This document shows, piece after piece, positions 1-64,000 of a DNA stretch of 64,000 nucleotides; within the stretch, counting starts at the first letter, position 1, and each line of letters begins with the position of its first letter. The stretch is from Ostreococcus lucimarinus. Taxonomy: Eukaryota. The notes beneath the pieces are model-generated. The model ran no database searches and was not told the DNA's origin. It saw nothing but the letters and a program-made list of their open reading frames with translations. Made by a program: the position numbers and the translations under genes. The stretch is taken from NCBI GenBank assembly GCA_000092065.1, contig CP000600.1. The stretch is one strand, 5' to 3'.

Positions 1-2058
1 GTTCATGCCATACACGGCCACGGTGTTGTACGCCATTTGCGTGACCTTTTCCAAATCGTTTTGCGCCCCGGTGGAAATCTTTCCGAGCATGACTTGCTCC
101 GCGGCGCGGCCTCCGAGCGTCATGCACATCATATCGATCAGCTGCTGCGTCGTGGCGAGAAGGTTCTCGTTCGGCAGATACTGCGCGAAGCCTAGAGCCG
201 CGGAACCGCGCGGAACGATGGACACTTTGAGCAAAGGCTCAGCGTGTTCCAAAAACCACCCCACGACGGCGTGTCCGGCTTCGTGATACGCCACCGTGCG
301 ACGCTCCGTCTTGTTCACAACCTTCGACTTCTTCTCCAAACCCGCGATGACGCGATCGGCGGCGTACTCGAAGTGTGTGAGAGTTACCGTGGTCATGTTA
401 TCACGCGCCGCGGCGAGCGCAGCTTCGTTGCACATGTTCGCGATGTCCGCCCCGGCGAAGCCGGGCGTCAACGCGGCGAGACGTTCACTGTAGTGATCCA
501 CTGGTCCGTCCAAGGCAATCTTGGCCAGATGCACGCGGAATATTTGTTCGCGACCTTGAATATCGGGACGATCGACGGTGATCTGACGATCGAATCGACC
601 GGGACGCAGGAGCGCCCTGTCGAGAATATCCGGTCTGTTCGTACCCGCCAACACGATGACGCCCTCCTTGGTACCGAAACCGTCCATCTCAACCAAAAGC
701 TGATTCAACGTGTTTTCGCGCTCATCGTTGCCTCCTGCGAAGCCACCGCGACCACGTTGACGACCGATGGCGTCGATTTCGTCGATGAAAATGATGGACG
801 GCTTCTGCTGACGCGCTTGGGCAAACAAATCGCGAACTCGCGACGGGCCGACGCCGACAAACATCTCCATGAAATCCGACCCAGAAATGGAAAGAAACGG
901 GACCCCAGCCTCGCCCGCGGTGGCTTTCGCGAGAAGCGTCTTTCCCGTCCCCGGCGGTCCGACGAGAAGCGCGCCGTGGGGAATTTTCGCGCCCAGGGCT
1001 TCGTATTTCTTCGGACTCTTCAAAAAGTCAACAAACTCCATAATCTCGCGCTTCGCCTCGTCGCAACCGGCGACGTCTTTGAACATAACTTTATTCTTCG
1101 CGTTCTTGTCCAAAGTCGACACCGTCGCCTTACCGACGTTAAAGATCCCACCGGCGCCGCCGCCCATGCCGCCGCCCATGCCTCCCATACCCGCGCTTCG
1201 ACGAGTGAAATACAACCATCCCCCGATCAACAAGAGCGTCGGCAACAGCCGCATCAATTCCGTCTGCAAAAATATTTCATTGACGTACGTCACCGGCACA
1301 AAATCTTTTGACTCTTGCCCGTTCAGCTCTTGCGCTTCTTCCAACTTGCGCTCGAACGAATCCAAGCTTCCGATGTTGAAATAAAACTTGTACCCTCCCT
1401 CCGTCTTCGCCCCCGGCGGCGCCCCGATGTCGCTCGAATCGTACTCATCGCCCGCGCCGTGCCGGCTTCGAATCATCGCTCCCGGCGCCTTCACGTACAC
1501 CTTGGCTTGACTCTTATTCGACACCTCCACGCGTTCCACCAGCCCGGGCTCCAGCAGTTTCGTCTTAAACTCTTGAAACGAAATCTCCCTCGCGTCGCTC
1601 CGCGTCGCGCTCAGCAAGCTCATCGCCACCGCCAGCATCGCCAAGCTCGCGATCTGTTGTCCACTCGGTCCTCGCATCAGCTCTGCCAGCGTCTTCGGCG
1701 CTTCCGCGCCTTCTTTCGCGCCATCCTTCGCGCGTCCGCCCTCGCCCTCGCCGCCCTTCGCCTTCGCGTTCGTCCCTTTCCCGCGCGGTTTCATCGCCGC
1801 AAACTTCCCTTTCGTCCCCTGCGCCTTCGCGGACGCGTTCGCGCCTTTCCCCGCGTTCGCCGCGAATCCTCGCATCGCGACGCGCGTCGCCAGCGTCGCC
1901 GCGGTCGCGGTTTTCGCGTCGAACGGCTTGGCGAATCCATTCGTTTTCGCGACGTTCGCGACGTCGCGCGTCGCGCGCGCGACGCGCGCGACGTCCGCGC
2001 GGGCGAGCGCGCGCGAGGTTTCTCGCGCGAGCGTTCGGAGCAGCGCGCGACGACCCAT
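1..2058 (-). CDS. FtsH-like AAA+ zinc metalloprotease, mitochondrial m-AAA/AFG3-type. Partial: the C-terminus runs off the window start.
   Basis: My own reverse-strand translation is one continuous frame: an R-rich presequence [13 protein letters not shown]..., two transmembrane segments, Walker A GPPGTGKT, a second-region-of-homology segment, then the HEAGHA zinc-binding motif. The ATG is at 2058..2056, cross-checked against the plus ORF 1928..2110, whose Met lies at 2057. This frame is absent from the ORF track because it is open-ended at the window edge. Confidence 0.85.
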
Positions 2059-2184
2059 GGCGGGAGTCGTCGGCGCGGACGGGCGCGGAATGACGACGAT
2101 GACGCGATGACGTGTCCAGAGGCGTCGCCGAGCGCGGCGAGCGGCGGAGCGGGCGAACGACGCGAGGGCCGTGGGAAGGGTGGA

Positions 2185-4827
2185 TTACAAGGGTAAAGAA
2201 CCGTCACCGGAGGTCAAAGCGGAGACGAATCGAGAGGCGTCGACGATGGGCACGGCGAGATCGCGCGCCTTGGCGAGCTTGGATGGACCGGCGCCGACGC
2301 CGGCGACGACGAGGGCGGTTTTGCGGGAGAGCGTCGAGGCGACGTCGCCGCCGGCGGCGCGGATGAGGTCGTGGACGTCGTCGCGGGAGAAGCCGTCGAT
2401 GGTGCCGGTGAAGAGGATTTTCATGCCACGGAGATCGGCGGTGGGCTCGGGAGATGGGACCGTCGGCGATGGGGTGGGCGACACAGACGACGACGACGCG
2501 GGTTCGGCGAATCGCGGAGACGGTTGATTCTTTGATGACGACGCGTCGGCGTCGAGGACGACGACGCCCGTGGCGATGATTTCATCCACGATGAACGCGT
2601 TGCCGGGCTCGCCCCAAAAGTCGACCAAAGATTGCGCGAGGACGGGACCGACCCCGTCGACGTGCGTCAACGCGGCGTGCGCTAAACTCGCCGGACCGCC
2701 CTTGGCGGCGGCGAGGGCGGCTTTTTTGAACGCGGCCAAACTCCCATAGTGCGTCGCGAGGACTTTTGCGGTGTGTGCGCCGATATTCGGAATGCCGAGA
2801 GCGTAGATGAATCGGTGCAAAGGCACGCCCTGGCGTCGCACTTCGATGGCTTGGAACAACTTGACAGCGCTCTGTTTCAAGCCGTCGGAACCATGTTTGA
2901 TCTCACCCTTGGAGTTTTTCACACCGGCGTATCGCCACCACGTCGGAACGGCGTCACCGCTATCCGGACCGAATCTTCGCTCGAGTGTGAAGATGTCAGC
3001 TGGCGTCTTTACCACACCTTCGCGATGCAGCGTCTCGAGCGTGCCGCGCGCCAACCCGCGAATATCCAGCGCGTCTCTCGCGCAAAAGTGCAACAGGCGT
3101 TCCATCGATTGCGAAGGACACTTCAAGCCACCAGTGCATCGCACGATAGAGCCCATCGCGGTTTTCGACGCCGAAAGAGGCGCGCGCACGACGGATGATC
3201 CGCAATCTGGGCACTTGGACGGAGGGAGCCATTCTGGGAGCGGCTTGATGTCTTCGGCGTACGCCGAAGCCTCGGCGAGATCATCACCAGCGAGCGAGAC
3301 GACGCGGGGAATGACATCGCCCGCGCGTTCAACGGTGACTTGTGCGCCCACCTTGAGATGTTTACGAGCGATTTCATCAAAGTTGTGCAATGTCGCCCGC
3401 GAGATGGATGCGCCGCCGATGTCGACGGGATCGAGCAACGCCACGGGCGTCAGCGCGCCCGTGCGCCCGACCTGAATTTCGATGGCGCGAAGCGTCGTCA
3501 CGGCGCTCATCGCTGTGAATTTATGCGCTATCGCCCATCGAGGTTGCCTCGCATCCGCGCCGAGCGCGGTTTGAAGTTCGACCGAGTTGACCTTGTACAC
3601 GACGCCGTCTATCTCGTACGGCATCGTCGGGCGAGCTATTTCTAAAGCATCGTACGCCTCGATGAGCTCGCCGATGGTTTTCGCCACGCCTAAAAATGGT
3701 ACGGCGTCAAAGCCTTGCGCTGGCAAGAACGCACTCAAGAACTCGCTCTGCGTCCGCCACGGAGCGTTTGTCTCCTCGTTTGACGCGCCGACGGCGCCCC
3801 AACCGTACGCCAAAAAACGCAACGGCATTTGATTATCGTCGACGACGAGCGTTCGCATCGCTCCCGCCGCGGCGTTCCGAGCGTTTTTGAAGACGCGCAA
3901 ACCAGTCGCCGCGCGCTCGGCGTTCACTCGTTGAAAATCTTCATCGGCCACGTGCACTTCGCCGCGAATCTCCAACACCGCCGGGTACGGCTCCGCCAAC
4001 TTCATCGGCACGCCCCGAGCGCCGATGAGGTGTCGCGTGACGTCTTCTCCCATCTCACCGTCCCCTCTCGACACCGCGTACACCAACTCACCGTTCTCGT
4101 ATCGCAAGCTCGCGGAGGCGCCGTCGACTTTCGGCTCGGCGCAATATTCAATCGCCGTCGTCGTCGCGGCCTCGCCCTCCGTCTCCCCTCTCAACTTCTC
4201 AACGCGCTTCATGAACGCCTCCACCTGCCCCACGTCGAACGCATTCCCCAACGACCGCATCGGAACCGCGTGCGCGATCTTTTCCAGCCCACTCGCTCCG
4301 TCCGGCGTCGCCCCCACGCGCGCGCGAGCGCCGCCCGCCTTCGCCGCCGTCGGATGCGCCGCCGCGATCGCATCGTACCTCGCCCGCATCCCATCGTACT
4401 CCGAATCGCTTATCACCGGTTCCGCGTCGTTGTAATACTTTCCATCGTGCATCGCGAGCTCGGCGTCCAATCGAGCCAACTCGCGCGCCGCCTCGCTCGC
4501 GCTCAACCGCTCGACGCCGTTCGCCGCGAACCCGCGCGTCGTCCCTCGTCCGCTCGCGCTCGCGCCTCCGTCCCCTCCCCGCGCGCGCCGCGCCTCTCCA
4601 TCGTCCACGTCATCGCTTCGCGCGTCACCGATCGCGCGCGCGCGCGCGCCGGCGCGGTAACGCGCGCGTCTCGTTCGAATCGAATCGGCGCGCGGCGTCC
4701 CGAGTTCGCGTCGCTCGCACCGCGCGCGCGCCGCCGGGACCGCGCTCGCCGCGCGCGCGCCCGCCGGCATCGCGCGCCACGCCTCGATCGCGCGCGCGAC
4801 GCTCGCGCCGAGCGCGCGTCGTCGCAT
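2185..4827 (-). CDS. ligA: NAD+-dependent DNA ligase, bacterial LigA type, with an arginine-rich N-terminal presequence
   Basis: ORF 2185..5433 (-). The adenylation motif KVDGASASLRYENGELVYAVSRGDG (KxDG), an OB fold, a Cys4 zinc finger CPDCGS...CTGGLKCPSQ, an HhH region and a C-terminal BRCT domain are all present. An S/P-rich linker is inserted before the BRCT domain. The first in-frame ATG is at 4827 (residue 203 of the ORF) and an alternative ATG is at 4770. Upstream of that the ORF is GC-rich non-coding readthrough. Confidence 0.8.
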   Translation of the reverse strand: MRRRALGASVARAIEAWRAMPAGARAASAVPAARARCERRELGTPRADSIRTRRARYRAGARARAIGDARSDDVDDGEARRARGGDGGASASGRGTTRGFAANGVERLSASEAARELARLDAELAMHDGKYYNDAEPVISDSEYDGMRARYDAIAAAHPTAAKAGGARARVGATPDGASGLEKIAHAVPMRSLGNAFDVGQVEAFMKRVEKLRGETEGEAATTTAIEYCAEPKVDGASASLRYENGELVYAVSRGDGEMGEDVTRHLIGARGVPMKLAEPYPAVLEIRGEVHVADEDFQRVNAERAATGLRVFKNARNAAAGAMRTLVVDDNQMPLRFLAYGWGAVGASNEETNAPWRTQSEFLSAFLPAQGFDAVPFLGVAKTIGELIEAYDALEIARPTMPYEIDGVVYKVNSVELQTALGADARQPRWAIAHKFTAMSAVTTLRAIEIQVGRTGALTPVALLDPVDIGGASISRATLHNFDEIARKHLKVGAQVTVERAGDVIPRVVSLAGDDLAEASAYAEDIKPLPEWLPPSKCPDCGSSVVRAPLSASKTAMGSIVRCTGGLKCPSQSMERLLHFCARDALDIRGLARGTLETLHREGVVKTPADIFTLERRFGPDSGDAVPTWWRYAGVKNSKGEIKHGSDGLKQSAVKLFQAIEVRRQGVPLHRFIYALGIPNIGAHTAKVLATHYGSLAAFKKAALAAAKGGPASLAHAALTHVDGVGPVLAQSLVDFWGEPGNAFIVDEIIATGVVVLDADASSSKNQPSPRFAEPASSSSVSPTPSPTVPSPEPTADLRGMKILFTGTIDGFSRDDVHDLIRAAGGDVASTLSRKTALVVAGVGAGPSKLAKARDLAVPIVDASRFVSALTSGDGSLPL

Positions 4828-4851
4828 GCACGACGCGAAGTGCCGCACTCG

Positions 4852-5559
4852 ATGCCGCGCGACGTCGCGTCGTCGGCGTCGTCGCGCGCCGCGGCGAAGA
4901 ACCGCGCCAAGCGCAAGCGCGCGAGGCTGCCGCCGCCGCCCGCCGCGCGCGCGGACGCCCGGGATGACGACGCGCGCGCGGACGAGAGCGGCGAGGATGA
5001 CGACGCGGTCGTCGCGCGCGCGGGCGCGTTCGGACGATACGGCGCCGCCGACGGCGCGATGTCGCGCGCGGACGACGAGTGGGCGACGAGCGAGCGCACG
5101 TGGGCGTCGCTGTTCGGCGTGCTCGAGCGGAACGGGTACGCGAAGAAGAAATTGTGGGCGCCGTTCGTGTACGACGGCGACGCGGGACGGCGGATGCGAA
5201 GCGCGGGATTCGAACGCGTGGTGCACAGACGGGCGGATTTCTTTGAACGCGTGCGAGACGGCGTGTTCGTGCGGTCGCTGGATGCGGTGGTGGATAATCC
5301 GCCGTACACGGGGAAAGGGATGAAGGAACGGATATTGAAGGCGCTGCGAGACGCGGAGGTGCCGTTTTGTTTGTTGCTGCCGCTGGGAGTGTTGCACGCG
5401 GCGTTCGTGAGGGACATTCTGGAGGAGACGCACGTGCAGGTGATCGTGCCGAGGAAGTGTTACGTGTTCAAGAAGGGAGGGACGGAGGTGCCGTTTAAGT
5501 TTTTGTGCTGGTTGTGCTATAAGATGGAGCTGAAGCGCGACTTGTACTTCATAGACTGA
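4852..5559 (+). CDS. Small putative S-adenosylmethionine-dependent methyltransferase with an NPPY catalytic motif (N6-adenine / glutamine-N5 class). Possible NLS-like KRKR stretch at the N-terminus.
   Basis: C-terminal part of ORF 3829..5559 (+). The motif is ...LDAVVDNPPYTGKG..., preceded by a hydrophobic beta-strand and a candidate motif I (PFVYDGDAG). The alternative start at 5059 would give only 166 aa. The first roughly 340 aa of the ORF are antisense to ligA and are rejected. Confidence 0.45.
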   Translation: MPRDVASSASSRAAAKNRAKRKRARLPPPPAARADARDDDARADESGEDDDAVVARAGAFGRYGAADGAMSRADDEWATSERTWASLFGVLERNGYAKKKLWAPFVYDGDAGRRMRSAGFERVVHRRADFFERVRDGVFVRSLDAVVDNPPYTGKGMKERILKALRDAEVPFCLLLPLGVLHAAFVRDILEETHVQVIVPRKCYVFKKGGTEVPFKFLCWLCYKMELKRDLYFID

Positions 5560-5611
5560 CGACGTAGGGGTACAGTAGGGATTTTGTATTTTAACAACGT
5601 TGTTGTACCGA

Positions 5612-8600
5612 CTAACTCGGAGGGTGCCCGGCGCAAAGCGAACGATACTCGCGACGGATCAGTCCGTGTCCGATTTCGAGGAGTAAATCGTTGAAGCGAT
5701 AGAGCACGCCGCACGACGTCGAATCACTCGGCGGTAAGACTGAAATGCGTCTGAGCGTTTCGTTCGGGGCGAACATCGCGGTGAGGGTGAGGAACAGCAA
5801 GACGACCGAAACGATGATGAAAAACGTGACGAGCATTTGTACGGCTTCGTTGAGTGTCTCTGGACGCGAAGGCACGCGCCACGAACCACCTGGCGTTCGC
5901 GTCGGTGCCGTCGGCGTCGCCAAGGTGAACTTATTGAACAAGTTGTTTGGCGGCGTGCGCGCCACCGTTCTGTTCGTTTGTCGAGAGAACCATTTTAACG
6001 GAGACGCCAACTGCGTTTGCATGAGTGGCGACCCAAACGATCTGCTCTTCTTCGGTGAAATCAATGAAGGGCTGTTATTTTGATAGCGAGCGAGCTGCGT
6101 CCGAGCGTGTTCGCTCATCTTATTCGCCGCCGCCAGGGCTTCCTTGGACGCTTTCAATTCAGCTTCCGTCGCGGCGGAGTGTTTTTCCAGCCAAACTTTC
6201 GCCGCGACGGCATCGGAGAGTTGCGACTCTAAGTCGCGCATCGTGCTCTTCGCTTCGTCTCGCTCAGCGCGTACTTTGCGTAATTCGTCGTAGTCGCCCT
6301 CCTGCGTCATCGACGCGTCACGTCTAGCGGTGGCGAGCAACTCGTTCGCGTGCTCTAATTGATGCTGCAAGCTCGTATAGTTGGCTCGAAGCTCGGAAAT
6401 TGATTCTCGAGCTTGTGATAACTCGTGTTGTTTATCGTCCAGCGCTTTGCTCAACGCCTCGCTGGCGTGATCGCCGCTCGCAGACATTTGTCGAATAGTA
6501 TCAAGCTCTTTACGAATCACCAACATCTCTTTATCCTTCGACTGCACCGCATCTTTCACAGCATTCTTCACTTGCGCGGCAAACGCCAAGCGTTCAAGTT
6601 CTAAACGTTTCTCCATGCTCGTGATTGACTGCTGGAGCAAATCTCGCTCGGCGGTGACTTTCGTCAAGTCTATGGTCAAGTCTTTCACTTTCGCCAACGC
6701 CGCATCGCGCGAAGCCTTGGCTTCCCTCAACTCGCCTGCATCCGTCTTTGAATGCGTTTTCGAAGCGACTTTTTCCTTTTCCAACTCTTTGTTCAGCAAA
6801 AGCAGTTCGGTATTCACTTCGTACACTCGAGATTCCGCCGCGGCAAATTGACGTCGCACTTCTTCGAGTTCAGTCTCCACCGTGACTCGCACTTCGCATT
6901 CAGCCTTCAAACGCCGCTCGCTTTCGTCCAGTGACTTCTTACTCTCCTCTGCGCTCGCCTTCCACTCTCCCAGTTCCTTGGCGAGTTCGACTATTCGACT
7001 TTCAGCCGCCTCTAACTTTCTATGCAATTCAGCGACGACGGCGGACGACGAGTCGCGGTCGCGCTCAACCTTCGCAGAGGACGCATGTTTCTCTCGCAAA
7101 ATTTCAATCTCCTTGTTCAAAAAGCCAACTTGCTTTTCCAACTTTGTGACTTGCGAATTGGCGATCATGTTAGCCTTTGCCGCCATGGAAGATTCAAGTT
7201 CGTGCTCATCCGCCATCGATGAAATTTCTTGCTCAGCGACGTGCAGCTTTTTTCTCAGCTCTTCTGTCTCCGATCCGGCCAAATCTGCGGCGGTTTCCAA
7301 GCCCGCTACTTTCCCTTCTAACGACAAAACTTCTTCTCTCGCACTCTTAAGTTCTAAAACGTGCTCTGAACGTTCGACCTCCATGAGTTTTAGTTTAGCG
7401 TTCGCGGCTTGAAGCTCTTCGTTCAGGTGAGAGAACTCGACATTGGAAAATTCCTTCTCGGCGAGCTTACTCTTCAAATCCGACAGCGCGCTCTTCGCTT
7501 CGCTCAGTTGTTCGAGAGTGACTTCAAGCTTTTCCTCGAAAAGAATTGCGTTCTGAGAGACGGCTTCGTACGCGGCTTCTTTCTCGGCCAACTTTTGCCG
7601 AAGACTCTTCAACTCCGCGGTGCCGCTCTCGATTTCAGCGCGCGCTTGCGCTTCGAGCTTTTTCTTTTCCGCCTCGAGACTTGATTTCATTTCGAGCATT
7701 CTTCCTTGGAATCCTGCTTGTTTCTCAGCCGCCGCAGCCAAACGCGCGGCGAAGGCTTCCTTCGCTGACTCCGACTTTTCCTCCGTCGTCATCGCCTTTT
7801 TGCTCTCCTTTTCGAGTTTGATGCGAAGCGTGGACATTTCAACCTTCAACGATTCCAGCTCAGTTTCAAAGTTTCGACATTCGGAAGTCTTCGTTTGCAA
7901 CGCCGCGCGAGTGTCCTCGAGAGCAACGATAGTTTCTTCTTTTATCCTCTTTTCGTTCTCGATCACGCTCTCTCGCGCGATGATTTCAGCGCGCAACTTT
8001 ATAACCTCGTCCGCGACTTCGCCTCGCTCGACGCGCGCGCGTTCTGTCTCTGCCTGCGCAGCGTCGATTGCTGCATCCTTCTGCAACATCGTACTATTCG
8101 TCATCGTCACGGTCTCGTTCAGACGAACGATATCTTCTTTCAATCTTGCGTTCTCGCTCTCTAAAATCTCAAACTGGCTCGATTTTTCGTTTTGCTTCGT
8201 CTGTTGGGCTTGGAACTCCGCCACGGCGGCGACGATTTTCTCCTCGCTCGTCGCCAACGCCTCGCTGAGACGCGCGATTTCGAGCTTGAAATTTTCCGCT
8301 TCGCCCTCCATCGTGGCCTGTGCGACTTGATAATTTTCAAGTTTGGCGTTCGCATCTCTCAAATCCGTTGCAGACGCCGCCAGACTCGCCTCCAAGTTCT
8401 GTATGGTCGACTCGTCGGCGTGAATCTTCGTCTCCGTCTCTTGCAGTGACATCTCCAAGCGCTCAATTTTAATCGAGTAATCCCGCACGGAAAACTCTAG
8501 CTTGGTCGACTCTGATGCATACTCTTCGCCAGCTGCCTTCAGCGCCGACTCGTGCTCGCGCCTCGCGTTCGCGAGTGCTTCTTGCAAGCGTTCAGTCTCG

Positions 8601-9544
8601 TCCAGCGCCTCGTCGCGTTGCTTCGTCATCGCCATCAAACGGCTCTCCGTCTTCGACATTCGCGCTTCAGTCGTCTTGAGGTCTTCCTCCGTGGCAGAAA
8701 TCATCGCACCCATGCGCACGCGCTCGTTCAGCCACGTTTGTTTCTCGATCGCCATCGCCTCAAGATCGCGCTGGATCGCCGTCACCTTGGCGCGAAGTTG
8801 CTCCACCTCGAACTCGACGGCTTTTGCGTTCATTCCCCCGGCGACGACGAGCGCGCGCGCGTCCACATCCATCGTCGACGACGACGCCACTCTCACCGTC
8901 GTCGGCGGTTTCGGCGACATCAACGACATCCTCAACGCCTGCGGTGGCGTCATCGACGCCCTTCGCACCGTCATCGTCGTCGTCGTCGTCGTCGTCTCCC
9001 TTTGCCTCGCCGCTCGCGTCTCCGCGTCCTCCATCATATGCGTCGACCTCAACGTCCCAATCCCCCCGTGTCCGACTCTCACCGGCGTTCGCACGTCGTC
9101 ATCATCATCGCCGTCTCCCACCATCACCAAACTCTTCCTCGTCGCCGACGTCGTCGCCATCGTCGTCGCCAACCTTCGCGCGCTCGCCTCGGCGCGTCTC
9201 GCCGTTTCGCTCATCTTCATCCTCGACGCGCTCGTCTCCGTCTCCACGCGCATTTTCCGCGCCGACGCCCGCGCGGATGACATCACGCGTTCCGCCTCCG
9301 ACCGCACCGTCGTCGCTCGCGCGTCGTTCAGCCGCACGGGCGTCACTGGGTCGTCATTCTCGTCGACATTCGTTTCGTCTTCCCGTTCGCGCGATTCGTC
9401 GCGCGCGCGCGCGTCGTCGTCGTCGTCGCTCGCGGACGCGCGTCGCGCGCGCATCGCGTTCGACACGTGCTCGCGGACAAATTTTACGAAGGCGTCGTCG
9501 TCGGCGTCCGAGTCGGAGGACGCCGCGCCGGGACGCGAAGACAT
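5612..9544 (-). CDS. Very long coiled-coil protein (1310 aa) with a single C-terminal transmembrane segment. Tail-anchored, golgin/giantin-like architecture.
   Basis: ORF 5612..9544 with ATG at 9544..9542. Pervasive heptad-like E/K/L/A-rich sequence. C-terminal hydrophobic stretch LVTFFIIVSVVLLFLTLTAMF about 60 aa from the end. Acidic Ser/Asp-rich N-terminus. Confidence 0.7.
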   Translation of the reverse strand: MSSRPGAASSDSDADDDAFVKFVREHVSNAMRARRASASDDDDDARARDESREREDETNVDENDDPVTPVRLNDARATTVRSEAERVMSSARASARKMRVETETSASRMKMSETARRAEASARRLATTMATTSATRKSLVMVGDGDDDDDVRTPVRVGHGGIGTLRSTHMMEDAETRAARQRETTTTTTTMTVRRASMTPPQALRMSLMSPKPPTTVRVASSSTMDVDARALVVAGGMNAKAVEFEVEQLRAKVTAIQRDLEAMAIEKQTWLNERVRMGAMISATEEDLKTTEARMSKTESRLMAMTKQRDEALDETERLQEALANARREHESALKAAGEEYASESTKLEFSVRDYSIKIERLEMSLQETETKIHADESTIQNLEASLAASATDLRDANAKLENYQVAQATMEGEAENFKLEIARLSEALATSEEKIVAAVAEFQAQQTKQNEKSSQFEILESENARLKEDIVRLNETVTMTNSTMLQKDAAIDAAQAETERARVERGEVADEVIKLRAEIIARESVIENEKRIKEETIVALEDTRAALQTKTSECRNFETELESLKVEMSTLRIKLEKESKKAMTTEEKSESAKEAFAARLAAAAEKQAGFQGRMLEMKSSLEAEKKKLEAQARAEIESGTAELKSLRQKLAEKEAAYEAVSQNAILFEEKLEVTLEQLSEAKSALSDLKSKLAEKEFSNVEFSHLNEELQAANAKLKLMEVERSEHVLELKSAREEVLSLEGKVAGLETAADLAGSETEELRKKLHVAEQEISSMADEHELESSMAAKANMIANSQVTKLEKQVGFLNKEIEILREKHASSAKVERDRDSSSAVVAELHRKLEAAESRIVELAKELGEWKASAEESKKSLDESERRLKAECEVRVTVETELEEVRRQFAAAESRVYEVNTELLLLNKELEKEKVASKTHSKTDAGELREAKASRDAALAKVKDLTIDLTKVTAERDLLQQSITSMEKRLELERLAFAAQVKNAVKDAVQSKDKEMLVIRKELDTIRQMSASGDHASEALSKALDDKQHELSQARESISELRANYTSLQHQLEHANELLATARRDASMTQEGDYDELRKVRAERDEAKSTMRDLESQLSDAVAAKVWLEKHSAATEAELKASKEALAAANKMSEHARTQLARYQNNSPSLISPKKSRSFGSPLMQTQLASPLKWFSRQTNRTVARTPPNNLFNKFTLATPTAPTRTPGGSWRVPSRPETLNEAVQMLVTFFIIVSVVLLFLTLTAMFAPNETLRRISVLPPSDSTSCGVLYRFNDLLLEIGHGLIRREYRSLCAGHPPS

Positions 9545-9698
9545 GGCGCGCGTGGGGGAACGTCGCGCTGTGCGGTCGGTCTCGGGCGCGGCGACGGGGC
9601 GACGGGCGACGCGCGACGTCGACGGGCCGGGCGTGACTACGTTTCGTTGATTATCAAGGCGATAGGACGGTGCGTCGAGGAAATATTACAGCGAAGCG

Positions 9699-10556
9699 CT
9701 ACGCGAGCGACGCGCGCGGCGCGTCGGCGGACGCTCGTTCGGCGCGCTCGAGCGCGAGGCTCACGGCGCGCTGCTTCGTACCCGAAGTGACTTTGAGACC
9801 GCTCTCTTTCAAGCGCCGCGCTACGAATTCGGCGCGGAACTCGATGGGGACCTTCTCGATCCCATCGAGATGCTGCGCGAACAGCGCGGAGGACACGTTG
9901 GGGCGAACGTGGTCCTCGCACAAGGCTGAGTGTCGCGGCGAGCTCTCGCTTTCGGCGACGAGCCAACAGTTTTGGTCTCTGTTGTATCGCAAACACACCG
10001 CCATCGAACACCGTTTTTGTATCTGCTGCACTAACTTTGCGTTGTTTTTATCTTGTCTCTTCGGCAACGATCGGCAGCACCGCAACACGTACCGCACTTT
10101 GCTCTCCTGCCACTTATCGACGATCAATCGCGCCGAGCACGCGCTCGTGGAGCAATACCAGTCCATGACCGCGCGCCGCGCCGATTTTTTCCCATCAAAC
10201 TCCTTCCGACACAGCTCATCCCACCCCGCGGGCGCTTCCGTCGAGACGCGCCGTCCTTCTTCGTCCACGTCGAACGTCTCGCTCACCGCTCGTCCCGGCA
10301 ACTGTCCGGCGACGAAGGATCCCCACGCCGTGCGTCCCCGTCCCACCCCGTTCGTCTCTTCCCGCTCTCTCGCTCGTTTCCCACCGCCCACGCGCGCGGC
10401 GAGCGGCACGTCGTCGTCGTCTTCGCTCAGCGACCCGCCGTAGCGCGGCGTCGGCGCGACCGACGCCGCTTCGACCGCGCGCGCGCGACGATCGACGCCG
10501 ATCAGCGCGTCGTCGAGGAGTCCGCCGATCGCTTCATCGACGCCGTACCGCGACAT
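9699..10556 (-). CDS. Hypothetical protein with a cysteine-rich segment (possible zinc-binding)
   Basis: ORF with ATG at 10556..10554 and balanced amino-acid composition. Cysteine cluster WYCSTSAC...RCCRSL...KRCSMAVC...NCW...LCEDH. The overlapping plus-strand ORF 9670..10443 is S/R-rich and looks spurious. Confidence 0.45.
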   Translation of the reverse strand: MSRYGVDEAIGGLLDDALIGVDRRARAVEAASVAPTPRYGGSLSEDDDDVPLAARVGGGKRAREREETNGVGRGRTAWGSFVAGQLPGRAVSETFDVDEEGRRVSTEAPAGWDELCRKEFDGKKSARRAVMDWYCSTSACSARLIVDKWQESKVRYVLRCCRSLPKRQDKNNAKLVQQIQKRCSMAVCLRYNRDQNCWLVAESESSPRHSALCEDHVRPNVSSALFAQHLDGIEKVPIEFRAEFVARRLKESGLKVTSGTKQRAVSLALERAERASADAPRASLA

Positions 10557-10924
10557 CTCGCCGCGTCGGCGTCGGCGATCGACGCGCGCGCGTCCCGCGC
10601 GTCGTCCCGCGCGTCGTCGCGCGCGCGCGACGCCGTGCGCGCGTGTGTCGACGCGCGCGCGCCGTCTCCGGTCGACCGGCGACCGGCGATCGCGCGGCGG
10701 AGCGTGTGTCGTTCACATAAATCACGCGGTGATGGTTCTCAGAGTGTCTCGAGTGCGTGATGCGCGTGCATCGCGTATTTTAAAATACAAACAGCGATGA
10801 AAACGAAACGACGTTTTCGGCGCGTCGAGACGCGTCGACGCGCGCGGTCGCGCGCGCGCGGCGGCGACGCGACGCGACGCGACGACGCGCGACGCGACGA
10901 CGCGCGAGCGCGCGAGAGCGAAAC

Positions 10925-12064
10925 ATGCGACGCGTCGCGATCGACGCGCGGGCGGGACGGGGACCGCGGTGCGCGGTGGAGCCGCGAGGCGGACGCCGAC
11001 GGATGAGGACCGGGACGAAGACGACGCGCGCGGCGCGAGACGTCGCCGTCGTGGGACCGCGCGACGACGCGGCGCGGACGCTGAACAGGACGTATCTCTC
11101 GTCCAAGGCGGCGCGCGCGGGAGCGGGCGAGGAAGAGGCGTGGACGCGTTGCGTCGTCGACCGCGTGGAGGCGCGGTCGAGAAGTCTCGTGCTGCGAGTG
11201 ATCGACGGGTCCGATAGAGTGTTCCCGATTTTCGCGGAGACGGAGAGCGATGAACGGGCGCTGGTGCGAATCGTGCACGTGCTTCGTCGTAAGCGCAAGG
11301 GATCTGGGGGGCTCGCGAGCCGGGATTGGACGCTCGCTCCTCAAATTTTGACGTGCTCGATTTCAGTCGACGCCGACGGATTGCGAGCGAAGCTCTCGAA
11401 AAAGCTCCCCGTCTTGGCGAGCGCGCTGATGACGGACAGCGACGTTGACACGTACGACGAATCGAACGTTCCGGTGTTTCAGGCGTTGCGAGAGGCGATC
11501 GATCCGCGCCAGTCACCGGCGTTGTACTTGAGCTCGAGTGCGGTGGATCGCTTGTGCTTTGACGGTTCCTGGCGATTGACGTACACGCCCGGAATGGCGT
11601 GCTTGCGACGCGCTGCGTTCACGTTCGGTGGTGCGCTTCTCGCGTCACATGTCTATCGCGCAGAAAGAGAGATCGTGCTGAAACGTAAGGCGCGTAAGGA
11701 TGAAGAGGTTTGGATTTTGACTCACACCTTGATCTCTCGAGAAACCCGAGTACTCGACCACGTATTAACCCTCAGAGTCATGCTCGCGTGCTCTGTTCGC
11801 GAGGAACGCGCGCTGCGAATGAACAAACGTGATACTGTCGATGACTTTGTGAATCGGCTGCGGAGTCAAAACGCGGGTTCGCAAGCGATCGCTCGGATGA
11901 TAGATGGCGCCCTTCCCGGATCGATTCGAGATCGCTCGCCTGGATTCTGGATGTTGGCGTACGAAAACTTTGTTCTGGACGAAGATTACGAACGAGCCGC
12001 TACCGCGCGTGATGTGTTAAACGAGCTCAACGTTTTTGTGGACGAAGAAGGTGCGTTTGATTGA
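10925..12064 (+). CDS. Hypothetical protein (379 aa), no recognisable domain
   Basis: ATG at 10925. Protein-like composition across the ORF, falling GC3 bias towards the 3' end, clean stop. No motif recognised. Confidence 0.45.
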   Translation: MRRVAIDARAGRGPRCAVEPRGGRRRMRTGTKTTRAARDVAVVGPRDDAARTLNRTYLSSKAARAGAGEEEAWTRCVVDRVEARSRSLVLRVIDGSDRVFPIFAETESDERALVRIVHVLRRKRKGSGGLASRDWTLAPQILTCSISVDADGLRAKLSKKLPVLASALMTDSDVDTYDESNVPVFQALREAIDPRQSPALYLSSSAVDRLCFDGSWRLTYTPGMACLRRAAFTFGGALLASHVYRAEREIVLKRKARKDEEVWILTHTLISRETRVLDHVLTLRVMLACSVREERALRMNKRDTVDDFVNRLRSQNAGSQAIARMIDGALPGSIRDRSPGFWMLAYENFVLDEDYERAATARDVLNELNVFVDEEGAFD

Positions 12065-12086
12065 AAGCGCGAGACCGAGTCGGTGC

Positions 12087-12743
12087 CTACGGGTGCTCGG
12101 GCTCGTTTTGGTAACTGCCACGATCGCGCGAGAAGTTTGATGCGGAGATATCGAACGATTCTCGCGGCGAGCGAGTGCCATGACACGGTGGTTCACTTCC
12201 GATTTCATTTGCACCGTAGAACTTCAAGACATCTTCCGGATAAATGCCCTTCTCGTCGACGAGCCCGTATTTGCCCATCGCTCGAGCGTACGAGAGCGGC
12301 GTCGCGTCCTTCGCCGTTCGCACGTTCAAATCTGCGCCGTAGTCGTACAGTAACTTGACGAGCTCCGGACCACCGTCGATCGCCCAAAATATAGTCGCGT
12401 CGCCGTTCGAGTTGATGAAATTCGGATCGGCACCCGACCGCAGCAGCGCCTTGGCGGCCTCCAACCGTCCTCGATGACACGCGCTCATCAGAGGCGTGTA
12501 CCCTTCGTCGCAACCATACGCCGAACCGAAGACAAAGTTGACGTCCGCGCCCTCTTCAATTTTGTTATAAATCAGTTTCAAGTCGTTCTTTTGAATCGCC
12601 ATCAAGAGTTCCTCGGTCTCGCGAGACGCCTTGACGACGTCTGGGCCCGAAGCGTTGGGGCGGTAATCGGGATGATGCGAGCCCTTACCCCCGTTCCACT
12701 GCGCCTCGTACGCCGCCGAGATCGCGTCTTGGCGTTTTTTCAT
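12087..12743 (-). CDS. Ankyrin-repeat protein
   Basis: ORF 12087..12743 with ATG at 12743..12741. Ankyrin consensus repeats: ...GYTPLMSACHRGRLEAAKALLRSGADPN..., ...GDATIFWAIDGGPELVKLLYDYGADLN..., ...ATPLSYA... Confidence 0.75.
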   Translation of the reverse strand: MKKRQDAISAAYEAQWNGGKGSHHPDYRPNASGPDVVKASRETEELLMAIQKNDLKLIYNKIEEGADVNFVFGSAYGCDEGYTPLMSACHRGRLEAAKALLRSGADPNFINSNGDATIFWAIDGGPELVKLLYDYGADLNVRTAKDATPLSYARAMGKYGLVDEKGIYPEDVLKFYGANEIGSEPPCHGTRSPRESFDISASNFSRDRGSYQNEPEHP

Positions 12744-13080
12744 GATCGCCTCCTGCGCGTCGCCGACGCGGCGTCAGTCGAGTCACACGAGACGCGCGCG
12801 TGGAAAAGTACGAGAAAAACGCTCGACCCGCGCACGCGATCGACACCACCGCGCGCGTGCGATGTCGGCGCGCGCGCGCAGCGTCGCACGAGCGCACGAG
12901 CGCGTTGCCAAACGTACCATTTGCGCCATGGTGTCGGAAGGCTCTCGCGCGCGATTGTCGCGGCGTCGTTTGCGTCGTGCGTGATAATGACGACCGCGTT
13001 CGTTTGGAGCGTTTTTCCTTTGCTGGAAGGTGAAAATTCGTCTTTCATAACAACCATCGAAAGATGTGAGCACTATACGC

Positions 13081-15666
13081 TCATGCGTCAGCGACGACGA
13101 CGGACGAACCCGCGCTCGTTGGGCTACTAGACACGCTAGACACGCTCGCGACGCTCGAGCACGTCGTGGACGATGCGAAGGTGAAGAAGGAGGTGAGCGA
13201 ACTCGTCGGGCTGAGCGCGATGGATGAAGCGTCTGAATCAGGAACAGTTTTGAGGGCTTGCGACGTCACAGATCCGCGCACGATCTCGTTCGCTTTGTGA
13301 ATTGACTCCTTCAATCGTTGCGCGCGAACGCGCTGTTCCGCGACCGTGACTGGATCCTCCGAGGTAAGCCCGATCGCGGCGCGGTACGCCGCGACGGCAC
13401 TCTCGGCGGCGGTTCTGGACCTTCGCAGCTTGGATTTCTGAGACTTGTACTTCCGCATCGCGGAATCATGTGTGTGTTGCGCGGCATCAACATCATTCGA
13501 TAGAGCATTGTGCTCATCTACTGCATTCGCGAGCGTCGTCTTGAGTTTTGTGAGAGCGTTTGATAATTCTGCCGCGCGTTCGCGCATACGCACCAACGCA
13601 TCGTTCTCGGTTTGTAGTTTCTCCAACGCTGCCTCGGTTTTCATCCATTCCTCACGCGAAGCGCCTTTAACATCTTTCGTGGGATGCACGAGCTTCGCGC
13701 GAAGACTCGAATTCGAAAGTTCGGCGTCTTCGAGGATTTGACGCATCGATTCAACTTCACACTCGGCGGAATGGATAAGCCCACTCAACTCCTTGCGCTC
13801 GACTACGAGCTCATCGCGCTGCCGTTCTATGATGGCATAGATGTCTTTTTGTTCGTCGATTGCCACGCCTTCCCCGTACGGCGACTTCGCTCGAACGACA
13901 TCGTAACGGCTTCGTAAGTGGTCGAGACGCTGCTCGCGATGGTTCAAATCCATTATCGCCGCGTGTGCGTCTTGCTGCAGGGTCGTGAGATGCGCCAACA
14001 GCGACCTGTGTTCGTCGCTCAGTGATTCATACTGAGTCTCAAGCTCACCGATTATCTGCTTCTTGCGATCGGTGAGCTCTTGAGCCTGCCCTGAGCTTAA
14101 GAAGAGTACGCGATGACGACGAGCGAGCTGCAAACGTAACTCGTCGAGCTCGACTTGTAAATATTCCATGCCATCGAGTACGCTTCGCTCGTGTCTCTCG
14201 CTTCCCTCCGCTTCGACCTCTAGAGTGCTTCTCGCGTGCGCGGCGTTCAACGTCTGCTCGCATCGCGCGTCCATCTCTAACCTGGTGCGCTCGACCTTGT
14301 ACTCGTTCTCCTTGGTTTCAGCGACGAGAGCGACGTGTTCGCGCTCACGTTCTTCCAGCTCGAGCCTCAACGATTCAATCAGAGCTTCCAGCTTTTCGCT
14401 TTCTTCATTCGATCGTACGCCTTCCAATCGCGACGTCTTGCGTTCGAGATGCTGCAGCTGCAACGACGTGGTGTAAATCAACTCGCGCTGCTTGAGAATC
14501 TTCGCCTGCAAAGCGTGCTCCTTTTCGCGCAAGTTTTTGCTCTGCATCATCGCCCCATTTAGCTCCACTTCTAGTCGACACTGGGAATTCTTTTGATCGT
14601 GCAGTGTTTTTGAGACGTCGAGTAAATCATCTTTATCGCGCTCGAGCGCGGTTTGCACGTCCCGCAGCGTCGATTCTTCTTGGTCGTGGGCTTCTTGTAA
14701 TTCTCGCAAGCAGCGCTCTGACGTCATCAAAGCCGCGCATTCGTCGTCCAACGTCTTTTGTGCCTTGTTGACCTGGCGTGACTTTTCATCTCGAGCGTAA
14801 CAGTGCGCCTTGAGCGTCTCTTCGGCTTCGCACCGGCGTGCTTTCGCGCATTCGGCTCCGCGAGCCGCCGCGCGCCGCATGTGCGTCGCGGTCTCGAGAG
14901 CCTGCGTCGAGCTCGTGAGATCGGATTTGAGCGCTTGACATTTTTCGGTTTTACGGCGTAAAAGTTGCTCCTTCACCGTGACTTTCGACTGTGATGCTTT
15001 ATTCAAAAGCTCTATGCGTTTCGCCGTTTCCTTGAGCTCGCGCAAGTTGGCTTGTTTGTCCTCGAGCGCCGTTGACGTCTGATCCTTCACGCGCATCGTC
15101 CGCTTGATCAATCCTTGCCGATCGCTCAGCGTGACGTTTGCCTTTGCAAGCTCTTCGTTCAACTCAATCTGTCTCGCGTGGGCGTCTTTTAACGACTTTT
15201 GAACGCGTTGCAATTCTCCCGCTAGCGCAGCGCGCGTCGACGCCGCGTCCTCGGCGTCTGATTGACTTTTATGCACTTCGTGCGAAACCTTGCTCAAAGC
15301 CGCCTCGAGCGTCTTCAAAACGCGGTCGTCTTCCGCTTCGTACTCGCGAAGCGCGTCCAAGTCACGTTCTTCGTCAGCGAGGCGGTCGTGAACGATGTCG
15401 CGAACGACGTCGGCGTTCTCCGTTCGCAGTCGCAATCGACTCAGCGCTCGCTCGTACGCCTCAGCGCGCCTTGAGTACTCATCGAATCGCTCGTTCTGCG
15501 TCGTAGTAAGCTTTTCGTACCGCGCGCGAGCGCTCACCGCGCGCTCACGATTGGCTCGATCCAGGAGCGCTAAATGTTTTTCGCTCTCCAACGCCTCGCG
15601 CGCGCCTCGCGCGCGCTCGCGCACGCCATCCATCTCCTTCATCACCTCGCGCGCGTGTTCGCGCAT
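13081..15666 (-). CDS. Long coiled-coil protein (861 aa)
   Basis: ORF with ATG at 15666..15664. Continuous heptad-rich E/R/L/K/A/Q sequence. Ser/Thr-rich C-terminal tail. Confidence 0.6.
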   Translation of the reverse strand: MREHAREVMKEMDGVRERARGAREALESEKHLALLDRANRERAVSARARYEKLTTTQNERFDEYSRRAEAYERALSRLRLRTENADVVRDIVHDRLADEERDLDALREYEAEDDRVLKTLEAALSKVSHEVHKSQSDAEDAASTRAALAGELQRVQKSLKDAHARQIELNEELAKANVTLSDRQGLIKRTMRVKDQTSTALEDKQANLRELKETAKRIELLNKASQSKVTVKEQLLRRKTEKCQALKSDLTSSTQALETATHMRRAAARGAECAKARRCEAEETLKAHCYARDEKSRQVNKAQKTLDDECAALMTSERCLRELQEAHDQEESTLRDVQTALERDKDDLLDVSKTLHDQKNSQCRLEVELNGAMMQSKNLREKEHALQAKILKQRELIYTTSLQLQHLERKTSRLEGVRSNEESEKLEALIESLRLELEEREREHVALVAETKENEYKVERTRLEMDARCEQTLNAAHARSTLEVEAEGSERHERSVLDGMEYLQVELDELRLQLARRHRVLFLSSGQAQELTDRKKQIIGELETQYESLSDEHRSLLAHLTTLQQDAHAAIMDLNHREQRLDHLRSRYDVVRAKSPYGEGVAIDEQKDIYAIIERQRDELVVERKELSGLIHSAECEVESMRQILEDAELSNSSLRAKLVHPTKDVKGASREEWMKTEAALEKLQTENDALVRMRERAAELSNALTKLKTTLANAVDEHNALSNDVDAAQHTHDSAMRKYKSQKSKLRRSRTAAESAVAAYRAAIGLTSEDPVTVAEQRVRAQRLKESIHKANEIVRGSVTSQALKTVPDSDASSIALSPTSSLTSFFTFASSTTCSSVASVSSVSSSPTSAGSSVVVADA

Positions 15667-16505
15667 GACATCCGTCCGCTTGACGTGCTCGCGGCACTCC
15701 CGCTTCGTCTCTTCGACGCATCGCGCGCGTTCCTACGATGAAAGAATAAATACCGAAACCAGCGCGCGCGAACGACCTCGGCGCACCTCGATCTCCCTCG
15801 CCAACGCCCTATTCGCGTCATCCGCGAACGCCGGAAGCGGCATCGACGCCTCGTCTTCGCGCGATTCCGACGCCTCCATCTCGCGCGCTCGCCCGCGCGC
15901 CGCGCGCGCCGTTCTAAAAATATCTCGCTCGTCGCTCGTCGCTCGTCGCCCTCGCCTCCCGGCTAACATCGTCGTCTCCCGTCTCGCGACGACCCATCTC
16001 GCCCGCCGTCGCCGCGTCCCTCTCGCCCTTCGCGCGTCGGCCCGCGCGCCTCTCACGCGTCCATCGCCGCGCGCGCTCGCGCCTCTTCGCGCGCGACGTC
16101 CACCAGCGCCCTTCGCGTCCGTCGCTCCAACTTTTCCAGCCTCGCCTCGACGTCTCGCTTGAGATCCCAGTTCGCCCGTCTCGGCGCCACCATCCCCGGA
16201 TCGACGTCCCCGACGTTCGGTTCGAGTCCCAGCGTCACCGCGCCCTCGTCGCCGTCCCTCGCCGCCGCGACGTCGAGCGCCGGCGCCGTCGTCGCGGGAA
16301 GTTTCGCCGCCGCGAGCGCGCCGTCCCTCGGGACGTAATTCCGAAACGCGATCTCCCGCGTCGCGCGTCCCTCGCGCGAAGTCGCGTCGGCGGCGCGACC
16401 GCCGGCGTCGTCCGCGCCGGCGCTCGCGCGCATCGCCGGCGCTCGCGCGCGTCGCGCGTCGGCGGTCTCGGTCGTCGCGACGATTCGATTCGACGCCGCG
16501 TCGCG

Positions 16506-18329
16506 ATGTCCGACACACCGCGACGCGCGACGCGCGGATCGGCACGAATCGTGATGAATCGAATCGAATTCGACGCGGCCGCGGGGACGGATGGGACGAC
16601 GCGCGACGACGCCGTCGCGCGAATACGCGCCGAGTACGCGACGTACGCGCGAAAGTCTCGCGCGGTGCACGAGGCGAAGCTCGCGATGGCGCGCGCGGCG
16701 GTGAAACGGGCGGAGAGAGCGAACGAGGGGACGGACGCGGCGCGACGCGCGGCGGAGGCGCTCGAGCGAGCGCGCGACGAGGCGACGCGAGAGCTCGAGC
16801 GGGACATGGCGCGGGACATCGCGGAGGCGGAGGCGGAGATGGAGGCGTCGGCGAAGACGGAAGCGGCGACGCGGACGGCGATCGAACGACATCTGGAGAC
16901 GGAACGGGCGAAGGCGGCGGAGGCGGAGGCGACGACGCGGGAGAGGCTGCGGCCGGGGGCGGACGAGGAGGAGAGCGCGACGTACGAGGAGGCGGATGAT
17001 TATCGAACGACGTCGCCGGAGGGGAAGGGACTGCGGGAAGTGACGGGTGAGGACGAGGGCGAGGCGAGGGCGAGCGCGTTTAGTCGCGTGAGAGGGTCGC
17101 TGACGAAGAAGGCGTCGGTTTCGCGGGCGAGCGAAGACGTCGCGGAGGTCGCGGCGAAGACGGATTCGGGGCGCGTGAGCATGGCGGCGCTGGCGCCGAA
17201 ACCCGCGCTCATGAGCGAGTTGGCGCCGGAGCCGGTAGAATCGACCGCGCCCGAGGCGGGAGCGACGGATCGGGCGTTTGATCCGCACGACGCTCTCTTG
17301 CGGCGGTTGAAATCGTCGAGTTTGAAGAGCGATTCGGGGGAAAGCCGAGCGCGCGCCGCGCCGGCTGAGCCCGCAGGGCGATCGGCGCGAGAAACACTAA
17401 GTGTCGCGCCGCGAGCGCAAAAGATATCCGATCCCTTCGCACCTCCCAGGGGATTAGGAGCGGCGATAAACGCCATCGTGGAAAATAAAGGTTCGGCGAC
17501 CGCCGCGCAATCGATTGAGAGCGCGTTCGGCATACCGACCGCGCCCGAAGTGCGAGCGAGCGTGGCGCCGAAATCGATATTGGAACCTTCCCGCGCGCGC
17601 GATGATGTTTTCGCGCCCGAAACGAAGAGGGTACCACCGGAGCTGCCCGCGGCGCCGGTGCGCGTCGAGCCGAATCCGTACGTCATGTCCAAGCAAGATT
17701 TGCGACCGGCGCCCAGGAGACGAGTAGGCTTTCCTTCGGCGTACAGAAACGCACATTCTGCCCAAGCGCCGATAGAAACCCACGCGCAAGAGGCTCCGCG
17801 AGATCAATACTCGCCCGACGCGAACGTCGGCGCGACGACGGAGGACGCGGCGAGACGCCGCGGGCGCGACTTGGCGTTGACGCCGTCGAATCAACTCAGC
17901 CCGCCGATCACGGCGAATTCCAGCGAGTCATCGGCGCAGAGACCAGAGTTGAAGCCAAAGATTCCCAGAATGCTCGTGCCAAGCTCGCCGTTCAAAATTT
18001 CAGAGGTTCGAAATCTCTTCTCGTTCGCCAGACACGGTCGATACGGCGAGCTGAAAAAGTTGATCATGAAGGGCGTCCCCCTCGACGCTCGGGACGAAAT
18101 GGGCAACTCAGCGCTCATCATCGCTTGTCAAAACGGTCAAGGTCGATGCGTGAAGCTTCTCATTCGAAGCGGCGCCGATCCAAACGTTCAAAACAAGCAC
18201 GGGAACACCTCGTTGCATTTCTCGCTCCACTTTCGCTTCGACGCCATTTCGGATTTTCTCCAGCGTCACGGCGGTTTGACCAACATCCAGAATCACGACG
18301 GGCAAACGTGCTACGAATTCGTCGGATGA
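16506..18329 (+). CDS. Protein with a C-terminal ankyrin-repeat domain and a charged low-complexity N-terminal half
   Basis: ATG at 16506. C-terminal ...GELKKLIMKGVPLDARDEMGNSALIIACQNGQGRCVKLLIRSGADPNVQNKHGNTSLHFS... are ankyrin repeats. Confidence 0.65.
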   Translation: MSDTPRRATRGSARIVMNRIEFDAAAGTDGTTRDDAVARIRAEYATYARKSRAVHEAKLAMARAAVKRAERANEGTDAARRAAEALERARDEATRELERDMARDIAEAEAEMEASAKTEAATRTAIERHLETERAKAAEAEATTRERLRPGADEEESATYEEADDYRTTSPEGKGLREVTGEDEGEARASAFSRVRGSLTKKASVSRASEDVAEVAAKTDSGRVSMAALAPKPALMSELAPEPVESTAPEAGATDRAFDPHDALLRRLKSSSLKSDSGESRARAAPAEPAGRSARETLSVAPRAQKISDPFAPPRGLGAAINAIVENKGSATAAQSIESAFGIPTAPEVRASVAPKSILEPSRARDDVFAPETKRVPPELPAAPVRVEPNPYVMSKQDLRPAPRRRVGFPSAYRNAHSAQAPIETHAQEAPRDQYSPDANVGATTEDAARRRGRDLALTPSNQLSPPITANSSESSAQRPELKPKIPRMLVPSSPFKISEVRNLFSFARHGRYGELKKLIMKGVPLDARDEMGNSALIIACQNGQGRCVKLLIRSGADPNVQNKHGNTSLHFSLHFRFDAISDFLQRHGGLTNIQNHDGQTCYEFVG

Positions 18330-18534
18330 CGCCTCACCGCGTCGGCATCGCCTCGCATTGTCATATTCATCATTCCTTCCCGAACCGCTCTCGCGCGCGC
18401 TCGCCGCGCGCGGAGGTTTCGCCCGCACGCGTCAGACTCGCGCGCCCGCGCGCCCGATCCCCGCGCGCGCCGTCCGCGCGCCGATCGGAAGACATCGAAC
18501 GCTCGCGCTCGTCGAGTCGAGCGCGCGCGACGAT

Positions 18535-20013
18535 ATGTCGACGCTTCGCGCCCGCCGAGCCGCCACGCCCGAGGTCGTTGACGACGCCGAAACGACGAAA
18601 TCTCGCGCGACGCGCGCGCGAGGGCCGTTCAGACTGCCGAAGGCGGACGAAGACGACGATGGTAAGAAGTGCTCGGCGTGGTTTTGCGCGGTGTGCGACG
18701 TGGACGATGCGCCGGAGTGGATGGTGTGGAATCCGTACGTGCGGAGCGGTTATCGCGTCGGCGCGCGGTGGCTCGGGGCGACGCGATCGATATTCATGCT
18801 TCACAACGAGACGGTGAACATATGGAGTCATTTGTTGGGAGTTTTGATGTTCGCAGCGCTGATCGTGCAGACGTTTCGGACGGCGCACTCGGGCGTGGGG
18901 CTGGCGGCGCCGCCCGCGCATTGGGTTACGGGCGCGGACGTGGCGCGAGTCGAGAGGATTCAGTACGCCACGCGATGGAGACAAGAAATACGGCGGGACA
19001 GGGACGATTTACGCGCGATTGATGTCGCGCTACACGAGCGGCTGCAAAATGGGAGCACAGCGCGCGATATTTTGCGCGGAGTGAGGGACGACTTGCTCGA
19101 CGTGACGCACGAGCTCGCGGAACATCTGGAGAGTGGGGAGGAAGTTTTCAAGGTGGAAAAGCGGCGAAAAGTCCTGAAGCGTAGTTTGAAGGGTGCGCAA
19201 AAGGTGCTCGAGGCGATGGATCGCGCGGGTGGAAAGGATTATGAAGAAATTTCTGTCCAGACGGAAGCGTTGCGCAAGAAATTAAGCCAGTTGAAGAAAC
19301 ACATCAAGTTCGTGCCAGACGATCCCGAGCCCGCGCGGCCGGTCACGCGGTGGCCTATGTATATTTTTCTCACTGGTGCCGTCGTGTGCTTATTCTTCAG
19401 CACGATGTGTCACACGTACTGCTGCGTCGGCGAGATTGATGCCGAACGAATGTGGCGTTTCGACTATCTTGGCATCGCCGTATTAATCGTGGCGAGCTTT
19501 TACCCCATGTTACACTACTCATACTATTGTCTTCCCGGTTGGAGAGATATGTACTTGACTGGTATTACGGTATTCGGGTGTTTGACCGTCGTCCCTACGT
19601 TCATGCGAGCGTTTCAGAAGAAGGAGTACGCCCCGTTACGAGCGTCTCTCTTCGTCGCCCTAGGCTGCCTGGGTCTTTTCCCGATTTTTCAGCAAGTCTT
19701 CTTCGTTTGGCACATCGTCCCGACGCCTATGATGGAAGCATTTTATTTTGAAATGGCTATGGGGTTCGGCTACGTGTTTGGAGCATTCTTGTACGCCAAG
19801 ATGATCCCAGAGCGGTGGAGCCCAGGATCGTTTGACTTCTTCGGCTGCAGTCACAACATTTTTCATTTTTTGATCGTGCTCTCGACCTACTTTCACTACA
19901 GAGCGAGCATCATTTATCTTACGTGGCGTGACAACTACACATGTGACGCTGATCACGAGCTACTTCTGGAATGGTATCATCTAGGTCACCACTTCAGATA
20001 TCCCACGGATTGA
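18535..20013 (+). CDS. PAQR (AdipoR / hemolysin-III) family membrane protein with an unusually long loop insertion after TM1
   Basis: ORF 18358..20013 with in-frame ATG at 18535 (residue 60). Family motifs present: HNETVNIWSHLLG, a conserved His in TM2 (CHTY...), the C-terminal HNIFHFLIV (HxxxH), and seven predicted hydrophobic segments. About 150 aa of charged, coiled-coil-like insert lie between the first and second transmembrane segments. Confidence 0.75.
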   Translation: MSTLRARRAATPEVVDDAETTKSRATRARGPFRLPKADEDDDGKKCSAWFCAVCDVDDAPEWMVWNPYVRSGYRVGARWLGATRSIFMLHNETVNIWSHLLGVLMFAALIVQTFRTAHSGVGLAAPPAHWVTGADVARVERIQYATRWRQEIRRDRDDLRAIDVALHERLQNGSTARDILRGVRDDLLDVTHELAEHLESGEEVFKVEKRRKVLKRSLKGAQKVLEAMDRAGGKDYEEISVQTEALRKKLSQLKKHIKFVPDDPEPARPVTRWPMYIFLTGAVVCLFFSTMCHTYCCVGEIDAERMWRFDYLGIAVLIVASFYPMLHYSYYCLPGWRDMYLTGITVFGCLTVVPTFMRAFQKKEYAPLRASLFVALGCLGLFPIFQQVFFVWHIVPTPMMEAFYFEMAMGFGYVFGAFLYAKMIPERWSPGSFDFFGCSHNIFHFLIVLSTYFHYRASIIYLTWRDNYTCDADHELLLEWYHLGHHFRYPTD

Positions 20014-20475
20014 TAATCGAGAAAGTCTTTAGCGAGGTTGACCGCGCCGCGTCGTTGACTTTCTTTGTAGCACTCTCTAGCACTTTCTCCTTTGAATAAT
20101 AGACAAGTTGGTATACAATGACCTCACTATGCCGCGACGATGACGATACGGTCGGCCATCTCCGGCGCGTTTCTCTTCCTGGCTCGACTAGCGCTCGCGT
20201 GTTCGTACTGGTTCTCCGCGAAGAAGCCGAGAACGCTGCTCGAGTCTTTTCAAAGAGCGACTTTTGAAGTTTCTACGTACCGTGGAGATCCGGAATACAT
20301 GACGTATCGACACGAAGCTGAATATATGAGACGAGAAGCGGAACGTTTAAGTTATAAACTAGCTTGCGTGCGGCGACGATGCGAGTGAGGTGAAAAGGCG
20401 AAAAGCATTTTATTCGAAAGTTTTTTGTGTATTATAGAGATGTACGTTTCAAAAGCTGCTCCTGAGACCCTACAA

Positions 20476-23348
20476 TTAGAGCTTGTCTTCGTATTCGTTG
20501 AGCGGCGGGACGTTCTCCTTGCTACCCTTACGCTTACGGATGTCCTTGACGAGCTTACCAGACTGCGAATCCGGGTTGAGCGGATCGCTGTTGAGCATAT
20601 CCCAGTGATCAAACACACACTGCGGGAACGCTTGGCCGGAAGTCGCTGCACGGAGAGTACCCGTGAAACCGAAAGATTCCATGACCGGCAAGTACGCCTT
20701 GATGTTGTAAATCGGGGTACCCGGGCGCTGGGTCTCTTCGATAACCATACCACGCTTTTGCGTAACGGTGGAGTAGATACCGCCGAGCGCTTGCTCCGGA
20801 GCTTGGATTTCAACCAAGTACACCGGCTCGAGGAGACGCGGTTCCGCGGTGAGTGCAGACGCGTACAAGACACGGCGGCACGTCGGGATGATTTGACCAC
20901 CACCACGGTGAATGGCATCGGTGTGGAGAACGACATCGTGGATCTCGAACTTGATGCCGCGCATGTTTTCTTCGGCGAGGACACCTTCCTTGGTGGCCCA
21001 CTGGAACGCCGCAACGCACGAATCCTTGATTTCGTTGAGGTACTGGACACCCTTACACATATCGACGATGAGGTTCGGGCCGGTGGTGTCCGGACCGAAG
21101 CACCAAATCTTCTTGGCGCCGAGATCCTTGTCCCAGCCGTACTTGTCAGCCAAGAAACGACCGCGAGTCTTCGGGTCATCGCGCGGGGTGACTTCACCGT
21201 TGTCAATGGCTTCGGCAAGACCTTCGTCCATGGCGACGGCTTGGAAGTACAAACGGTTGTGCTTGTTCGGGGACTTGGACATGCAAATGTGGTCCGAGGT
21301 ACCGTTGACGGTTTCGCGGAAGGACACGACCGGATCGGAGATGCGAATTTCGGCACCACCCATGAAATCTTCTTGGAGATCCTTCAAGCAGATTTCGAGG
21401 TGAAGCTCACCAGCACCGGCGACGATGTGCTCACCAGTCTCTTCGATTTGGCACTGAACCATCGGATCGGACTTGGAAAGGCGCTTGAGACCTTCGACGA
21501 GCTTGGGGAGATCTTGCGAGTTCTTGCACTCAACAGCGACGCGGACAACCGGAGAGACGGAGAACTTCATCGCCTTGATGGTGTGCGCATCGACATCCTT
21601 CTCACCAGTGATGGTCGCATTCTTTTGGATGAACTGATCGAGACCAACCATGGCGACGGTGTTACCGCACGGCACGTTGTCGATAGCGTCTTGACGACGG
21701 CCCATGCACAACACGGTGCGCTGGATGGACTTGATGTACAAATCCTTCTTCTCACCCGGAACGTAGTTCGGACCCATGATGCGCACCTTTTGGCCAGTTT
21801 GCACGGTACCAGAGAACACACGACCGAAGGCCAAGAAACGACCCTTATCGGCGGTCGGGATCATCTTGGACACGTACAACATGAGCGGACCGTTGGCATC
21901 GCACTCGCGAATCGCGTTGGCGTAGGCGTCATCGAGCGGACCCTCGTAGAGGGTATCCGCACGGTACTTTTGCGCCGTAGCCGGGGAAGGCAAGTGGTAG
22001 ATGATCATCTCAAGAAGAGCAACATCGGCCGGCAACCAGGTTTGCATGATACGCTTCATCAACGGCTTGCCCATCAAGTCCAAGTCAGCGGGCTTGAGCC
22101 TATCCTTCACTTGAAGCTTTTCGAGCATCGGCCAGAGCTTGTCCTTGTTGTCGTTCATCGCGGCATCGATGACGCGACGGATCGGCTCGTAGCAGAACTG
22201 GACGAAAGCACGCATGCACGTCTTCGAGCCAGTGTTCTTCTTGGTCCACTTACGCTCCTTCGGATCGAAGAAGTTGTCGCCCCAAAGCTTGCCCATCATG
22301 GCGTCTTGGTCAATGCCGAACTTGGCGGCGTACATCTTCGCGAAAACGGTCAAGGTGAACGCCCAGTTGTGAAGACCAGCGGAGAAGCACACGGTACCCT
22401 TCTCCGGCGCGACTTGCACGTCACCGAGCGCCTCATCCGTGTAGGTAGCCATGATGACGTTCGCATTTTCGATGACGCGGCAGAAGTTTTGGTACGCCTC
22501 TTCGCCGTCGAGCATGAGTTCGAGGAAGCAGCGATCGAGCTTGTTCACCGTCATCACAGGCTTAATGCGTTCACCGAGCGCTTGACGAAGCACGGTTTCG
22601 GTTTGTACGCAAACACCTTCGACGCAATCAACGACGACCAAGGCGCCGTCGGTGATGCGCAACGCCGCCGTCACCTCGGACGAGAAATCGACGTGACCCG
22701 GAGAATCAATCAAGTTGATCAGGTAGTTGTTACCATCACGCGGCACATCTTTCGGCAAGCGCGCCAAATCCTCGTCAGACACGGTGTAGAACAACGAAAT
22801 ACCCGTGGACTTGATCGTAATGCACCGATCTTGCTCGTCTTGACGCGTATCCGTCAAGCGCGCGTCCCCGGCGTTTTCCTGCGCGATGATCCCCGCCGCG
22901 GCGACGAGAGAATCCGTGAGCGTCGATTTACCCTATTCATTTCACCGTCCGAACGCGCGTATTTTCGTCAGTCTCACGCGTCCGCGTTCGCGTGCGCGTG
23001 CGGTCGCCTCGCATTAGGGTTCAGCCTCGTCCCGTCACCCGCGGTGTCGTAACCCCAATCAATCATCAATCCGTCGCATCGATTCGCGCGTCGCCTCGCC
23101 TCGCCGACGTACGTGATCGACGTGCGCGATCACAGACATATTACGGATATTCTTGTTGTGATCCATCTGCTTGCGCAGCTCATCGATGGTAAACTATCGC
23201 GCGAAAACGTTCGTCAGTCGCCCGTCCGTCGCGTCGCTCGATCGCGTAATCATCCTCGCGCGCGTTCGCGCGCGCGCGCGCATCCGCGACGCGCGCGCGG
23301 CGCCCGCGACGCGCGCATCGCGTCGAAACATTCGCGCACCTTCACCAT
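20476..23348 (-). CDS. EEF2: Translation elongation factor 2 (eEF2), three exons with two 5' micro-exons
   Basis: Main exon 20476..22932 ends ...LNEYEDKL*. Upstream exons were found by my own translation. Exon 0 is 23348..23340 (ATGGTGAAG, MVK) followed by donor GTGCGC. Exon 1 is 23193..23113 ([27 protein letters not shown]) with acceptor AG and donor GTACGT. Exon 2 starts [10 protein letters not shown]... after acceptor ...AATAG. The joined N-terminus MVK|[11 protein letters not shown]...VDH|GKSTLTDS matches the eEF2 consensus. The ORF-track start at 22857 is a TTG codon (Leu), not a true start. Confidence 0.9.
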
Positions 23349-23467
23349 GGCGAGCGATCGGGCGGCGTCTCTTCGTCGTCGGCGTGCGCGAGCGGCGCGG
23401 AGAGTGACGGCGCGACGGCCGACGGCGACGGCGGGGCGAAAGTGTCGAAAGGTTCGTGTTTTTTATG

Positions 23468-26212
23468 TTACTCGATGTCGGGCGACGCGCGCGACGCGAG
23501 GCGCGACGGCGACGCGGGCGAACGCGGGCGGACGTCGCGAGCGGTGGAAGACGCGCGAGGGCGCGCGATGGTGCAAAACGCGCGCTTGAGTCGCGACGCG
23601 AGGGCGGAGGTGAGGAAGGAGAGAACGAACCAGATGAGGAAGACGGCGCGGCGACGCGAGGCGACGGATCGACGCTCGACGCGAGCCTCGAGCACGCGAG
23701 CGATGTGGGATGGAGAATCGCCGACGGGGACGTAAATCGTGCGTTCGATGAGGCAAGGCGTGGATAACGGAGATGTGGACGCGCACGGTTGGGCGTAGAC
23801 GGTGGTTTGGAAGAAGCACTTGACGTCGGCGGGGAGGTTTTCGCAGGATGACGTCGGGAGAACGCCGACGGCGACGCGGAGCTTGACGGTGTCCTCGAAG
23901 GCAGCGGTGTTTGTGTCGCGCGGAACGTATGCGATGGTCGCTTGACGAAATAGGGCGGCGATCTCAGATGGCGGACCGATGAGATCTATCCTGTTTCGTC
24001 GGTTCGAGGAGATGATCGGCGCGAGACGCGCCGCTCTCGCGTCTCGCACCTCGAGCACGGTCGAGGATGGGCTCCACATCTTCACCGACATCGCGTAGGC
24101 GTCGTAATCCGGATCAGTGTCGATGTCTATGATTCCGGATAGTACGAAAGAGGTCGTGTTGGGCGTGATCCGCTCGATTTGATTGAGACGATTCTGATCG
24201 ATCCGAATCGTCGGCGCGTCGGGGCGGTTTCGCACGAAGACGTACGCCGCGTATGGATCCGTGGTCCAACCGTTCGACGTCTTCAGGGACATACGAAGGG
24301 TATCAGGCCGTCCAACGTTCCAATTCTCGGCTCTCGTACCCATGAGTGACATTTCGACGCCATATACATCTACGCTGGGGATGTTGAAGTAGTCGCGCTC
24401 GGGAACGTATGTAAAGCTGCCGCACGCGCACGCGTGACCAATCGCCGTAAACGATGACGTATTCGCCGCCCAAGCCTGGCATGTCGCGTTTTGCGTGCTT
24501 GAACACGCCATCGCACTGAGCTGTGCGTCCGTGTCACCGACAATCTCGCCGTACCTCGGCGCCGTCGTAACCGTCGCGAAGAACGCGAGCGACGACAACG
24601 ACTCGCCCACGCACGCCGCGGTGACTCGAATGATCCCGCCTTCGTCTTCACTGACGGTTTGGGTGCGATCGAGCAACGCGCACGGCGTTTTAAGAAAAAA
24701 CATCACTTCGCTTTGGTCGCTCAGCGCGCCGTTCTCATCGACAACGACGTATGCCACGGAATCGCTCTCACCCAAAGCAAAGGAAACGTACGTCAAGCAC
24801 GTCGCATTCGGCGAGGTGACGTTCGCGCCGGTGCGCAGCGCATTCGCTCCCTCCACATCATCACACGCGTACAGGCTCCCAAGTGCTGGCTCTCGAGTGA
24901 TGTGCACGGAAGTCACACGATCACCGCGGCATAGTATGGCGCGCTGAGGACACGTCGCGTCGATGTCTTCGACGACAAGCCGCACGATCGCGGGCACGCC
25001 GCGATAAGCGATGACGTTTGACCCTGTGGATACCGGTGCGTCGTTCACGTTCGTTACTCGAATGTGGACAAACGCGCTACCAAAAGCTTCGGTGCCGTCG
25101 CTCACATCAAACTCGAACGAATCGTAATCAAAGAGCGCCGTAGCGTTGCCTTCAATCGAAAAATCATTCGGCGCCGGCGCAAATCGCACCGACGCGCTCG
25201 CAAGCGAGTGAGGCGCAGAAAGGATTTCGATCGCGTCCCCGTTTGCGTGAACGTCATATAAATGTCCTCGTTTCGGTAACGATGTGATGCGATACCACAC
25301 ATCGTCGCCGTCCGCGTCGTATGCGACGAGTTCTGCGTCCACCGAGTCGTCCTCCTCGCACGTGACGTTTTGCGAAATCGCGAACGGTTTGGAATTTTCC
25401 AGCGACGCGTTCGCGGATATCGCTAACTCATCGTCGCTCAGGGCGTAGTCGTATATGTTAATGCCATAAATTATCCCTGCGAATGCGTCATCGCCGTACG
25501 CGCCGACGGCAATGCGAGATCTGCTCGCGTTCCACGTGGAGACGGCGTCGCCCCCCGGGCTCTCGAAGAACCAATCCACGGGTGGAAACGCTTTCGTGCC
25601 GTTCAGGAAGAGTCGGATGCCTTGCGCGTCGTACACGAGCGCGACGTGATTTAAATCTCCGTGCGACAGCCTGGGTATGCCCATATGCCCTCGACGCATG
25701 TGGTCATCCCACGAGCACTCGAACGGGTGCGTCGAATGCGTCACTCGCATCTTCGTCGACAAAAATCCATCTTGAATCCAAATCGACATGTAATATCCCT
25801 CAAAGCACCCGGTGTGCGCCCACGACGTCTCATCGTCGTTCAAACTGAAAACTAAAAGCGGCTGTCGTTCTTCAGGCGTCGTGGCGGTAAAATCCGGAAC
25901 GATCCGCATCTCGATCGTAAACGTCCCGTCGCCTTCGCCGATGAGCGCCATCGCGCCGTTCTCTTCCCCTCGAGACGTCATCATCGCCCGCCGCGTCGAC
26001 GTCGGCTCGAACACGACCCCGTTCGACCGCATCGCGCACATCGCGTCGCCCTCGATCGCGTCGCACCTCGCATCGCCGACGACGTCGAACGCCGCTCGGC
26101 GCGCGCCCAGCCCGCACGTCTCTCGTCTCGCCGCGTACGCGCACGTCGGCGTCCCTCCCTCCGCGCCGCGCATCATCACCACCGCGATCGCCGCCGCGCG
26201 CAGCCCCATCAT
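23468..26212 (-). CDS. Type I membrane / secreted protein with a concanavalin-A-like (LamG/pentraxin-like) domain and cadherin-like repeats
   Basis: ORF 23468..26326 with ATG at 26212 (MMGLRAAAIAVVMMRG, a signal peptide). LamG-like region (...HVALVYDAQGIRLFLNGTK...), repeated ...VTNVNDAPV... cadherin-like motifs, and a C-terminal hydrophobic segment FLIWFVLSFLTSALA. The 3' end sits only about 120 bp from the EEF2 start. Confidence 0.6.
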   Translation of the reverse strand: MMGLRAAAIAVVMMRGAEGGTPTCAYAARRETCGLGARRAAFDVVGDARCDAIEGDAMCAMRSNGVVFEPTSTRRAMMTSRGEENGAMALIGEGDGTFTIEMRIVPDFTATTPEERQPLLVFSLNDDETSWAHTGCFEGYYMSIWIQDGFLSTKMRVTHSTHPFECSWDDHMRRGHMGIPRLSHGDLNHVALVYDAQGIRLFLNGTKAFPPVDWFFESPGGDAVSTWNASRSRIAVGAYGDDAFAGIIYGINIYDYALSDDELAISANASLENSKPFAISQNVTCEEDDSVDAELVAYDADGDDVWYRITSLPKRGHLYDVHANGDAIEILSAPHSLASASVRFAPAPNDFSIEGNATALFDYDSFEFDVSDGTEAFGSAFVHIRVTNVNDAPVSTGSNVIAYRGVPAIVRLVVEDIDATCPQRAILCRGDRVTSVHITREPALGSLYACDDVEGANALRTGANVTSPNATCLTYVSFALGESDSVAYVVVDENGALSDQSEVMFFLKTPCALLDRTQTVSEDEGGIIRVTAACVGESLSSLAFFATVTTAPRYGEIVGDTDAQLSAMACSSTQNATCQAWAANTSSFTAIGHACACGSFTYVPERDYFNIPSVDVYGVEMSLMGTRAENWNVGRPDTLRMSLKTSNGWTTDPYAAYVFVRNRPDAPTIRIDQNRLNQIERITPNTTSFVLSGIIDIDTDPDYDAYAMSVKMWSPSSTVLEVRDARAARLAPIISSNRRNRIDLIGPPSEIAALFRQATIAYVPRDTNTAAFEDTVKLRVAVGVLPTSSCENLPADVKCFFQTTVYAQPCASTSPLSTPCLIERTIYVPVGDSPSHIARVLEARVERRSVASRRRAVFLIWFVLSFLTSALASRLKRAFCTIARPRASSTARDVRPRSPASPSRLASRASPDIE

Positions 26213-26732
26213 CACCACCGCGCGCTCGCGCCGCGCTCGACGTCGACGTCCCTTCCTCCCGTCGCCGCCGCCGTCGCCGTCGCCGTCGTCGTCGCCGTCG
26301 CCGGCGTCATCGATTCGCGCGCGCATTCGCCGTTTCTCTTCCCTCGTCCTCGCGCGTCGCGTCGCGTCGCGTCCCTCGCTCTCTCGCGCGCGCGCGCACG
26401 CGCGATTATTTTATTTCACCCGCGCCCGATCCGTCGCGCGCGCGATCCGTCGCCGCGTCCGTCGTCGCGCTGTGCCGCGCGCCGAAGCGCCGCGGGAGAC
26501 GAAGGGTCGCGACGTCGTTTTTTAAACCCTCCGGCGGCGACCGTCGAAAAACCGTCGTTTGGCGAAATCGCCCCCGCGCCGCGCGCGACGGCCGTCGATC
26601 GCGCGACCGCGCGCCAGACGACCGCGCGACCGGGCGACGACGCGCGAAGAACCGCGACGCGGCGATCGCGCCGACGCGCGCGCGCGCGACGACGCGAGCC
26701 GCGCCGCGCGAGCGCGCGCGACGGTGGAGAAC

Positions 26733-27254
26733 ATGTACGAACCGAGCGTGCTGTGCCCGAGCCTGCAGTACTCGTGCGACGCGTGCGGCGACCTGCCGAT
26801 CCTGCGCCGGCGGTGGGTGTGCGAGCGGTGCGAGGATTACGATTTGTGCGAGCAGTGTCACGCGCGACAGCACAAGCGACAGCGAGAGCGAGCGCGGGGA
26901 CGACCGGAGAGCGGGAGCTCGACGACGACGACGACGACGAGCGAAGAGGACGAAAACGGAGACTTCGCGCACGACGCGACGCACGAGATGCGAGCGTTCG
27001 CGGTGGAGGATGACATGGAACCGGTGACGAAGGGGAAATTGAGGGATTGCGTGCTGGACGCGGCGTCGAGGTGGTACGTGGAGACGCTGAGGAACGCGAA
27101 GCAGGGAGACGCGAACGCGGCGGCGTTGGCGGCGCAAATGTTATTGGTGGGATACGGGTGCAACGCCGACGCGGACGAGGCGTCGTATTGGCAAAACGTC
27201 GCGCGGAGCTCGGGGGCGAGGCGCGTGGAGGGGGTGTACGATGAGCTTCCGTGA
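26733..27254 (+). CDS. ZZ-type zinc-finger protein with a Sel1/TPR-like C-terminal region
   Basis: ATG at 26733 (residue 59 of ORF 26559..27254). The ZZ signature is [29 protein letters not shown]. The C-terminal ...[25 protein letters not shown]... resembles a Sel1 repeat. Confidence 0.6.
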
Positions 27255-27528
27255 CGAGACGGCGAGGCGAGGGCGAACGTCGCGAGCGAGGCTCGATCGC
27301 GGCGGACACACGACGCGACGATGATTTCTGGGGATTCGTAAAACCATCGCGACGGCGGCGCTCGACGACGCACGATGTCGACCGCGTCGATCGCTCCCAG
27401 ACTTAGAGTTTGTTCTGTAGATGCGCAATTGTTCCATTCTTTCGCTTTCGCTCGGCGGACGACGACGACGACGAATCTCCGCCACACCCCCACGCGTCCC
27501 GCGACGACGCGTCCCGCGCCGGACGACG

Positions 27529-28563
27529 ATGCCGGCCGCGACGCTCGCCGCGCGGTGTCCGCGACCGCCGCGCGCGAGCCGCGACGCGCGCGCGGCGTCG
27601 CGGCGTCGACGGTTTCCCGTCGCACGGCCGCGTTGGCGACGCGTCGACGCGCGACGCGCGACGACGCGCGCGGTGCGCGGCGCGCGCGACGACCGCGGCG
27701 AGACGAATTGTTTCGGGTCGCGTCTCGCCGCGCTCGTCCTGTCCGTGGCGACCGCGACGACGTTGAGCGCGGCGGGCGACGCGACGGCGGCGCCGGAGCG
27801 CGCGACGGCGACGGCGACGGCGACTCGACGCGAGAAGACGATCGAGCGCGCGGACGACGCGGCGGGCGCGCGAACGGCCGCGCGGCGCTTCGTCGCGACG
27901 ATCGCGGCGGCGGAAGAGGCGGGGTACGAATACGAGGCGTTCGATGGGAAGGCGGCGAAGGCGCTTCGATTCGACGTGCCGACGCGTTGGGTCAAAGCGA
28001 TCGATCGCGCGTACGACGACAGCGCCACGACGTCGGGACGGACGATCGCGATGATTGGGAATTTTAAAACTATCGATACCGTGAGTGTGCGCGTGGAGAC
28101 GGTGAGCCCGGAGATCGCGCGGATGGCGTCGAGCGGAGAGGACGCCGCGGACGCCAAGTCGGTGGCGGACGCGTTGACGGCGAACGAACGCGCGGCGGTG
28201 GAAGCGTTGGAGTCGTTCGGGGTGATCGGGGGCGTGGAGAATGGAAGGTCGGGGACGATGGCGTTCGCCCTGATGGACGACGCGCGAGTGAAGAAGGGAC
28301 CGGATGGGCGCAAGTATTACGTGTTTTCGTACGAGACGGAGGTGTGCCGGGCGAAAATCGAAGAAGGAATGGGAGGGTCGAAAATCTGCGTCGGGCCGCA
28401 AGGGGACGTGCTCGATAGCATTCAGCGCCGAAGTCGCGTGGTGGTGACGTTTGTGGGCAATCGTGTGGTTAAGTTGCACGCGTCGGCGGTGAGCTCGAGG
28501 TTCGACGAGGTCGAGGAAATCATGAATCGCGCCGTCGATAGTTTCGCGCTCAACGTCGTTTGA
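27529..28563 (+). CDS. PsbP-domain protein (PsbP-like / PPD family) with bipartite thylakoid-lumen-type targeting
   Basis: ATG at 27529 (residue 37 of ORF 27421..28563). R-rich presequence, then a hydrophobic LAALVLSVATATTLSAAG lumen-type signal. The C-terminal ...DGRKYYVFSYETE...RSRVVVTFVGNRVVKLHASA...AVDSFAL matches the PsbP-family pattern (GK.YY..EY ... RH..ATV ... L.ASA ... VDSF). Confidence 0.6.
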   Translation: MPAATLAARCPRPPRASRDARAASRRRRFPVARPRWRRVDARRATTRAVRGARDDRGETNCFGSRLAALVLSVATATTLSAAGDATAAPERATATATATRREKTIERADDAAGARTAARRFVATIAAAEEAGYEYEAFDGKAAKALRFDVPTRWVKAIDRAYDDSATTSGRTIAMIGNFKTIDTVSVRVETVSPEIARMASSGEDAADAKSVADALTANERAAVEALESFGVIGGVENGRSGTMAFALMDDARVKKGPDGRKYYVFSYETEVCRAKIEEGMGGSKICVGPQGDVLDSIQRRSRVVVTFVGNRVVKLHASAVSSRFDEVEEIMNRAVDSFALNVV

Positions 28564-28619
28564 CGCGATGTTTCTAGAACTGATTGATTTTGAAAACAAC
28601 ATCGATGGCTAATCGCACT

Positions 28620-29237
28620 CTATTGCGTCTGAATTTCTGTCTCGGGGATCACAGCGGCTGCCGTTTGTGTCTGCGTCGGCGCCGCGTCGATGACAATTTC
28701 GTCCTCGTCGTTCGCGGGCTTCTTCGTCGGCGACTCGCCAGGTTTGAAAAATTCTGTCACTCGTCTCGAACCGTTGGCGTCCGCCAACTTTTTCGCCTTC
28801 TTCGCGGACGGCGCGTCGTCGTCGTCATCGTCGTCATCATCATCGTCATCGTCATCACCCTTCTCTCCCTCTCGCGGCCGCATCGCCCACACGTGATCGT
28901 GTAAAAATTCATACTTGCCCCGTCGCAAGACGAAGCTCTCCAAATCCTTGTACTGCACGCCTTTTCTCTTCGCCGCGCGCATGCCCGCGTGTGAACCGAC
29001 GGCTAAGCCCTCTAAAAACAGCTCCGTCGCCTTCGTCACGCACTTAATCGCATCCGCTGACGCTTGCTTGACATCCTTATCGAGCTTGATGATTCGTTTC
29101 ACGCGCGCCACGGGCAAAACCGTGTCGTTCTCCGCCGGTTTACCGTCGACGTCCGCCGTCTTCTCCTCCGGCACCTCACCCCGCGCCACCGCCGCCGCCA
29201 CCGCGGCCTCGTACGCCTTTTCGGTGTCTTCTTTCAT
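28620..29237 (-). CDS. Histone-fold protein of the CBFD_NFYB_HMF family (NC2alpha/DRAP1- or POLE4/CHRAC16-like) with an acidic poly-Asp tail
   Basis: ATG at 29237..29235. LPVARVKRIIKLDKDVKQASADAIKCVTKATELFLEGLAVGSHAGMRAAKRKGVQYKDLESFV matches the NC2alpha/POLE4 histone fold. A run of about 14 Asp follows. The C-terminus is lysine-rich. Confidence 0.75.
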   Translation of the reverse strand: MKEDTEKAYEAAVAAAVARGEVPEEKTADVDGKPAENDTVLPVARVKRIIKLDKDVKQASADAIKCVTKATELFLEGLAVGSHAGMRAAKRKGVQYKDLESFVLRRGKYEFLHDHVWAMRPREGEKGDDDDDDDDDDDDDDAPSAKKAKKLADANGSRRVTEFFKPGESPTKKPANDEDEIVIDAAPTQTQTAAAVIPETEIQTQ

Positions 29238-29330
29238 TTTCTATCGCGCGCGATGACATCGCTTGCGTCGTCAGTCCTCCGCGAAGCGCGTCGTCGCTTC
29301 AAATTTCAAATTTTCAACCCGCCTGTCAAA

Positions 29331-29585
29331 TCATCGCATCGCATCGTCGTTCATCTCGTCGTCGCGCGCGTTCTCACGACGGCGCGTCGCATCGCGCGCT
29401 AAAACGTGTGTTTCACGCACCGCCTTGACCTCGTCCGACATCGCGTTCCATTTAAGCGATATCGCGCGCGCGATTTCAGCGATCGACGGCTTCTCCACGC
29501 CGCTCGCGATGAGCTCGCGCTTGACCTCGTCGCGATTGGCGTTGGAGTACGCCATGTAGGCGCTGAGCTTTTTAGGGTACGCCAT
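29331..29585 (-). CDS. HMG-box protein (HMGB-like, single box, 84 aa)
   Basis: ATG at 29585..29583. MAYPKKLSAYMAYSNANRDEVKRE...AEIARAISLKWNAMSDEVKA is the canonical HMG-box pattern (PKK.LSAY..F....R....W....EK). Confidence 0.75.
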   Translation of the reverse strand: MAYPKKLSAYMAYSNANRDEVKRELIASGVEKPSIAEIARAISLKWNAMSDEVKAVRETHVLARDATRRRENARDDEMNDDAMR

Positions 29586-29685
29586 GGCGCGATCTAAAGC
29601 GCCGAGCGCGACCGAGCGCGCGCGCGTGTGGCGACGGGAGCGTTCGTCGTTTCGTCGTACGGCGCTACGGTGACGTTGACAAAAA

Positions 29686-30579
29686 CTACGACGGCGAATC
29701 CTTCGCGCGTTTCGAGCTGCGCCCGTCGCTCTTCTCTAAATCGTTCTCGCTCTTTCTCTTCTCCTTCTTCTCCTTCTTCTCCTTCTTCTCCTTCTTCTCC
29801 TTCTTCTCCTTCTTCTCCTTCTCCTTTTTCGACTTTTTCTCGCGCCGCGAATCCGAATCCGCCGGCGCGACGAGCTTGCGCTCGATGCTCGTGATCCCAC
29901 TCGACGATCTCGCCACGTACTCGCGCTCGCCCGTGGCGGGATCTTTCATCGCCCCTCTCAGCAACACCACGTCATCGCTCTCCGTCACCGCTTTCACCGT
30001 GAACACGATCTGCGACCCGACCTTTATCACGTGCGTCGCGTCCCACGCGCTTCGCCAGCACCCGTCGTCGCTCGACGACACCAACTCCTCCCGTATATTT
30101 TCCGCCGCGATCGCGACGTTAAATCTATCCAGCACCAACGCTCCGATAAAATCGTGCGCGATCTTATTCACCGTGCCGACCAAGCGCGATTCTTTCACCG
30201 GCGTGAACACCTCGCACCGCGCTCGCACGCGCACGTCCACGTGCCCGCTCGCGTGCAGCACCCTTCCGAACCCTCCTCGCCCGTCGTCGTCGTCCGCCTC
30301 CGCGTCGTCGCTCTCGGACGTCGACGTTTCATCGTCGCCGTCGTCGTCGCCGTCGTCGTCGCGCTCGCGTCGTCGCGCGCCGCACAGCGCTTCGTCGTCG
30401 TACGCCATGAGCACGCCGCCGAGCGCGTCCACGTGTCGCATCTTCATCGCGTCGAGCACCGCGCGCGCGCCCGCGAGCGGGTCCGCGAGCGCCGACGGGT
30501 GGAGCGCGACGGTGAACACGCACGACCTCGTCGCCACCGCGCTCGACGCGCGCGCGTCGTCGGCGCGAGGGCGCGCCAT
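29686..30579 (-). CDS. RNA polymerase I subunit RPA43 (Rpb7-like) with a KEKK-repeat C-terminal tail
   Basis: ORF 29686..31251 with ATG at 30579 (residue 225). FTVALHPSALADPLAGARAVLDAMKMRHVDALGGVLMAYDD...FGRVLHASGHVDVRVRARCEVFTPVKESRLVGTVNKIAHDFIGALVLDRFNVAI aligns with the yeast Rpa43 N-terminal and S1-like regions (VSLAPMYL..P..G....L.PLVMKY...GGVVLGY ... SHIGLLIHDAFNASI). An acidic insert and a (KEKKEK)n tail are present. Confidence 0.65.
   Translation of the reverse strand: MARPRADDARASSAVATRSCVFTVALHPSALADPLAGARAVLDAMKMRHVDALGGVLMAYDDEALCGARRRERDDDGDDDGDDETSTSESDDAEADDDDGRGGFGRVLHASGHVDVRVRARCEVFTPVKESRLVGTVNKIAHDFIGALVLDRFNVAIAAENIREELVSSSDDGCWRSAWDATHVIKVGSQIVFTVKAVTESDDVVLLRGAMKDPATGEREYVARSSSGITSIERKLVAPADSDSRREKKSKKEKEKKEKKEKKEKKEKKEKKEKRKSENDLEKSDGRSSKRAKDSPS
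29755..29830. repeat. Hexanucleotide coding microsatellite (ctcctt/cttctc)n encoding the (KEKKEK)n tail of RPA43
   Basis: ctccttcttctccttcttctccttcttctcc... is read directly. The reverse strand encodes KKEKKEKKEKKEKK. Confidence 0.85.
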
Positions 30580-31268
30580 CGTGTGACGGGACCGGCGGCG
30601 GCGGGTTCGTACTAGGTCCGTGTGTGTCTCACTTCGCCGCAATGAGACTCGACGCCCCGCGCGACCGCACGACGCGACCGCACGACCGCGCGCGCGATGG
30701 CGTACGTCGCGCGCGACGGCGCGGTCGCCGCGCGCCCGTTCTCGCTCGTCGCCGCCCTCTGGGGCGCGCTCGACGTCGTGGACGCCTTCTTCCGAACGCT
30801 CCTCGTCGAAGGCCACGCCGACGCGTACGCGCGACGAACGACGACCGCGCGCGCGACGACGCCCGGACGCGTCGCCGCGACGACCGCGCGCGGCGCGGCC
30901 GTGCGCGGGTTCGCAAACGTGCGAACGATCGATCACGCCGCGCCGACGGCGGGCGGATGAGGACGATAAGGGACGCCACGGCGGCGTCGTCGCGCGACGA
31001 TTGCTTCGACCGACGACGACGACGCCGCGCGTCCCGAGCGCGCCGACGCGCGCGAGATCGGACGCGCCGAGCGATCGGGCGCGCGCGGGTGACGCCGCGG
31101 TGGGAATGACGTCGACGACGTCGCCACCGCGGTCGATGACCGCGCCTTCGCTCGGCGCGCGCGGCGCGCACGCTGTAAACGAGAATCCAACCGCTGCGCG
31201 TAACACCCTCCGAGAACTAGTAGTACAAATAAAGATTACAAGAATCATCAAAGCTATTCATGACCAAG

Positions 31269-32972
31269 CTATTCATCGATGGACTTTGAGCGCGACGTCG
31301 ATCTTTTGCGCGCGTGTCTCTTCAACGTCGACTCGACATCTTCCAAGCGCAAACCTTTCGTCTCGGGGATGAAACGATCGACAAAAACGTATCCGCTAGC
31401 GCACAGCAGAGTATAGAAACCGTATGATCCACTCAATCCGTACGCGCCAACCATCGGCAGAAAGGTTGCACCGACGATTGAGTTTGATACATAGTTCAGA
31501 GCGGTGCACGCCGAAACGGCTCGAGCGCGAATGCGGGTGGGGAATACTTCATTGTACAAGAGCCACGGAATCGGACCTGCGCCGAGAGAGAAGAATAAAA
31601 CGTACAATGGGATTGTGACGAGCGCGACTGCTGCTTCGGGTTGTGCCGGTCCCGCACTCGCGGGCGACAGTGCGGCAAAATCCGCACAAATCTGAGCGCT
31701 CGCCATCGTGGGATACGAGTACAATCCGTCGTCGATTTGTTGGCTCAGTTTTCCCACGAGCACGCCAAGCTCTGGGTTGGCGCAAAACGAGCTTAGCTCG
31801 TTCGCAGGGGTGAGATACGCGGCGAGAGACAAAATGCCCAAGCACGCACTCATGCCTCCGAATGAAGTGAGGAGAAGAGGTCGACGACCCATTTTGTCTG
31901 ACAGGGCCAGCGCGACAAAGCCACCGACGACGTTCGGCACGCCCACCGCCCAAGTCAAAATTTCTGGATTATTTATTCCCACGCTCGTGAACACAGTGGA
32001 TGCGTAGAATATGACTGTGTTTGATCCCGAGAATGCAGCCAGCGCGCACAGCGATAGGCCAAGCGAAAGTGGTAAACGATTTTTGTCGTCTGAAATCAGC
32101 TCCGACCACGTCGATAATTTTTGTTCCTTGCGTCTCGAGCGAGACAACTTTGATTTCGCAGGTTTCTCCGCCGCTGAGGACGCGCTAACTTCCGCATCGA
32201 TTGACGTCGACGCACTATCGTCGTCGTCTAACGAACGCGAGCTGCTAAACGCGCTTCTTAAAGAATTTTGCCAAGTCACCGCGGCGCGGCCGCGAATGTT
32301 CTGCAAAATCGCTAGCGAACGTCGAGATTTCTCCGCCGCCTTTTCATCACTCTGCGTCAGCAGCCAAACCGGAGTCTCTTGCGCCACGAACGCCGCGCCC
32401 ACGGCTAGCATGAGCGCCGGTATCGCCGCATCGTAGAAAATCGGTCGCCACCAACCCTCCCCTCCAGTCTCCTTGAGCGGCGCCGCGAGTTGAAACGCCG
32501 CCAAACAACCGAAGACGTACGCCAACCTTCGAAATCCGTTCAGCGTCCCCCGCAACGCCGGCGGCGCGATTTCACTGAGATACAGCGGCACAATTTGCGA
32601 GCTCGCTCCCACGCCTAGTCCGCATATGAACCTCCCCGCGATCATCGTCACCGCGTTCGGCGCCATCCCGCTCAGCATCGTCCCCAGCGCGAGCGGCGCG
32701 CTCGTCGCCGTCAACGCCCACTTCCGCCCGTATTTATCGCTCAGCCCACCCACGGTGAGCCCTCCGATCGCGCCTCCGATCACCAACGCCGACACCACCG
32801 CGCCTTTCACGTAGTCATCGTCCGCGAATCCTAAATCTCGCGCCAGCGCGCTCAGCGGCGCGTTGCACGCCGCCGTGTGATACCCAAACAGAAACGCCCC
32901 CAGACTCGCCGCGACCGCCGACGGCGCGAGACCCGGCCCGACGTCCGCGCCTCGCCGCGATTCCGTCGTCAT
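31269..32972 (-). CDS. Major facilitator superfamily sugar (hexose) transporter
   Basis: ORF 31269..33470 with ATG at 32972 (residue 167). Sugar-porter signatures: ...GYHTAACNA..., GRKW..., ...PLYLSEIAPPALRGTLNGF..., the C-terminal ...PETKGLRLEDVE..., and 12 hydrophobic segments. Long central loop. Confidence 0.8.
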   Translation of the reverse strand: MTTESRRGADVGPGLAPSAVAASLGAFLFGYHTAACNAPLSALARDLGFADDDYVKGAVVSALVIGGAIGGLTVGGLSDKYGRKWALTATSAPLALGTMLSGMAPNAVTMIAGRFICGLGVGASSQIVPLYLSEIAPPALRGTLNGFRRLAYVFGCLAAFQLAAPLKETGGEGWWRPIFYDAAIPALMLAVGAAFVAQETPVWLLTQSDEKAAEKSRRSLAILQNIRGRAAVTWQNSLRSAFSSSRSLDDDDSASTSIDAEVSASSAAEKPAKSKLSRSRRKEQKLSTWSELISDDKNRLPLSLGLSLCALAAFSGSNTVIFYASTVFTSVGINNPEILTWAVGVPNVVGGFVALALSDKMGRRPLLLTSFGGMSACLGILSLAAYLTPANELSSFCANPELGVLVGKLSQQIDDGLYSYPTMASAQICADFAALSPASAGPAQPEAAVALVTIPLYVLFFSLGAGPIPWLLYNEVFPTRIRARAVSACTALNYVSNSIVGATFLPMVGAYGLSGSYGFYTLLCASGYVFVDRFIPETKGLRLEDVESTLKRHARKRSTSRSKSIDE

Positions 32973-33224
32973 CCGTCGTTCCGCTTCCAGCGCCGCGAAT
33001 CGTTCGCGCGCGCGCGTCGTCGCGTTTTCCCCATCGTCACCGCCGACGCGCGCGTCGCGCGCCTCGTCGTCTCTCCTCGCGCACCATCGCGCGCCGCGCG
33101 TCGCCGCGCGCCCGCGCGCGCGACGATGCGCGCGATGATGCGCGCGTCGCCGCGCGCGCGCCCCGCCGCCGACGTCGCGCGCGACGCGCCGGGCGTCGGA
33201 CGCGCGCGACGCGCGAGGCGTCAT

Positions 33225-34841
33225 ATGACGACGCTCGCGCGCGCGTTCGCCGTCTCCCGCGCGTCGCTCGCGCCGAGACGCCGGCGCGCGCGCGCGATGG
33301 CGACGCGCGAGGCGTCGTACGACGCGCTCAAGCGCGAGCTCGCGACGCTGAACGACCTGCGCTCGCTCGAGGGGCTCGCGGGATGGGACGAACTCGTGAT
33401 GATGCCGTCGGGCGACGGCGCGGCGAACGCGCGCGCGCGCGCGATGGCGACGCTCGCGGGCGTGATTCACGACAAGGCGACGTCGAAGGCGCTCGGTGCG
33501 CTGATCGAGGCGTGCGATGGGACGCCGCGCGGTAAGGATGGGACGCTGCGCGGTAAGGATGGGGCGAACGTGCGAAGAGCGAAGGAGAGCTACGCGAAGG
33601 CGACGGCGATTCCGAGCGAGATGGCGAAGAAACGAGCGGAGCTCGGCTCGCGCGGGTATCAGACGTGGGTGAAGGCGAGAGAGAGCGGAGAGTACGGCGC
33701 GTTCGCGCCGGTGCTGGAGGAATGGGTGGCGTTGACGAAGGCGCGGTGCGAATTGATCGCGCCGGGCGCGGACGCGTACGACGTCGCGTTGGACGACTAC
33801 GAGCGAGGGATGACTTCGGCGCGACTGCGTGAGATTTTCACCGTAGTGCGCGAGGGCGTGGTGCCGCTGATCGAAAAGGTGTACGCGAAAGATGGTCCAA
33901 AGGCGCTGAGAGGACGCGCGAATCCGCTCAGTGGGACGTTTGACGTCGATAAGCAGGCTGAACTCGCGAGAGACGTCGCGGTTGCTCTGGGATTTGATTT
34001 AACCAAGGGGCGCTTGGACGTCAGCGTGCATCCTTTCACGGGTGGTTGCGGGCCAGATGACGTCAGAATGACAACGAGGTACAAAGCAGATGATTTGCTC
34101 GAAGGTTTGTCAGGATGCGTGCACGAAGCCGGTCACAGCGCGTACGAGCAAGGACGCTCAGTCGACTACCGCGGGCAACCGGTGAGCGAAGCGCACTCGA
34201 TGGGTGTGCACGAATCGCAGTCGCTGCTCTGGGAGCGCATGGTGGCGCTGAGCGAGCCTTTTGCGCATTTCCTTCTCCCAAAGTTACAATCGACGTTTCC
34301 CGGGAGGTTCGATGGCGTCACCGAGGAAGCGCTTTATGCCGGGTACAACGTCGTGAAGAAGCCGAGCGTCATTCGCGTCGAATCCGACGAAGTCACCTAT
34401 CCCATGCATGTTATCCTACGAACGGAATTGGAGATGGATTTGTTGAGCGGTAAAATTACCGTACATGATTTGCCCAAGCTCTGGAACGCGAAGATGAAGG
34501 AATATCTGAACGTTGACATCGAGAACGACAAACAAGGAGTTTTACAAGACGTGCACTGGGGGTCTGGAGCCATCGGCTACTTCCCGACGTACATAATCGG
34601 CCAAATATTGGCGTGTCAAATCTTCAACGCCGCCAAACGCTCGATCGATGATTTGGACGGGCAGATCAAGCGAGGTGAATTCGCCCAACTCTTGGCTTGG
34701 TTGCGCGTCAACGTGCACGAGCGCGGATCAGAGTGCGACAGCGTAGACGAGTTGATGATGAAAGTCACAGGCAAGCCGCTCGATGCGGCAGAATTCGTGA
34801 CTTATTTGACTGAAAAGTACACCAAGCTCTATGATCTTTGA
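33225..34841 (+). CDS. Carboxypeptidase Taq-type metallopeptidase (MEROPS family M32)
   Basis: ORF 32877..34841 with in-frame ATGs at 33126, 33225 and 33297 after an R/A-rich presequence-like stretch. HEAGHSAYEQG (HExxH), HESQSLLWE, and DVHWGSGAIGYFPTYIIG match M32 family motifs. Confidence 0.8.
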   Translation: MTTLARAFAVSRASLAPRRRRARAMATREASYDALKRELATLNDLRSLEGLAGWDELVMMPSGDGAANARARAMATLAGVIHDKATSKALGALIEACDGTPRGKDGTLRGKDGANVRRAKESYAKATAIPSEMAKKRAELGSRGYQTWVKARESGEYGAFAPVLEEWVALTKARCELIAPGADAYDVALDDYERGMTSARLREIFTVVREGVVPLIEKVYAKDGPKALRGRANPLSGTFDVDKQAELARDVAVALGFDLTKGRLDVSVHPFTGGCGPDDVRMTTRYKADDLLEGLSGCVHEAGHSAYEQGRSVDYRGQPVSEAHSMGVHESQSLLWERMVALSEPFAHFLLPKLQSTFPGRFDGVTEEALYAGYNVVKKPSVIRVESDEVTYPMHVILRTELEMDLLSGKITVHDLPKLWNAKMKEYLNVDIENDKQGVLQDVHWGSGAIGYFPTYIIGQILACQIFNAAKRSIDDLDGQIKRGEFAQLLAWLRVNVHERGSECDSVDELMMKVTGKPLDAAEFVTYLTEKYTKLYDL

Positions 34842-34859
34842 TTGAAATATCTACCTAAC

Positions 34860-35810
34860 CTACGCTAAAAACCTCTTGTGCTCGAGCGTTTTCCTCAGTC
34901 TGTCTGTTTCGGCCGCGAAGCCGGCGATGAACGCATCAAACTCGTCCGCGCCCGATACTATCCTCGAAGGCGGCGGCGGATACTCGTTCGAACTCACCCG
35001 ACGTCGCCGTTGAACATTTGATTTCTGCACCCCGCTCACCGACGCGACCAGATCGCGCATTTCGCGCTCGTGTTTTGCGCGCACCGTCTGCAACTCGTTC
35101 GAGCGCGCCCTTCGTTCCGTCGCGAGCTCCTCCTTGAGCGCGTTGATCTTCTTCGTCTGCCGCTCGCTCTTCGCCTGTAACTTTTTAAGTTCAGTTTCTA
35201 GCTCCTCCACTCGTCGTGTATCGCGCGGTCTCTCCCTCGCGACGACCACTGCCGGATACGAATCCTTCGCGTCGTCGCGAGACACGCGCCGCGACGCCGA
35301 CGCCGACGCCGACGCCTCAATCTCCACCATCCGTCGCATCTCCTCCGCGCGCGCGTCCTCGCCATCACCACTCACGCTCACGCGCACGCATGCGTCCTTC
35401 GCTCTCTCTCGAGCGCCACCACCGATCTCCCGCTCGACGTCGTCCTCGACGACCCTTCGCGTCAAATTCCAACCGACCGCGTCGTCCCTACAAAACCGTC
35501 CCACTCGCCCGCTCGGCGGCGCTCGATCGAACGGCCGCGCCAAACGCGGCGCGGCGTCCGAGCGCGTCGCTCGCAGCATCTCCAGCAGCAACCGCGCGTG
35601 CGCGTTTCTATTCTCCCGCAACGCGCGCACGCGCTCGCGCTGGTCCAGGTGTTGACACCACGCGCGCACGCGAATTCGCGTCGGTTTATCCCGCACCGCG
35701 TCCGCGCGAGCCCGCAGGCATCTCGCCAGTATCGCGTACTCGCGCTCGAGGTCGTCGTCGTCGACGTCCGCCGCGTCCGGCGCGCGCGCGGGCGGCGGCA
35801 TGGAGTGTCC
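34860..35810 (-). CDS. Hypothetical protein with a C-terminal coiled coil
   Basis: ORF 34860..36344 with ATG at 35810 (residue 179). C-terminal ...RRVEELETELKKLQAKSERQTKKINALKEELATERRARSNELQT... is coiled coil. The N-terminal 178 aa of the ORF are R-rich GC artefact. Confidence 0.4.
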   Translation of the reverse strand, partial: GHSMPPPARAPDAADVDDDDLEREYAILARCLRARADAVRDKPTRIRVRAWCQHLDQRERVRALRENRNAHARLLLEMLRATRSDAAPRLARPFDRAPPSGRVGRFCRDDAVGWNLTRRVVEDDVEREIGGGARERAKDACVRVSVSGDGEDARAEEMRRMVEIEASASASASRRVSRDDAKDSYPAVVVARERPRDTRRVEELETELKKLQAKSERQTKKINALKEELATERRARSNELQTVRAKHEREMRDLVASVSGVQKSNVQRRRRVSSNEYPPPPSRIVSGADEFDAFIAGFAAETDRLRKTLEHKRFLA

Positions 35811-35886
35811 ACCGCGCGCGTCGCCGCGCGCGGGTTCGATCGACGCGCGCGGGTTTGAATTTTCGCGATCGAACCTCGGCCAGCGG

Positions 35887-35930
35887 TCGGTCGATCGATC
35901 GATCGATCGAGCGCGCGAGCGATCGATCGC
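35887..35930. repeat. (GATC)n-rich microsatellite in a divergent promoter
   Basis: tcggtcgatcgatcgatcgatcgagcgcgcgagcgatcgatcg, between the coiled-coil gene start (35810, -) and the giant glycoprotein start (35946, +). Confidence 0.8.
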
Positions 35931-35945
35931 ATCGTGCGCGCCCCG

Positions 35946-38900
35946 ATGGTGACGCGCGGGAGACCGACGCGCGCGCGCGCGATGGACGCCGAGTCGCGAC
36001 GCGCGATGACGGCGGCGCGACGCCATCGCGCGGCGCGCGCGAGCGCGCGAGCGGACGCGGACGCGCGACGCGCGGATGCGGATGCGAAGGCTGCGCGACG
36101 ACGCGCGCGTGGACGCGCGACGCGAGGGCGCGCGAGGGCGTCGATTCGCGCGACGATCGCCGCGCTCGTGGGTGCGTGCGTCGTGATGTGCGTCCCGCGG
36201 GGTGGGTGCGCGGCGGAGGGCGTCGACGCGCACGGCGCGGTGGCGAAGAGAACGTCGACGAACACGAAGAGCGAGGGTGTTGGCGGGATGTTGAATGAGA
36301 TTAGCGAGCTCGTCGAGCGCCAACGCGCGTTTGAAGATGCACACGAGGGGTGTGAGAACGTGAGACTCGTGTTGCTAGAGGCGCCTAAGCGCGGACGGGT
36401 GTCGATCGCGCTTCGCGATGGGTCGAAGCTTTGGCAAAGGTTTGAGTTTCGAGACGCGGGGGCGCAGACGACGTGCGTGGACCTGAGCGAACCGAACGAT
36501 TTTGAAATCACGACCGCGGGCGCGCGAGGCGACGATGATGAGTATTCCATAAGAGTCGAGAAGGAGACGGGCGACGCGTTGCTGATGCGGCTTGGCGCCG
36601 ATGACGAGAATGGAGAGGCGCACACGACGTACGCGGCGCTCAAGCTGAGGACGGCGTCGGGTAAAAACGTGGGCGTTTTAGGTGATCGGTTCGAGTCATG
36701 CGAAGATGTGGTCGTGGACACCGCATTCGCGCGTCACGCAGGCGTCGCGCGAAGCATGCAGCACCGCTTATTGGATGACAGCGGTGACTTGCTGAGCAAG
36801 TGGACAAGCCACGCGACCGGGCAGAAGAAGATGTGCTTGCTTCGAGGTCGCGATTACACGCTCCATCTAAACGGAGCGATGTCTCGTGGACGTGTCGACG
36901 ACCAGTTGGCCGTGAGAGTCACGCGCGAAGAAGGTGATGAAAGCGACGGGTTTACATACTTGACCACGAGATCACAGGCAATGGTGAATGACAAAAATGA
37001 TGTGTACATCGGTGTGCAAGATGCGACGCAAGATAACATCGATTTGCGCGGCGTTTACCACTTTCATATCCCTTCAGCCTGCGCCATGGATGAAGTTGAG
37101 CTTTCTGTCGTTCTGAAAGCGTCGAAGTACGGTGATAGCGTGCCGCCCGAGGGTATGTCCTGGATAGTCCAGGATGAGGCGGGATCGCTCGTCATGAAAA
37201 CGGCGAAGCGGTTTAGGACACAAGACTACGGTGTCACTCGCCATCAGTCCATGTGCGTTCCGAAGGGCAAGTATGAATTCATTGCCTTTGCGTCCGATAA
37301 GAGAGGTTGGAAGTACGGTACTGAGCTCAAGATTTATCAGCGACTGCAGGGGGGTAAGAGACAGCTGCTCGCCTCGAGAGGGGGCAATGAGGAAGCCAGC
37401 GCCAGGGGTTTCTCGGCTCCTTGGTTTAGCGGCGCGTTGATTTCGGAACCGATTGAGCTCAGCGTTGGAACGGAGCAAAGTGCGGTTGCGAGCCAAGACG
37501 AACCATCGGTGAAAATCGCCTTTCAAGGGCCGAAAGCATTGCTTGGAAATGCTCGCTTTGTTCCTTCTCGTGCGTTGGTTCGCGCCGACGTCATGGCAAT
37601 TATTTCCGCGTGCGTCGCCGTGTGTGCGCTCGTTGCGTTACATAACGACACTAAGGATGGAGATGGAGAGGTGAAAATTTCGCTTGTTGATGGCAAAGCC
37701 AATTCAGCGTACGGCACGGACACTGCTAAGAAGACTGACGTCGGCGAGCATGTGTCAAGATCATCGAGCGGCAAAAGTCACGGTTTGGTCTCAAGATCAA
37801 GTTATCTTAAAATAGTGGCTGTCGGAGCATCGGCGCTTTCGGTCATGGCGATTGGCTCGATTGGATCAGTGCGATTAGATGAAACTTCGCGGCTTGGGAA
37901 TTCGACAGTTCGACAAGCGACGTGCGGTATGGGTGTCACAAAATGTCAATTTGTTCACTCTCCCGACTGTAGGAGTAAGACGATGTACGCGTATCGGAGC
38001 GGGAAATTGGCGCATGATCCTTTGCTCGTGCTCCCTTACGAGAGTAGTATCCTCGATGGATCAAGCATTGCTGCTGAAATAAAGTTTGATGCTAATTTCT
38101 GCGCCGTGCAGGGCATGAAGACGTGCAACGATTTGGGGGACACTTCAGCAGATACACTCACTGGCTGCTCTCAGGCGTGCAGAGCGAAGGATGGTTGTGA
38201 GAGTTTTAGTCTTCAAAGTACGGTGTGTCGTCTTTGCAGCACGGAACATGTCTCTCGTAGCGTAGCTACATCCACTGTTTCGGTCGCGCGTTGCATGCGT
38301 CCGTACCAGTTTGCTTTTCAAGGGGTTTCGCTCGATGAATGCGCAAAGGCTTGCGACGACACCGCTGCGTGTCGTGGCTTCAATTATTTTGAGAGGTCTC
38401 ACGCGATGTCTTCTCACTGCAGTCTCCTACGCGCACCTGCCCATTTCGAGGCACACGTCTGGCGAGATAGCGCGAGGACAAAAAGTGGCATCGTGGGCGC
38501 CGCGACATACTACAAGGTTCCAAGCATGGGCACCTTGTGCAAAGAGCGAGGTGAAGCAGTACAAGCACCTGCGCTTCCTTCCGGTTTAGGAATTGGCGAC
38601 TCCGCGGACGATGCAGTCATCACTTCTCGCGATGGTTATCCGCATGACAACTTTTATGCGGGTGACAAGGGATACCCGAATGACGAGGCACGTCCCCCGA
38701 ATCACGACGACAGCGATTTCGTGGCCGATTTCATGATCACGAGCGAAATTGAATTAATCGGCGTTACGGTCCATAGTCTTGAGAGCAATGACGTCTCGCG
38801 GCGTGCATTTGTTAAGGGATTGGCGATATTCTTCGGCATCACTTCTGATGAAGTTGTGATAATGGACGTGACGCCATCACAAGACGTGGGCACATCGCAT

Positions 38901-41900
38901 GGGGTCCATGTCGCATTCGTCATCTTGACCACGTCGTCACACAAGATGTCGCAAGTCGTGGGAGATATCAAGAGCGTGCTCGATGAACCAAACGATGAGG
39001 TTAGACTTCTGTTTAACGGAGCAGGCTTAACCGTCACGAAAGCCACCTTCCAAGAGCCACCATTGGTTACGGAACAGGAGGCAAGTCCGAGTCCGACGGC
39101 GAGTGACGAACTCGTCACGAATGTCTCGACAACTGTCGAAGGTAAGCCCGTGGCTCCGACGGCAAACACAACTCAAACGCCATCGAACGTCACGGAAAAC
39201 GAACCAGTTGCGACGAATTTGCCGCCGACGAGCATTCCTGGCGCGGATCTTGCGATTACGGGTGCTTTGCAGATCGTGGGATATACTCCCGAGGAGTTCG
39301 ACGCCACTGCGCGAGAGAGATTGCGTCGCTCCATGTTGACATTCTTCATGGCTCACAATGATGACATATCGATCGCTCTGATGCAGAACGCTTCGTTAGT
39401 CGAAGGGACTCAAGTGGCTTACAAAATGAAGGAGAATAATCCTCACAAAGCGACGATCATCGTTGAGGCTTTGTTACTGATGCAAGAGCCTAGCGCGATA
39501 TCAGAAAACTTCCTGCACGTCTTGCACTTTAAAGGATTGACAAACGTGCAAACTTCACTTACAATTGGGCATCCTCGCGTGGTTTTAGAGAAGCACATGC
39601 CGCCACCGCCGCCTTCGCCGCCACCGCCACCAAAGACGATTGTCATGGTGCAGAATATCACCAAGACTATCAACGTTGTTCAGTCTGCACTGGAGTTGAA
39701 GGGCATCAACGTGCAAACTTTCAATGAAGCCAAGAAAGACTTTCTGAAAGCCGGTCTGTCGGAGTTCATGAGCAAGGTTTTACAAAGAACAGTGACATCA
39801 GATTTGATCAGAGTCCTTTCCGTCAGTGGGCAAGGCTATATCAAATACTTTGACACCAATATTGTATCTTCGGGGGACGTCGCACAACTCGGAATTTCGT
39901 CATCCAACGTGAAAGTTAATTACGAAGTCATCGTCGGCGAAGAAGAAGACGCAAAGACGATGGCTCTCTTGAATGAATTATCTGGGGGGACGTCGACCCC
40001 GATTTCACGTGATGTCGACCAGGACGTGTACCCGTCAGAGGCGGATGCATACCCGTCAGAGGCGGATGCATATCCAGCAAGATCTCCCCCCATAGAGAGC
40101 GATGACCAATATCCATCGTCGACGTCCAACTCGGACTCGAGTCTCGTCACGAACGACTTACTTGGTACGCTCTTACTTGATATCAAAGAAAACGGCTTGG
40201 CAGAAGTCGAGGAGATCGAGATAGAAGAGTTGCCCGTCGCGAAGAAGCAAGAAGTCTCGGAGCAAGTTGAAATCGAGGTTCTCGCACCTGAGACTTCGAC
40301 GCCGGTCACGGAAGAGGAAGAACTAACAGATCTCAATGATGATGAGACGATAGAAACCAATTTCTTGAAAGCTCTTGACGAGATCAAGGTTTTATCTAAC
40401 GCATCAGATGCGGAAGTGTACTTGGTGGATAGCGTGCTTCGCATTGATGGTTACGACATGAACACATTTGATGCGGTATCCCGTAACGCCTTTACGGCAG
40501 GTATGGCAAGGTTTTTGGGGATTGCATTCGCGCATGTTCGCATAATCGACGTGACAGTAGTTCACACATCGACCGGTCGACGCTTACTGACGGATTTGCT
40601 CGACGTTGAGTTCGTCGCCGAGTTGCCGACTGAAGAGTCTGCCAACGCTGTGGCTCAAGAAATAACTGATCTCATGGACAGTGAAAATGCAGAAGCAATT
40701 CAGAACGAGCTCATGACTGATCTGCAAGAGGCTGGTCTGGATCAAGTGACGAACGGCGAAATGACGCAAGTACCCGTCATATCAAGTGCATCAAGCGAAC
40801 CATCCAGTCCGGTGCCGGGCGAGACGCCGAACGCGTACCCGACACAGAGCCCCGTGCCGGGCGAGACGCCGAACGCGTATCCGACACAGAGCCCCGTGCC
40901 GGGTGAGGCGCCGAACGCGTACCCGACGTCAAGTCCGAACGCGTATCCGACACAGAGCCCCGTGCCGGGCGAGGCGCCGAACGCATATCCGACACAGAGC
41001 CCCGTGCCGGGCGAGGCGCCGAACGCGTACCCGACGCCCAGTCCGAACGCGTATCCGACACAGAGCCCCGTGCCGGGCGAGGCGCCGAACGCGTATCCGA
41101 CACAGAGCCCCGTGCCGGGCGAGGCGCCGAACGCGTACCCGACGCCCAGTCCGAACGCGTATCCGACACAGAGCCCCGTGCCGGGCGAGGCGCCGAACGC
41201 ATATCCGACACAGAGCCCCGTGCCGGGCGAGACGCCGAACGCGTACCCGACGTCAAGTCCGAACGCGTATCCGACACAGAGCCCCGTGCCGGGCGAGGCG
41301 CCGAACGCATATCCGACACAGAGCCCCGTGCCGGGCGAGGCGCCGAACGCGTACCCGACGCCCAGTCCGAACGCGTATCCGACACAGAGCCCCGTGCCGG
41401 GCGAGGCGCCGAACGCATATCCGACACAGAGCCCCGTGCCGGGCGAGACGCCGAACGCGTACCCGACGTCAAGTCCGAACGCGTATCCGACACAGAGCCC
41501 CGTGCCGGGCGAGGCGCCGAACGCGTACCCGACGCCCAGTCCGAACGCGTATCCGACACAGAGCCCCGTGCCGGGCGAGGCGCCGAACGCGTATCCGACA
41601 CAGAGCCCCGTGCCGGGCGAGGCGCCGAACGCGTACCCGACGCCCAGTCCGAACGCGTATCCGACACAGAGCCCCGTGCCGGGCGAGGCGCCGAACGCAT
41701 ATCCGACACAGAGCCCCGTGCCGGGCGAGACGCCGAACGCGTACCCGACGTCAAGTCCGAACGCGTATCCGACACAGAGCCCCGTGCCGGGCGAGGCGCC
41801 GAACGCATATCCGACACAGAGCCCCGTGCCGGGCGAGACGCCGAACGCGTACCCGACGTCAAGTCCGAACGCGTATCCGACACAGAGCCCCGTGCCGGGC

Positions 41901-44900
41901 GAGGCGCCGAACGCGTATCCGACACAGAGCCCCGTGCCGGGCGAGGCGCCGAACGCGTACCCGACGCCCAGTCCGAACGCGTATCCGACACCGAGCCCCG
42001 TGCCGGGCGAGACGCCGAACGCGTATCCGACACAGAGCCCCGTGCCGGGCGAGGCGCCGAACGCATATCCGACACAGAGCCCCGTGCCGGGCGAGACGCC
42101 GAACGCGTACCCGACGTCAAGTCCGAACGCGTATCCGACACAGAGCCCCGTGCCGGGCGAGGCGCCGAACGCATATCCGACACAGAGCCCCGTGCCGGGC
42201 GAGACGCCGAACGCGTACCCGACGTCAAGTCCGAACGCGTATCCGACACAGAGCCCCGTGCCGGGCGAGGCGCCGAACGCATATCCGACACAGAGCCCCG
42301 TGCCGGGCGAGACGCCGAACGCGTACCCGACGCCCAGTCCGAACGCGTATCCGACACAGAGCCCCGTGCCGGGCGAGGCGCCGAACGCGTATCCGACACA
42401 GAGCCCCGTGCCGGGCGAGGCGCCGAACGCGTACCCGACGCCCAGTCCGAACGCGTATCCGACACAGAGCCCCGTGCCGGGCGAGGCGCCGAACGCGTAT
42501 CCGACACAGAGCCCCGTGCCGGGCGAGGCGCCGAACGCGTACCCGACGCCCAGTCCGAACGCGTATCCGACACAGAGCCCCGTGCCGGGCGAGGCGCCGA
42601 ATGCGTACCCGACGCCCAGTCCGAACGCGTACCCGACGCCCAGTCCGAGTGCGTACCCGACGCCCAGTCCAGAAGGTCCTTGCGAAGCCGTTTGCGCAGC
42701 GTTGAATAGTAAGAGCGGGCCAAACAATACAGCATCATGCGATATTCACTTTGGTTGCGTCTTTGACCACACGCAGATGAGCGGTCAAGGAGCGTGCATC
42801 TCTTTTGCGGCTGGTGGCGACGAACCTTGTCCTTCTCGAGCCGACTGGGATGCTATTGTACCTGGCCAAGACTGCAACACTGAGAACACGCCCACGTGCG
42901 CTCGGTTGTTTTACGGCGATGAATACGACAACGCAGTGGCTGGTACCCTTCCAGAGGACTGGGTCGGCGATTGGAGTGCGGTGCCGACACCAGAACCGTC
43001 AGTGCCTAGCGACAGTCATCCGACAACGGATTCGCATGCGTCTTTCTACCCAGCATCGAGCCCCGTGCCGGGCGAGACGCCGAACGCGTACCCGACGTCA
43101 AGTCCGAACGCGTATGACGTCGGTACGATGTCGTACGAAGAGTACGTGAAGACATACGGGGAGGATTTGGATGAAATTGCGAGCGCGTATCCGACACCGA
43201 GCCCCGTGCCGGGCGAGGCGCCGAACGCGTACCCGACGTCAAGTCCGAACGCGTATCCGACACAGAGCCCCGTGCCGGGCGAGGCGCCGAACGCGTATCC
43301 GACACAGAGCCCCGTGCCGGGTGAGGCGCCGAACGCGTACCCGACGTCAAGTCCGAACGCGTATGACGTCGGTACGATGTCGTACGAAGAGTACGTGAAG
43401 ACATACGGGGAGGATTTGGATGAAATTGCGAGCGCGTATCCGACACCGAGCCCCGTGCCGGGCGAGGCGCCGAACGCGTACCCGACGTCAAGTCCGAACG
43501 CGTATCCGACACAGAGCCCCGTGCCGGGCGAGGCGCCGAACGCGTATCCGACACAGAGCCCCGTGCCGGGTGAGGCGCCGAACGCGTACCCGACGTCAAG
43601 TCCGAACGCGTATGACGTCGGTACGATGTCGTACGAAGAGTACGTGAAGACATACGGGGAGGATTTGGATGAAATTGCGAGCGCGTATCCGACACCGAGC
43701 CCCGTGCCGGGCGAGGCGCCGAACGCGTACCCGACGTCAAGTCCGAACGCGTATCCGACACAGAGCCCCGTGCCGGGCGAGGCGCCGAACGCGTATCCGA
43801 CACAGAGCCCCGTGCCGGGTGAGGCGCCGAACGCGTACCCGACGTCAAGTCCGAACGCGTATCCGACACAGAGCCCCGTGCCGGGCGAGGCGCCGAACGC
43901 ATATCCGACACAGAGCCCCGTGCCGGGCGAGACGCCGAACGCGTACCCGACGTCAAGTCCGAACGCGTATCCGACACAGAGCCCCGTGCCGGGCGAGGCG
44001 CCGAACGCGTATCCGACACAGAGCCCCGTGCCGGGCGAGACGCCGAACGCGTATCCGACACAGAGCCCCGTGCCGGGTAAGGCGCCGAACGCGTACCCGA
44101 CGTCAAGTCCGAACGCGTATCCGACACAGAGCCCCGTGCCGGGCGAGGCGCCGAACGCATATCCGACACAGAGCCCCGTGCCGGGCGAGACGCCGAACGC
44201 GTACCCGACGTCAAGTCCGAACGCGTATCCGACACAGAGCCCCGTGCCGGGCGAGGCGCCGAACGCGTATCCGACACAGAGCCCCGTGCCGGGTGAGACG
44301 CCGAACGCGTACCCGACACCGAGCCCCGTGCCGGGCGAGACGCCGAACGCGTACCCGACACCGAGCCCCGTGCCGGGCGAGACGCCGAACGCATATCCGA
44401 CACCGAGCCCCGTGCCGGGTGAGACGCCGAACGCGTACCCGACACCGAGCCCCGTGCCGGGCGAGGCGCCGAACGCGTACCCGACACAGAGCCCCGTGCC
44501 GGGCGAGGCGCCGAACGCATATCCGACACAGAGCCCCGTGCCGGGCGAGACGCCGAACGCGTACCCGACGTCAAGTCCGAACGCGTATCCGACACAGAGC
44601 CCCGTGCCGGGCGAGACGCCGAACGCGTATCCGACGCCAAGTCCGAGCGCGTTCCCGACACCGAGCCCCGTGCCGGGCGAGACGCCAGCGGTAGGTCCGA
44701 CATATTCCGAACCGATCGCACAAATCGTGTATGAGACAAAGAGTGTGGTTAGACTTGTTGGCTACCACGCAGGCGCATTTGGCGAAACGCAGAGTCGGCT
44801 TTTCAAAGTTGGCATGGCCACATTTTACAAAGTCGCGCCAGAGGACATAAGCATCAGCTCTGTGAAGGATGTCGTCTCGTCGAGTAGTCGACGACTATTG

Positions 44901-45938
44901 CAAACATCGGCGATCGATGTGAACTACACCGTGACCTCGACGACGATCGAAAGTGTGTTAGAAGTCGCCAATCAAACCAACTCTGCTGTGACCACGACGC
45001 AAGGCGAAGTTTATGATGACTTACGCGCCGCCGGTTTGATCATCAGCGATGCCGTGATATTGTTGGAAGCACAAACTACTGAGAAAGCATCAGCGTTGGC
45101 ACCTTCGGGGCCATACGACATCAACGTCAACCTTCATCTTGACGTCGACGTCCACGTGGACAATGCGCCAGCGTCGCGTGAGCCTACGAGTTCAACACCT
45201 GGGGGAAATCCAGCTGACACGGAAGGCGGATATCCCTCGACGCCCACGTCATCCTATCCGGCGGGCGGATATCCCTCGACGCCCACGTCATCCTATCCGG
45301 CGGGCGGATATCCCTCGACGCCCACGTCATCCTATCCGGCGGGCGGATATCCCTCGACGCCCACGTCATCCTATCCGGCGGGCGGATATCCCTCGACGCC
45401 CACGTCATCCTATCCGGCGGCGCCTTCTGACTGTGTTCCAGTGAACACGGAAACAGAAGCGGCGCAATACTATCGAAACGAGTCGTTACAACACGAGGCA
45501 CTCGAAACGGCGCAGTCCTACGCTCGTCAAAATGATTTACCACTTCCGGACGCGCACACCTTTGTTCGTGCAAAGGTTTGCAACGCACCGCACATGCGAT
45601 GTTGCTCTGAGTTGAACTGGCGACAAGACAATCGAGTGAGATTTCCATTTGTCTGCGGTGACAGCGCGGGATGCGCAAAGAAGACGTTCGACGTCGCTAG
45701 AAAGAATTGTGTCGCCAGAGGTGGTGACTTGTGCCGCGGAAACGCGGTGAGTACGTCGATGCACGATCCATCGTGCGTGGGCACTAAGTCAGATTACGTA
45801 TGGACGCTCACGCACTGCGATGTCAATGGCGTGCACGGTCGCGTCATTCGTCCGAGCGCCGGCGGCGCGCCCGGAGCACTTTGCGAGACGAATCTGATGG
45901 CAAACCATCAGTCGAGATGCTGCTCCAACGTGTGTTGA
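35946..45938 (+). CDS. Giant secreted / cell-surface glycoprotein (about 3330 aa). PAN/apple domains, repeated domain modules of about 100 aa, an extensin-like PPPPSPPPPP motif, a massive Pro-rich tandem-repeat array, and a Cys-rich C-terminal domain.
   Basis: Single ORF 35934..45938, where 35934 is GTG and the first ATG is at 35946. A hydrophobic signal-like segment IAALVGACVVMCV sits about 75 aa in. Two PAN/apple-like Cys patterns occur around 37900-38500. Modules of the form I.GY....FDA..R......MA.FLGIA..HVRIIDVT recur at least four times. More than 90 copies of PVPGE(A/T)PNAYPT(Q/S/P)S and SPNAYPTQS units span 40805-44690. The C-terminus has 20 or more cysteines (...CSELNWRQD...CCSNVC). 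Confidence 0.75.
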   Translation: MVTRGRPTRARAMDAESRRAMTAARRHRAARASARADADARRADADAKAARRRARGRATRGRARASIRATIAALVGACVVMCVPRGGCAAEGVDAHGAVAKRTSTNTKSEGVGGMLNEISELVERQRAFEDAHEGCENVRLVLLEAPKRGRVSIALRDGSKLWQRFEFRDAGAQTTCVDLSEPNDFEITTAGARGDDDEYSIRVEKETGDALLMRLGADDENGEAHTTYAALKLRTASGKNVGVLGDRFESCEDVVVDTAFARHAGVARSMQHRLLDDSGDLLSKWTSHATGQKKMCLLRGRDYTLHLNGAMSRGRVDDQLAVRVTREEGDESDGFTYLTTRSQAMVNDKNDVYIGVQDATQDNIDLRGVYHFHIPSACAMDEVELSVVLKASKYGDSVPPEGMSWIVQDEAGSLVMKTAKRFRTQDYGVTRHQSMCVPKGKYEFIAFASDKRGWKYGTELKIYQRLQGGKRQLLASRGGNEEASARGFSAPWFSGALISEPIELSVGTEQSAVASQDEPSVKIAFQGPKALLGNARFVPSRALVRADVMAIISACVAVCALVALHNDTKDGDGEVKISLVDGKANSAYGTDTAKKTDVGEHVSRSSSGKSHGLVSRSSYLKIVAVGASALSVMAIGSIGSVRLDETSRLGNSTVRQATCGMGVTKCQFVHSPDCRSKTMYAYRSGKLAHDPLLVLPYESSILDGSSIAAEIKFDANFCAVQGMKTCNDLGDTSADTLTGCSQACRAKDGCESFSLQSTVCRLCSTEHVSRSVATSTVSVARCMRPYQFAFQGVSLDECAKACDDTAACRGFNYFERSHAMSSHCSLLRAPAHFEAHVWRDSARTKSGIVGAATYYKVPSMGTLCKERGEAVQAPALPSGLGIGDSADDAVITSRDGYPHDNFYAGDKGYPNDEARPPNHDDSDFVADFMITSEIELIGVTVHSLESNDVSRRAFVKGLAIFFGITSDEVVIMDVTPSQDVGTSHGVHVAFVILTTSSHKMSQVVGDIKSVLDEPNDEVRLLFNGAGLTVTKATFQEPPLVTEQEASPSPTASDELVTNVSTTVEGKPVAPTANTTQTPSNVTENEPVATNLPPTSIPGADLAITGALQIVGYTPEEFDATARERLRRSMLTFFMAHNDDISIALMQNASLVEGTQVAYKMKENNPHKATIIVEALLLMQEPSAISENFLHVLHFKGLTNVQTSLTIGHPRVVLEKHMPPPPPSPPPPPKTIVMVQNITKTINVVQSALELKGINVQTFNEAKKDFLKAGLSEFMSKVLQRTVTSDLIRVLSVSGQGYIKYFDTNIVSSGDVAQLGISSSNVKVNYEVIVGEEEDAKTMALLNELSGGTSTPISRDVDQDVYPSEADAYPSEADAYPARSPPIESDDQYPSSTSNSDSSLVTNDLLGTLLLDIKENGLAEVEEIEIEELPVAKKQEVSEQVEIEVLAPETSTPVTEEEELTDLNDDETIETNFLKALDEIKVLSNASDAEVYLVDSVLRIDGYDMNTFDAVSRNAFTAGMARFLGIAFAHVRIIDVTVVHTSTGRRLLTDLLDVEFVAELPTEESANAVAQEITDLMDSENAEAIQNELMTDLQEAGLDQVTNGEMTQVPVISSASSEPSSPVPGETPNAYPTQSPVPGETPNAYPTQSPVPGEAPNAYPTSSPNAYPTQSPVPGEAPNAYPTQSPVPGEAPNAYPTPSPNAYPTQSPVPGEAPNAYPTQSPVPGEAPNAYPTPSPNAYPTQSPVPGEAPNAYPTQSPVPGETPNAYPTSSPNAYPTQSPVPGEAPNAYPTQSPVPGEAPNAYPTPSPNAYPTQSPVPGEAPNAYPTQSPVPGETPNAYPTSSPNAYPTQSPVPGEAPNAYPTPSPNAYPTQSPVPGEAPNAYPTQSPVPGEAPNAYPTPSPNAYPTQSPVPGEAPNAYPTQSPVPGETPNAYPTSSPNAYPTQSPVPGEAPNAYPTQSPVPGETPNAYPTSSPNAYPTQSPVPGEAPNAYPTQSPVPGEAPNAYPTPSPNAYPTPSPVPGETPNAYPTQSPVPGEAPNAYPTQSPVPGETPNAYPTSSPNAYPTQSPVPGEAPNAYPTQSPVPGETPNAYPTSSPNAYPTQSPVPGEAPNAYPTQSPVPGETPNAYPTPSPNAYPTQSPVPGEAPNAYPTQSPVPGEAPNAYPTPSPNAYPTQSPVPGEAPNAYPTQSPVPGEAPNAYPTPSPNAYPTQSPVPGEAPNAYPTPSPNAYPTPSPSAYPTPSPEGPCEAVCAALNSKSGPNNTASCDIHFGCVFDHTQMSGQGACISFAAGGDEPCPSRADWDAIVPGQDCNTENTPTCARLFYGDEYDNAVAGTLPEDWVGDWSAVPTPEPSVPSDSHPTTDSHASFYPASSPVPGETPNAYPTSSPNAYDVGTMSYEEYVKTYGEDLDEIASAYPTPSPVPGEAPNAYPTSSPNAYPTQSPVPGEAPNAYPTQSPVPGEAPNAYPTSSPNAYDVGTMSYEEYVKTYGEDLDEIASAYPTPSPVPGEAPNAYPTSSPNAYPTQSPVPGEAPNAYPTQSPVPGEAPNAYPTSSPNAYDVGTMSYEEYVKTYGEDLDEIASAYPTPSPVPGEAPNAYPTSSPNAYPTQSPVPGEAPNAYPTQSPVPGEAPNAYPTSSPNAYPTQSPVPGEAPNAYPTQSPVPGETPNAYPTSSPNAYPTQSPVPGEAPNAYPTQSPVPGETPNAYPTQSPVPGKAPNAYPTSSPNAYPTQSPVPGEAPNAYPTQSPVPGETPNAYPTSSPNAYPTQSPVPGEAPNAYPTQSPVPGETPNAYPTPSPVPGETPNAYPTPSPVPGETPNAYPTPSPVPGETPNAYPTPSPVPGEAPNAYPTQSPVPGEAPNAYPTQSPVPGETPNAYPTSSPNAYPTQSPVPGETPNAYPTPSPSAFPTPSPVPGETPAVGPTYSEPIAQIVYETKSVVRLVGYHAGAFGETQSRLFKVGMATFYKVAPEDISISSVKDVVSSSSRRLLQTSAIDVNYTVTSTTIESVLEVANQTNSAVTTTQGEVYDDLRAAGLIISDAVILLEAQTTEKASALAPSGPYDINVNLHLDVDVHVDNAPASREPTSSTPGGNPADTEGGYPSTPTSSYPAGGYPSTPTSSYPAGGYPSTPTSSYPAGGYPSTPTSSYPAGGYPSTPTSSYPAAPSDCVPVNTETEAAQYYRNESLQHEALETAQSYARQNDLPLPDAHTFVRAKVCNAPHMRCCSELNWRQDNRVRFPFVCGDSAGCAKKTFDVARKNCVARGGDLCRGNAVSTSMHDPSCVGTKSDYVWTLTHCDVNGVHGRVIRPSAGGAPGALCETNLMANHQSRCCSNVC
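40805..44690 (+). repeat. Coding tandem-repeat array with 42-nt and 27-nt units (PVPGEAPNAYPTQS / SPNAYPTQS), near-identical at DNA level. It is interrupted at 42670-43060 by a unique Cys-containing segment and contains a 249-bp higher-order repeat in three copies (about 43117-43863).
   Basis: Direct reading of the period: ccgacacagagccccgtgccgggcgaggcgccgaacgcgtat recurs with only A/T (Ala/Thr) and wobble differences. DVGTMSYEEYVKTYGEDLDEIASAYPTPS recurs three times with exact 249-nt spacing. Confidence 0.9.
45226..45420 (+). repeat. Five tandem 39-nt coding repeats (GGYPSTPTSSYPA)
   Basis: ggcggatatccctcgacgcccacgtcatcctatccggcg is repeated five times, nearly perfectly. Confidence 0.85.
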
Positions 45939-45978
45939 GCGAATCAAAAGATAAATTCACATGTAAACTAAACCAATG

Positions 45979-47052
45979 CTATATAGACCTCATGTCATCG
46001 AGCAGTAATTCGGCGAGGAAACTCGTCGCCGGCCCCACGCGCCCATCGCCTACCTGCCGTCCATCCCACGAAATGATTCCCTGCACACCCACCGCACTGC
46101 CGACGAGCATGGCTTCCTCAGCGCCCAGCACGACGAACGGGGATAACGGCTGTGAATCGTCGAAGCGTTTTATTCCCACCTTTCGGAGCGCTTTGCGATT
46201 GCTTTCGGTTTCGATCAACTCTCGCAGTCTTTGTATGGTGATTCCTCCGAGAACATTCGTCGCTGGTGGCGTTCGTAACGTGCCGTCTGGAGTCAGGAAC
46301 GCTACGTTCGCGCCAGGTCCTTCGCCAATCATTCCGTCTTGCGTCAAAAATACGCCGACATCGACCCCGTTCCCTCGCGCAATCTGAGCTACGTTTACGT
46401 TGGGCAAGTAATTCGTCGACTTCAACGTCGCGTAACGAGGCGGTTTGATCGGCACCGGCGACGACGACGCCGTTAACCCGCGCACAACCATCCAAGCGTC
46501 TGGATCCTTCTCGTACGCCACGACGTAATACGTCGGCGGCGAATCCGTCGCGCCGCACAGCGAAAAATTCTCCGACTCGCACCCGCTCGTCGCGTACATC
46601 CGAACTTGCCCGTGCGTCACGCCGCCCCGCGCCACGACTTCCAGCACCAGCGCCTCCATCGTCGCCAGCGCCTCGTCGTTCATCTCGCCGACGCCCGCCT
46701 CCCGCGCGCTTCGCGCGAATCTTCTCAGGTGCGCCGCCAACAGATGGCACCGTCCCTCGTGCACCGTGCACGCGTCGAACACGGCGTGCCCGCGCGTGAA
46801 TCCACGGTCGTACAGTCGCATCACCGGCGCGCATCGCGCGTCGTTCACTCGCACGATGACGTCCAGCGCGCCGTCGTACACCGCGCCGCGCATGGTCGCC
46901 GCCGCGTCGTGCTGCGCCACGAGGCGCCGCGCCACCTCTCTCGCGTACGCATCCGCGTCCACGACGCGCGTCGCGCGCGCCGTCGTTCGACGCGTCGTCG
47001 CGCGCGCGCGTCCCGCGACGCGCGGCGCGGCGCGCGCGCGAGCCGTCGTCAT
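45979..47052 (-). CDS. Class IV (fold-type IV) PLP-dependent aminotransferase. Branched-chain aminotransferase, D-amino-acid aminotransferase or aminodeoxychorismate-lyase-like.
   Basis: ATG at 47052..47050. ...RGHAVFDACTVHEGRCHLLAAHLRRF..., GEGPGANVAF (E.G..N.F motif), and ...NVLGGITIQRLRELIE... match the class IV aminotransferase layout. R-rich N-terminus. Confidence 0.7.
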   Translation of the reverse strand: MTTARARAAPRVAGRARATTRRTTARATRVVDADAYAREVARRLVAQHDAAATMRGAVYDGALDVIVRVNDARCAPVMRLYDRGFTRGHAVFDACTVHEGRCHLLAAHLRRFARSAREAGVGEMNDEALATMEALVLEVVARGGVTHGQVRMYATSGCESENFSLCGATDSPPTYYVVAYEKDPDAWMVVRGLTASSSPVPIKPPRYATLKSTNYLPNVNVAQIARGNGVDVGVFLTQDGMIGEGPGANVAFLTPDGTLRTPPATNVLGGITIQRLRELIETESNRKALRKVGIKRFDDSQPLSPFVVLGAEEAMLVGSAVGVQGIISWDGRQVGDGRVGPATSFLAELLLDDMRSI

Positions 47053-47105
47053 GCACTCGCGCGTCGACGCGCGACGAACTCGCGTCGCGACGCGCGTGCC
47101 GCGCG

Positions 47106-47160
47106 ATAACCCTAACCCTAACCCTAACCCTAGTCCTAACCCTAATTTACAAACCCTAAT
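47106..47160. repeat. Interstitial telomere-type repeat (CCCTAA)4 plus degenerate copies, including an AAACCCTAA telo-box-like motif, in a 128-bp bidirectional promoter
   Basis: Read directly: taaccctaaccctaaccctaaccctagtcctaaccctaatttacaaaccctaat. It lies between the aminotransferase start (47052, -) and the SET gene start (47181, +). Confidence 0.9.
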
Positions 47161-47180
47161 ACTTTATACCGCGACGCGCG

Positions 47181-48635
47181 ATGCGCGACGCGCGCGACGA
47201 CGACTTTCTCGATTGGATGCGCGCGCGCGGGGTGACGCGCGACGACGCGCGGTGCGCGGTGCGCGGCGACGGCGACCGCGGACGATTCGTCGAGTGCGCG
47301 CGCGCGACGCTGGCGGTCGGGACGACGCTGGCGACGATACCGAAGAGCGCGTGCCTGACGACGGCGACGAGCGCGCTGGGCGCCATCGAGGGCGCGCGCG
47401 GAAGCGGGGTCGTCGGTCTGTGCGTCGCGGTGGCGCACGAGCGGTCGTTGGGAGCGAAATCGACGTTTGCGGCGTATTTAAAGACGCTGCCGGCGCGAGA
47501 GGCGCTGCCGTCGACGTTCGCGGCGGACGACGAGGCGCGGAGAGCGCTGCGGGGGACGACGGTGGAGGGGATGCTCGGGGCGGACGAACGCGCCATCGCG
47601 GATGATTATCACGCGTTCGCGCGCGAGATGAAGGAGCGATTCGCGCGGCGCGGCGTGAAGATGCCGACGCTGGAGGAGTTCAGGGACGCGGCGACGCTCG
47701 TCGCGAGTCGCGCGTTCTTCGTGGACGACGCGCTCGGGCAGGGGTTGGTGCCTTTCGCTGATTTGTTTAATCATAAAGGCGGTTCAGACGGCGCTCATTT
47801 TAACGTCGTTGGATGCGATGACGCGGACGCGGATGCGCTGACGCTGGTGACGTGTCGAACGGCGAAGCGGGGCGAAGAATTATTCAACTCGTTCGGCGAC
47901 GACCACGACAACACCGTGTTGTTGTATAAATATGGGTTTGTCGAACGCGATAATCGCGTCGCTACGAGTTCATTCGGCTTTGGGCTGTTGCGCGACGCCG
48001 GCGACATCTCGTTCGAGAGCGTTCATAGTTGGATGACTGAGAGTTACGACGGGGTGGATGAGCTCGAAGTCGACGCCAACGGCGCCATGTCGCGCCCACT
48101 TTTAGCTTTACTTCGAATCGCGTCGTTCGAATTTCTTAGAGACGTGGACAGCGGTGATGACGAAAGTCATTCGGACGATGTAGACTATGATACATCGATC
48201 GGCGTTTTGCTCGAGCGCACGATGGCCGGAGACGAGTCCGAGGCTGAGATTCTGGCGAGTGTCGACGACTACGTCGTACTGGCGTTATTTCGTGGAAGAT
48301 TCAACGCATATCTCGACACAAAAGACGAAGATCGTTGTGATGACGATGTTTCATCTTTGTTACGAGATGTAGCGCGCGAGATCAAACGATGCGCAGACTT
48401 GGCGAATGATGCGAGCGGAGTACGTCAACAGTTTGGGTCTGGGATAAGCGGCGTGGCCGCTGCGTATCACGTTCGCGCGGACGAGCTCGGGTTACTCATG
48501 AAAGCAATAATTCGCGCGTTTGACTTCGGAGACGACGAAGAAACCAACGAAGACGTTCCAGATACAAAAAAGCCCAAATTAGTAGAAGTGGTGCCAGCGT
48601 ACGCGCCGACCATTTACATCAAACCGAAAGAGTAG
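47181..48635 (+). CDS. SET-domain protein lysine methyltransferase (SETD6 / Rubisco-LSMT-like)
   Basis: ATG at 47181. N-terminal FLDWMRARGV...VRGDGDRGRFVE..., the core ...GLVPFADLFNH...GEELFNSFG..., then a substrate-binding-like helical C-terminal half. Confidence 0.75.
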   Translation: MRDARDDDFLDWMRARGVTRDDARCAVRGDGDRGRFVECARATLAVGTTLATIPKSACLTTATSALGAIEGARGSGVVGLCVAVAHERSLGAKSTFAAYLKTLPAREALPSTFAADDEARRALRGTTVEGMLGADERAIADDYHAFAREMKERFARRGVKMPTLEEFRDAATLVASRAFFVDDALGQGLVPFADLFNHKGGSDGAHFNVVGCDDADADALTLVTCRTAKRGEELFNSFGDDHDNTVLLYKYGFVERDNRVATSSFGFGLLRDAGDISFESVHSWMTESYDGVDELEVDANGAMSRPLLALLRIASFEFLRDVDSGDDESHSDDVDYDTSIGVLLERTMAGDESEAEILASVDDYVVLALFRGRFNAYLDTKDEDRCDDDVSSLLRDVAREIKRCADLANDASGVRQQFGSGISGVAAAYHVRADELGLLMKAIIRAFDFGDDEETNEDVPDTKKPKLVEVVPAYAPTIYIKPKE

Positions 48636-48672
48636 AAATGCTATTTGAAAACTTCTAACGGTACCGGTAGTT

Positions 48673-50157
48673 TCACGTTGCATCTTTCAGCATTTGCACG
48701 AGGTCGTGCTTGATTCTGTTCAACTTGGTGTTCTTTGTGATGAGTTCGTTTTCGACGTCTTGACGAACACTCTCGATTTGGTTCGCGTGACACTCTCGTT
48801 CTTCATCCAAAATGCGACGCCAATATTCATCTCTTTCCGCGCTCGCGCGCGCGGCGGCTTCGCGCGTCGCGTCCCCTATTTCTAACCGCATCACTTCCGT
48901 CGCGTCGTCGTGCGTCAGGTGCATCATTTTCAAGTTCAACGAGAGTCGCTCGTGTTCAGCTTGAAGCATCGCGAGTTCTTTGCGATGTTCACCTCCGATC
49001 GCCTCCAGTCGTCTCGTGAGCTGCGCAACGCGAACTTCAGCGCGATCGAGTCGTTCTTTCAATTCTCGCGACGCCCCTTTGTTACCGAGCGAAACGGTGC
49101 TCGGTGATGTTTTTGAACGAGATTCGCTTGCTTCCAAAGCCGCCGCGGCAACAGCTTCACGCTTCTCCGCGCGTTCAGCGCGATGTTGCGTTTCCAACAG
49201 CCGCGCGCCGACGTCTTGAAGCTCAGCTCTCGTCGTCGTCAACGCCTCGAGCGCGCACTCGAGCTCTAAAACTAACATTTTATTCCCCGTGCCACCTTCG
49301 CCGACGCCGACTGCCGCGTCGTTCGGACGCATTTGCTTTAATGTCTCCGCCGCGTTTTTCCATTCGAGCGCTTCCGCCTTCGCGCTCGTCAAAGCCTCAT
49401 TCAGCGCCGTCGTTTCTTCCGCCAAGCCATTAGCCTCCGATTTCGACTTCGCGAGCGCCTGGCGCAAGTCACTGATCTCCGCCGTCAACAGCGCGTGCGC
49501 CTCGTCGTGATCTCGCAGTCTCCGCGCGCTCGACTCCGTCTCCGCTTGTAAGCGCGCCAACAACGCCTCCCGCATCGTCGCCTCTGACTTGGCCGCCTCT
49601 AACACCGCATCCAGCGTTCTAAAGTCCTCCAGCACCGCCTCCGCGTCCGCGAGCGTCATCTTCACCCCTCCCTCGCTCGCCGTCTTCCCCTCCCTCGCCC
49701 GCTCGACGAAGCGTTCCAGCGCGCGCCGCTCCCCTCCCCGTTCCGCCGCCGCGTACGCCGAAACCATCCTCGTCCCTCCCATCGCGTCCGCGCTCTCTCC
49801 GAAATCATCCCTCGCGCTCGTCTCGATCGTCGCGCACCCCGCCGCGGCTAAGATCAACCCGCGCGTTCGCGCGCGCTCCTCCTCTCGCCGTCTTCGCTCG
49901 GCGTCGAGCGCGCTCGTCGCCCGCAGCGCGTTCGTCTCCGCCTCCACCAACCGCGCGCGCGCGCGCGCCAGCTCATCGACGTCCTCCGCGCGAACGTCCG
50001 TCTCCCGCGCGTCCCCGCGTCCCGCGCGCGCGTCCACCGTCGCATCCGTCGCGTCGTCGTCGCCGAATGAAATCCACGCCTGTCGCGCGTCCCGCGCCGT
50101 CGCGCCCTCGCGCGTCGTCCCCGCGTCGCCCGCGTCGCCGTCGTCGCTCGCGGACAT
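48673..50157 (-). CDS. Coiled-coil protein
   Basis: ORF 48673..50247 begins on TTG. The first ATG is at 50157..50155 (MSASDDGD...). It is heptad-rich throughout and ends ...LVQMLKDAT. Confidence 0.55.
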   Translation of the reverse strand: MSASDDGDAGDAGTTREGATARDARQAWISFGDDDATDATVDARAGRGDARETDVRAEDVDELARARARLVEAETNALRATSALDAERRRREEERARTRGLILAAAGCATIETSARDDFGESADAMGGTRMVSAYAAAERGGERRALERFVERAREGKTASEGGVKMTLADAEAVLEDFRTLDAVLEAAKSEATMREALLARLQAETESSARRLRDHDEAHALLTAEISDLRQALAKSKSEANGLAEETTALNEALTSAKAEALEWKNAAETLKQMRPNDAAVGVGEGGTGNKMLVLELECALEALTTTRAELQDVGARLLETQHRAERAEKREAVAAAALEASESRSKTSPSTVSLGNKGASRELKERLDRAEVRVAQLTRRLEAIGGEHRKELAMLQAEHERLSLNLKMMHLTHDDATEVMRLEIGDATREAAARASAERDEYWRRILDEERECHANQIESVRQDVENELITKNTKLNRIKHDLVQMLKDAT

Positions 50158-50305
50158 TATCGCGGACGCGCGCGCGGTCGCACGTCGCGCGCGCGGTCGC
50201 GATCTCGCGCGATCGACGCGCGATCGAGTGCGGATTGATGAATTCAAAATCGCGCCGCGTCAGTCGGCGACGCGACGGTTGGCGTCGCGAATCGCGTCGC
50301 CCGCG

Positions 50306-51997
50306 ATGCTCGCGAGGGCGCTCGCGCGCGCGCGCGGGCGCGAGCGCGGCGAAAAATTTCGCATCGATCTGCGACCGGTCGATCTGACGTGGCGCGCGAT
50401 CGACGACGACGACGACGCGCGATCGCGATTTCGCGTGCGATGGTCGCGCGGGGCCAAGGTGCAGCGCACGACGACGGCGACGGCGACGGCGGGACGCGCG
50501 AACTGGGAGACGACGAGCGAGGACGGGGGGTGGACGACGGCGGTGGTGACGCTGCGACGGCGCGCGGCGCGCGACGGAGGGACGACGTTCGAGGCGAAGG
50601 CGTTCGACGTGAAGGCGGAGCGGGCGCGCGGCGACGGCGACGGCGAGGACGACGCGTTCGCGACGACGGCGAAGGCGAGCGTGGATTTCGCGAGATTCGC
50701 GACCGTGGAGACGGGAGGAGGATTGGGAGGGGAGGAGGCGTGCGTGATGACGCTGACGGTGAAGGATGGCGCGCGAGGCGTGGGAGGGGCGAAAACGATG
50801 ACGCTGCGGTGCCGAATACGGGCGACGTGGTTGAAGAATTACGCGAACGCGTCGGCGGACGGTGCGACGGAGCTGAGCATGGTGAGCGGCTTGGAGAGCG
50901 AGAGCTCCGCAGTGACGGATGCGACGCCTCCGAATCTGTTGCGAGAACAAGATTTAAGCGGATTTCAACAGCTTTTGAGCCCGGTGGCGGAGAGCGTTTC
51001 GCCCGTAATCGTGCGGCAGAGCGAGCGTCGCGAAGAACAGGCGCGTGCGGAGCTCGAGGCGCAGCGACGACTCAATGCGGACATGGAGGTGAGACTTGAG
51101 GCAGTGAGAAATGAACTCGAGAAGACGAAAGAAGAGCTCGCGACGCAGCGACGCGCGGTCGAGAACGAGTCGGCTCGCGCTCAATCAGAAATAGCGGCGG
51201 CGAAGGAGGAGGCGCAGAAAACGCTGCGCGAGAAGGAGCGCGCCATCGACAGAGTTCTTTCTGACATCGCGGCGATTGAAAAGGAACGGAACGCGGCTGT
51301 GCGAGCGAGTAAGGATCAAGGTTTTCATATCGAAGCTTTGGAACGTTCTCTTCGAGAAAGAGACTCGGACATCGCGCGGTTGAAGAGTCTAAAAGACACA
51401 GACGAAGCTACGGCGACGCTGGAGGCCGAGCGAATCGCACATTCGCGCGAGATTGAGCGATATAAATCGCAGTTGGACGCCGCGGACACACAGATCGAAA
51501 CATTGAGCAGAAGTCATAAGAACGCGCACGCTGCATTTCAGCGAAAATTAGATTCGCAGCTGAAACTTCGCGCTGAAGCCGAGAAGGTCTTCGAACGCGA
51601 GTTGGAGCAAAAGCACGTCGAGTGCGATGACTTGCGTCAGCAGTGCTCAAACATTGTCGCAGAAACTACCGCACTCACCACGGCATTGAAGCGTTCCGCG
51701 GATGAGCAGCACCGCGCGTCGACGAACACGGCAAAGGCGGAAGCCGCGCAGGCAAAGTGTGACTTGCGAGCCGTCTCCGAGGAGCTGTGCGACGTGCGTA
51801 AGGTTCTCGATGCGCATGTTATCGAGTTAGTCGAGGCAAAGTTGAATTTGGCCGAGTCGCAAGGCTCGCAGCTCGTATTGCGCCGAGAGTTGGCTCGTAC
51901 CAAAGGCAAGCTTACAGAATATGCAGCGCGCTGCACGCGCATGGAGAGTATGTACGCGACTATTATCGATGAATCTACCGGCACTACAGAAACTTAG
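50306..51997 (+). CDS. Protein with a putative N-terminal C2-like (NT-C2/EEIG1-type) domain followed by a long coiled coil
   Basis: In-frame ATG at 50306 (residue 240 of ORF 49589..51997). N-terminal ...KFRIDLRPVDLTW...FEAKAFDVK...MTLTVKDG...MTLRCRIRATWLK resembles NT-C2. About 330 aa of E/R/K/A coiled coil follow. Upstream ORF residues are antisense to the neighbouring gene. Confidence 0.5.
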   Translation: MLARALARARGRERGEKFRIDLRPVDLTWRAIDDDDDARSRFRVRWSRGAKVQRTTTATATAGRANWETTSEDGGWTTAVVTLRRRAARDGGTTFEAKAFDVKAERARGDGDGEDDAFATTAKASVDFARFATVETGGGLGGEEACVMTLTVKDGARGVGGAKTMTLRCRIRATWLKNYANASADGATELSMVSGLESESSAVTDATPPNLLREQDLSGFQQLLSPVAESVSPVIVRQSERREEQARAELEAQRRLNADMEVRLEAVRNELEKTKEELATQRRAVENESARAQSEIAAAKEEAQKTLREKERAIDRVLSDIAAIEKERNAAVRASKDQGFHIEALERSLRERDSDIARLKSLKDTDEATATLEAERIAHSREIERYKSQLDAADTQIETLSRSHKNAHAAFQRKLDSQLKLRAEAEKVFERELEQKHVECDDLRQQCSNIVAETTALTTALKRSADEQHRASTNTAKAEAAQAKCDLRAVSEELCDVRKVLDAHVIELVEAKLNLAESQGSQLVLRRELARTKGKLTEYAARCTRMESMYATIIDESTGTTET

Positions 51998-52054
51998 CTA
52001 AGAATTAGTATTCATTGTGGAAACAATTGTTTTCGACTCTACTGCGTGGTTTCT

Positions 52055-55000
52055 CTATCGTGCGCCAGAGGACGCACATCCCGTCGTGGAGGCGCTGTAG
52101 CCTTCGTTACACGTGCAGGTCGGTACGTTCGCATCGTTAAGCCCGCAAGTTCCGAAACCAGAACACGTCGTTCCCGCCGCGACGTCGTATCCAGGGCATT
52201 TGATGACGCAATAATCTCCAAGTTCGGTGGTGGTAGTGTCGAAAATCCCAGCGCACGTGACGCGCAGCTGCGCCGGATCTTGCTTGCACGCATCGCCCAA
52301 ACTCGCGTCTGGATCGCCGGTGAGGTACCATTTGCCCTTACACACACTCGGCCGCATGCTTTCGTAAAGCTCATCGAGGTACGCGACAGAGTAATCGTTT
52401 TTGTATTGTCTGTAGTAGTTGAACAGCGAGATTTGACGTTGTTCTTCGGCATTCACGTCCACAAACGTCCCGATACCAAACGAATCGAACCGAATGGACT
52501 CGCCCACAACTGTGGCCGAAGGATCCACTGCTTCTTGAACGTAATAGTCGGCTCGCACCAAAATTTCTGTGAGCGACGCCAAGCACCAAGCAAGATCGCT
52601 AAATGTGGCAGGGTTACCAGTCCGCGATAGACGGTTCGCCACAACTGCCTCGTAAACCTCTGGATAAACATCAAAGTCGAGGCGATCTCGCGCAATCTCT
52701 CTACCACTCGATTGCTGTAGTACTGTACCACCATCACTTCGACCAGTCGTATCTGTGACGATGGGTATGTCTGCAGCTAAGTTAAGCGTCGCCGCCGTCA
52801 AACCGGAAAATGGGTCATAGGGATTACCTGAGGTTCGAGTGGTGTAGACCGTTCCGTCCATGTAATGCACAGCGGGATCATTCGACCACTTGAACCCTGA
52901 AAGGACTGGCTCCAGGTTTTTCCATCCTGCACTTTCCAAGAGATCAACCTTGAAATTCAAACCGCATCTCGCCGCAGAGCAAGACGTCGGCGGATACCCC
53001 TTTTGATCAGAGTCAATTTTATATCCAAGAAAGACTTGCGGTGTGTTGAGGTACTGTTCCACGATTGCTATGGTCTGCGCACGCGAGAGTTGCTGATTCA
53101 GCCCGAGCTCTGGGAAATTTGTTCGGCTCCAATTATACACTTGATCGCGAGAACCCCACACTGGCACTTCGCGGTTGTACCGCGGTCGACCGCCCATGAG
53201 AATGATATCGTACGCCGATGTTTGATGCGCCTCCACATGCGCGGTCCCCGCGTTTGCCGCAGAATTTGCCGCTGACTCCACCATATACAATGAATACGTT
53301 ATCGAAGCGCCGTATGCATTTTTACTCAGCAAATCACCCGTGAATTTTTCGGGTGCGCGCAAGTACGCGAGTCCGTTCGTGGAATCGTCCGTCAACTTGT
53401 CCGTGAGGTGTAGATATCCGCTTATCCCTTCCCAGAGTAACCCGCTGTCGCCACCTGCGAACGCAAAATTGCACTCTCCGCGCATCAATTGCTCCGAATT
53501 GATCGCGAACGGGTCGTAGACATTGCCAGATAAAATTGATTCGGCGAGCTCACCCGAGCACGAATTATTGTACACCGTCCAGCCCTCTGGTCCCTCCGTG
53601 AATTCAGATTTGACGATGAATGAAGAAGCCTCGGGCCGAGAGCAGTCGACAAACGACCAACCATCTTGACATGCACACGATCCGTCCATCTGACAGTAGC
53701 CATTAACGCAAGGGTTACATTGAACATCGCAAGACAACCCAGTCCAACCGACGTCGCATTTGCACGTACCGTCGGTGAGGCAAGCGCCGTGATCGTAATT
53801 GCATGGGAGACATTCCGTAAAATTTCGAATGTCACAAGTCGTGCCCAACCATCCTTTATTGCAAAGGCAAGTGCTGTCTGCTTGGCACGCGCCGTTGTGG
53901 CACGGAGCACAGGGTACGAAACAATCTTCGCCAGAATATTGTACCCCTCCATCGTCGGTACCGCACACGCAAGTCCCGTCTCGCTTGCAGAATCCCCATG
54001 ATCGAATCTGCACTCCGTGTGCGGTCGTTTTGATGACTTCGGAAACACTACCATCTTCATTTGTGGCGTACTCTTTGAAGCAATTGCAGGACTTGTCACA
54101 CCTTTCTCCGTACCAACCGGTTTCACATTCGCACTTGCCATTCAGTTGACACGTCCCGTGATCTGGATCACACGCGTCGCACGCAATGGAACATGTTGTT
54201 CCCGTATAGGCGCCTGTTAATCCGGAATTCACACCGTGGATAAGCGTATTGATGATCCAAATCATTGTACGATCCGCGCCTGTCGTGCGCGTGGTCACAT
54301 ATTCTCCACTAGTCGCATCGTACATACCCGCTAGGAAGACGTTCATCAAACGCTGTCGCTCGTCTTTACTGTTTGTGTACCAGCGCTCCTGATCGGATGA
54401 CTCTGTCGCTATTTTTAGATCTACTCGAGTGGCTCCGATTGCTTCTTTACGCATCCGTAAGAAATGCGCCTTCAATGCGTCGTCGCAGTCCCAAGGATTG
54501 GCAGCTTCCCAGTCGTCGCCGCAGTTTGTGGTCGACGCGAGCGAAGCCATGCATTCGCCCGTCGTTGCGTCATTTTTATAGTCCAATTTCGAACAGATAT
54601 CGTCCGCGCGCATTGATTCGGGGATGTTGACAATGTCGTTTTGATACTGCAGAAGCTGCGCCTCGAGTGCGGTGCGAGTGGCTGCCCCAACGGCGTCAGC
54701 GGCGGTGGTTACACCGTACCGAAAGTACGTTTCATTTGGTCTGAAGGGTAACTTGGAATCAATTGTGCGGCTCGCGCAGTCAGGGCGATCAGCGCATACG
54801 GAATCGACGCCCCAGACGTAGTCTTCCACTTGAATCGCACTCATGTAATAAGGAGGAATGTACTCTCCCGAAGCTAGTTCACCGTTGGTTGCGTAATGTG
54901 GATCGCGATCAAGACGCAGAGCGAATGAGTGATCTCTAAGCCGTCTCGTTCCGTCGCACAGGCAACTACCGTCGTACTGACACGTGCCGTGAACACACGG

Positions 55001-58000
55001 CTCGCACGGTGTTAGGCAACGATACCCAGTCCAGCCATCGGCGCAGTCGCATGTACCCGTGGTCGAATTGCAGACGCCATTTCCCGAACACGGTGCGCAC
55101 GGGATGTCGCAAGTGGACCCGGCCCAACCTTGCCAATATTCATCGTAAACTTTCGATGTTAATGACTGTGAGCTTGGGAATTCACTTCTCCCCACGCTTA
55201 AGGCGTCGCACACGCAATATCCGCCAGTGATGGGCATTTGTGGCCCAGTTGTACTATCATCTGGAGCGCACACGGCGCCCGCGATAATCCCCCACTCAGT
55301 GTGTGACTTCAAGGCAGTGGGGTCCCGAATTATCGATCCATCCACTCGTTTCTCCACGTAAGGCATCGCGACGAGGTATTCGCCACCTTGACATGTGCCA
55401 TCAGCTACCAAAGTGCCCGAACATCCGTATCCACCGACTCCGTTTGGATCAACATTCGTCCAAGGCTGTCCCGTGCCCGCGACCATGGAGAAACCCGGAG
55501 CACACGTTGCGTTTACATACTCACCATTCATGGAACACGGATGCTTGATTGCACACGTGTGGTATGCCGCATCATAAAATAAGGACGATGTACCGCCAAT
55601 ATCAGCGGATTCGAACACACCATTGGAGCCTCCGGTCCACCACGGGTACGGAGTCACCGCAGCCGTACGGCCGACATCCGCCGTCGAACGCGTCGCAGGT
55701 TGCCAAATGTAACCGTAGTCGCAAACACACTCGCCGTCGTCCTGACAAGTCCCGAAGGCGCATGCGTCACATGCTTTGTTACAGTCACGTCCTCTACTGA
55801 CACTCCCGTCTGCGAGACGATTGACTTGCGGTAAGCCTGTCCAACCCGGTTTGCACACGACTTCCGTCATCCACGGATCTCCAAAGTCCGCATCGTTTGC
55901 GTCTTTCATGACGCATACGCCGTTTGCGGCGTTATACGAATAAGGACAAATGTAGTTGCACATCGGGCCCGTGAAGCCCTCGTTACATTCACACGTCACC
56001 GTGGTGCCAAGTAAGCCAAGTCCGTCCAATGCGCCGTTCAAGTTTCTCGTTCCTCGACTCAAGTAGATATCATCACCACACTCGATGTTGCAGTCGTTGC
56101 CAGAGTACCCTGCGTTACACACGCACGCGCCTGTCGGTCCACACGTCCCATGGACACATGGTACGCAAGTGATCGAGCAGTCTGCACCAGTAAATCCCGG
56201 AGAGCACACACAGTTGCCGTGCGTACCGTTGAATACGCAAGTGCCAAATGCGGAGCACGTGGCACATTGAACTTCGCAATAATCTCCGGTCCATCCGTCT
56301 TCGCAGTTGCAAAATGCAATTTCTCGTCCATCTGGACTCGTGTACTCGTGTACATCTGTCGTGTTGAATAACCCAGTCGAAGTCGCGTTTGGAAATCGAT
56401 CGGTCACCGTTGCGACTTCTTCGGACGTCAGGTACCTCACGGCCCCGTTCCCGTTACATGCCTGCGAACAATCTGCGCCTGTGTAACCAGGAAAGCACGA
56501 GCATGTTGCATTTTCAGTACACTCACCAAAGCCACAATCGGGACACGGTAAGTTGCACGTCGCTCCCGCCCGCACAAGTTTCCCATCCGCGCCCGCAAGA
56601 CATTTGCACAACGTCGTGATATTGTTTTCCTGATATGCCAAGGCGGCATCCTCACGCGCAGATTGATCCCCTATAGTCGTATCGGTATAGATTTCCATCA
56701 GTTTGTCTTTGATACCTGCAGCAAGCTCTGGTGGGGGGTAGCACTCTCCGTACGTACCACACTCGACAGTACATCCAATAGTGCAGTCGGCGCCGGTGTA
56801 GCCAGGATTGCAAATACAAATACCCTCACCTGATGCATCGGCACCGCAGGTACCTTGTTGCGCCAAGGGTTCCGTTGCGCAAGGACACTCTTGTGTGCAC
56901 GATGAACCGGAATATCCTAAAGAGCACGTACACTGCGGTTCCTTCAAAGTGTACTCCTTAGTCGCGGCGTTCCACGATGCCTCTGACGTCGCGGTGAGAG
57001 AGCATGTACCAGTTTCGGCTGAGCATGCGCCACAAACGACGCTGCAGTCTCTCCCAGTAAAGCCAACGTTACACTCACATACATTTGTAGAGGAGTTGTA
57101 GGTACCGTGCGCGTTGCACTCGATCCCACAGTTGCTACCTGAAAAACTATCGATGCAGTCGCATGTCTGGGTCGGACGATCGTACGTGCCGCGCTCCGAA
57201 CACACGTGCGTTTCGCACGCATCACCAGAGTATTCGGACTCTACCGCGGGCGGAATAATAGTGCAACTGCATACAGCGGAGTTCTTTCCGCGCTTACCGT
57301 TATTGTTGCAAAACAACGGATCGGTGATGAGTTCGTCGTACAAAGCATCGCCGACGCGAGAAGATTCTTGCACGTCAACGTTCGCAGTTGCCGTGACGGA
57401 ATTACCGGAAGAATCCGTGAGTGTGAAGTTAAACGCGCGAATTCCTGCTGTGAATTTAAGATTATTGGAGACTTGATCTCCCCCTCCTTCATACTGCGAT
57501 CCTGTCACTTGTTCCACGCTTCCTTCGTTGTGGTAACGAATGGTGCCGATAACTTTACAGTAGTTTGTCACGCTGTCGTAGTTTGAAAGCAATAATCTCT
57601 TTTGCGTGGAGTCCCATGCCGATGCGATGCTCGTTCCCGTGGTGTCTGCGGAAATATATTCGGCCGCACCGTCTGGAAGACTCCCAACATCAACGTTCGC
57701 AATGGCGGCGCTTGCGAGGACGACGTCGTCATCGTCACCGCACGCGTATTCCACATCAGTCAGCCTCACCCCAATCATACGCTCTTTCTCCGTTAACACC
57801 ACTGAGTACGTTTGTCCGTCTCGCGGTCCGTTCAAATCGAGCACAGGCGCCGCGTTTGTCCGACTCATCTTGATCGTCGCCAACGCTGGCGCGCTCATCC
57901 GCCCGGACGCATCCGTAACGATCGCCGTCACTCCTCGTGGTGTCATCGCGATGTTCTCTCCGTTGTGCACGTACGTGAGCGTTTTAAGCGTGTTCAATAT

Positions 58001-58420
58001 CGACGTCGTGCTATACGATTCCACCTCATCCGACGCGTAATTTTCGCTCCTCACGCTCAACGTCCAAGTCGTCGCATCGTACGTAACCGTCGTCCTTCCC
58101 TCATCCCCAATTGGTACCGTCGCCGCCAGCACCTCCTTCGCGCCGTCCATCGCGTTCACTATTTTTACACTCGCGCTGACGATCGCGCTCGCTGGCGTGC
58201 CCTCCGTCACCGTCGTCGAAGACGTCGCCAGCGTGAGCGCCGCGTCGCCCTCCAGATACGTCACCCGCCGCGCGACGGCGCTCTGGAATGTCACCACGGG
58301 CGGCGCCACGGTCACCGCACTCGCGCGCATGGATGTCCCACAAAGTGTTACGGCTACCACGCCGAGTGTCAGCGCGAGAGCGCGCGTGAGCGAGCGCTGC
58401 GCGCGCGTTTTCGAACCCAT
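52055..58420 (-). CDS. Giant secreted protein (2121 aa) dominated by EGF-like / laminin-EGF-like cysteine repeats, tenascin-like
   Basis: Signal peptide MGSKTRAQRSLTRALALTLGVVAVTLCGTSMRASA. Dozens of C..C....G.TG..C repeats (for example CNVGFTGRDCSVVC, CSPGFTGADCSITC, CDVGWTGLSCDVQCNPC). Ig/cadherin-like beta-rich N-terminal region. No C-terminal transmembrane segment. Confidence 0.75.
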   Translation of the reverse strand: MGSKTRAQRSLTRALALTLGVVAVTLCGTSMRASAVTVAPPVVTFQSAVARRVTYLEGDAALTLATSSTTVTEGTPASAIVSASVKIVNAMDGAKEVLAATVPIGDEGRTTVTYDATTWTLSVRSENYASDEVESYSTTSILNTLKTLTYVHNGENIAMTPRGVTAIVTDASGRMSAPALATIKMSRTNAAPVLDLNGPRDGQTYSVVLTEKERMIGVRLTDVEYACGDDDDVVLASAAIANVDVGSLPDGAAEYISADTTGTSIASAWDSTQKRLLLSNYDSVTNYCKVIGTIRYHNEGSVEQVTGSQYEGGGDQVSNNLKFTAGIRAFNFTLTDSSGNSVTATANVDVQESSRVGDALYDELITDPLFCNNNGKRGKNSAVCSCTIIPPAVESEYSGDACETHVCSERGTYDRPTQTCDCIDSFSGSNCGIECNAHGTYNSSTNVCECNVGFTGRDCSVVCGACSAETGTCSLTATSEASWNAATKEYTLKEPQCTCSLGYSGSSCTQECPCATEPLAQQGTCGADASGEGICICNPGYTGADCTIGCTVECGTYGECYPPPELAAGIKDKLMEIYTDTTIGDQSAREDAALAYQENNITTLCKCLAGADGKLVRAGATCNLPCPDCGFGECTENATCSCFPGYTGADCSQACNGNGAVRYLTSEEVATVTDRFPNATSTGLFNTTDVHEYTSPDGREIAFCNCEDGWTGDYCEVQCATCSAFGTCVFNGTHGNCVCSPGFTGADCSITCVPCVHGTCGPTGACVCNAGYSGNDCNIECGDDIYLSRGTRNLNGALDGLGLLGTTVTCECNEGFTGPMCNYICPYSYNAANGVCVMKDANDADFGDPWMTEVVCKPGWTGLPQVNRLADGSVSRGRDCNKACDACAFGTCQDDGECVCDYGYIWQPATRSTADVGRTAAVTPYPWWTGGSNGVFESADIGGTSSLFYDAAYHTCAIKHPCSMNGEYVNATCAPGFSMVAGTGQPWTNVDPNGVGGYGCSGTLVADGTCQGGEYLVAMPYVEKRVDGSIIRDPTALKSHTEWGIIAGAVCAPDDSTTGPQMPITGGYCVCDALSVGRSEFPSSQSLTSKVYDEYWQGWAGSTCDIPCAPCSGNGVCNSTTGTCDCADGWTGYRCLTPCEPCVHGTCQYDGSCLCDGTRRLRDHSFALRLDRDPHYATNGELASGEYIPPYYMSAIQVEDYVWGVDSVCADRPDCASRTIDSKLPFRPNETYFRYGVTTAADAVGAATRTALEAQLLQYQNDIVNIPESMRADDICSKLDYKNDATTGECMASLASTTNCGDDWEAANPWDCDDALKAHFLRMRKEAIGATRVDLKIATESSDQERWYTNSKDERQRLMNVFLAGMYDATSGEYVTTRTTGADRTMIWIINTLIHGVNSGLTGAYTGTTCSIACDACDPDHGTCQLNGKCECETGWYGERCDKSCNCFKEYATNEDGSVSEVIKTTAHGVQIRSWGFCKRDGTCVCGTDDGGVQYSGEDCFVPCAPCHNGACQADSTCLCNKGWLGTTCDIRNFTECLPCNYDHGACLTDGTCKCDVGWTGLSCDVQCNPCVNGYCQMDGSCACQDGWSFVDCSRPEASSFIVKSEFTEGPEGWTVYNNSCSGELAESILSGNVYDPFAINSEQLMRGECNFAFAGGDSGLLWEGISGYLHLTDKLTDDSTNGLAYLRAPEKFTGDLLSKNAYGASITYSLYMVESAANSAANAGTAHVEAHQTSAYDIILMGGRPRYNREVPVWGSRDQVYNWSRTNFPELGLNQQLSRAQTIAIVEQYLNTPQVFLGYKIDSDQKGYPPTSCSAARCGLNFKVDLLESAGWKNLEPVLSGFKWSNDPAVHYMDGTVYTTRTSGNPYDPFSGLTAATLNLAADIPIVTDTTGRSDGGTVLQQSSGREIARDRLDFDVYPEVYEAVVANRLSRTGNPATFSDLAWCLASLTEILVRADYYVQEAVDPSATVVGESIRFDSFGIGTFVDVNAEEQRQISLFNYYRQYKNDYSVAYLDELYESMRPSVCKGKWYLTGDPDASLGDACKQDPAQLRVTCAGIFDTTTTELGDYCVIKCPGYDVAAGTTCSGFGTCGLNDANVPTCTCNEGYSASTTGCASSGAR

Positions 58421-58760
58421 CGTGGCCGCGGGCGTTTAAATCACCAGGCGTTGGAAACGCGCGCGAGGCGTCGCGCAGAGGAAATTCGAGCGCCCGTACG
58501 CGCGGCACTGCGTCGAACGAATATGATTCCGCGAGTGTGCGGGATCAGACGCGCATCGCGCGCTTTCTAGACGCTTGAGACCGTCGCGCGTCGAGCGCTC
58601 GGCCGGAGTCGACGAGTGCGGTCTCGGCGAACCGAACGAAAAGTCGAAACGTGCGAAACGGCGAACACTCGTGAATTCCAACGTCGAGTGATTACGTCGA
58701 GTGATTAATTTATAACGCTATCTATTCATAACCGCTATCGATATGGCATATGGCATATCG

Positions 58761-59489
58761 CTATTTCAAGTACGTCTTCCCCGAGTACCGCCCGTTGTGC
58801 GTGTTGTTTTTCGCGTCCAAGCCTCCGTCCGCCTTCAAGTCTCGTATCCACACCTGAATCGGCGCCGATAACTCCTTCCCCAACCCGCTCGCCTCCGTCA
58901 CCGTTCGTATGAACCGCACCCTGCGTTCGGCCCTGGCTAGCGTTTTCCACGGCTCGCTCCGCGTCCCCAGCCACGCGTCGCTACCGTTGAACTCGTTGAC
59001 GTAAAACTCGTACGCGTATCCCACGCTCTCTCGCAAATCGTACCGCACCACGTCGTGATACAGCGACATGCACGTCTCCATCTCCACGTCACACGTCGCC
59101 AACCGCGCCCTCACCTCATCGTCCGTGCACGATTCGTAACACACCGCCGCCGCGTTTCGCACGCACGTCAAGTTTCCCGTCTCGCACGTCGCGCAAATCC
59201 CGCAGTACGCGCACTCGCTCGTCGACGCCGTCACGTCGTCCGCCTCGTACGCCGTGTTCGGGTCCCAAATCTGCGTCGAGTACTCGATGTTCGACGGCTC
59301 GCAGAACCACCCGTACGGCCCGACCTCGCACGTCGTCGCGTCGTTCGGGCTGTACGTCGTTCGGTAGAAGCTCGCCTCCTCCGCCGCCGTCGTCGCGCGC
59401 GTCGTCGTCGCTTCGAGCGCGAGCGCCGCGAGCGCCGCGACGAGCGCGCGCGTCGCCGTTCGCGTCGCCGTCGCGCGCCGTCGCGCCAT
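58761..59489 (-). CDS. Small secreted cysteine-rich protein
   Basis: In-frame ATG at 59489 (residue 312 of ORF 58761..60422). MARRRATATRTATRALVAALAALALEA is a signal peptide. Mature part ...TTCEVGPYGWFCEPS...CAYCGICATCETGNLTCVRNAAAVCYESC...CDVEMETC... has about 14 Cys. Upstream ORF residues are GC artefact. Confidence 0.5.
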   Translation of the reverse strand: MARRRATATRTATRALVAALAALALEATTTRATTAAEEASFYRTTYSPNDATTCEVGPYGWFCEPSNIEYSTQIWDPNTAYEADDVTASTSECAYCGICATCETGNLTCVRNAAAVCYESCTDDEVRARLATCDVEMETCMSLYHDVVRYDLRESVGYAYEFYVNEFNGSDAWLGTRSEPWKTLARAERRVRFIRTVTEASGLGKELSAPIQVWIRDLKADGGLDAKNNTHNGRYSGKTYLK

Positions 59490-59825
59490 CGCGTCGCGCG
59501 CCGCGCGTCGCGGTCCGTCGCGCGCCCGCGGCTCGGTCTCACGACCGGGACAGGTACCACACGGATCATTCGTCCACAATCTCGCGCGCGCGGCGCGATC
59601 GTCGGCAGTGCGCGCGCGCGGCGACGCGCGGCGCGACGACGCGCGCGCGAACGGCGACGCGTCGAAACGCGCTCGCGTCGACGCGCGCGATCGCGGCGAC
59701 GCGGACGCGGACGCGCGCGGAGACACGCGAAAAGAAGGACGAACGCGGTGGACGATCGGCACCGCGCGCGACATCTTGCGACGGCGACGGCGATAGACGC
59801 GAGCGCGAGGCGAGCGCGAGGCGCG

Positions 59826-61361
59826 ATGGAGTCGCTGGCGCGCGCGGTGATGACGTCGATACCGCCGAACGCGATCGATCGACAGCGCGTGTGCGAGGTG
59901 ATCGGAAGGGCGGAGGGGGCGCGAGCGAGCGGACGACACCGAGACGCGGCGAAGATGTTGATCGACGTCGGAGGGGCGCTGACGCGGTTGCAACACGAGA
60001 CGGCGGTGGCGGTGGCGGAGCAGGCGTTTCAGTGCGCGGTGCAACAGGCGAGGTTGAACGATGAGGACGTGCCGGAGTACATGAAGAACGCGACGGAAGG
60101 GTCGAACGCGGAGCTGGGGGAGGCGTACGCGAGCCTCGGGAACTGCGAGCGCGCGTTGGGCAAGTTGGCGGACGCGGAGGGGCATTATAAGGCGGCGGTG
60201 AAAGCGGTTGAGGATGATGGATTGGAGCCGTTTTCTAATAAGTTCGTCCTTCGAGTGATGGTGACGAGAGTTCGAAAGGATTTCCAGAAACATGAACAAT
60301 TGTGCGACGCGTGGGAGGAGACGATTCGCAAGGCGGCGCGCGAGGGCACGGAGAGTCAAACCGCGCTCTTGGCGGCGACTGGAATCTGTTTGCAAGAGCG
60401 CGCCGGTGGGATGGCGGAACAAAAGAAGTTTAACGAAGCGGCAGAGCTGCGAGGCGGGAAGTTTTTGGAGACTGTGCTTCGCTTACAGGCGCACGGCTTG
60501 CGCACCAAGCCCGACGTGTTGCTGCCAAACGTGTACGATTCCATCGCGGCTTTGTATCTCCAAGCGAAAGACATTAAGAAGGCGCTCGGATTTTTGCACA
60601 GAGCTGTGGCGTCAACGGCGTGTACGGAGTGCTACGGCGATAAATTTATACCCGAGGGCGAAACGCGGGGGATCAAAGCCGAGGGCAAGTGGGACGATGT
60701 GTGCTGGCACCCGTCCCTTTTAGCGTCAAAAAAGGGTGTGGAACAAGACGAGGTGGATGTCGTCCCGCGCGCACCGTGGGAGGTGAGCCCGGAGGAGAAG
60801 AAAATCATCGACCAAATTTTAGGCGTCGGCGATAAGTGGACGATGAAGAAGGGTAAGGAAGGTCCGGAGCCGGCGCGAGGGGCCAACGCGCTCGGGCACA
60901 TCCTGTACACGCTCGGCAACCATCTCATGCAGGCAGCAAAGTGGGAAGAAGCCGGTCGTCCCTTGAAGACCGCAGCTGCGATGTTACAGAACGATTTGGA
61001 TATGCAAGGGAACTGTTTTCACTTGCTCGGCGTCGTTCACTTTCAGATCGCCAAGCTTCCCATGAATAGAGCGCGGGTGAAGGAGATTTTGCCGCGCGCG
61101 GCGAGCTCGTTTGCCTTGGCCGCAGATTGTAGAATCGTCGATGGCAAGTGTACAAAGAAAGGTGCAGCCGAATCGATTAACTCTCTATTGTTCTTAGGTC
61201 GATGCATGTTCGAACTCGGCGAGTTTGAGCAAACAGAACAAGTCACCGCTCAAGCCATCAGCCTCGGCCGACAAGTGCTCGGCGACAACGCTAAGGAAAC
61301 CAACGAGGCCATCAAGGCGATGATGGAGTTTAAACGCCAGATGTCGATGATGGGTCGATGA
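59826..61361 (+). CDS. Hypothetical helical-repeat (TPR-like) protein
   Basis: In-frame ATG at 59826 (residue 258 of ORF 59055..61361). Helical, A/L/E/K-rich, with repeated ..A..Y..LG.....A...Y+.A-like segments. GC3 drops towards the 3' end. Confidence 0.5.
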   Translation: MESLARAVMTSIPPNAIDRQRVCEVIGRAEGARASGRHRDAAKMLIDVGGALTRLQHETAVAVAEQAFQCAVQQARLNDEDVPEYMKNATEGSNAELGEAYASLGNCERALGKLADAEGHYKAAVKAVEDDGLEPFSNKFVLRVMVTRVRKDFQKHEQLCDAWEETIRKAAREGTESQTALLAATGICLQERAGGMAEQKKFNEAAELRGGKFLETVLRLQAHGLRTKPDVLLPNVYDSIAALYLQAKDIKKALGFLHRAVASTACTECYGDKFIPEGETRGIKAEGKWDDVCWHPSLLASKKGVEQDEVDVVPRAPWEVSPEEKKIIDQILGVGDKWTMKKGKEGPEPARGANALGHILYTLGNHLMQAAKWEEAGRPLKTAAAMLQNDLDMQGNCFHLLGVVHFQIAKLPMNRARVKEILPRAASSFALAADCRIVDGKCTKKGAAESINSLLFLGRCMFELGEFEQTEQVTAQAISLGRQVLGDNAKETNEAIKAMMEFKRQMSMMGR

Positions 61362-61487
61362 TGGGACGATGAACGTAGCTTAGTAGTTAAATGTCGGATT
61401 TCAACAATCAATAATATGTCTATCTAGAAAAAATCGAGTCTACTGTAAAAATCTGCGTCAAAACAATTCTCCAGTTGTGTAAGGCCG

Positions 61488-63458
61488 TCACACGGTTTGG
61501 AAATCTTTCTTGGCGACGGGGTCGTCGTCTCCGTCTCTGTTCCCCGTCAACGCAGAAAGCGGCATGTATTGCTTGGACGTTCTACGCAATGCATTGAAGG
61601 CGAAAAAATGAATCCCAATTTGAAGCAAGTATTGCGCCATGATTTGTATTCCGACTTTCACGTCTTCGAACGCATACAGCTCGAGCACGGCGGCGCCAGT
61701 CTCCAAACATCTCGTAGTGCTAGACTCGCACGAGAAAGCAATAGGATCGCCACCGAATTCGTTCGACACGAGAGCGGAGTACGCATAGAATATTGGGTCC
61801 ATGAAGCGAATCCAACGCGCCCCAGCTGGGATGGAATCGATGTTCAAGTAAATGCCTCCGAAGAGCGTGAAAATTGTAATGCACGCTGGACCCAAGGCTA
61901 AAGCGGCGCCGATCGGCATCGCACTCGCCATGAGCAATCCGAGCGCGGTGAGCGACATAGCCTCGGCGATGATGATGGCGACAAAAATCCAAAAGTTGTA
62001 CTGCGTCTTACGCAGTCCGACGATCCAATACACGAGCGCGCAAAAGATCAATCTGGGAATCAATCTTGGGAGCTCCGTAACGTACTTGGACATGTAATAG
62101 GACGACCATTTGTACGCACCTGACGCGCGCTCTCTGACGACGATCCCTTTTTCTCCCGCAAACACGTTGATCGCTGGAAGTGCACTGGTGTAAGCGACGT
62201 TTAAGACGACGAAAAACAAGCAACCAATTCTATCTTGGACACCCTTTTGGTCGTGGCCGACGCCTCTGAAGAGCGCAGAAACGATGAGCGCGTACATCAT
62301 CTCCAAAGCTAACGTCACGCGAACGCCGATAAAGTCGCGTCTTTGATTTATCAATCCTCTTCGAACGAGCAAGACAAACTGCTGTATCCACGACGCGTGC
62401 GTGGGATCGTACTCCGTGGGGGCGGCGCTTCGAGCGCGATGCTGTTTGAGCGCAGACGCCACTGCCTTTTCGCCGAGACGCCTCGTCATCGCTTCAGTCG
62501 CGAAAAATTCTATTCTTTCTCTGCTCGACTTTTCTCGCTCGGGATTTCGCGCGTCCAAGGAGGTGATGTCCATGAAGTAATCCGCGGGGTTGGTGAGATT
62601 CGGGCACTCAAAGCGCAGCGACGCAAAGTAACCGACCGCGTCCTTGGCCTCGCCGATATACAGCAGCCGCCCTTCACTAATCAGCAACAACTGATCGAAC
62701 ATTCCATAAATCGACGAGCGCGGCTGATGAATCGTACACACGACCGTTCGTCCGACCGCCGCGAGCTGCCTGAGGGCGTAGACCACGCGCTGCGCCTGAA
62801 ACGAATCCAACCCACTCGTCGGCTCGTCCAAAAACAACGCCTCGGGATCGCCCACCATCTCGACGCCGATATTAACGCGTTTTCTCTCCCCCCCGCTCAC
62901 TCCTCGAGGTAATCCGCCCGGCCGCCCCACCGGACTCGCTCTGACCTTCGCCAAGCCGAGCTCCGCCACGATTTCCTCCACGCTCGCCGCCACCTCCGCC
63001 TCCGACAACCGCGCCCTCCGCAATCGACAGTGCAGCGTCAGCGTCTCCTCCACGCTCAAGAATGGAAACAGCAGTTCCTCCTGCATCACGTACGCCACCT
63101 TCTCCCGCATGAACGTCTCGTCTCGCCCCGCGTCGTCCACCGTGATCGTCCCTCGCAGCGTCCCCCCCAGCGGCGTCCGTCCCGCCAGCGCGTTCAACAG
63201 CGACGTCTTCCCGCTCCCCGTCGGTCCCATGAGCGCCAGCACTTCTCCCGGTCTCGCGCTCCCCGTGACGTCGCGCAGGATCGTCTTCGTCGTCGTCGCC
63301 TTTTCGCCGTCTCGCGTCGTCTCGACCTCGTACCGCAGCCGCTCGAACGCGAACGTCGCCCCGGCGCGCGCGCGGTTCGCGCCAAGCGTCGTCGACGCGC
63401 GGTGCAGCGCCTCGCGCGCGTACGCCTCGCGCACGTCCTCCGCGCTCGGGCGTCCCAT
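61488..63458 (-). CDS. ABC transporter, G subfamily half-transporter (white/brown-like): nucleotide-binding domain then transmembrane domain
   Basis: ORF 61488..63503 begins on GTG. The first ATG is at 63458 (MGRPSAED...). Walker A GPTGSGKTS, ABC signature VSGGERKRV, Walker B LFLDEPTSGLD, then six hydrophobic segments in the C-terminal half. Confidence 0.8.
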   Translation of the reverse strand: MGRPSAEDVREAYAREALHRASTTLGANRARAGATFAFERLRYEVETTRDGEKATTTKTILRDVTGSARPGEVLALMGPTGSGKTSLLNALAGRTPLGGTLRGTITVDDAGRDETFMREKVAYVMQEELLFPFLSVEETLTLHCRLRRARLSEAEVAASVEEIVAELGLAKVRASPVGRPGGLPRGVSGGERKRVNIGVEMVGDPEALFLDEPTSGLDSFQAQRVVYALRQLAAVGRTVVCTIHQPRSSIYGMFDQLLLISEGRLLYIGEAKDAVGYFASLRFECPNLTNPADYFMDITSLDARNPEREKSSRERIEFFATEAMTRRLGEKAVASALKQHRARSAAPTEYDPTHASWIQQFVLLVRRGLINQRRDFIGVRVTLALEMMYALIVSALFRGVGHDQKGVQDRIGCLFFVVLNVAYTSALPAINVFAGEKGIVVRERASGAYKWSSYYMSKYVTELPRLIPRLIFCALVYWIVGLRKTQYNFWIFVAIIIAEAMSLTALGLLMASAMPIGAALALGPACITIFTLFGGIYLNIDSIPAGARWIRFMDPIFYAYSALVSNEFGGDPIAFSCESSTTRCLETGAAVLELYAFEDVKVGIQIMAQYLLQIGIHFFAFNALRRTSKQYMPLSALTGNRDGDDDPVAKKDFQTV

Positions 63459-63575
63459 CGCGTCGGCGCGTCGACGTGTGGCGACCGACCGCCCTTTTCT
63501 CACTGTTTGCGCACACGACTGGCGGACGACGCGCGCGGCACGTCCCGGCGCGATCGCCGCAGTCGCGCGCGCCCC

Positions 63576-64000
63576 GATGCGCGCGTCGCCGCTCGCGACG
63601 CGGGCGTCGATCGACGCGCGCGCGATCGGCGCGCGACGCGACGCGAAGGCGCGGGCGCGACGCGCGCGAGACGCGCGCGCGGGCGCGACGCGGGACGACG
63701 ACGAATCGTGGGCGTTCGATCCGTTGGCGCTCGACGCGCGCGCGACGCGGGGCGCGACGCGGGGCGCGACGCGCGTCGCGAGCGGCGCGTGCGCGCTGGT
63801 GGCGGTGATCGCGTGCGGCGCGTCGGAGGACGCGCGCGCGGGCGGCGCGGCGATCGACCCGTTTTACGCGTTTTCGCCCGTGTGCCCGGCGAGCGACGGC
63901 GTGTTTCGAGTCGGACAGCGCGCGGCGATATCGCTCGCGGGAGACGAGAACATTGAAAATTATCGACCGTTGATAAATGATGTGCTGATACGGGTGCGGA
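63576..64000 (+). CDS. 5' end of a gene encoding a protein with an R-rich presequence plus a hydrophobic lumen-type signal. Partial: continues past the window end.
   Basis: My own translation from the ATG at about 63576: MRASPLATRASIDARAIGARRDAKARARR...VASGACALVAVIACGASEDARAGGAAIDPFYAFSPVCPASDGVFRVGQRAAISLAGDENIENYRPLINDVLIRV, open to the window end. It is not in the ORF track because there is no stop codon. Confidence 0.3.

Follow-up and report, generated by a model that had tools for sequence, protein, structure and literature searches.

A giant, repeat-rich protein of Ostreococcus lucimarinus as a candidate membrane-tethered, mucin-like surface fibril

An open reading frame (ORF) at 35946 (ATG) to 45938 on the + strand of the window (the whole 64,000-nucleotide stretch of DNA that was analyzed, nuclear DNA of Ostreococcus lucimarinus CCE9901) encodes a single giant protein of 3,330 aa. 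Its domains and composition make an extracellular location and heavy O-glycosylation very probable, and we favor, with moderate confidence, the explanation that the protein is a membrane-tethered, mucin-like (arabinogalactan-protein [AGP]-like) surface fibril of this wall-less alga. Ostreococcus, the smallest free-living eukaryote, serves as a model for marine picophytoplankton and their giant viruses, and its surface molecules are, to our knowledge, almost unknown. For the main fibrous component of the cell's coat, the gene is a candidate that is both conserved and testable.

Gene model and conservation

The first-pass annotation had proposed one giant ORF, and indeed, the + strand is open for an uninterrupted 9,990 nt. 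The annotated coordinates of 35946 to 45938 hold, but the annotated length of 3,334 aa counts from a mechanical GTG start at 35934. Gene calls in relatives begin at each of three in-frame ATGs, and the actual start may be any one of them. Long ORFs in other frames or on the opposite strand within the arrays were rejected as by-products of stop-free repeats. The proteins encoded next to the gene are identical to RefSeq entries of O. lucimarinus CCE9901. For the RefSeq annotation of the locus itself, look-ups by exact sequence and by way of the neighbors yielded only short contigs from metagenomes or SRA. The features of the gene, with the evidence for each in parentheses, are as follows.

35946..45938, + strand: complete coding sequence, 3,330 aa plus stop, no introns required (ORF list and translation; relatives)
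35946..36137, + strand: Arg-rich N-terminal tail, aa 1-64, 21 Arg, predicted cytosolic (composition)
36138..36215, + strand: hydrophobic segment 1, aa 65-90, predicted signal anchor or signal peptide (Kyte-Doolittle 19-residue mean, 2.06)
36216..37568, + strand: ectodomain 1, aa 91-541, three Cys pairs spaced 41-58 residues (40% identity to ortholog)
37569..37871, + strand: predicted transmembrane hairpin, segment 2 (aa 542-569), 51-aa loop, segment 3 (aa 621-642) (Kyte-Doolittle)
37872..38585, + strand: Cys-rich region with two PAN/apple domains, aa 643-880, 16 Cys (Pfam; 55% identity to ortholog)
38730..39062, + strand: module copy 1, aa 929-1039, without RRLL (HMM)
39252..39599, + strand: module copy 2, aa 1103-1218, without RRLL (HMM)
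39603..39632, + strand: PPPPSPPPPP linker, aa 1220, sole contiguous-proline motif (translation)
39675..40241, + strand: module copy 3, aa 1244-1432, split by an acidic insertion of ~55 aa (HMM match in two pieces)
40422..40781, + strand: module copy 4, aa 1493-1612, RRLL in the loop between strands 2 and 3 (HMM; AlphaFold)
40809..42668, + strand: array A, aa 1622-2241, mostly a long-long-short 108-nt higher-order unit (TRF, tokenizing)
42669..43061, + strand: Cys-rich island between the arrays, aa 2242-2372, 131 aa, 8 Cys
43062..44666, + strand: array B, aa 2373-2907, includes a 249-nt higher-order repeat (TRF, tokenizing)
44733..45086, + strand: module copy 5, aa 2930-3047, RRLL (directly C-terminal of array B)
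45225..45420, + strand: five GGYPSTPTSSYPA units, 100% identical in DNA (TRF)
45426..45935, + strand: C-terminal Cys-rich domain, aa 3161-3330, 14 Cys (77% identity to distant ortholog)

This architecture is common to 16 relatives (80 to 99% identity) and to one syntenic, more distant ortholog (38% identity), and a continuous ORF is called in the relatives and in the ortholog as well. [quoted passage not shown] The C-terminal domain had been described as a Cys-rich knot. It is Cys rich, but aa 3158 to 3330 matched no Pfam family at an E value of ≤10, Cys_knot (CTCK) included, and the knot is therefore not upheld. A profile of the orthologs of this domain found no PDB sequence match, and the AlphaFold model (pLDDT of 35) was unusable. 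Only seven close homologs were found. A C-type-lectin-like identity was also considered for it and was dropped for want of support.

The single-gene model could be an artefact. The ORF might be an in-frame fusion of a gene for a type I membrane protein, which would end at aa ~600, with one for a secreted giant; it might be a pseudogene; or the assembly might have given the array a wrong size. Hydrophobic segment 2 (MAIISACVAVCALVAL) is signal-peptide-like and follows an in-frame Met, the arrays break or collapse in short-read assemblies, and an exact look-up of the 3,330-aa product found no database record. However, the 9,990-nt ORF is intact, the same junction is also uninterrupted in the 38%-identical ortholog and both flanks of each array hold conserved domains in one frame. 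Moreover, long arrays of 74 and at least 54 units are present on two other chromosome-scale or long contigs. Against this evidence, we consider an artefact very unlikely.

Predicted membrane anchoring, PAN/apple domains and repeat arrays

Three strongly hydrophobic segments that are kept in the ortholog predict membrane anchoring, and a purely secreted protein is not supported. The Kyte-Doolittle means of segments 2 and 3 are 2.46 and 1.88, respectively, and the ortholog keeps both segments together with the SAYGT motif in the loop. The basic stretch in front of segment 1 is 45 to 65 aa long, which is unusual for a signal peptide, and the N-terminal tail is weakly conserved in the ortholog. 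Hydropathy by itself suggests the following topology: the Arg-rich N terminus would stay in the cytosol, hydrophobic segment 1 would carry the 450-aa ectodomain outside, and the hairpin (aa 542 to 642) would anchor the protein in the membrane, with the other 2,690 aa being extracellular. Ectodomain 1 has no Pfam match at an E value of ≤10, and BLASTP self-comparison of this domain found no internal repeat. The whole protein has 12 N-glycosylation sequons.

PAN/apple domains had been proposed as well, and when aa 643 to 882 were scanned alone, two stretches exceeded the Pfam gathering scores, with 29.4 bits for PAN_4 (PF14295; gathering score, 27) and 26.2 bits for PAN_1 (PF00024; gathering score, 21.4); when the whole protein was scanned, the only matches were PAN ones below threshold. 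These two modules are the likeness to PAN/apple adhesins (plasminogen/HGF N-domains and apicomplexan micronemal proteins), but the PAN part covers only ~240 aa, a small share of the Ostreococcus protein. The PAN domains, the paired Cys-rich domains, the N-glycosylation sequons and the Pro/Thr/Ser-rich arrays together support the annotation of the protein as extracellular.

Strict tokenizing of the arrays, as assembled, gave 87 units, 60 of 14 aa (PVPGE[AT]PNAYPT[QSP]S) and 27 of 8 aa (PNAYPT[QSP]S). Since degenerate copies inside the 33-aa inserts bring the number to ~93, the earlier count of more than 90 is defensible. TRF detected a 108-nt period with 16.5 copies and 94% matches, a 249-nt repeat from 43058 to 43862 with 3.2 copies, 99% matches and one acidic, Tyr-rich 33-aa insert per copy, and a 39-nt repeat with 5.0 copies and 100% matches. 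Thus, the three-copy higher-order repeat of 249 nt and the five identical GGYPSTPTSSYPA units were both found as described. The mean pairwise identity is 0.90 for the long and 0.95 for the short units, with only 16 DNA variants among the 60 long units, and to call the repeats "almost perfectly homogenised" somewhat overstates the case.

The arrays are mucin-like and AGP-like, with putative O-glycosylation. As in mucins, there is a long tandem-repeat domain (1,155 aa) that is rich in Pro, Thr and Ser (46 to 50%) and variable in repeat number. Pro, Ala, Ser and Thr together make up 57 to 62% (0.62 in array A, 0.57 in array B), and every proline stands in an SP, AP, TP, VP or YP context. Array A, for example, has 51 SP, 34 VP, 24 AP, 23 TP and no PP dipeptides. 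More than 50% Pro, Ala, Ser and Thr and noncontiguous SP, AP, TP and VP are what the arrays share with AGPs and other nonextensin hydroxyproline-rich glycoproteins (HRGPs). Unlike AGPs, the protein is far larger, is a chimera with many folded domains, has Tyr-Pro and Asn in every unit and ends in a Cys-rich sequence (...CCSNVC) with no C-terminal hydrophobic or glycosylphosphatidylinositol (GPI) signal. "Extensin-like" applies to the single PPPPSPPPPP motif, which is real and has a poly-Pro counterpart at the equivalent place in the ortholog, but not to the arrays, which contain no Pro-Pro; the 3,330 aa include one SPPP and, outside the arrays, one incidental YAY. The lack of contiguous prolines thus makes the arrays AGP-like or mucin-like, not extensin-like.

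The first-pass annotation had suggested a secreted structural HRGP that belongs to a cell wall or to body scales, and such a protein would also have Pro-rich arrays and the PPPPSPPPPP motif. We know of no body scales in the genus Ostreococcus. The sequenced prasinophytes, including O. lucimarinus, are considered wall-less, a point which "deserves a closer study" (PMC3797821). For these two reasons, the wall or scale function is unsupported. Orthologs of extensin-type glycosyltransferases, namely the Hyp-arabinosyltransferases GT77 RRA and XEG113, are reported in all analyzed algae, including O. lucimarinus (PMC3797821). They would fit such a function and, as glycosylation machinery, also the favored surface fibril, but the arrays have neither contiguous prolines nor SP3-5 repeats and the only YXY lies outside them. 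Since, in addition, a membrane anchor is predicted from the conserved hydrophobic segments within the protein, we regard a wall or scale protein as unlikely.

The recurring module and its predicted fold

[quoted passage not shown] At least four copies had been noted, with no known family; the module is real, and the actual number is five. A module HMM built mostly from other proteins, with a few ortholog fragments in the set, recovered all five with domain E values of 6e-16 to 6e-8. Copy 4, directly N-terminal of array A, is missing from the distant ortholog, and the insertion in copy 3 holds a perfect 21-nt duplication that gives YPSEADA twice (TRF, 40029 to 40072).

The module had no match in Pfam or among PDB sequences, as had been stated, and by its sequence it is a family absent from Pfam. 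DUF7036, which was hit by module 1 with an E value of 0.1, was discarded because neither other copies nor other family members gave this match; a literature search found no paper on DUF7036. The module profile retrieved 429 representative proteins at an E value of ≤1e-3, so at least this many lie outside Pfam coverage. Members of the family occur in green algae as well as in other protists (Apatococcus, Rhodelphis), and many are metagenome proteins. The family signature is G-Y..x4..F, F..G.A..LG, V.I..V, RRLL, V.F.V and AGL. In 84 of the 140 nonorthologous members, a hydrophobic segment and then a short tail follow the module, the segment starting at a median of 19.5 aa behind it. A Rhodelphis member with ankyrin repeats, a PH domain and ten modules, however, appears to be cytosolic.

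AlphaFold modeled copy 4 with a pLDDT of 90.2 and a pTM of 0.83 as strand-helix-strand-strand-helix-helix-strand. The predicted fold matches that of the SEA/membrane-adjacent domains (MADs) of animal mucins and cadherins: it is a four-stranded alpha/beta sandwich of the strand-helix-strand-strand-helix-strand type, and its closest structural neighbors are the divergent SEA/MAD group, at 5 to 15% identity. However, this alpha/beta sandwich is a very common fold, and Foldseek returned no match at an E value of ≤1e-3 with the model. Pfam SEA (PF01390) did not match any of the five copies at an E value of ≤10, nor was it found in ten other module-bearing proteins. We tie the module to SEA/MAD domains because of the predicted fold and its usual juxtamembrane position in the family, a position which is typical of SEA domains (PMC13184263). 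The divergent group (Pei and Grishin 2017, cited in PMC11527881, PMC10327162 and PMC13184263) includes dystroglycan, sarcoglycans, PCDH15 MAD12, CDH23 MAD28, CELSR MAD, Notch HD, Nup54 and plant CARD1/HPCA1. In contrast to its members, the module is a separate sequence family with its own signature and an extra helix, and both homology and convergence stand as explanations of the likeness.

In animal mucins, cadherins, dystroglycan and Notch, SEA/MAD domains govern shedding and mechanosensing. The autoproteolysis motif GS[VI]VV is absent from the whole protein; modules 4 and 5 carry RRLL in the equivalent loop, and RRLL is present in most family members, in the hairpin that corresponds to the SEA self-cleavage site. 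Many accepted SEA domains likewise have no G/S[VI]VV motif. It is conceivable, if rather doubtful, that the module is an undescribed SEA/MAD branch in which the conserved dibasic RRLL loop replaces GSVVV to give a protease-dependent "cleave-and-hold" joint; the RRLL copies that bracket the stalk would then hold glycocalyx fibrils noncovalently at either end and let them go upon force, grazing or virus attachment. If so, the mucin design of SEA fold, variable Pro/Thr/Ser stalk and tether either predates animals or arose twice. With the link to SEA/MAD domains, ancient versus convergent origin of the device becomes testable.

With the animal transmembrane mucins MUC1, MUC16 and their relatives, the protein shares no sequence homology. 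It differs from them in the lack of G/S[VI]VV, in repeats that combine plant-type noncontiguous Pro with Tyr, in its PAN domains and in its unique Cys-rich head. Its predicted anchor is an internal hairpin and not a C-terminal helix, and its modules are not juxtamembrane, module 1 starting 287 aa beyond the hairpin and the others extending to ~2,300 aa from it. No relevant paper emerged from literature searches on SEA domains or mucins, whether in Ostreococcus or in algae.

Proposed surface fibril, alternative functions and repeat turnover

For topology, glycosylation, surface location, possible cleavage and biological role, we infer the following arrangement of the proposed membrane-tethered fibril. 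From the membrane outward, the ectodomain would consist of the two PAN domains, four modules with Pro-rich and acidic linkers, ~1,155 aa of repeats around the Cys-rich island, the fifth module, a short Tyr/Pro/Ser/Thr repeat and the conserved Cys-rich head. The repeats would be hydroxylated and/or O-glycosylated and form an extended stalk of ~0.3 µm, which would push the head into the medium and build a glycocalyx. Modules 4 and 5, which carry RRLL and flank the stalk, may be joints that bear force or that "cleave and hold" in the manner of SEA domains.

The layout also recalls sexual agglutinins. The Chlamydomonas glycoproteins SAG1 and SAD1 have more than 3,000 aa, globular heads and a rod-like, Pro-rich shaft, and by analogy with them, the protein, which is of similar size and head-shaft-head layout and specific to the green-algal lineage, could be an adhesion fibril for gamete or cell-cell recognition. 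However, the shafts of SAG1, SAD1 and other fibrous chlorophyte HRGPs have contiguous-Pro (PPSPX-type) motifs, whereas the prolines of the arrays here are noncontiguous. Recognition heads normally diverge fast, but no part of this protein is as well conserved as its distal head (77% versus 31 to 55% elsewhere), and the neighbors of the locus, which is on a syntenic chromosome, are housekeeping genes and not those of a mating-type region. We know of no observation of sex in Ostreococcus cultures. On balance, we give the agglutinin analogy little chance.

The repeats turn over fast, as the earlier annotation implied from their near-identity. Comparison of relatives of 95 to 99% identity showed that unit numbers and their order and arrangement vary on long contigs, and in the 38%-identical ortholog, the equivalent place is taken by units of unrelated sequence (STSPEPG and others). 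We infer that stalk length and composition change fast via unequal recombination of the 24-, 42-, 108- and 249-nt units. In line with the suspected proneness to assembly errors, the arrays are where short-read assemblies break or collapse, and much of the observed variation arises from such collapse. A role as attachment receptor, or as shed decoy or barrier, for prasinoviruses, with virus pressure driving the turnover, would agree with variation among near-identical strains and with a protein that would be the outermost cell structure. The prasinovirus receptor, including that of OtV5, has not been identified, and in O. tauri, resistance has been correlated with alterations in glycosylation genes (PMC5082852). 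However, any minisatellite-type coding array is expected to vary in its repeats, and we found no viral protein with a related fold; we judge a virus-related role to be improbable. For practical use, the arrays are a natural hypervariable marker for strain typing as well as a known trap in short-read assembly.

Other repeated elements differ in number, too. The Cys-rich island is present once here, three times in a 95%-identical relative and not at all in the distant ortholog. Units of the GGYPSTPTSSYPA type number 0 to 6 in other versions of the gene, with six in P0095 and five in P0110, and L001 has a single variant GGNPSTPTSSYPA unit.

A conserved open frame for a probable giant surface protein

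The gene lies on the plus strand in a single open frame that runs in the window from a GTG at 35934 to 45938. Its first ATG, at 35946, is the start chosen by the first-pass annotation and gives a product of 3,330 aa. Exact protein look-up found no identical entry for this product, and a protein search returned 16 relatives with 80 to 99% identity and one ortholog with 38% identity. Five of the neighboring ORFs have exact database sequences, two of them the O. lucimarinus CCE9901 RefSeq proteins XP_001422699 and XP_001422546, which identifies the window as nuclear DNA from this marine picoalga. Gene order is common to the window, the locus of the 95%-identical relative (L001) and that of the 38% ortholog (L002): sugar transporter, M32 peptidase, DUF4485 gene, the giant, class IV aminotransferase, further genes and a giant of the teneurin type with EGF repeats. 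A gene-model or assembly artefact, the least weighty of four alternatives considered, is disfavored by conservation of the frame; 9,990 nt without stops, kept in the 38% ortholog, are not due to chance. ORFs in other frames within the repeat arrays are by-products of the repeats.

A (TCGA)n microsatellite (11.8 copies, 35887-35934) lies directly upstream of the ATG, in the divergent intergenic region of ~144 nt common to the giant and the DUF4485 gene (34860-35801, minus strand).

A proposed mucin-like stalk between membrane and head

The best reading of the giant is a membrane-tethered, mucin-like coat fibril with the following parts.

Features of the giant (aa positions, gene on the plus strand)
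643-880, two PAN domains, scoring above Pfam thresholds
929-1039, module copy 1
1103-1218, module copy 2
1244-1432, module copy 3, with an insertion
1493-1612, module copy 4
1622-2241, repeat array A, from protein tokenising
between arrays A and B, Cys-rich island of 131 aa with eight Cys
2373-2907, repeat array B, from protein tokenising
2930-3047, module copy 5

The protein has strong hydrophobic stretches at aa 65-90, 542-569 and 621-642, all three of them conserved in the 38% ortholog, as is an SAYGT motif in the loop joining the second and third. Ectodomain 1 (aa 91-541) had no Pfam match, and the C-terminal Cys-rich domain, or head, matched neither Pfam nor PDB sequences, had only seven close homologs and gave a failed structure model (pLDDT 35). 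Identity to the 38% ortholog was 77% in this head, 55% in the PAN domains, 40% in ectodomain 1 and 31 to 42% in the modules; that ortholog lacks counterparts of both module 4 and the island. An agglutinin-like adhesion fibril, second in weight among the alternatives, is disfavored by the conservation of the head. A virus receptor or decoy, third in weight, is attractive because the receptor of OtV5 is not known (PMC5082852), but we found no evidence for it.

In this assembly the arrays comprise 60 long units of 14 aa and 27 short units of 8 aa. A long-long-short unit of 108 nt makes up most of array A, and array B holds 249-nt units in three copies, all of which carry an acidic, Tyr-rich insert of 33 aa. 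The first-pass annotation had described this three-copy higher-order repeat, five GGYPSTPTSSYPA units and near-perfect homogenisation. The first two were found as described, and homogenisation holds for the 249-nt copies (99% alike) and the 39-nt GGYPSTPTSSYPA units (all five identical), whereas long units, whose 60 copies represent only 16 DNA variants, have an average pairwise identity of 0.90 and short units one of 0.95. GC3 is 0.75 to 0.83 in the arrays versus 0.54 to 0.59 in the non-repeat part. A perfect 21-nt tandem duplication (YPSEADA twice, 40029-40072) within the acidic insertion of module 3 shows that small-scale slippage acts outside the main arrays, too.

The arrays contain 26 to 30% Pro, 46 to 50% Pro+Thr+Ser and 57 to 62% Pro+Ala+Ser+Thr. 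A composition count found no Pro-Pro dipeptide in them, each Pro being preceded by Ser, Ala, Thr, Val or Tyr. Judged by residue composition, this is an arabinogalactan-protein or mucin pattern and not that of an extensin. The extensin-like PPPPSPPPPP motif reported earlier does exist, but only once, in the linker joining modules 2 and 3, and contains the only SPPP of the protein. The heaviest alternative, a wall or scale protein, was the reading of the first-pass annotation and is disfavored by host biology and the predicted membrane anchor. The sequenced prasinophytes, O. lucimarinus among them, have been termed wall-less, and extensin arabinosyltransferase orthologs have been reported from all analyzed algae, O. 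lucimarinus included (PMC3797821); Hyp-Araf4 was undetected in O. tauri (PMC5371791).

In a membrane-tethered coat fibril, the PAN domains would lie near the membrane and the conserved head would be distal, with a fast-evolving glycosylated stalk between. An extended stalk rises by ~0.25 to 0.3 nm per residue, and from 1,155 residues we estimate a stalk length of ~0.3 µm.

The predicted proneness of the locus to assembly collapse was borne out: metagenome versions from short reads are collapsed to 3 to 21 units, some without the island, and short-read contigs break at the array. P0095, a version of 3,093 aa on a 545-kb contig, carries 74 units arranged in another order, along with a single 249-nt unit and six GGYPS units. 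In the 95%-identical relative (363-kb contig) the units number at least 54, the island is present three times and GGNPS once, and the 249-nt insert is missing; the 38% ortholog carries unrelated units (STSPEPG, STSQYYPSSNNEPGSTSTVPG and others) at the same position. Long arrays are therefore a natural feature of the gene, and the differences in unit number and order among relatives, long contigs included, show their rapid turnover.

In L001 (10001-19269), the gene call is split into 2,726 and 370 aa by a frameshift close to where array B ends; the gene is truly disrupted there or the sequence is in error. In L002 (10001-16939), the gene call P0017 finishes in an out-of-frame Arg-rich tail. The conserved Cys-rich head is present in other members of its cluster, such as P0135 (2,425 aa), so a frameshift close to the 3' end of P0017 is probable.

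A module family absent from Pfam

The first-pass annotation had recognized at least four module copies and assigned them to no known family. Alignment and profile gave five, with 17 to 33% identity; a single-sequence search with copy 5 matched copy 4 (E 4e-9). When a profile built from nine copies (five from the giant, four from the 38% ortholog) was searched against 1.84 billion representatives, it matched 429 proteins at E≤1e-3, of which 41 reached E≤1e-10. A second profile, made from 154 modules taken from these matches, mostly from other proteins with a few ortholog fragments, matched all five giant copies (E 6e-16 to 6e-8) and nothing else in the window. The module had no Pfam family in the giant or in ten other members and no match among PDB sequences, in agreement with the earlier view; at the sequence level, it is a family not in Pfam. 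The members with species names belong to Apatococcus lobatus, a green alga, and Rhodelphis limneticus. The R. limneticus transcript product P0148 has ankyrin repeats, PH-like regions and ten module-matching stretches. It has no obvious signal or membrane segments, and thus some branches may be intracellular, like Nup54, a member of the SEA group.

The AlphaFold model of copy 4 was confident (pLDDT 90.2, pTM 0.83), with a predicted strand-helix-strand-strand-helix-helix-strand topology. One module only is present in 125 of 149 wider-family proteins, and in 84 of 140 non-orthologous members a hydrophobic segment starts a median of 19.5 aa past the module, followed by a tail (median, 6 aa). SEA domains typically sit directly ahead of the membrane (PMC13184263). 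In the best reading, the modules, whose predicted fold belongs to the SEA/membrane-adjacent domain (MAD) group, would act as joints of the fibril.

Some of the most conserved positions of the family (Arg 85%, Arg 55%, Leu 56%, Leu 72%) lie in the loop that connects strands 2 and 3, and in the giant RRLL occurs only in copies 4 and 5, which flank the stalk. Many SEA domains cleave themselves in a beta-hairpin, the pieces staying associated (PMC10327162), and a conserved Arg site is predicted within an exposed loop of the MAD-like domain of PKHD1L1 (PMC11527881). The GS[VI]VV motif is absent from the whole giant. We hypothesize that cleavage may occur at the RRLL loop.

Neither SEA-fold domains nor mucin-like proteins of the cell surface are new in kind; the giant is a variant restricted to its lineage and distinct in layout, and literature searches on SEA domains, mucins, Ostreococcus and algae found no description of it or of the module.

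Other features of the window

The teneurin-type giant (52055-58420, minus strand; 2,121 aa), a second surface-type protein with EGF repeats, lies 6 kb downstream of the mucin-like one and is syntenic in L001 and L002; the protein collection contains versions of 2,091 and 2,121 aa. An ATG ORF of 1,310 aa (5612-9544, minus strand) had no Pfam family, and its exact sequence was absent from the protein collection. GC content falls to 0.51 to 0.54 at 6001-8000, 38001-40000 and 52001-58000, inside the three largest ORFs, versus ~0.60 to 0.70 elsewhere. A telomere-like run of 6.5 TAACCC hexamers (47107-47145) lies in the 128-nt gap of a divergent pair, the class IV aminotransferase gene (45979-47052, minus strand) and a SET-domain-like gene (47181-48635, plus strand).
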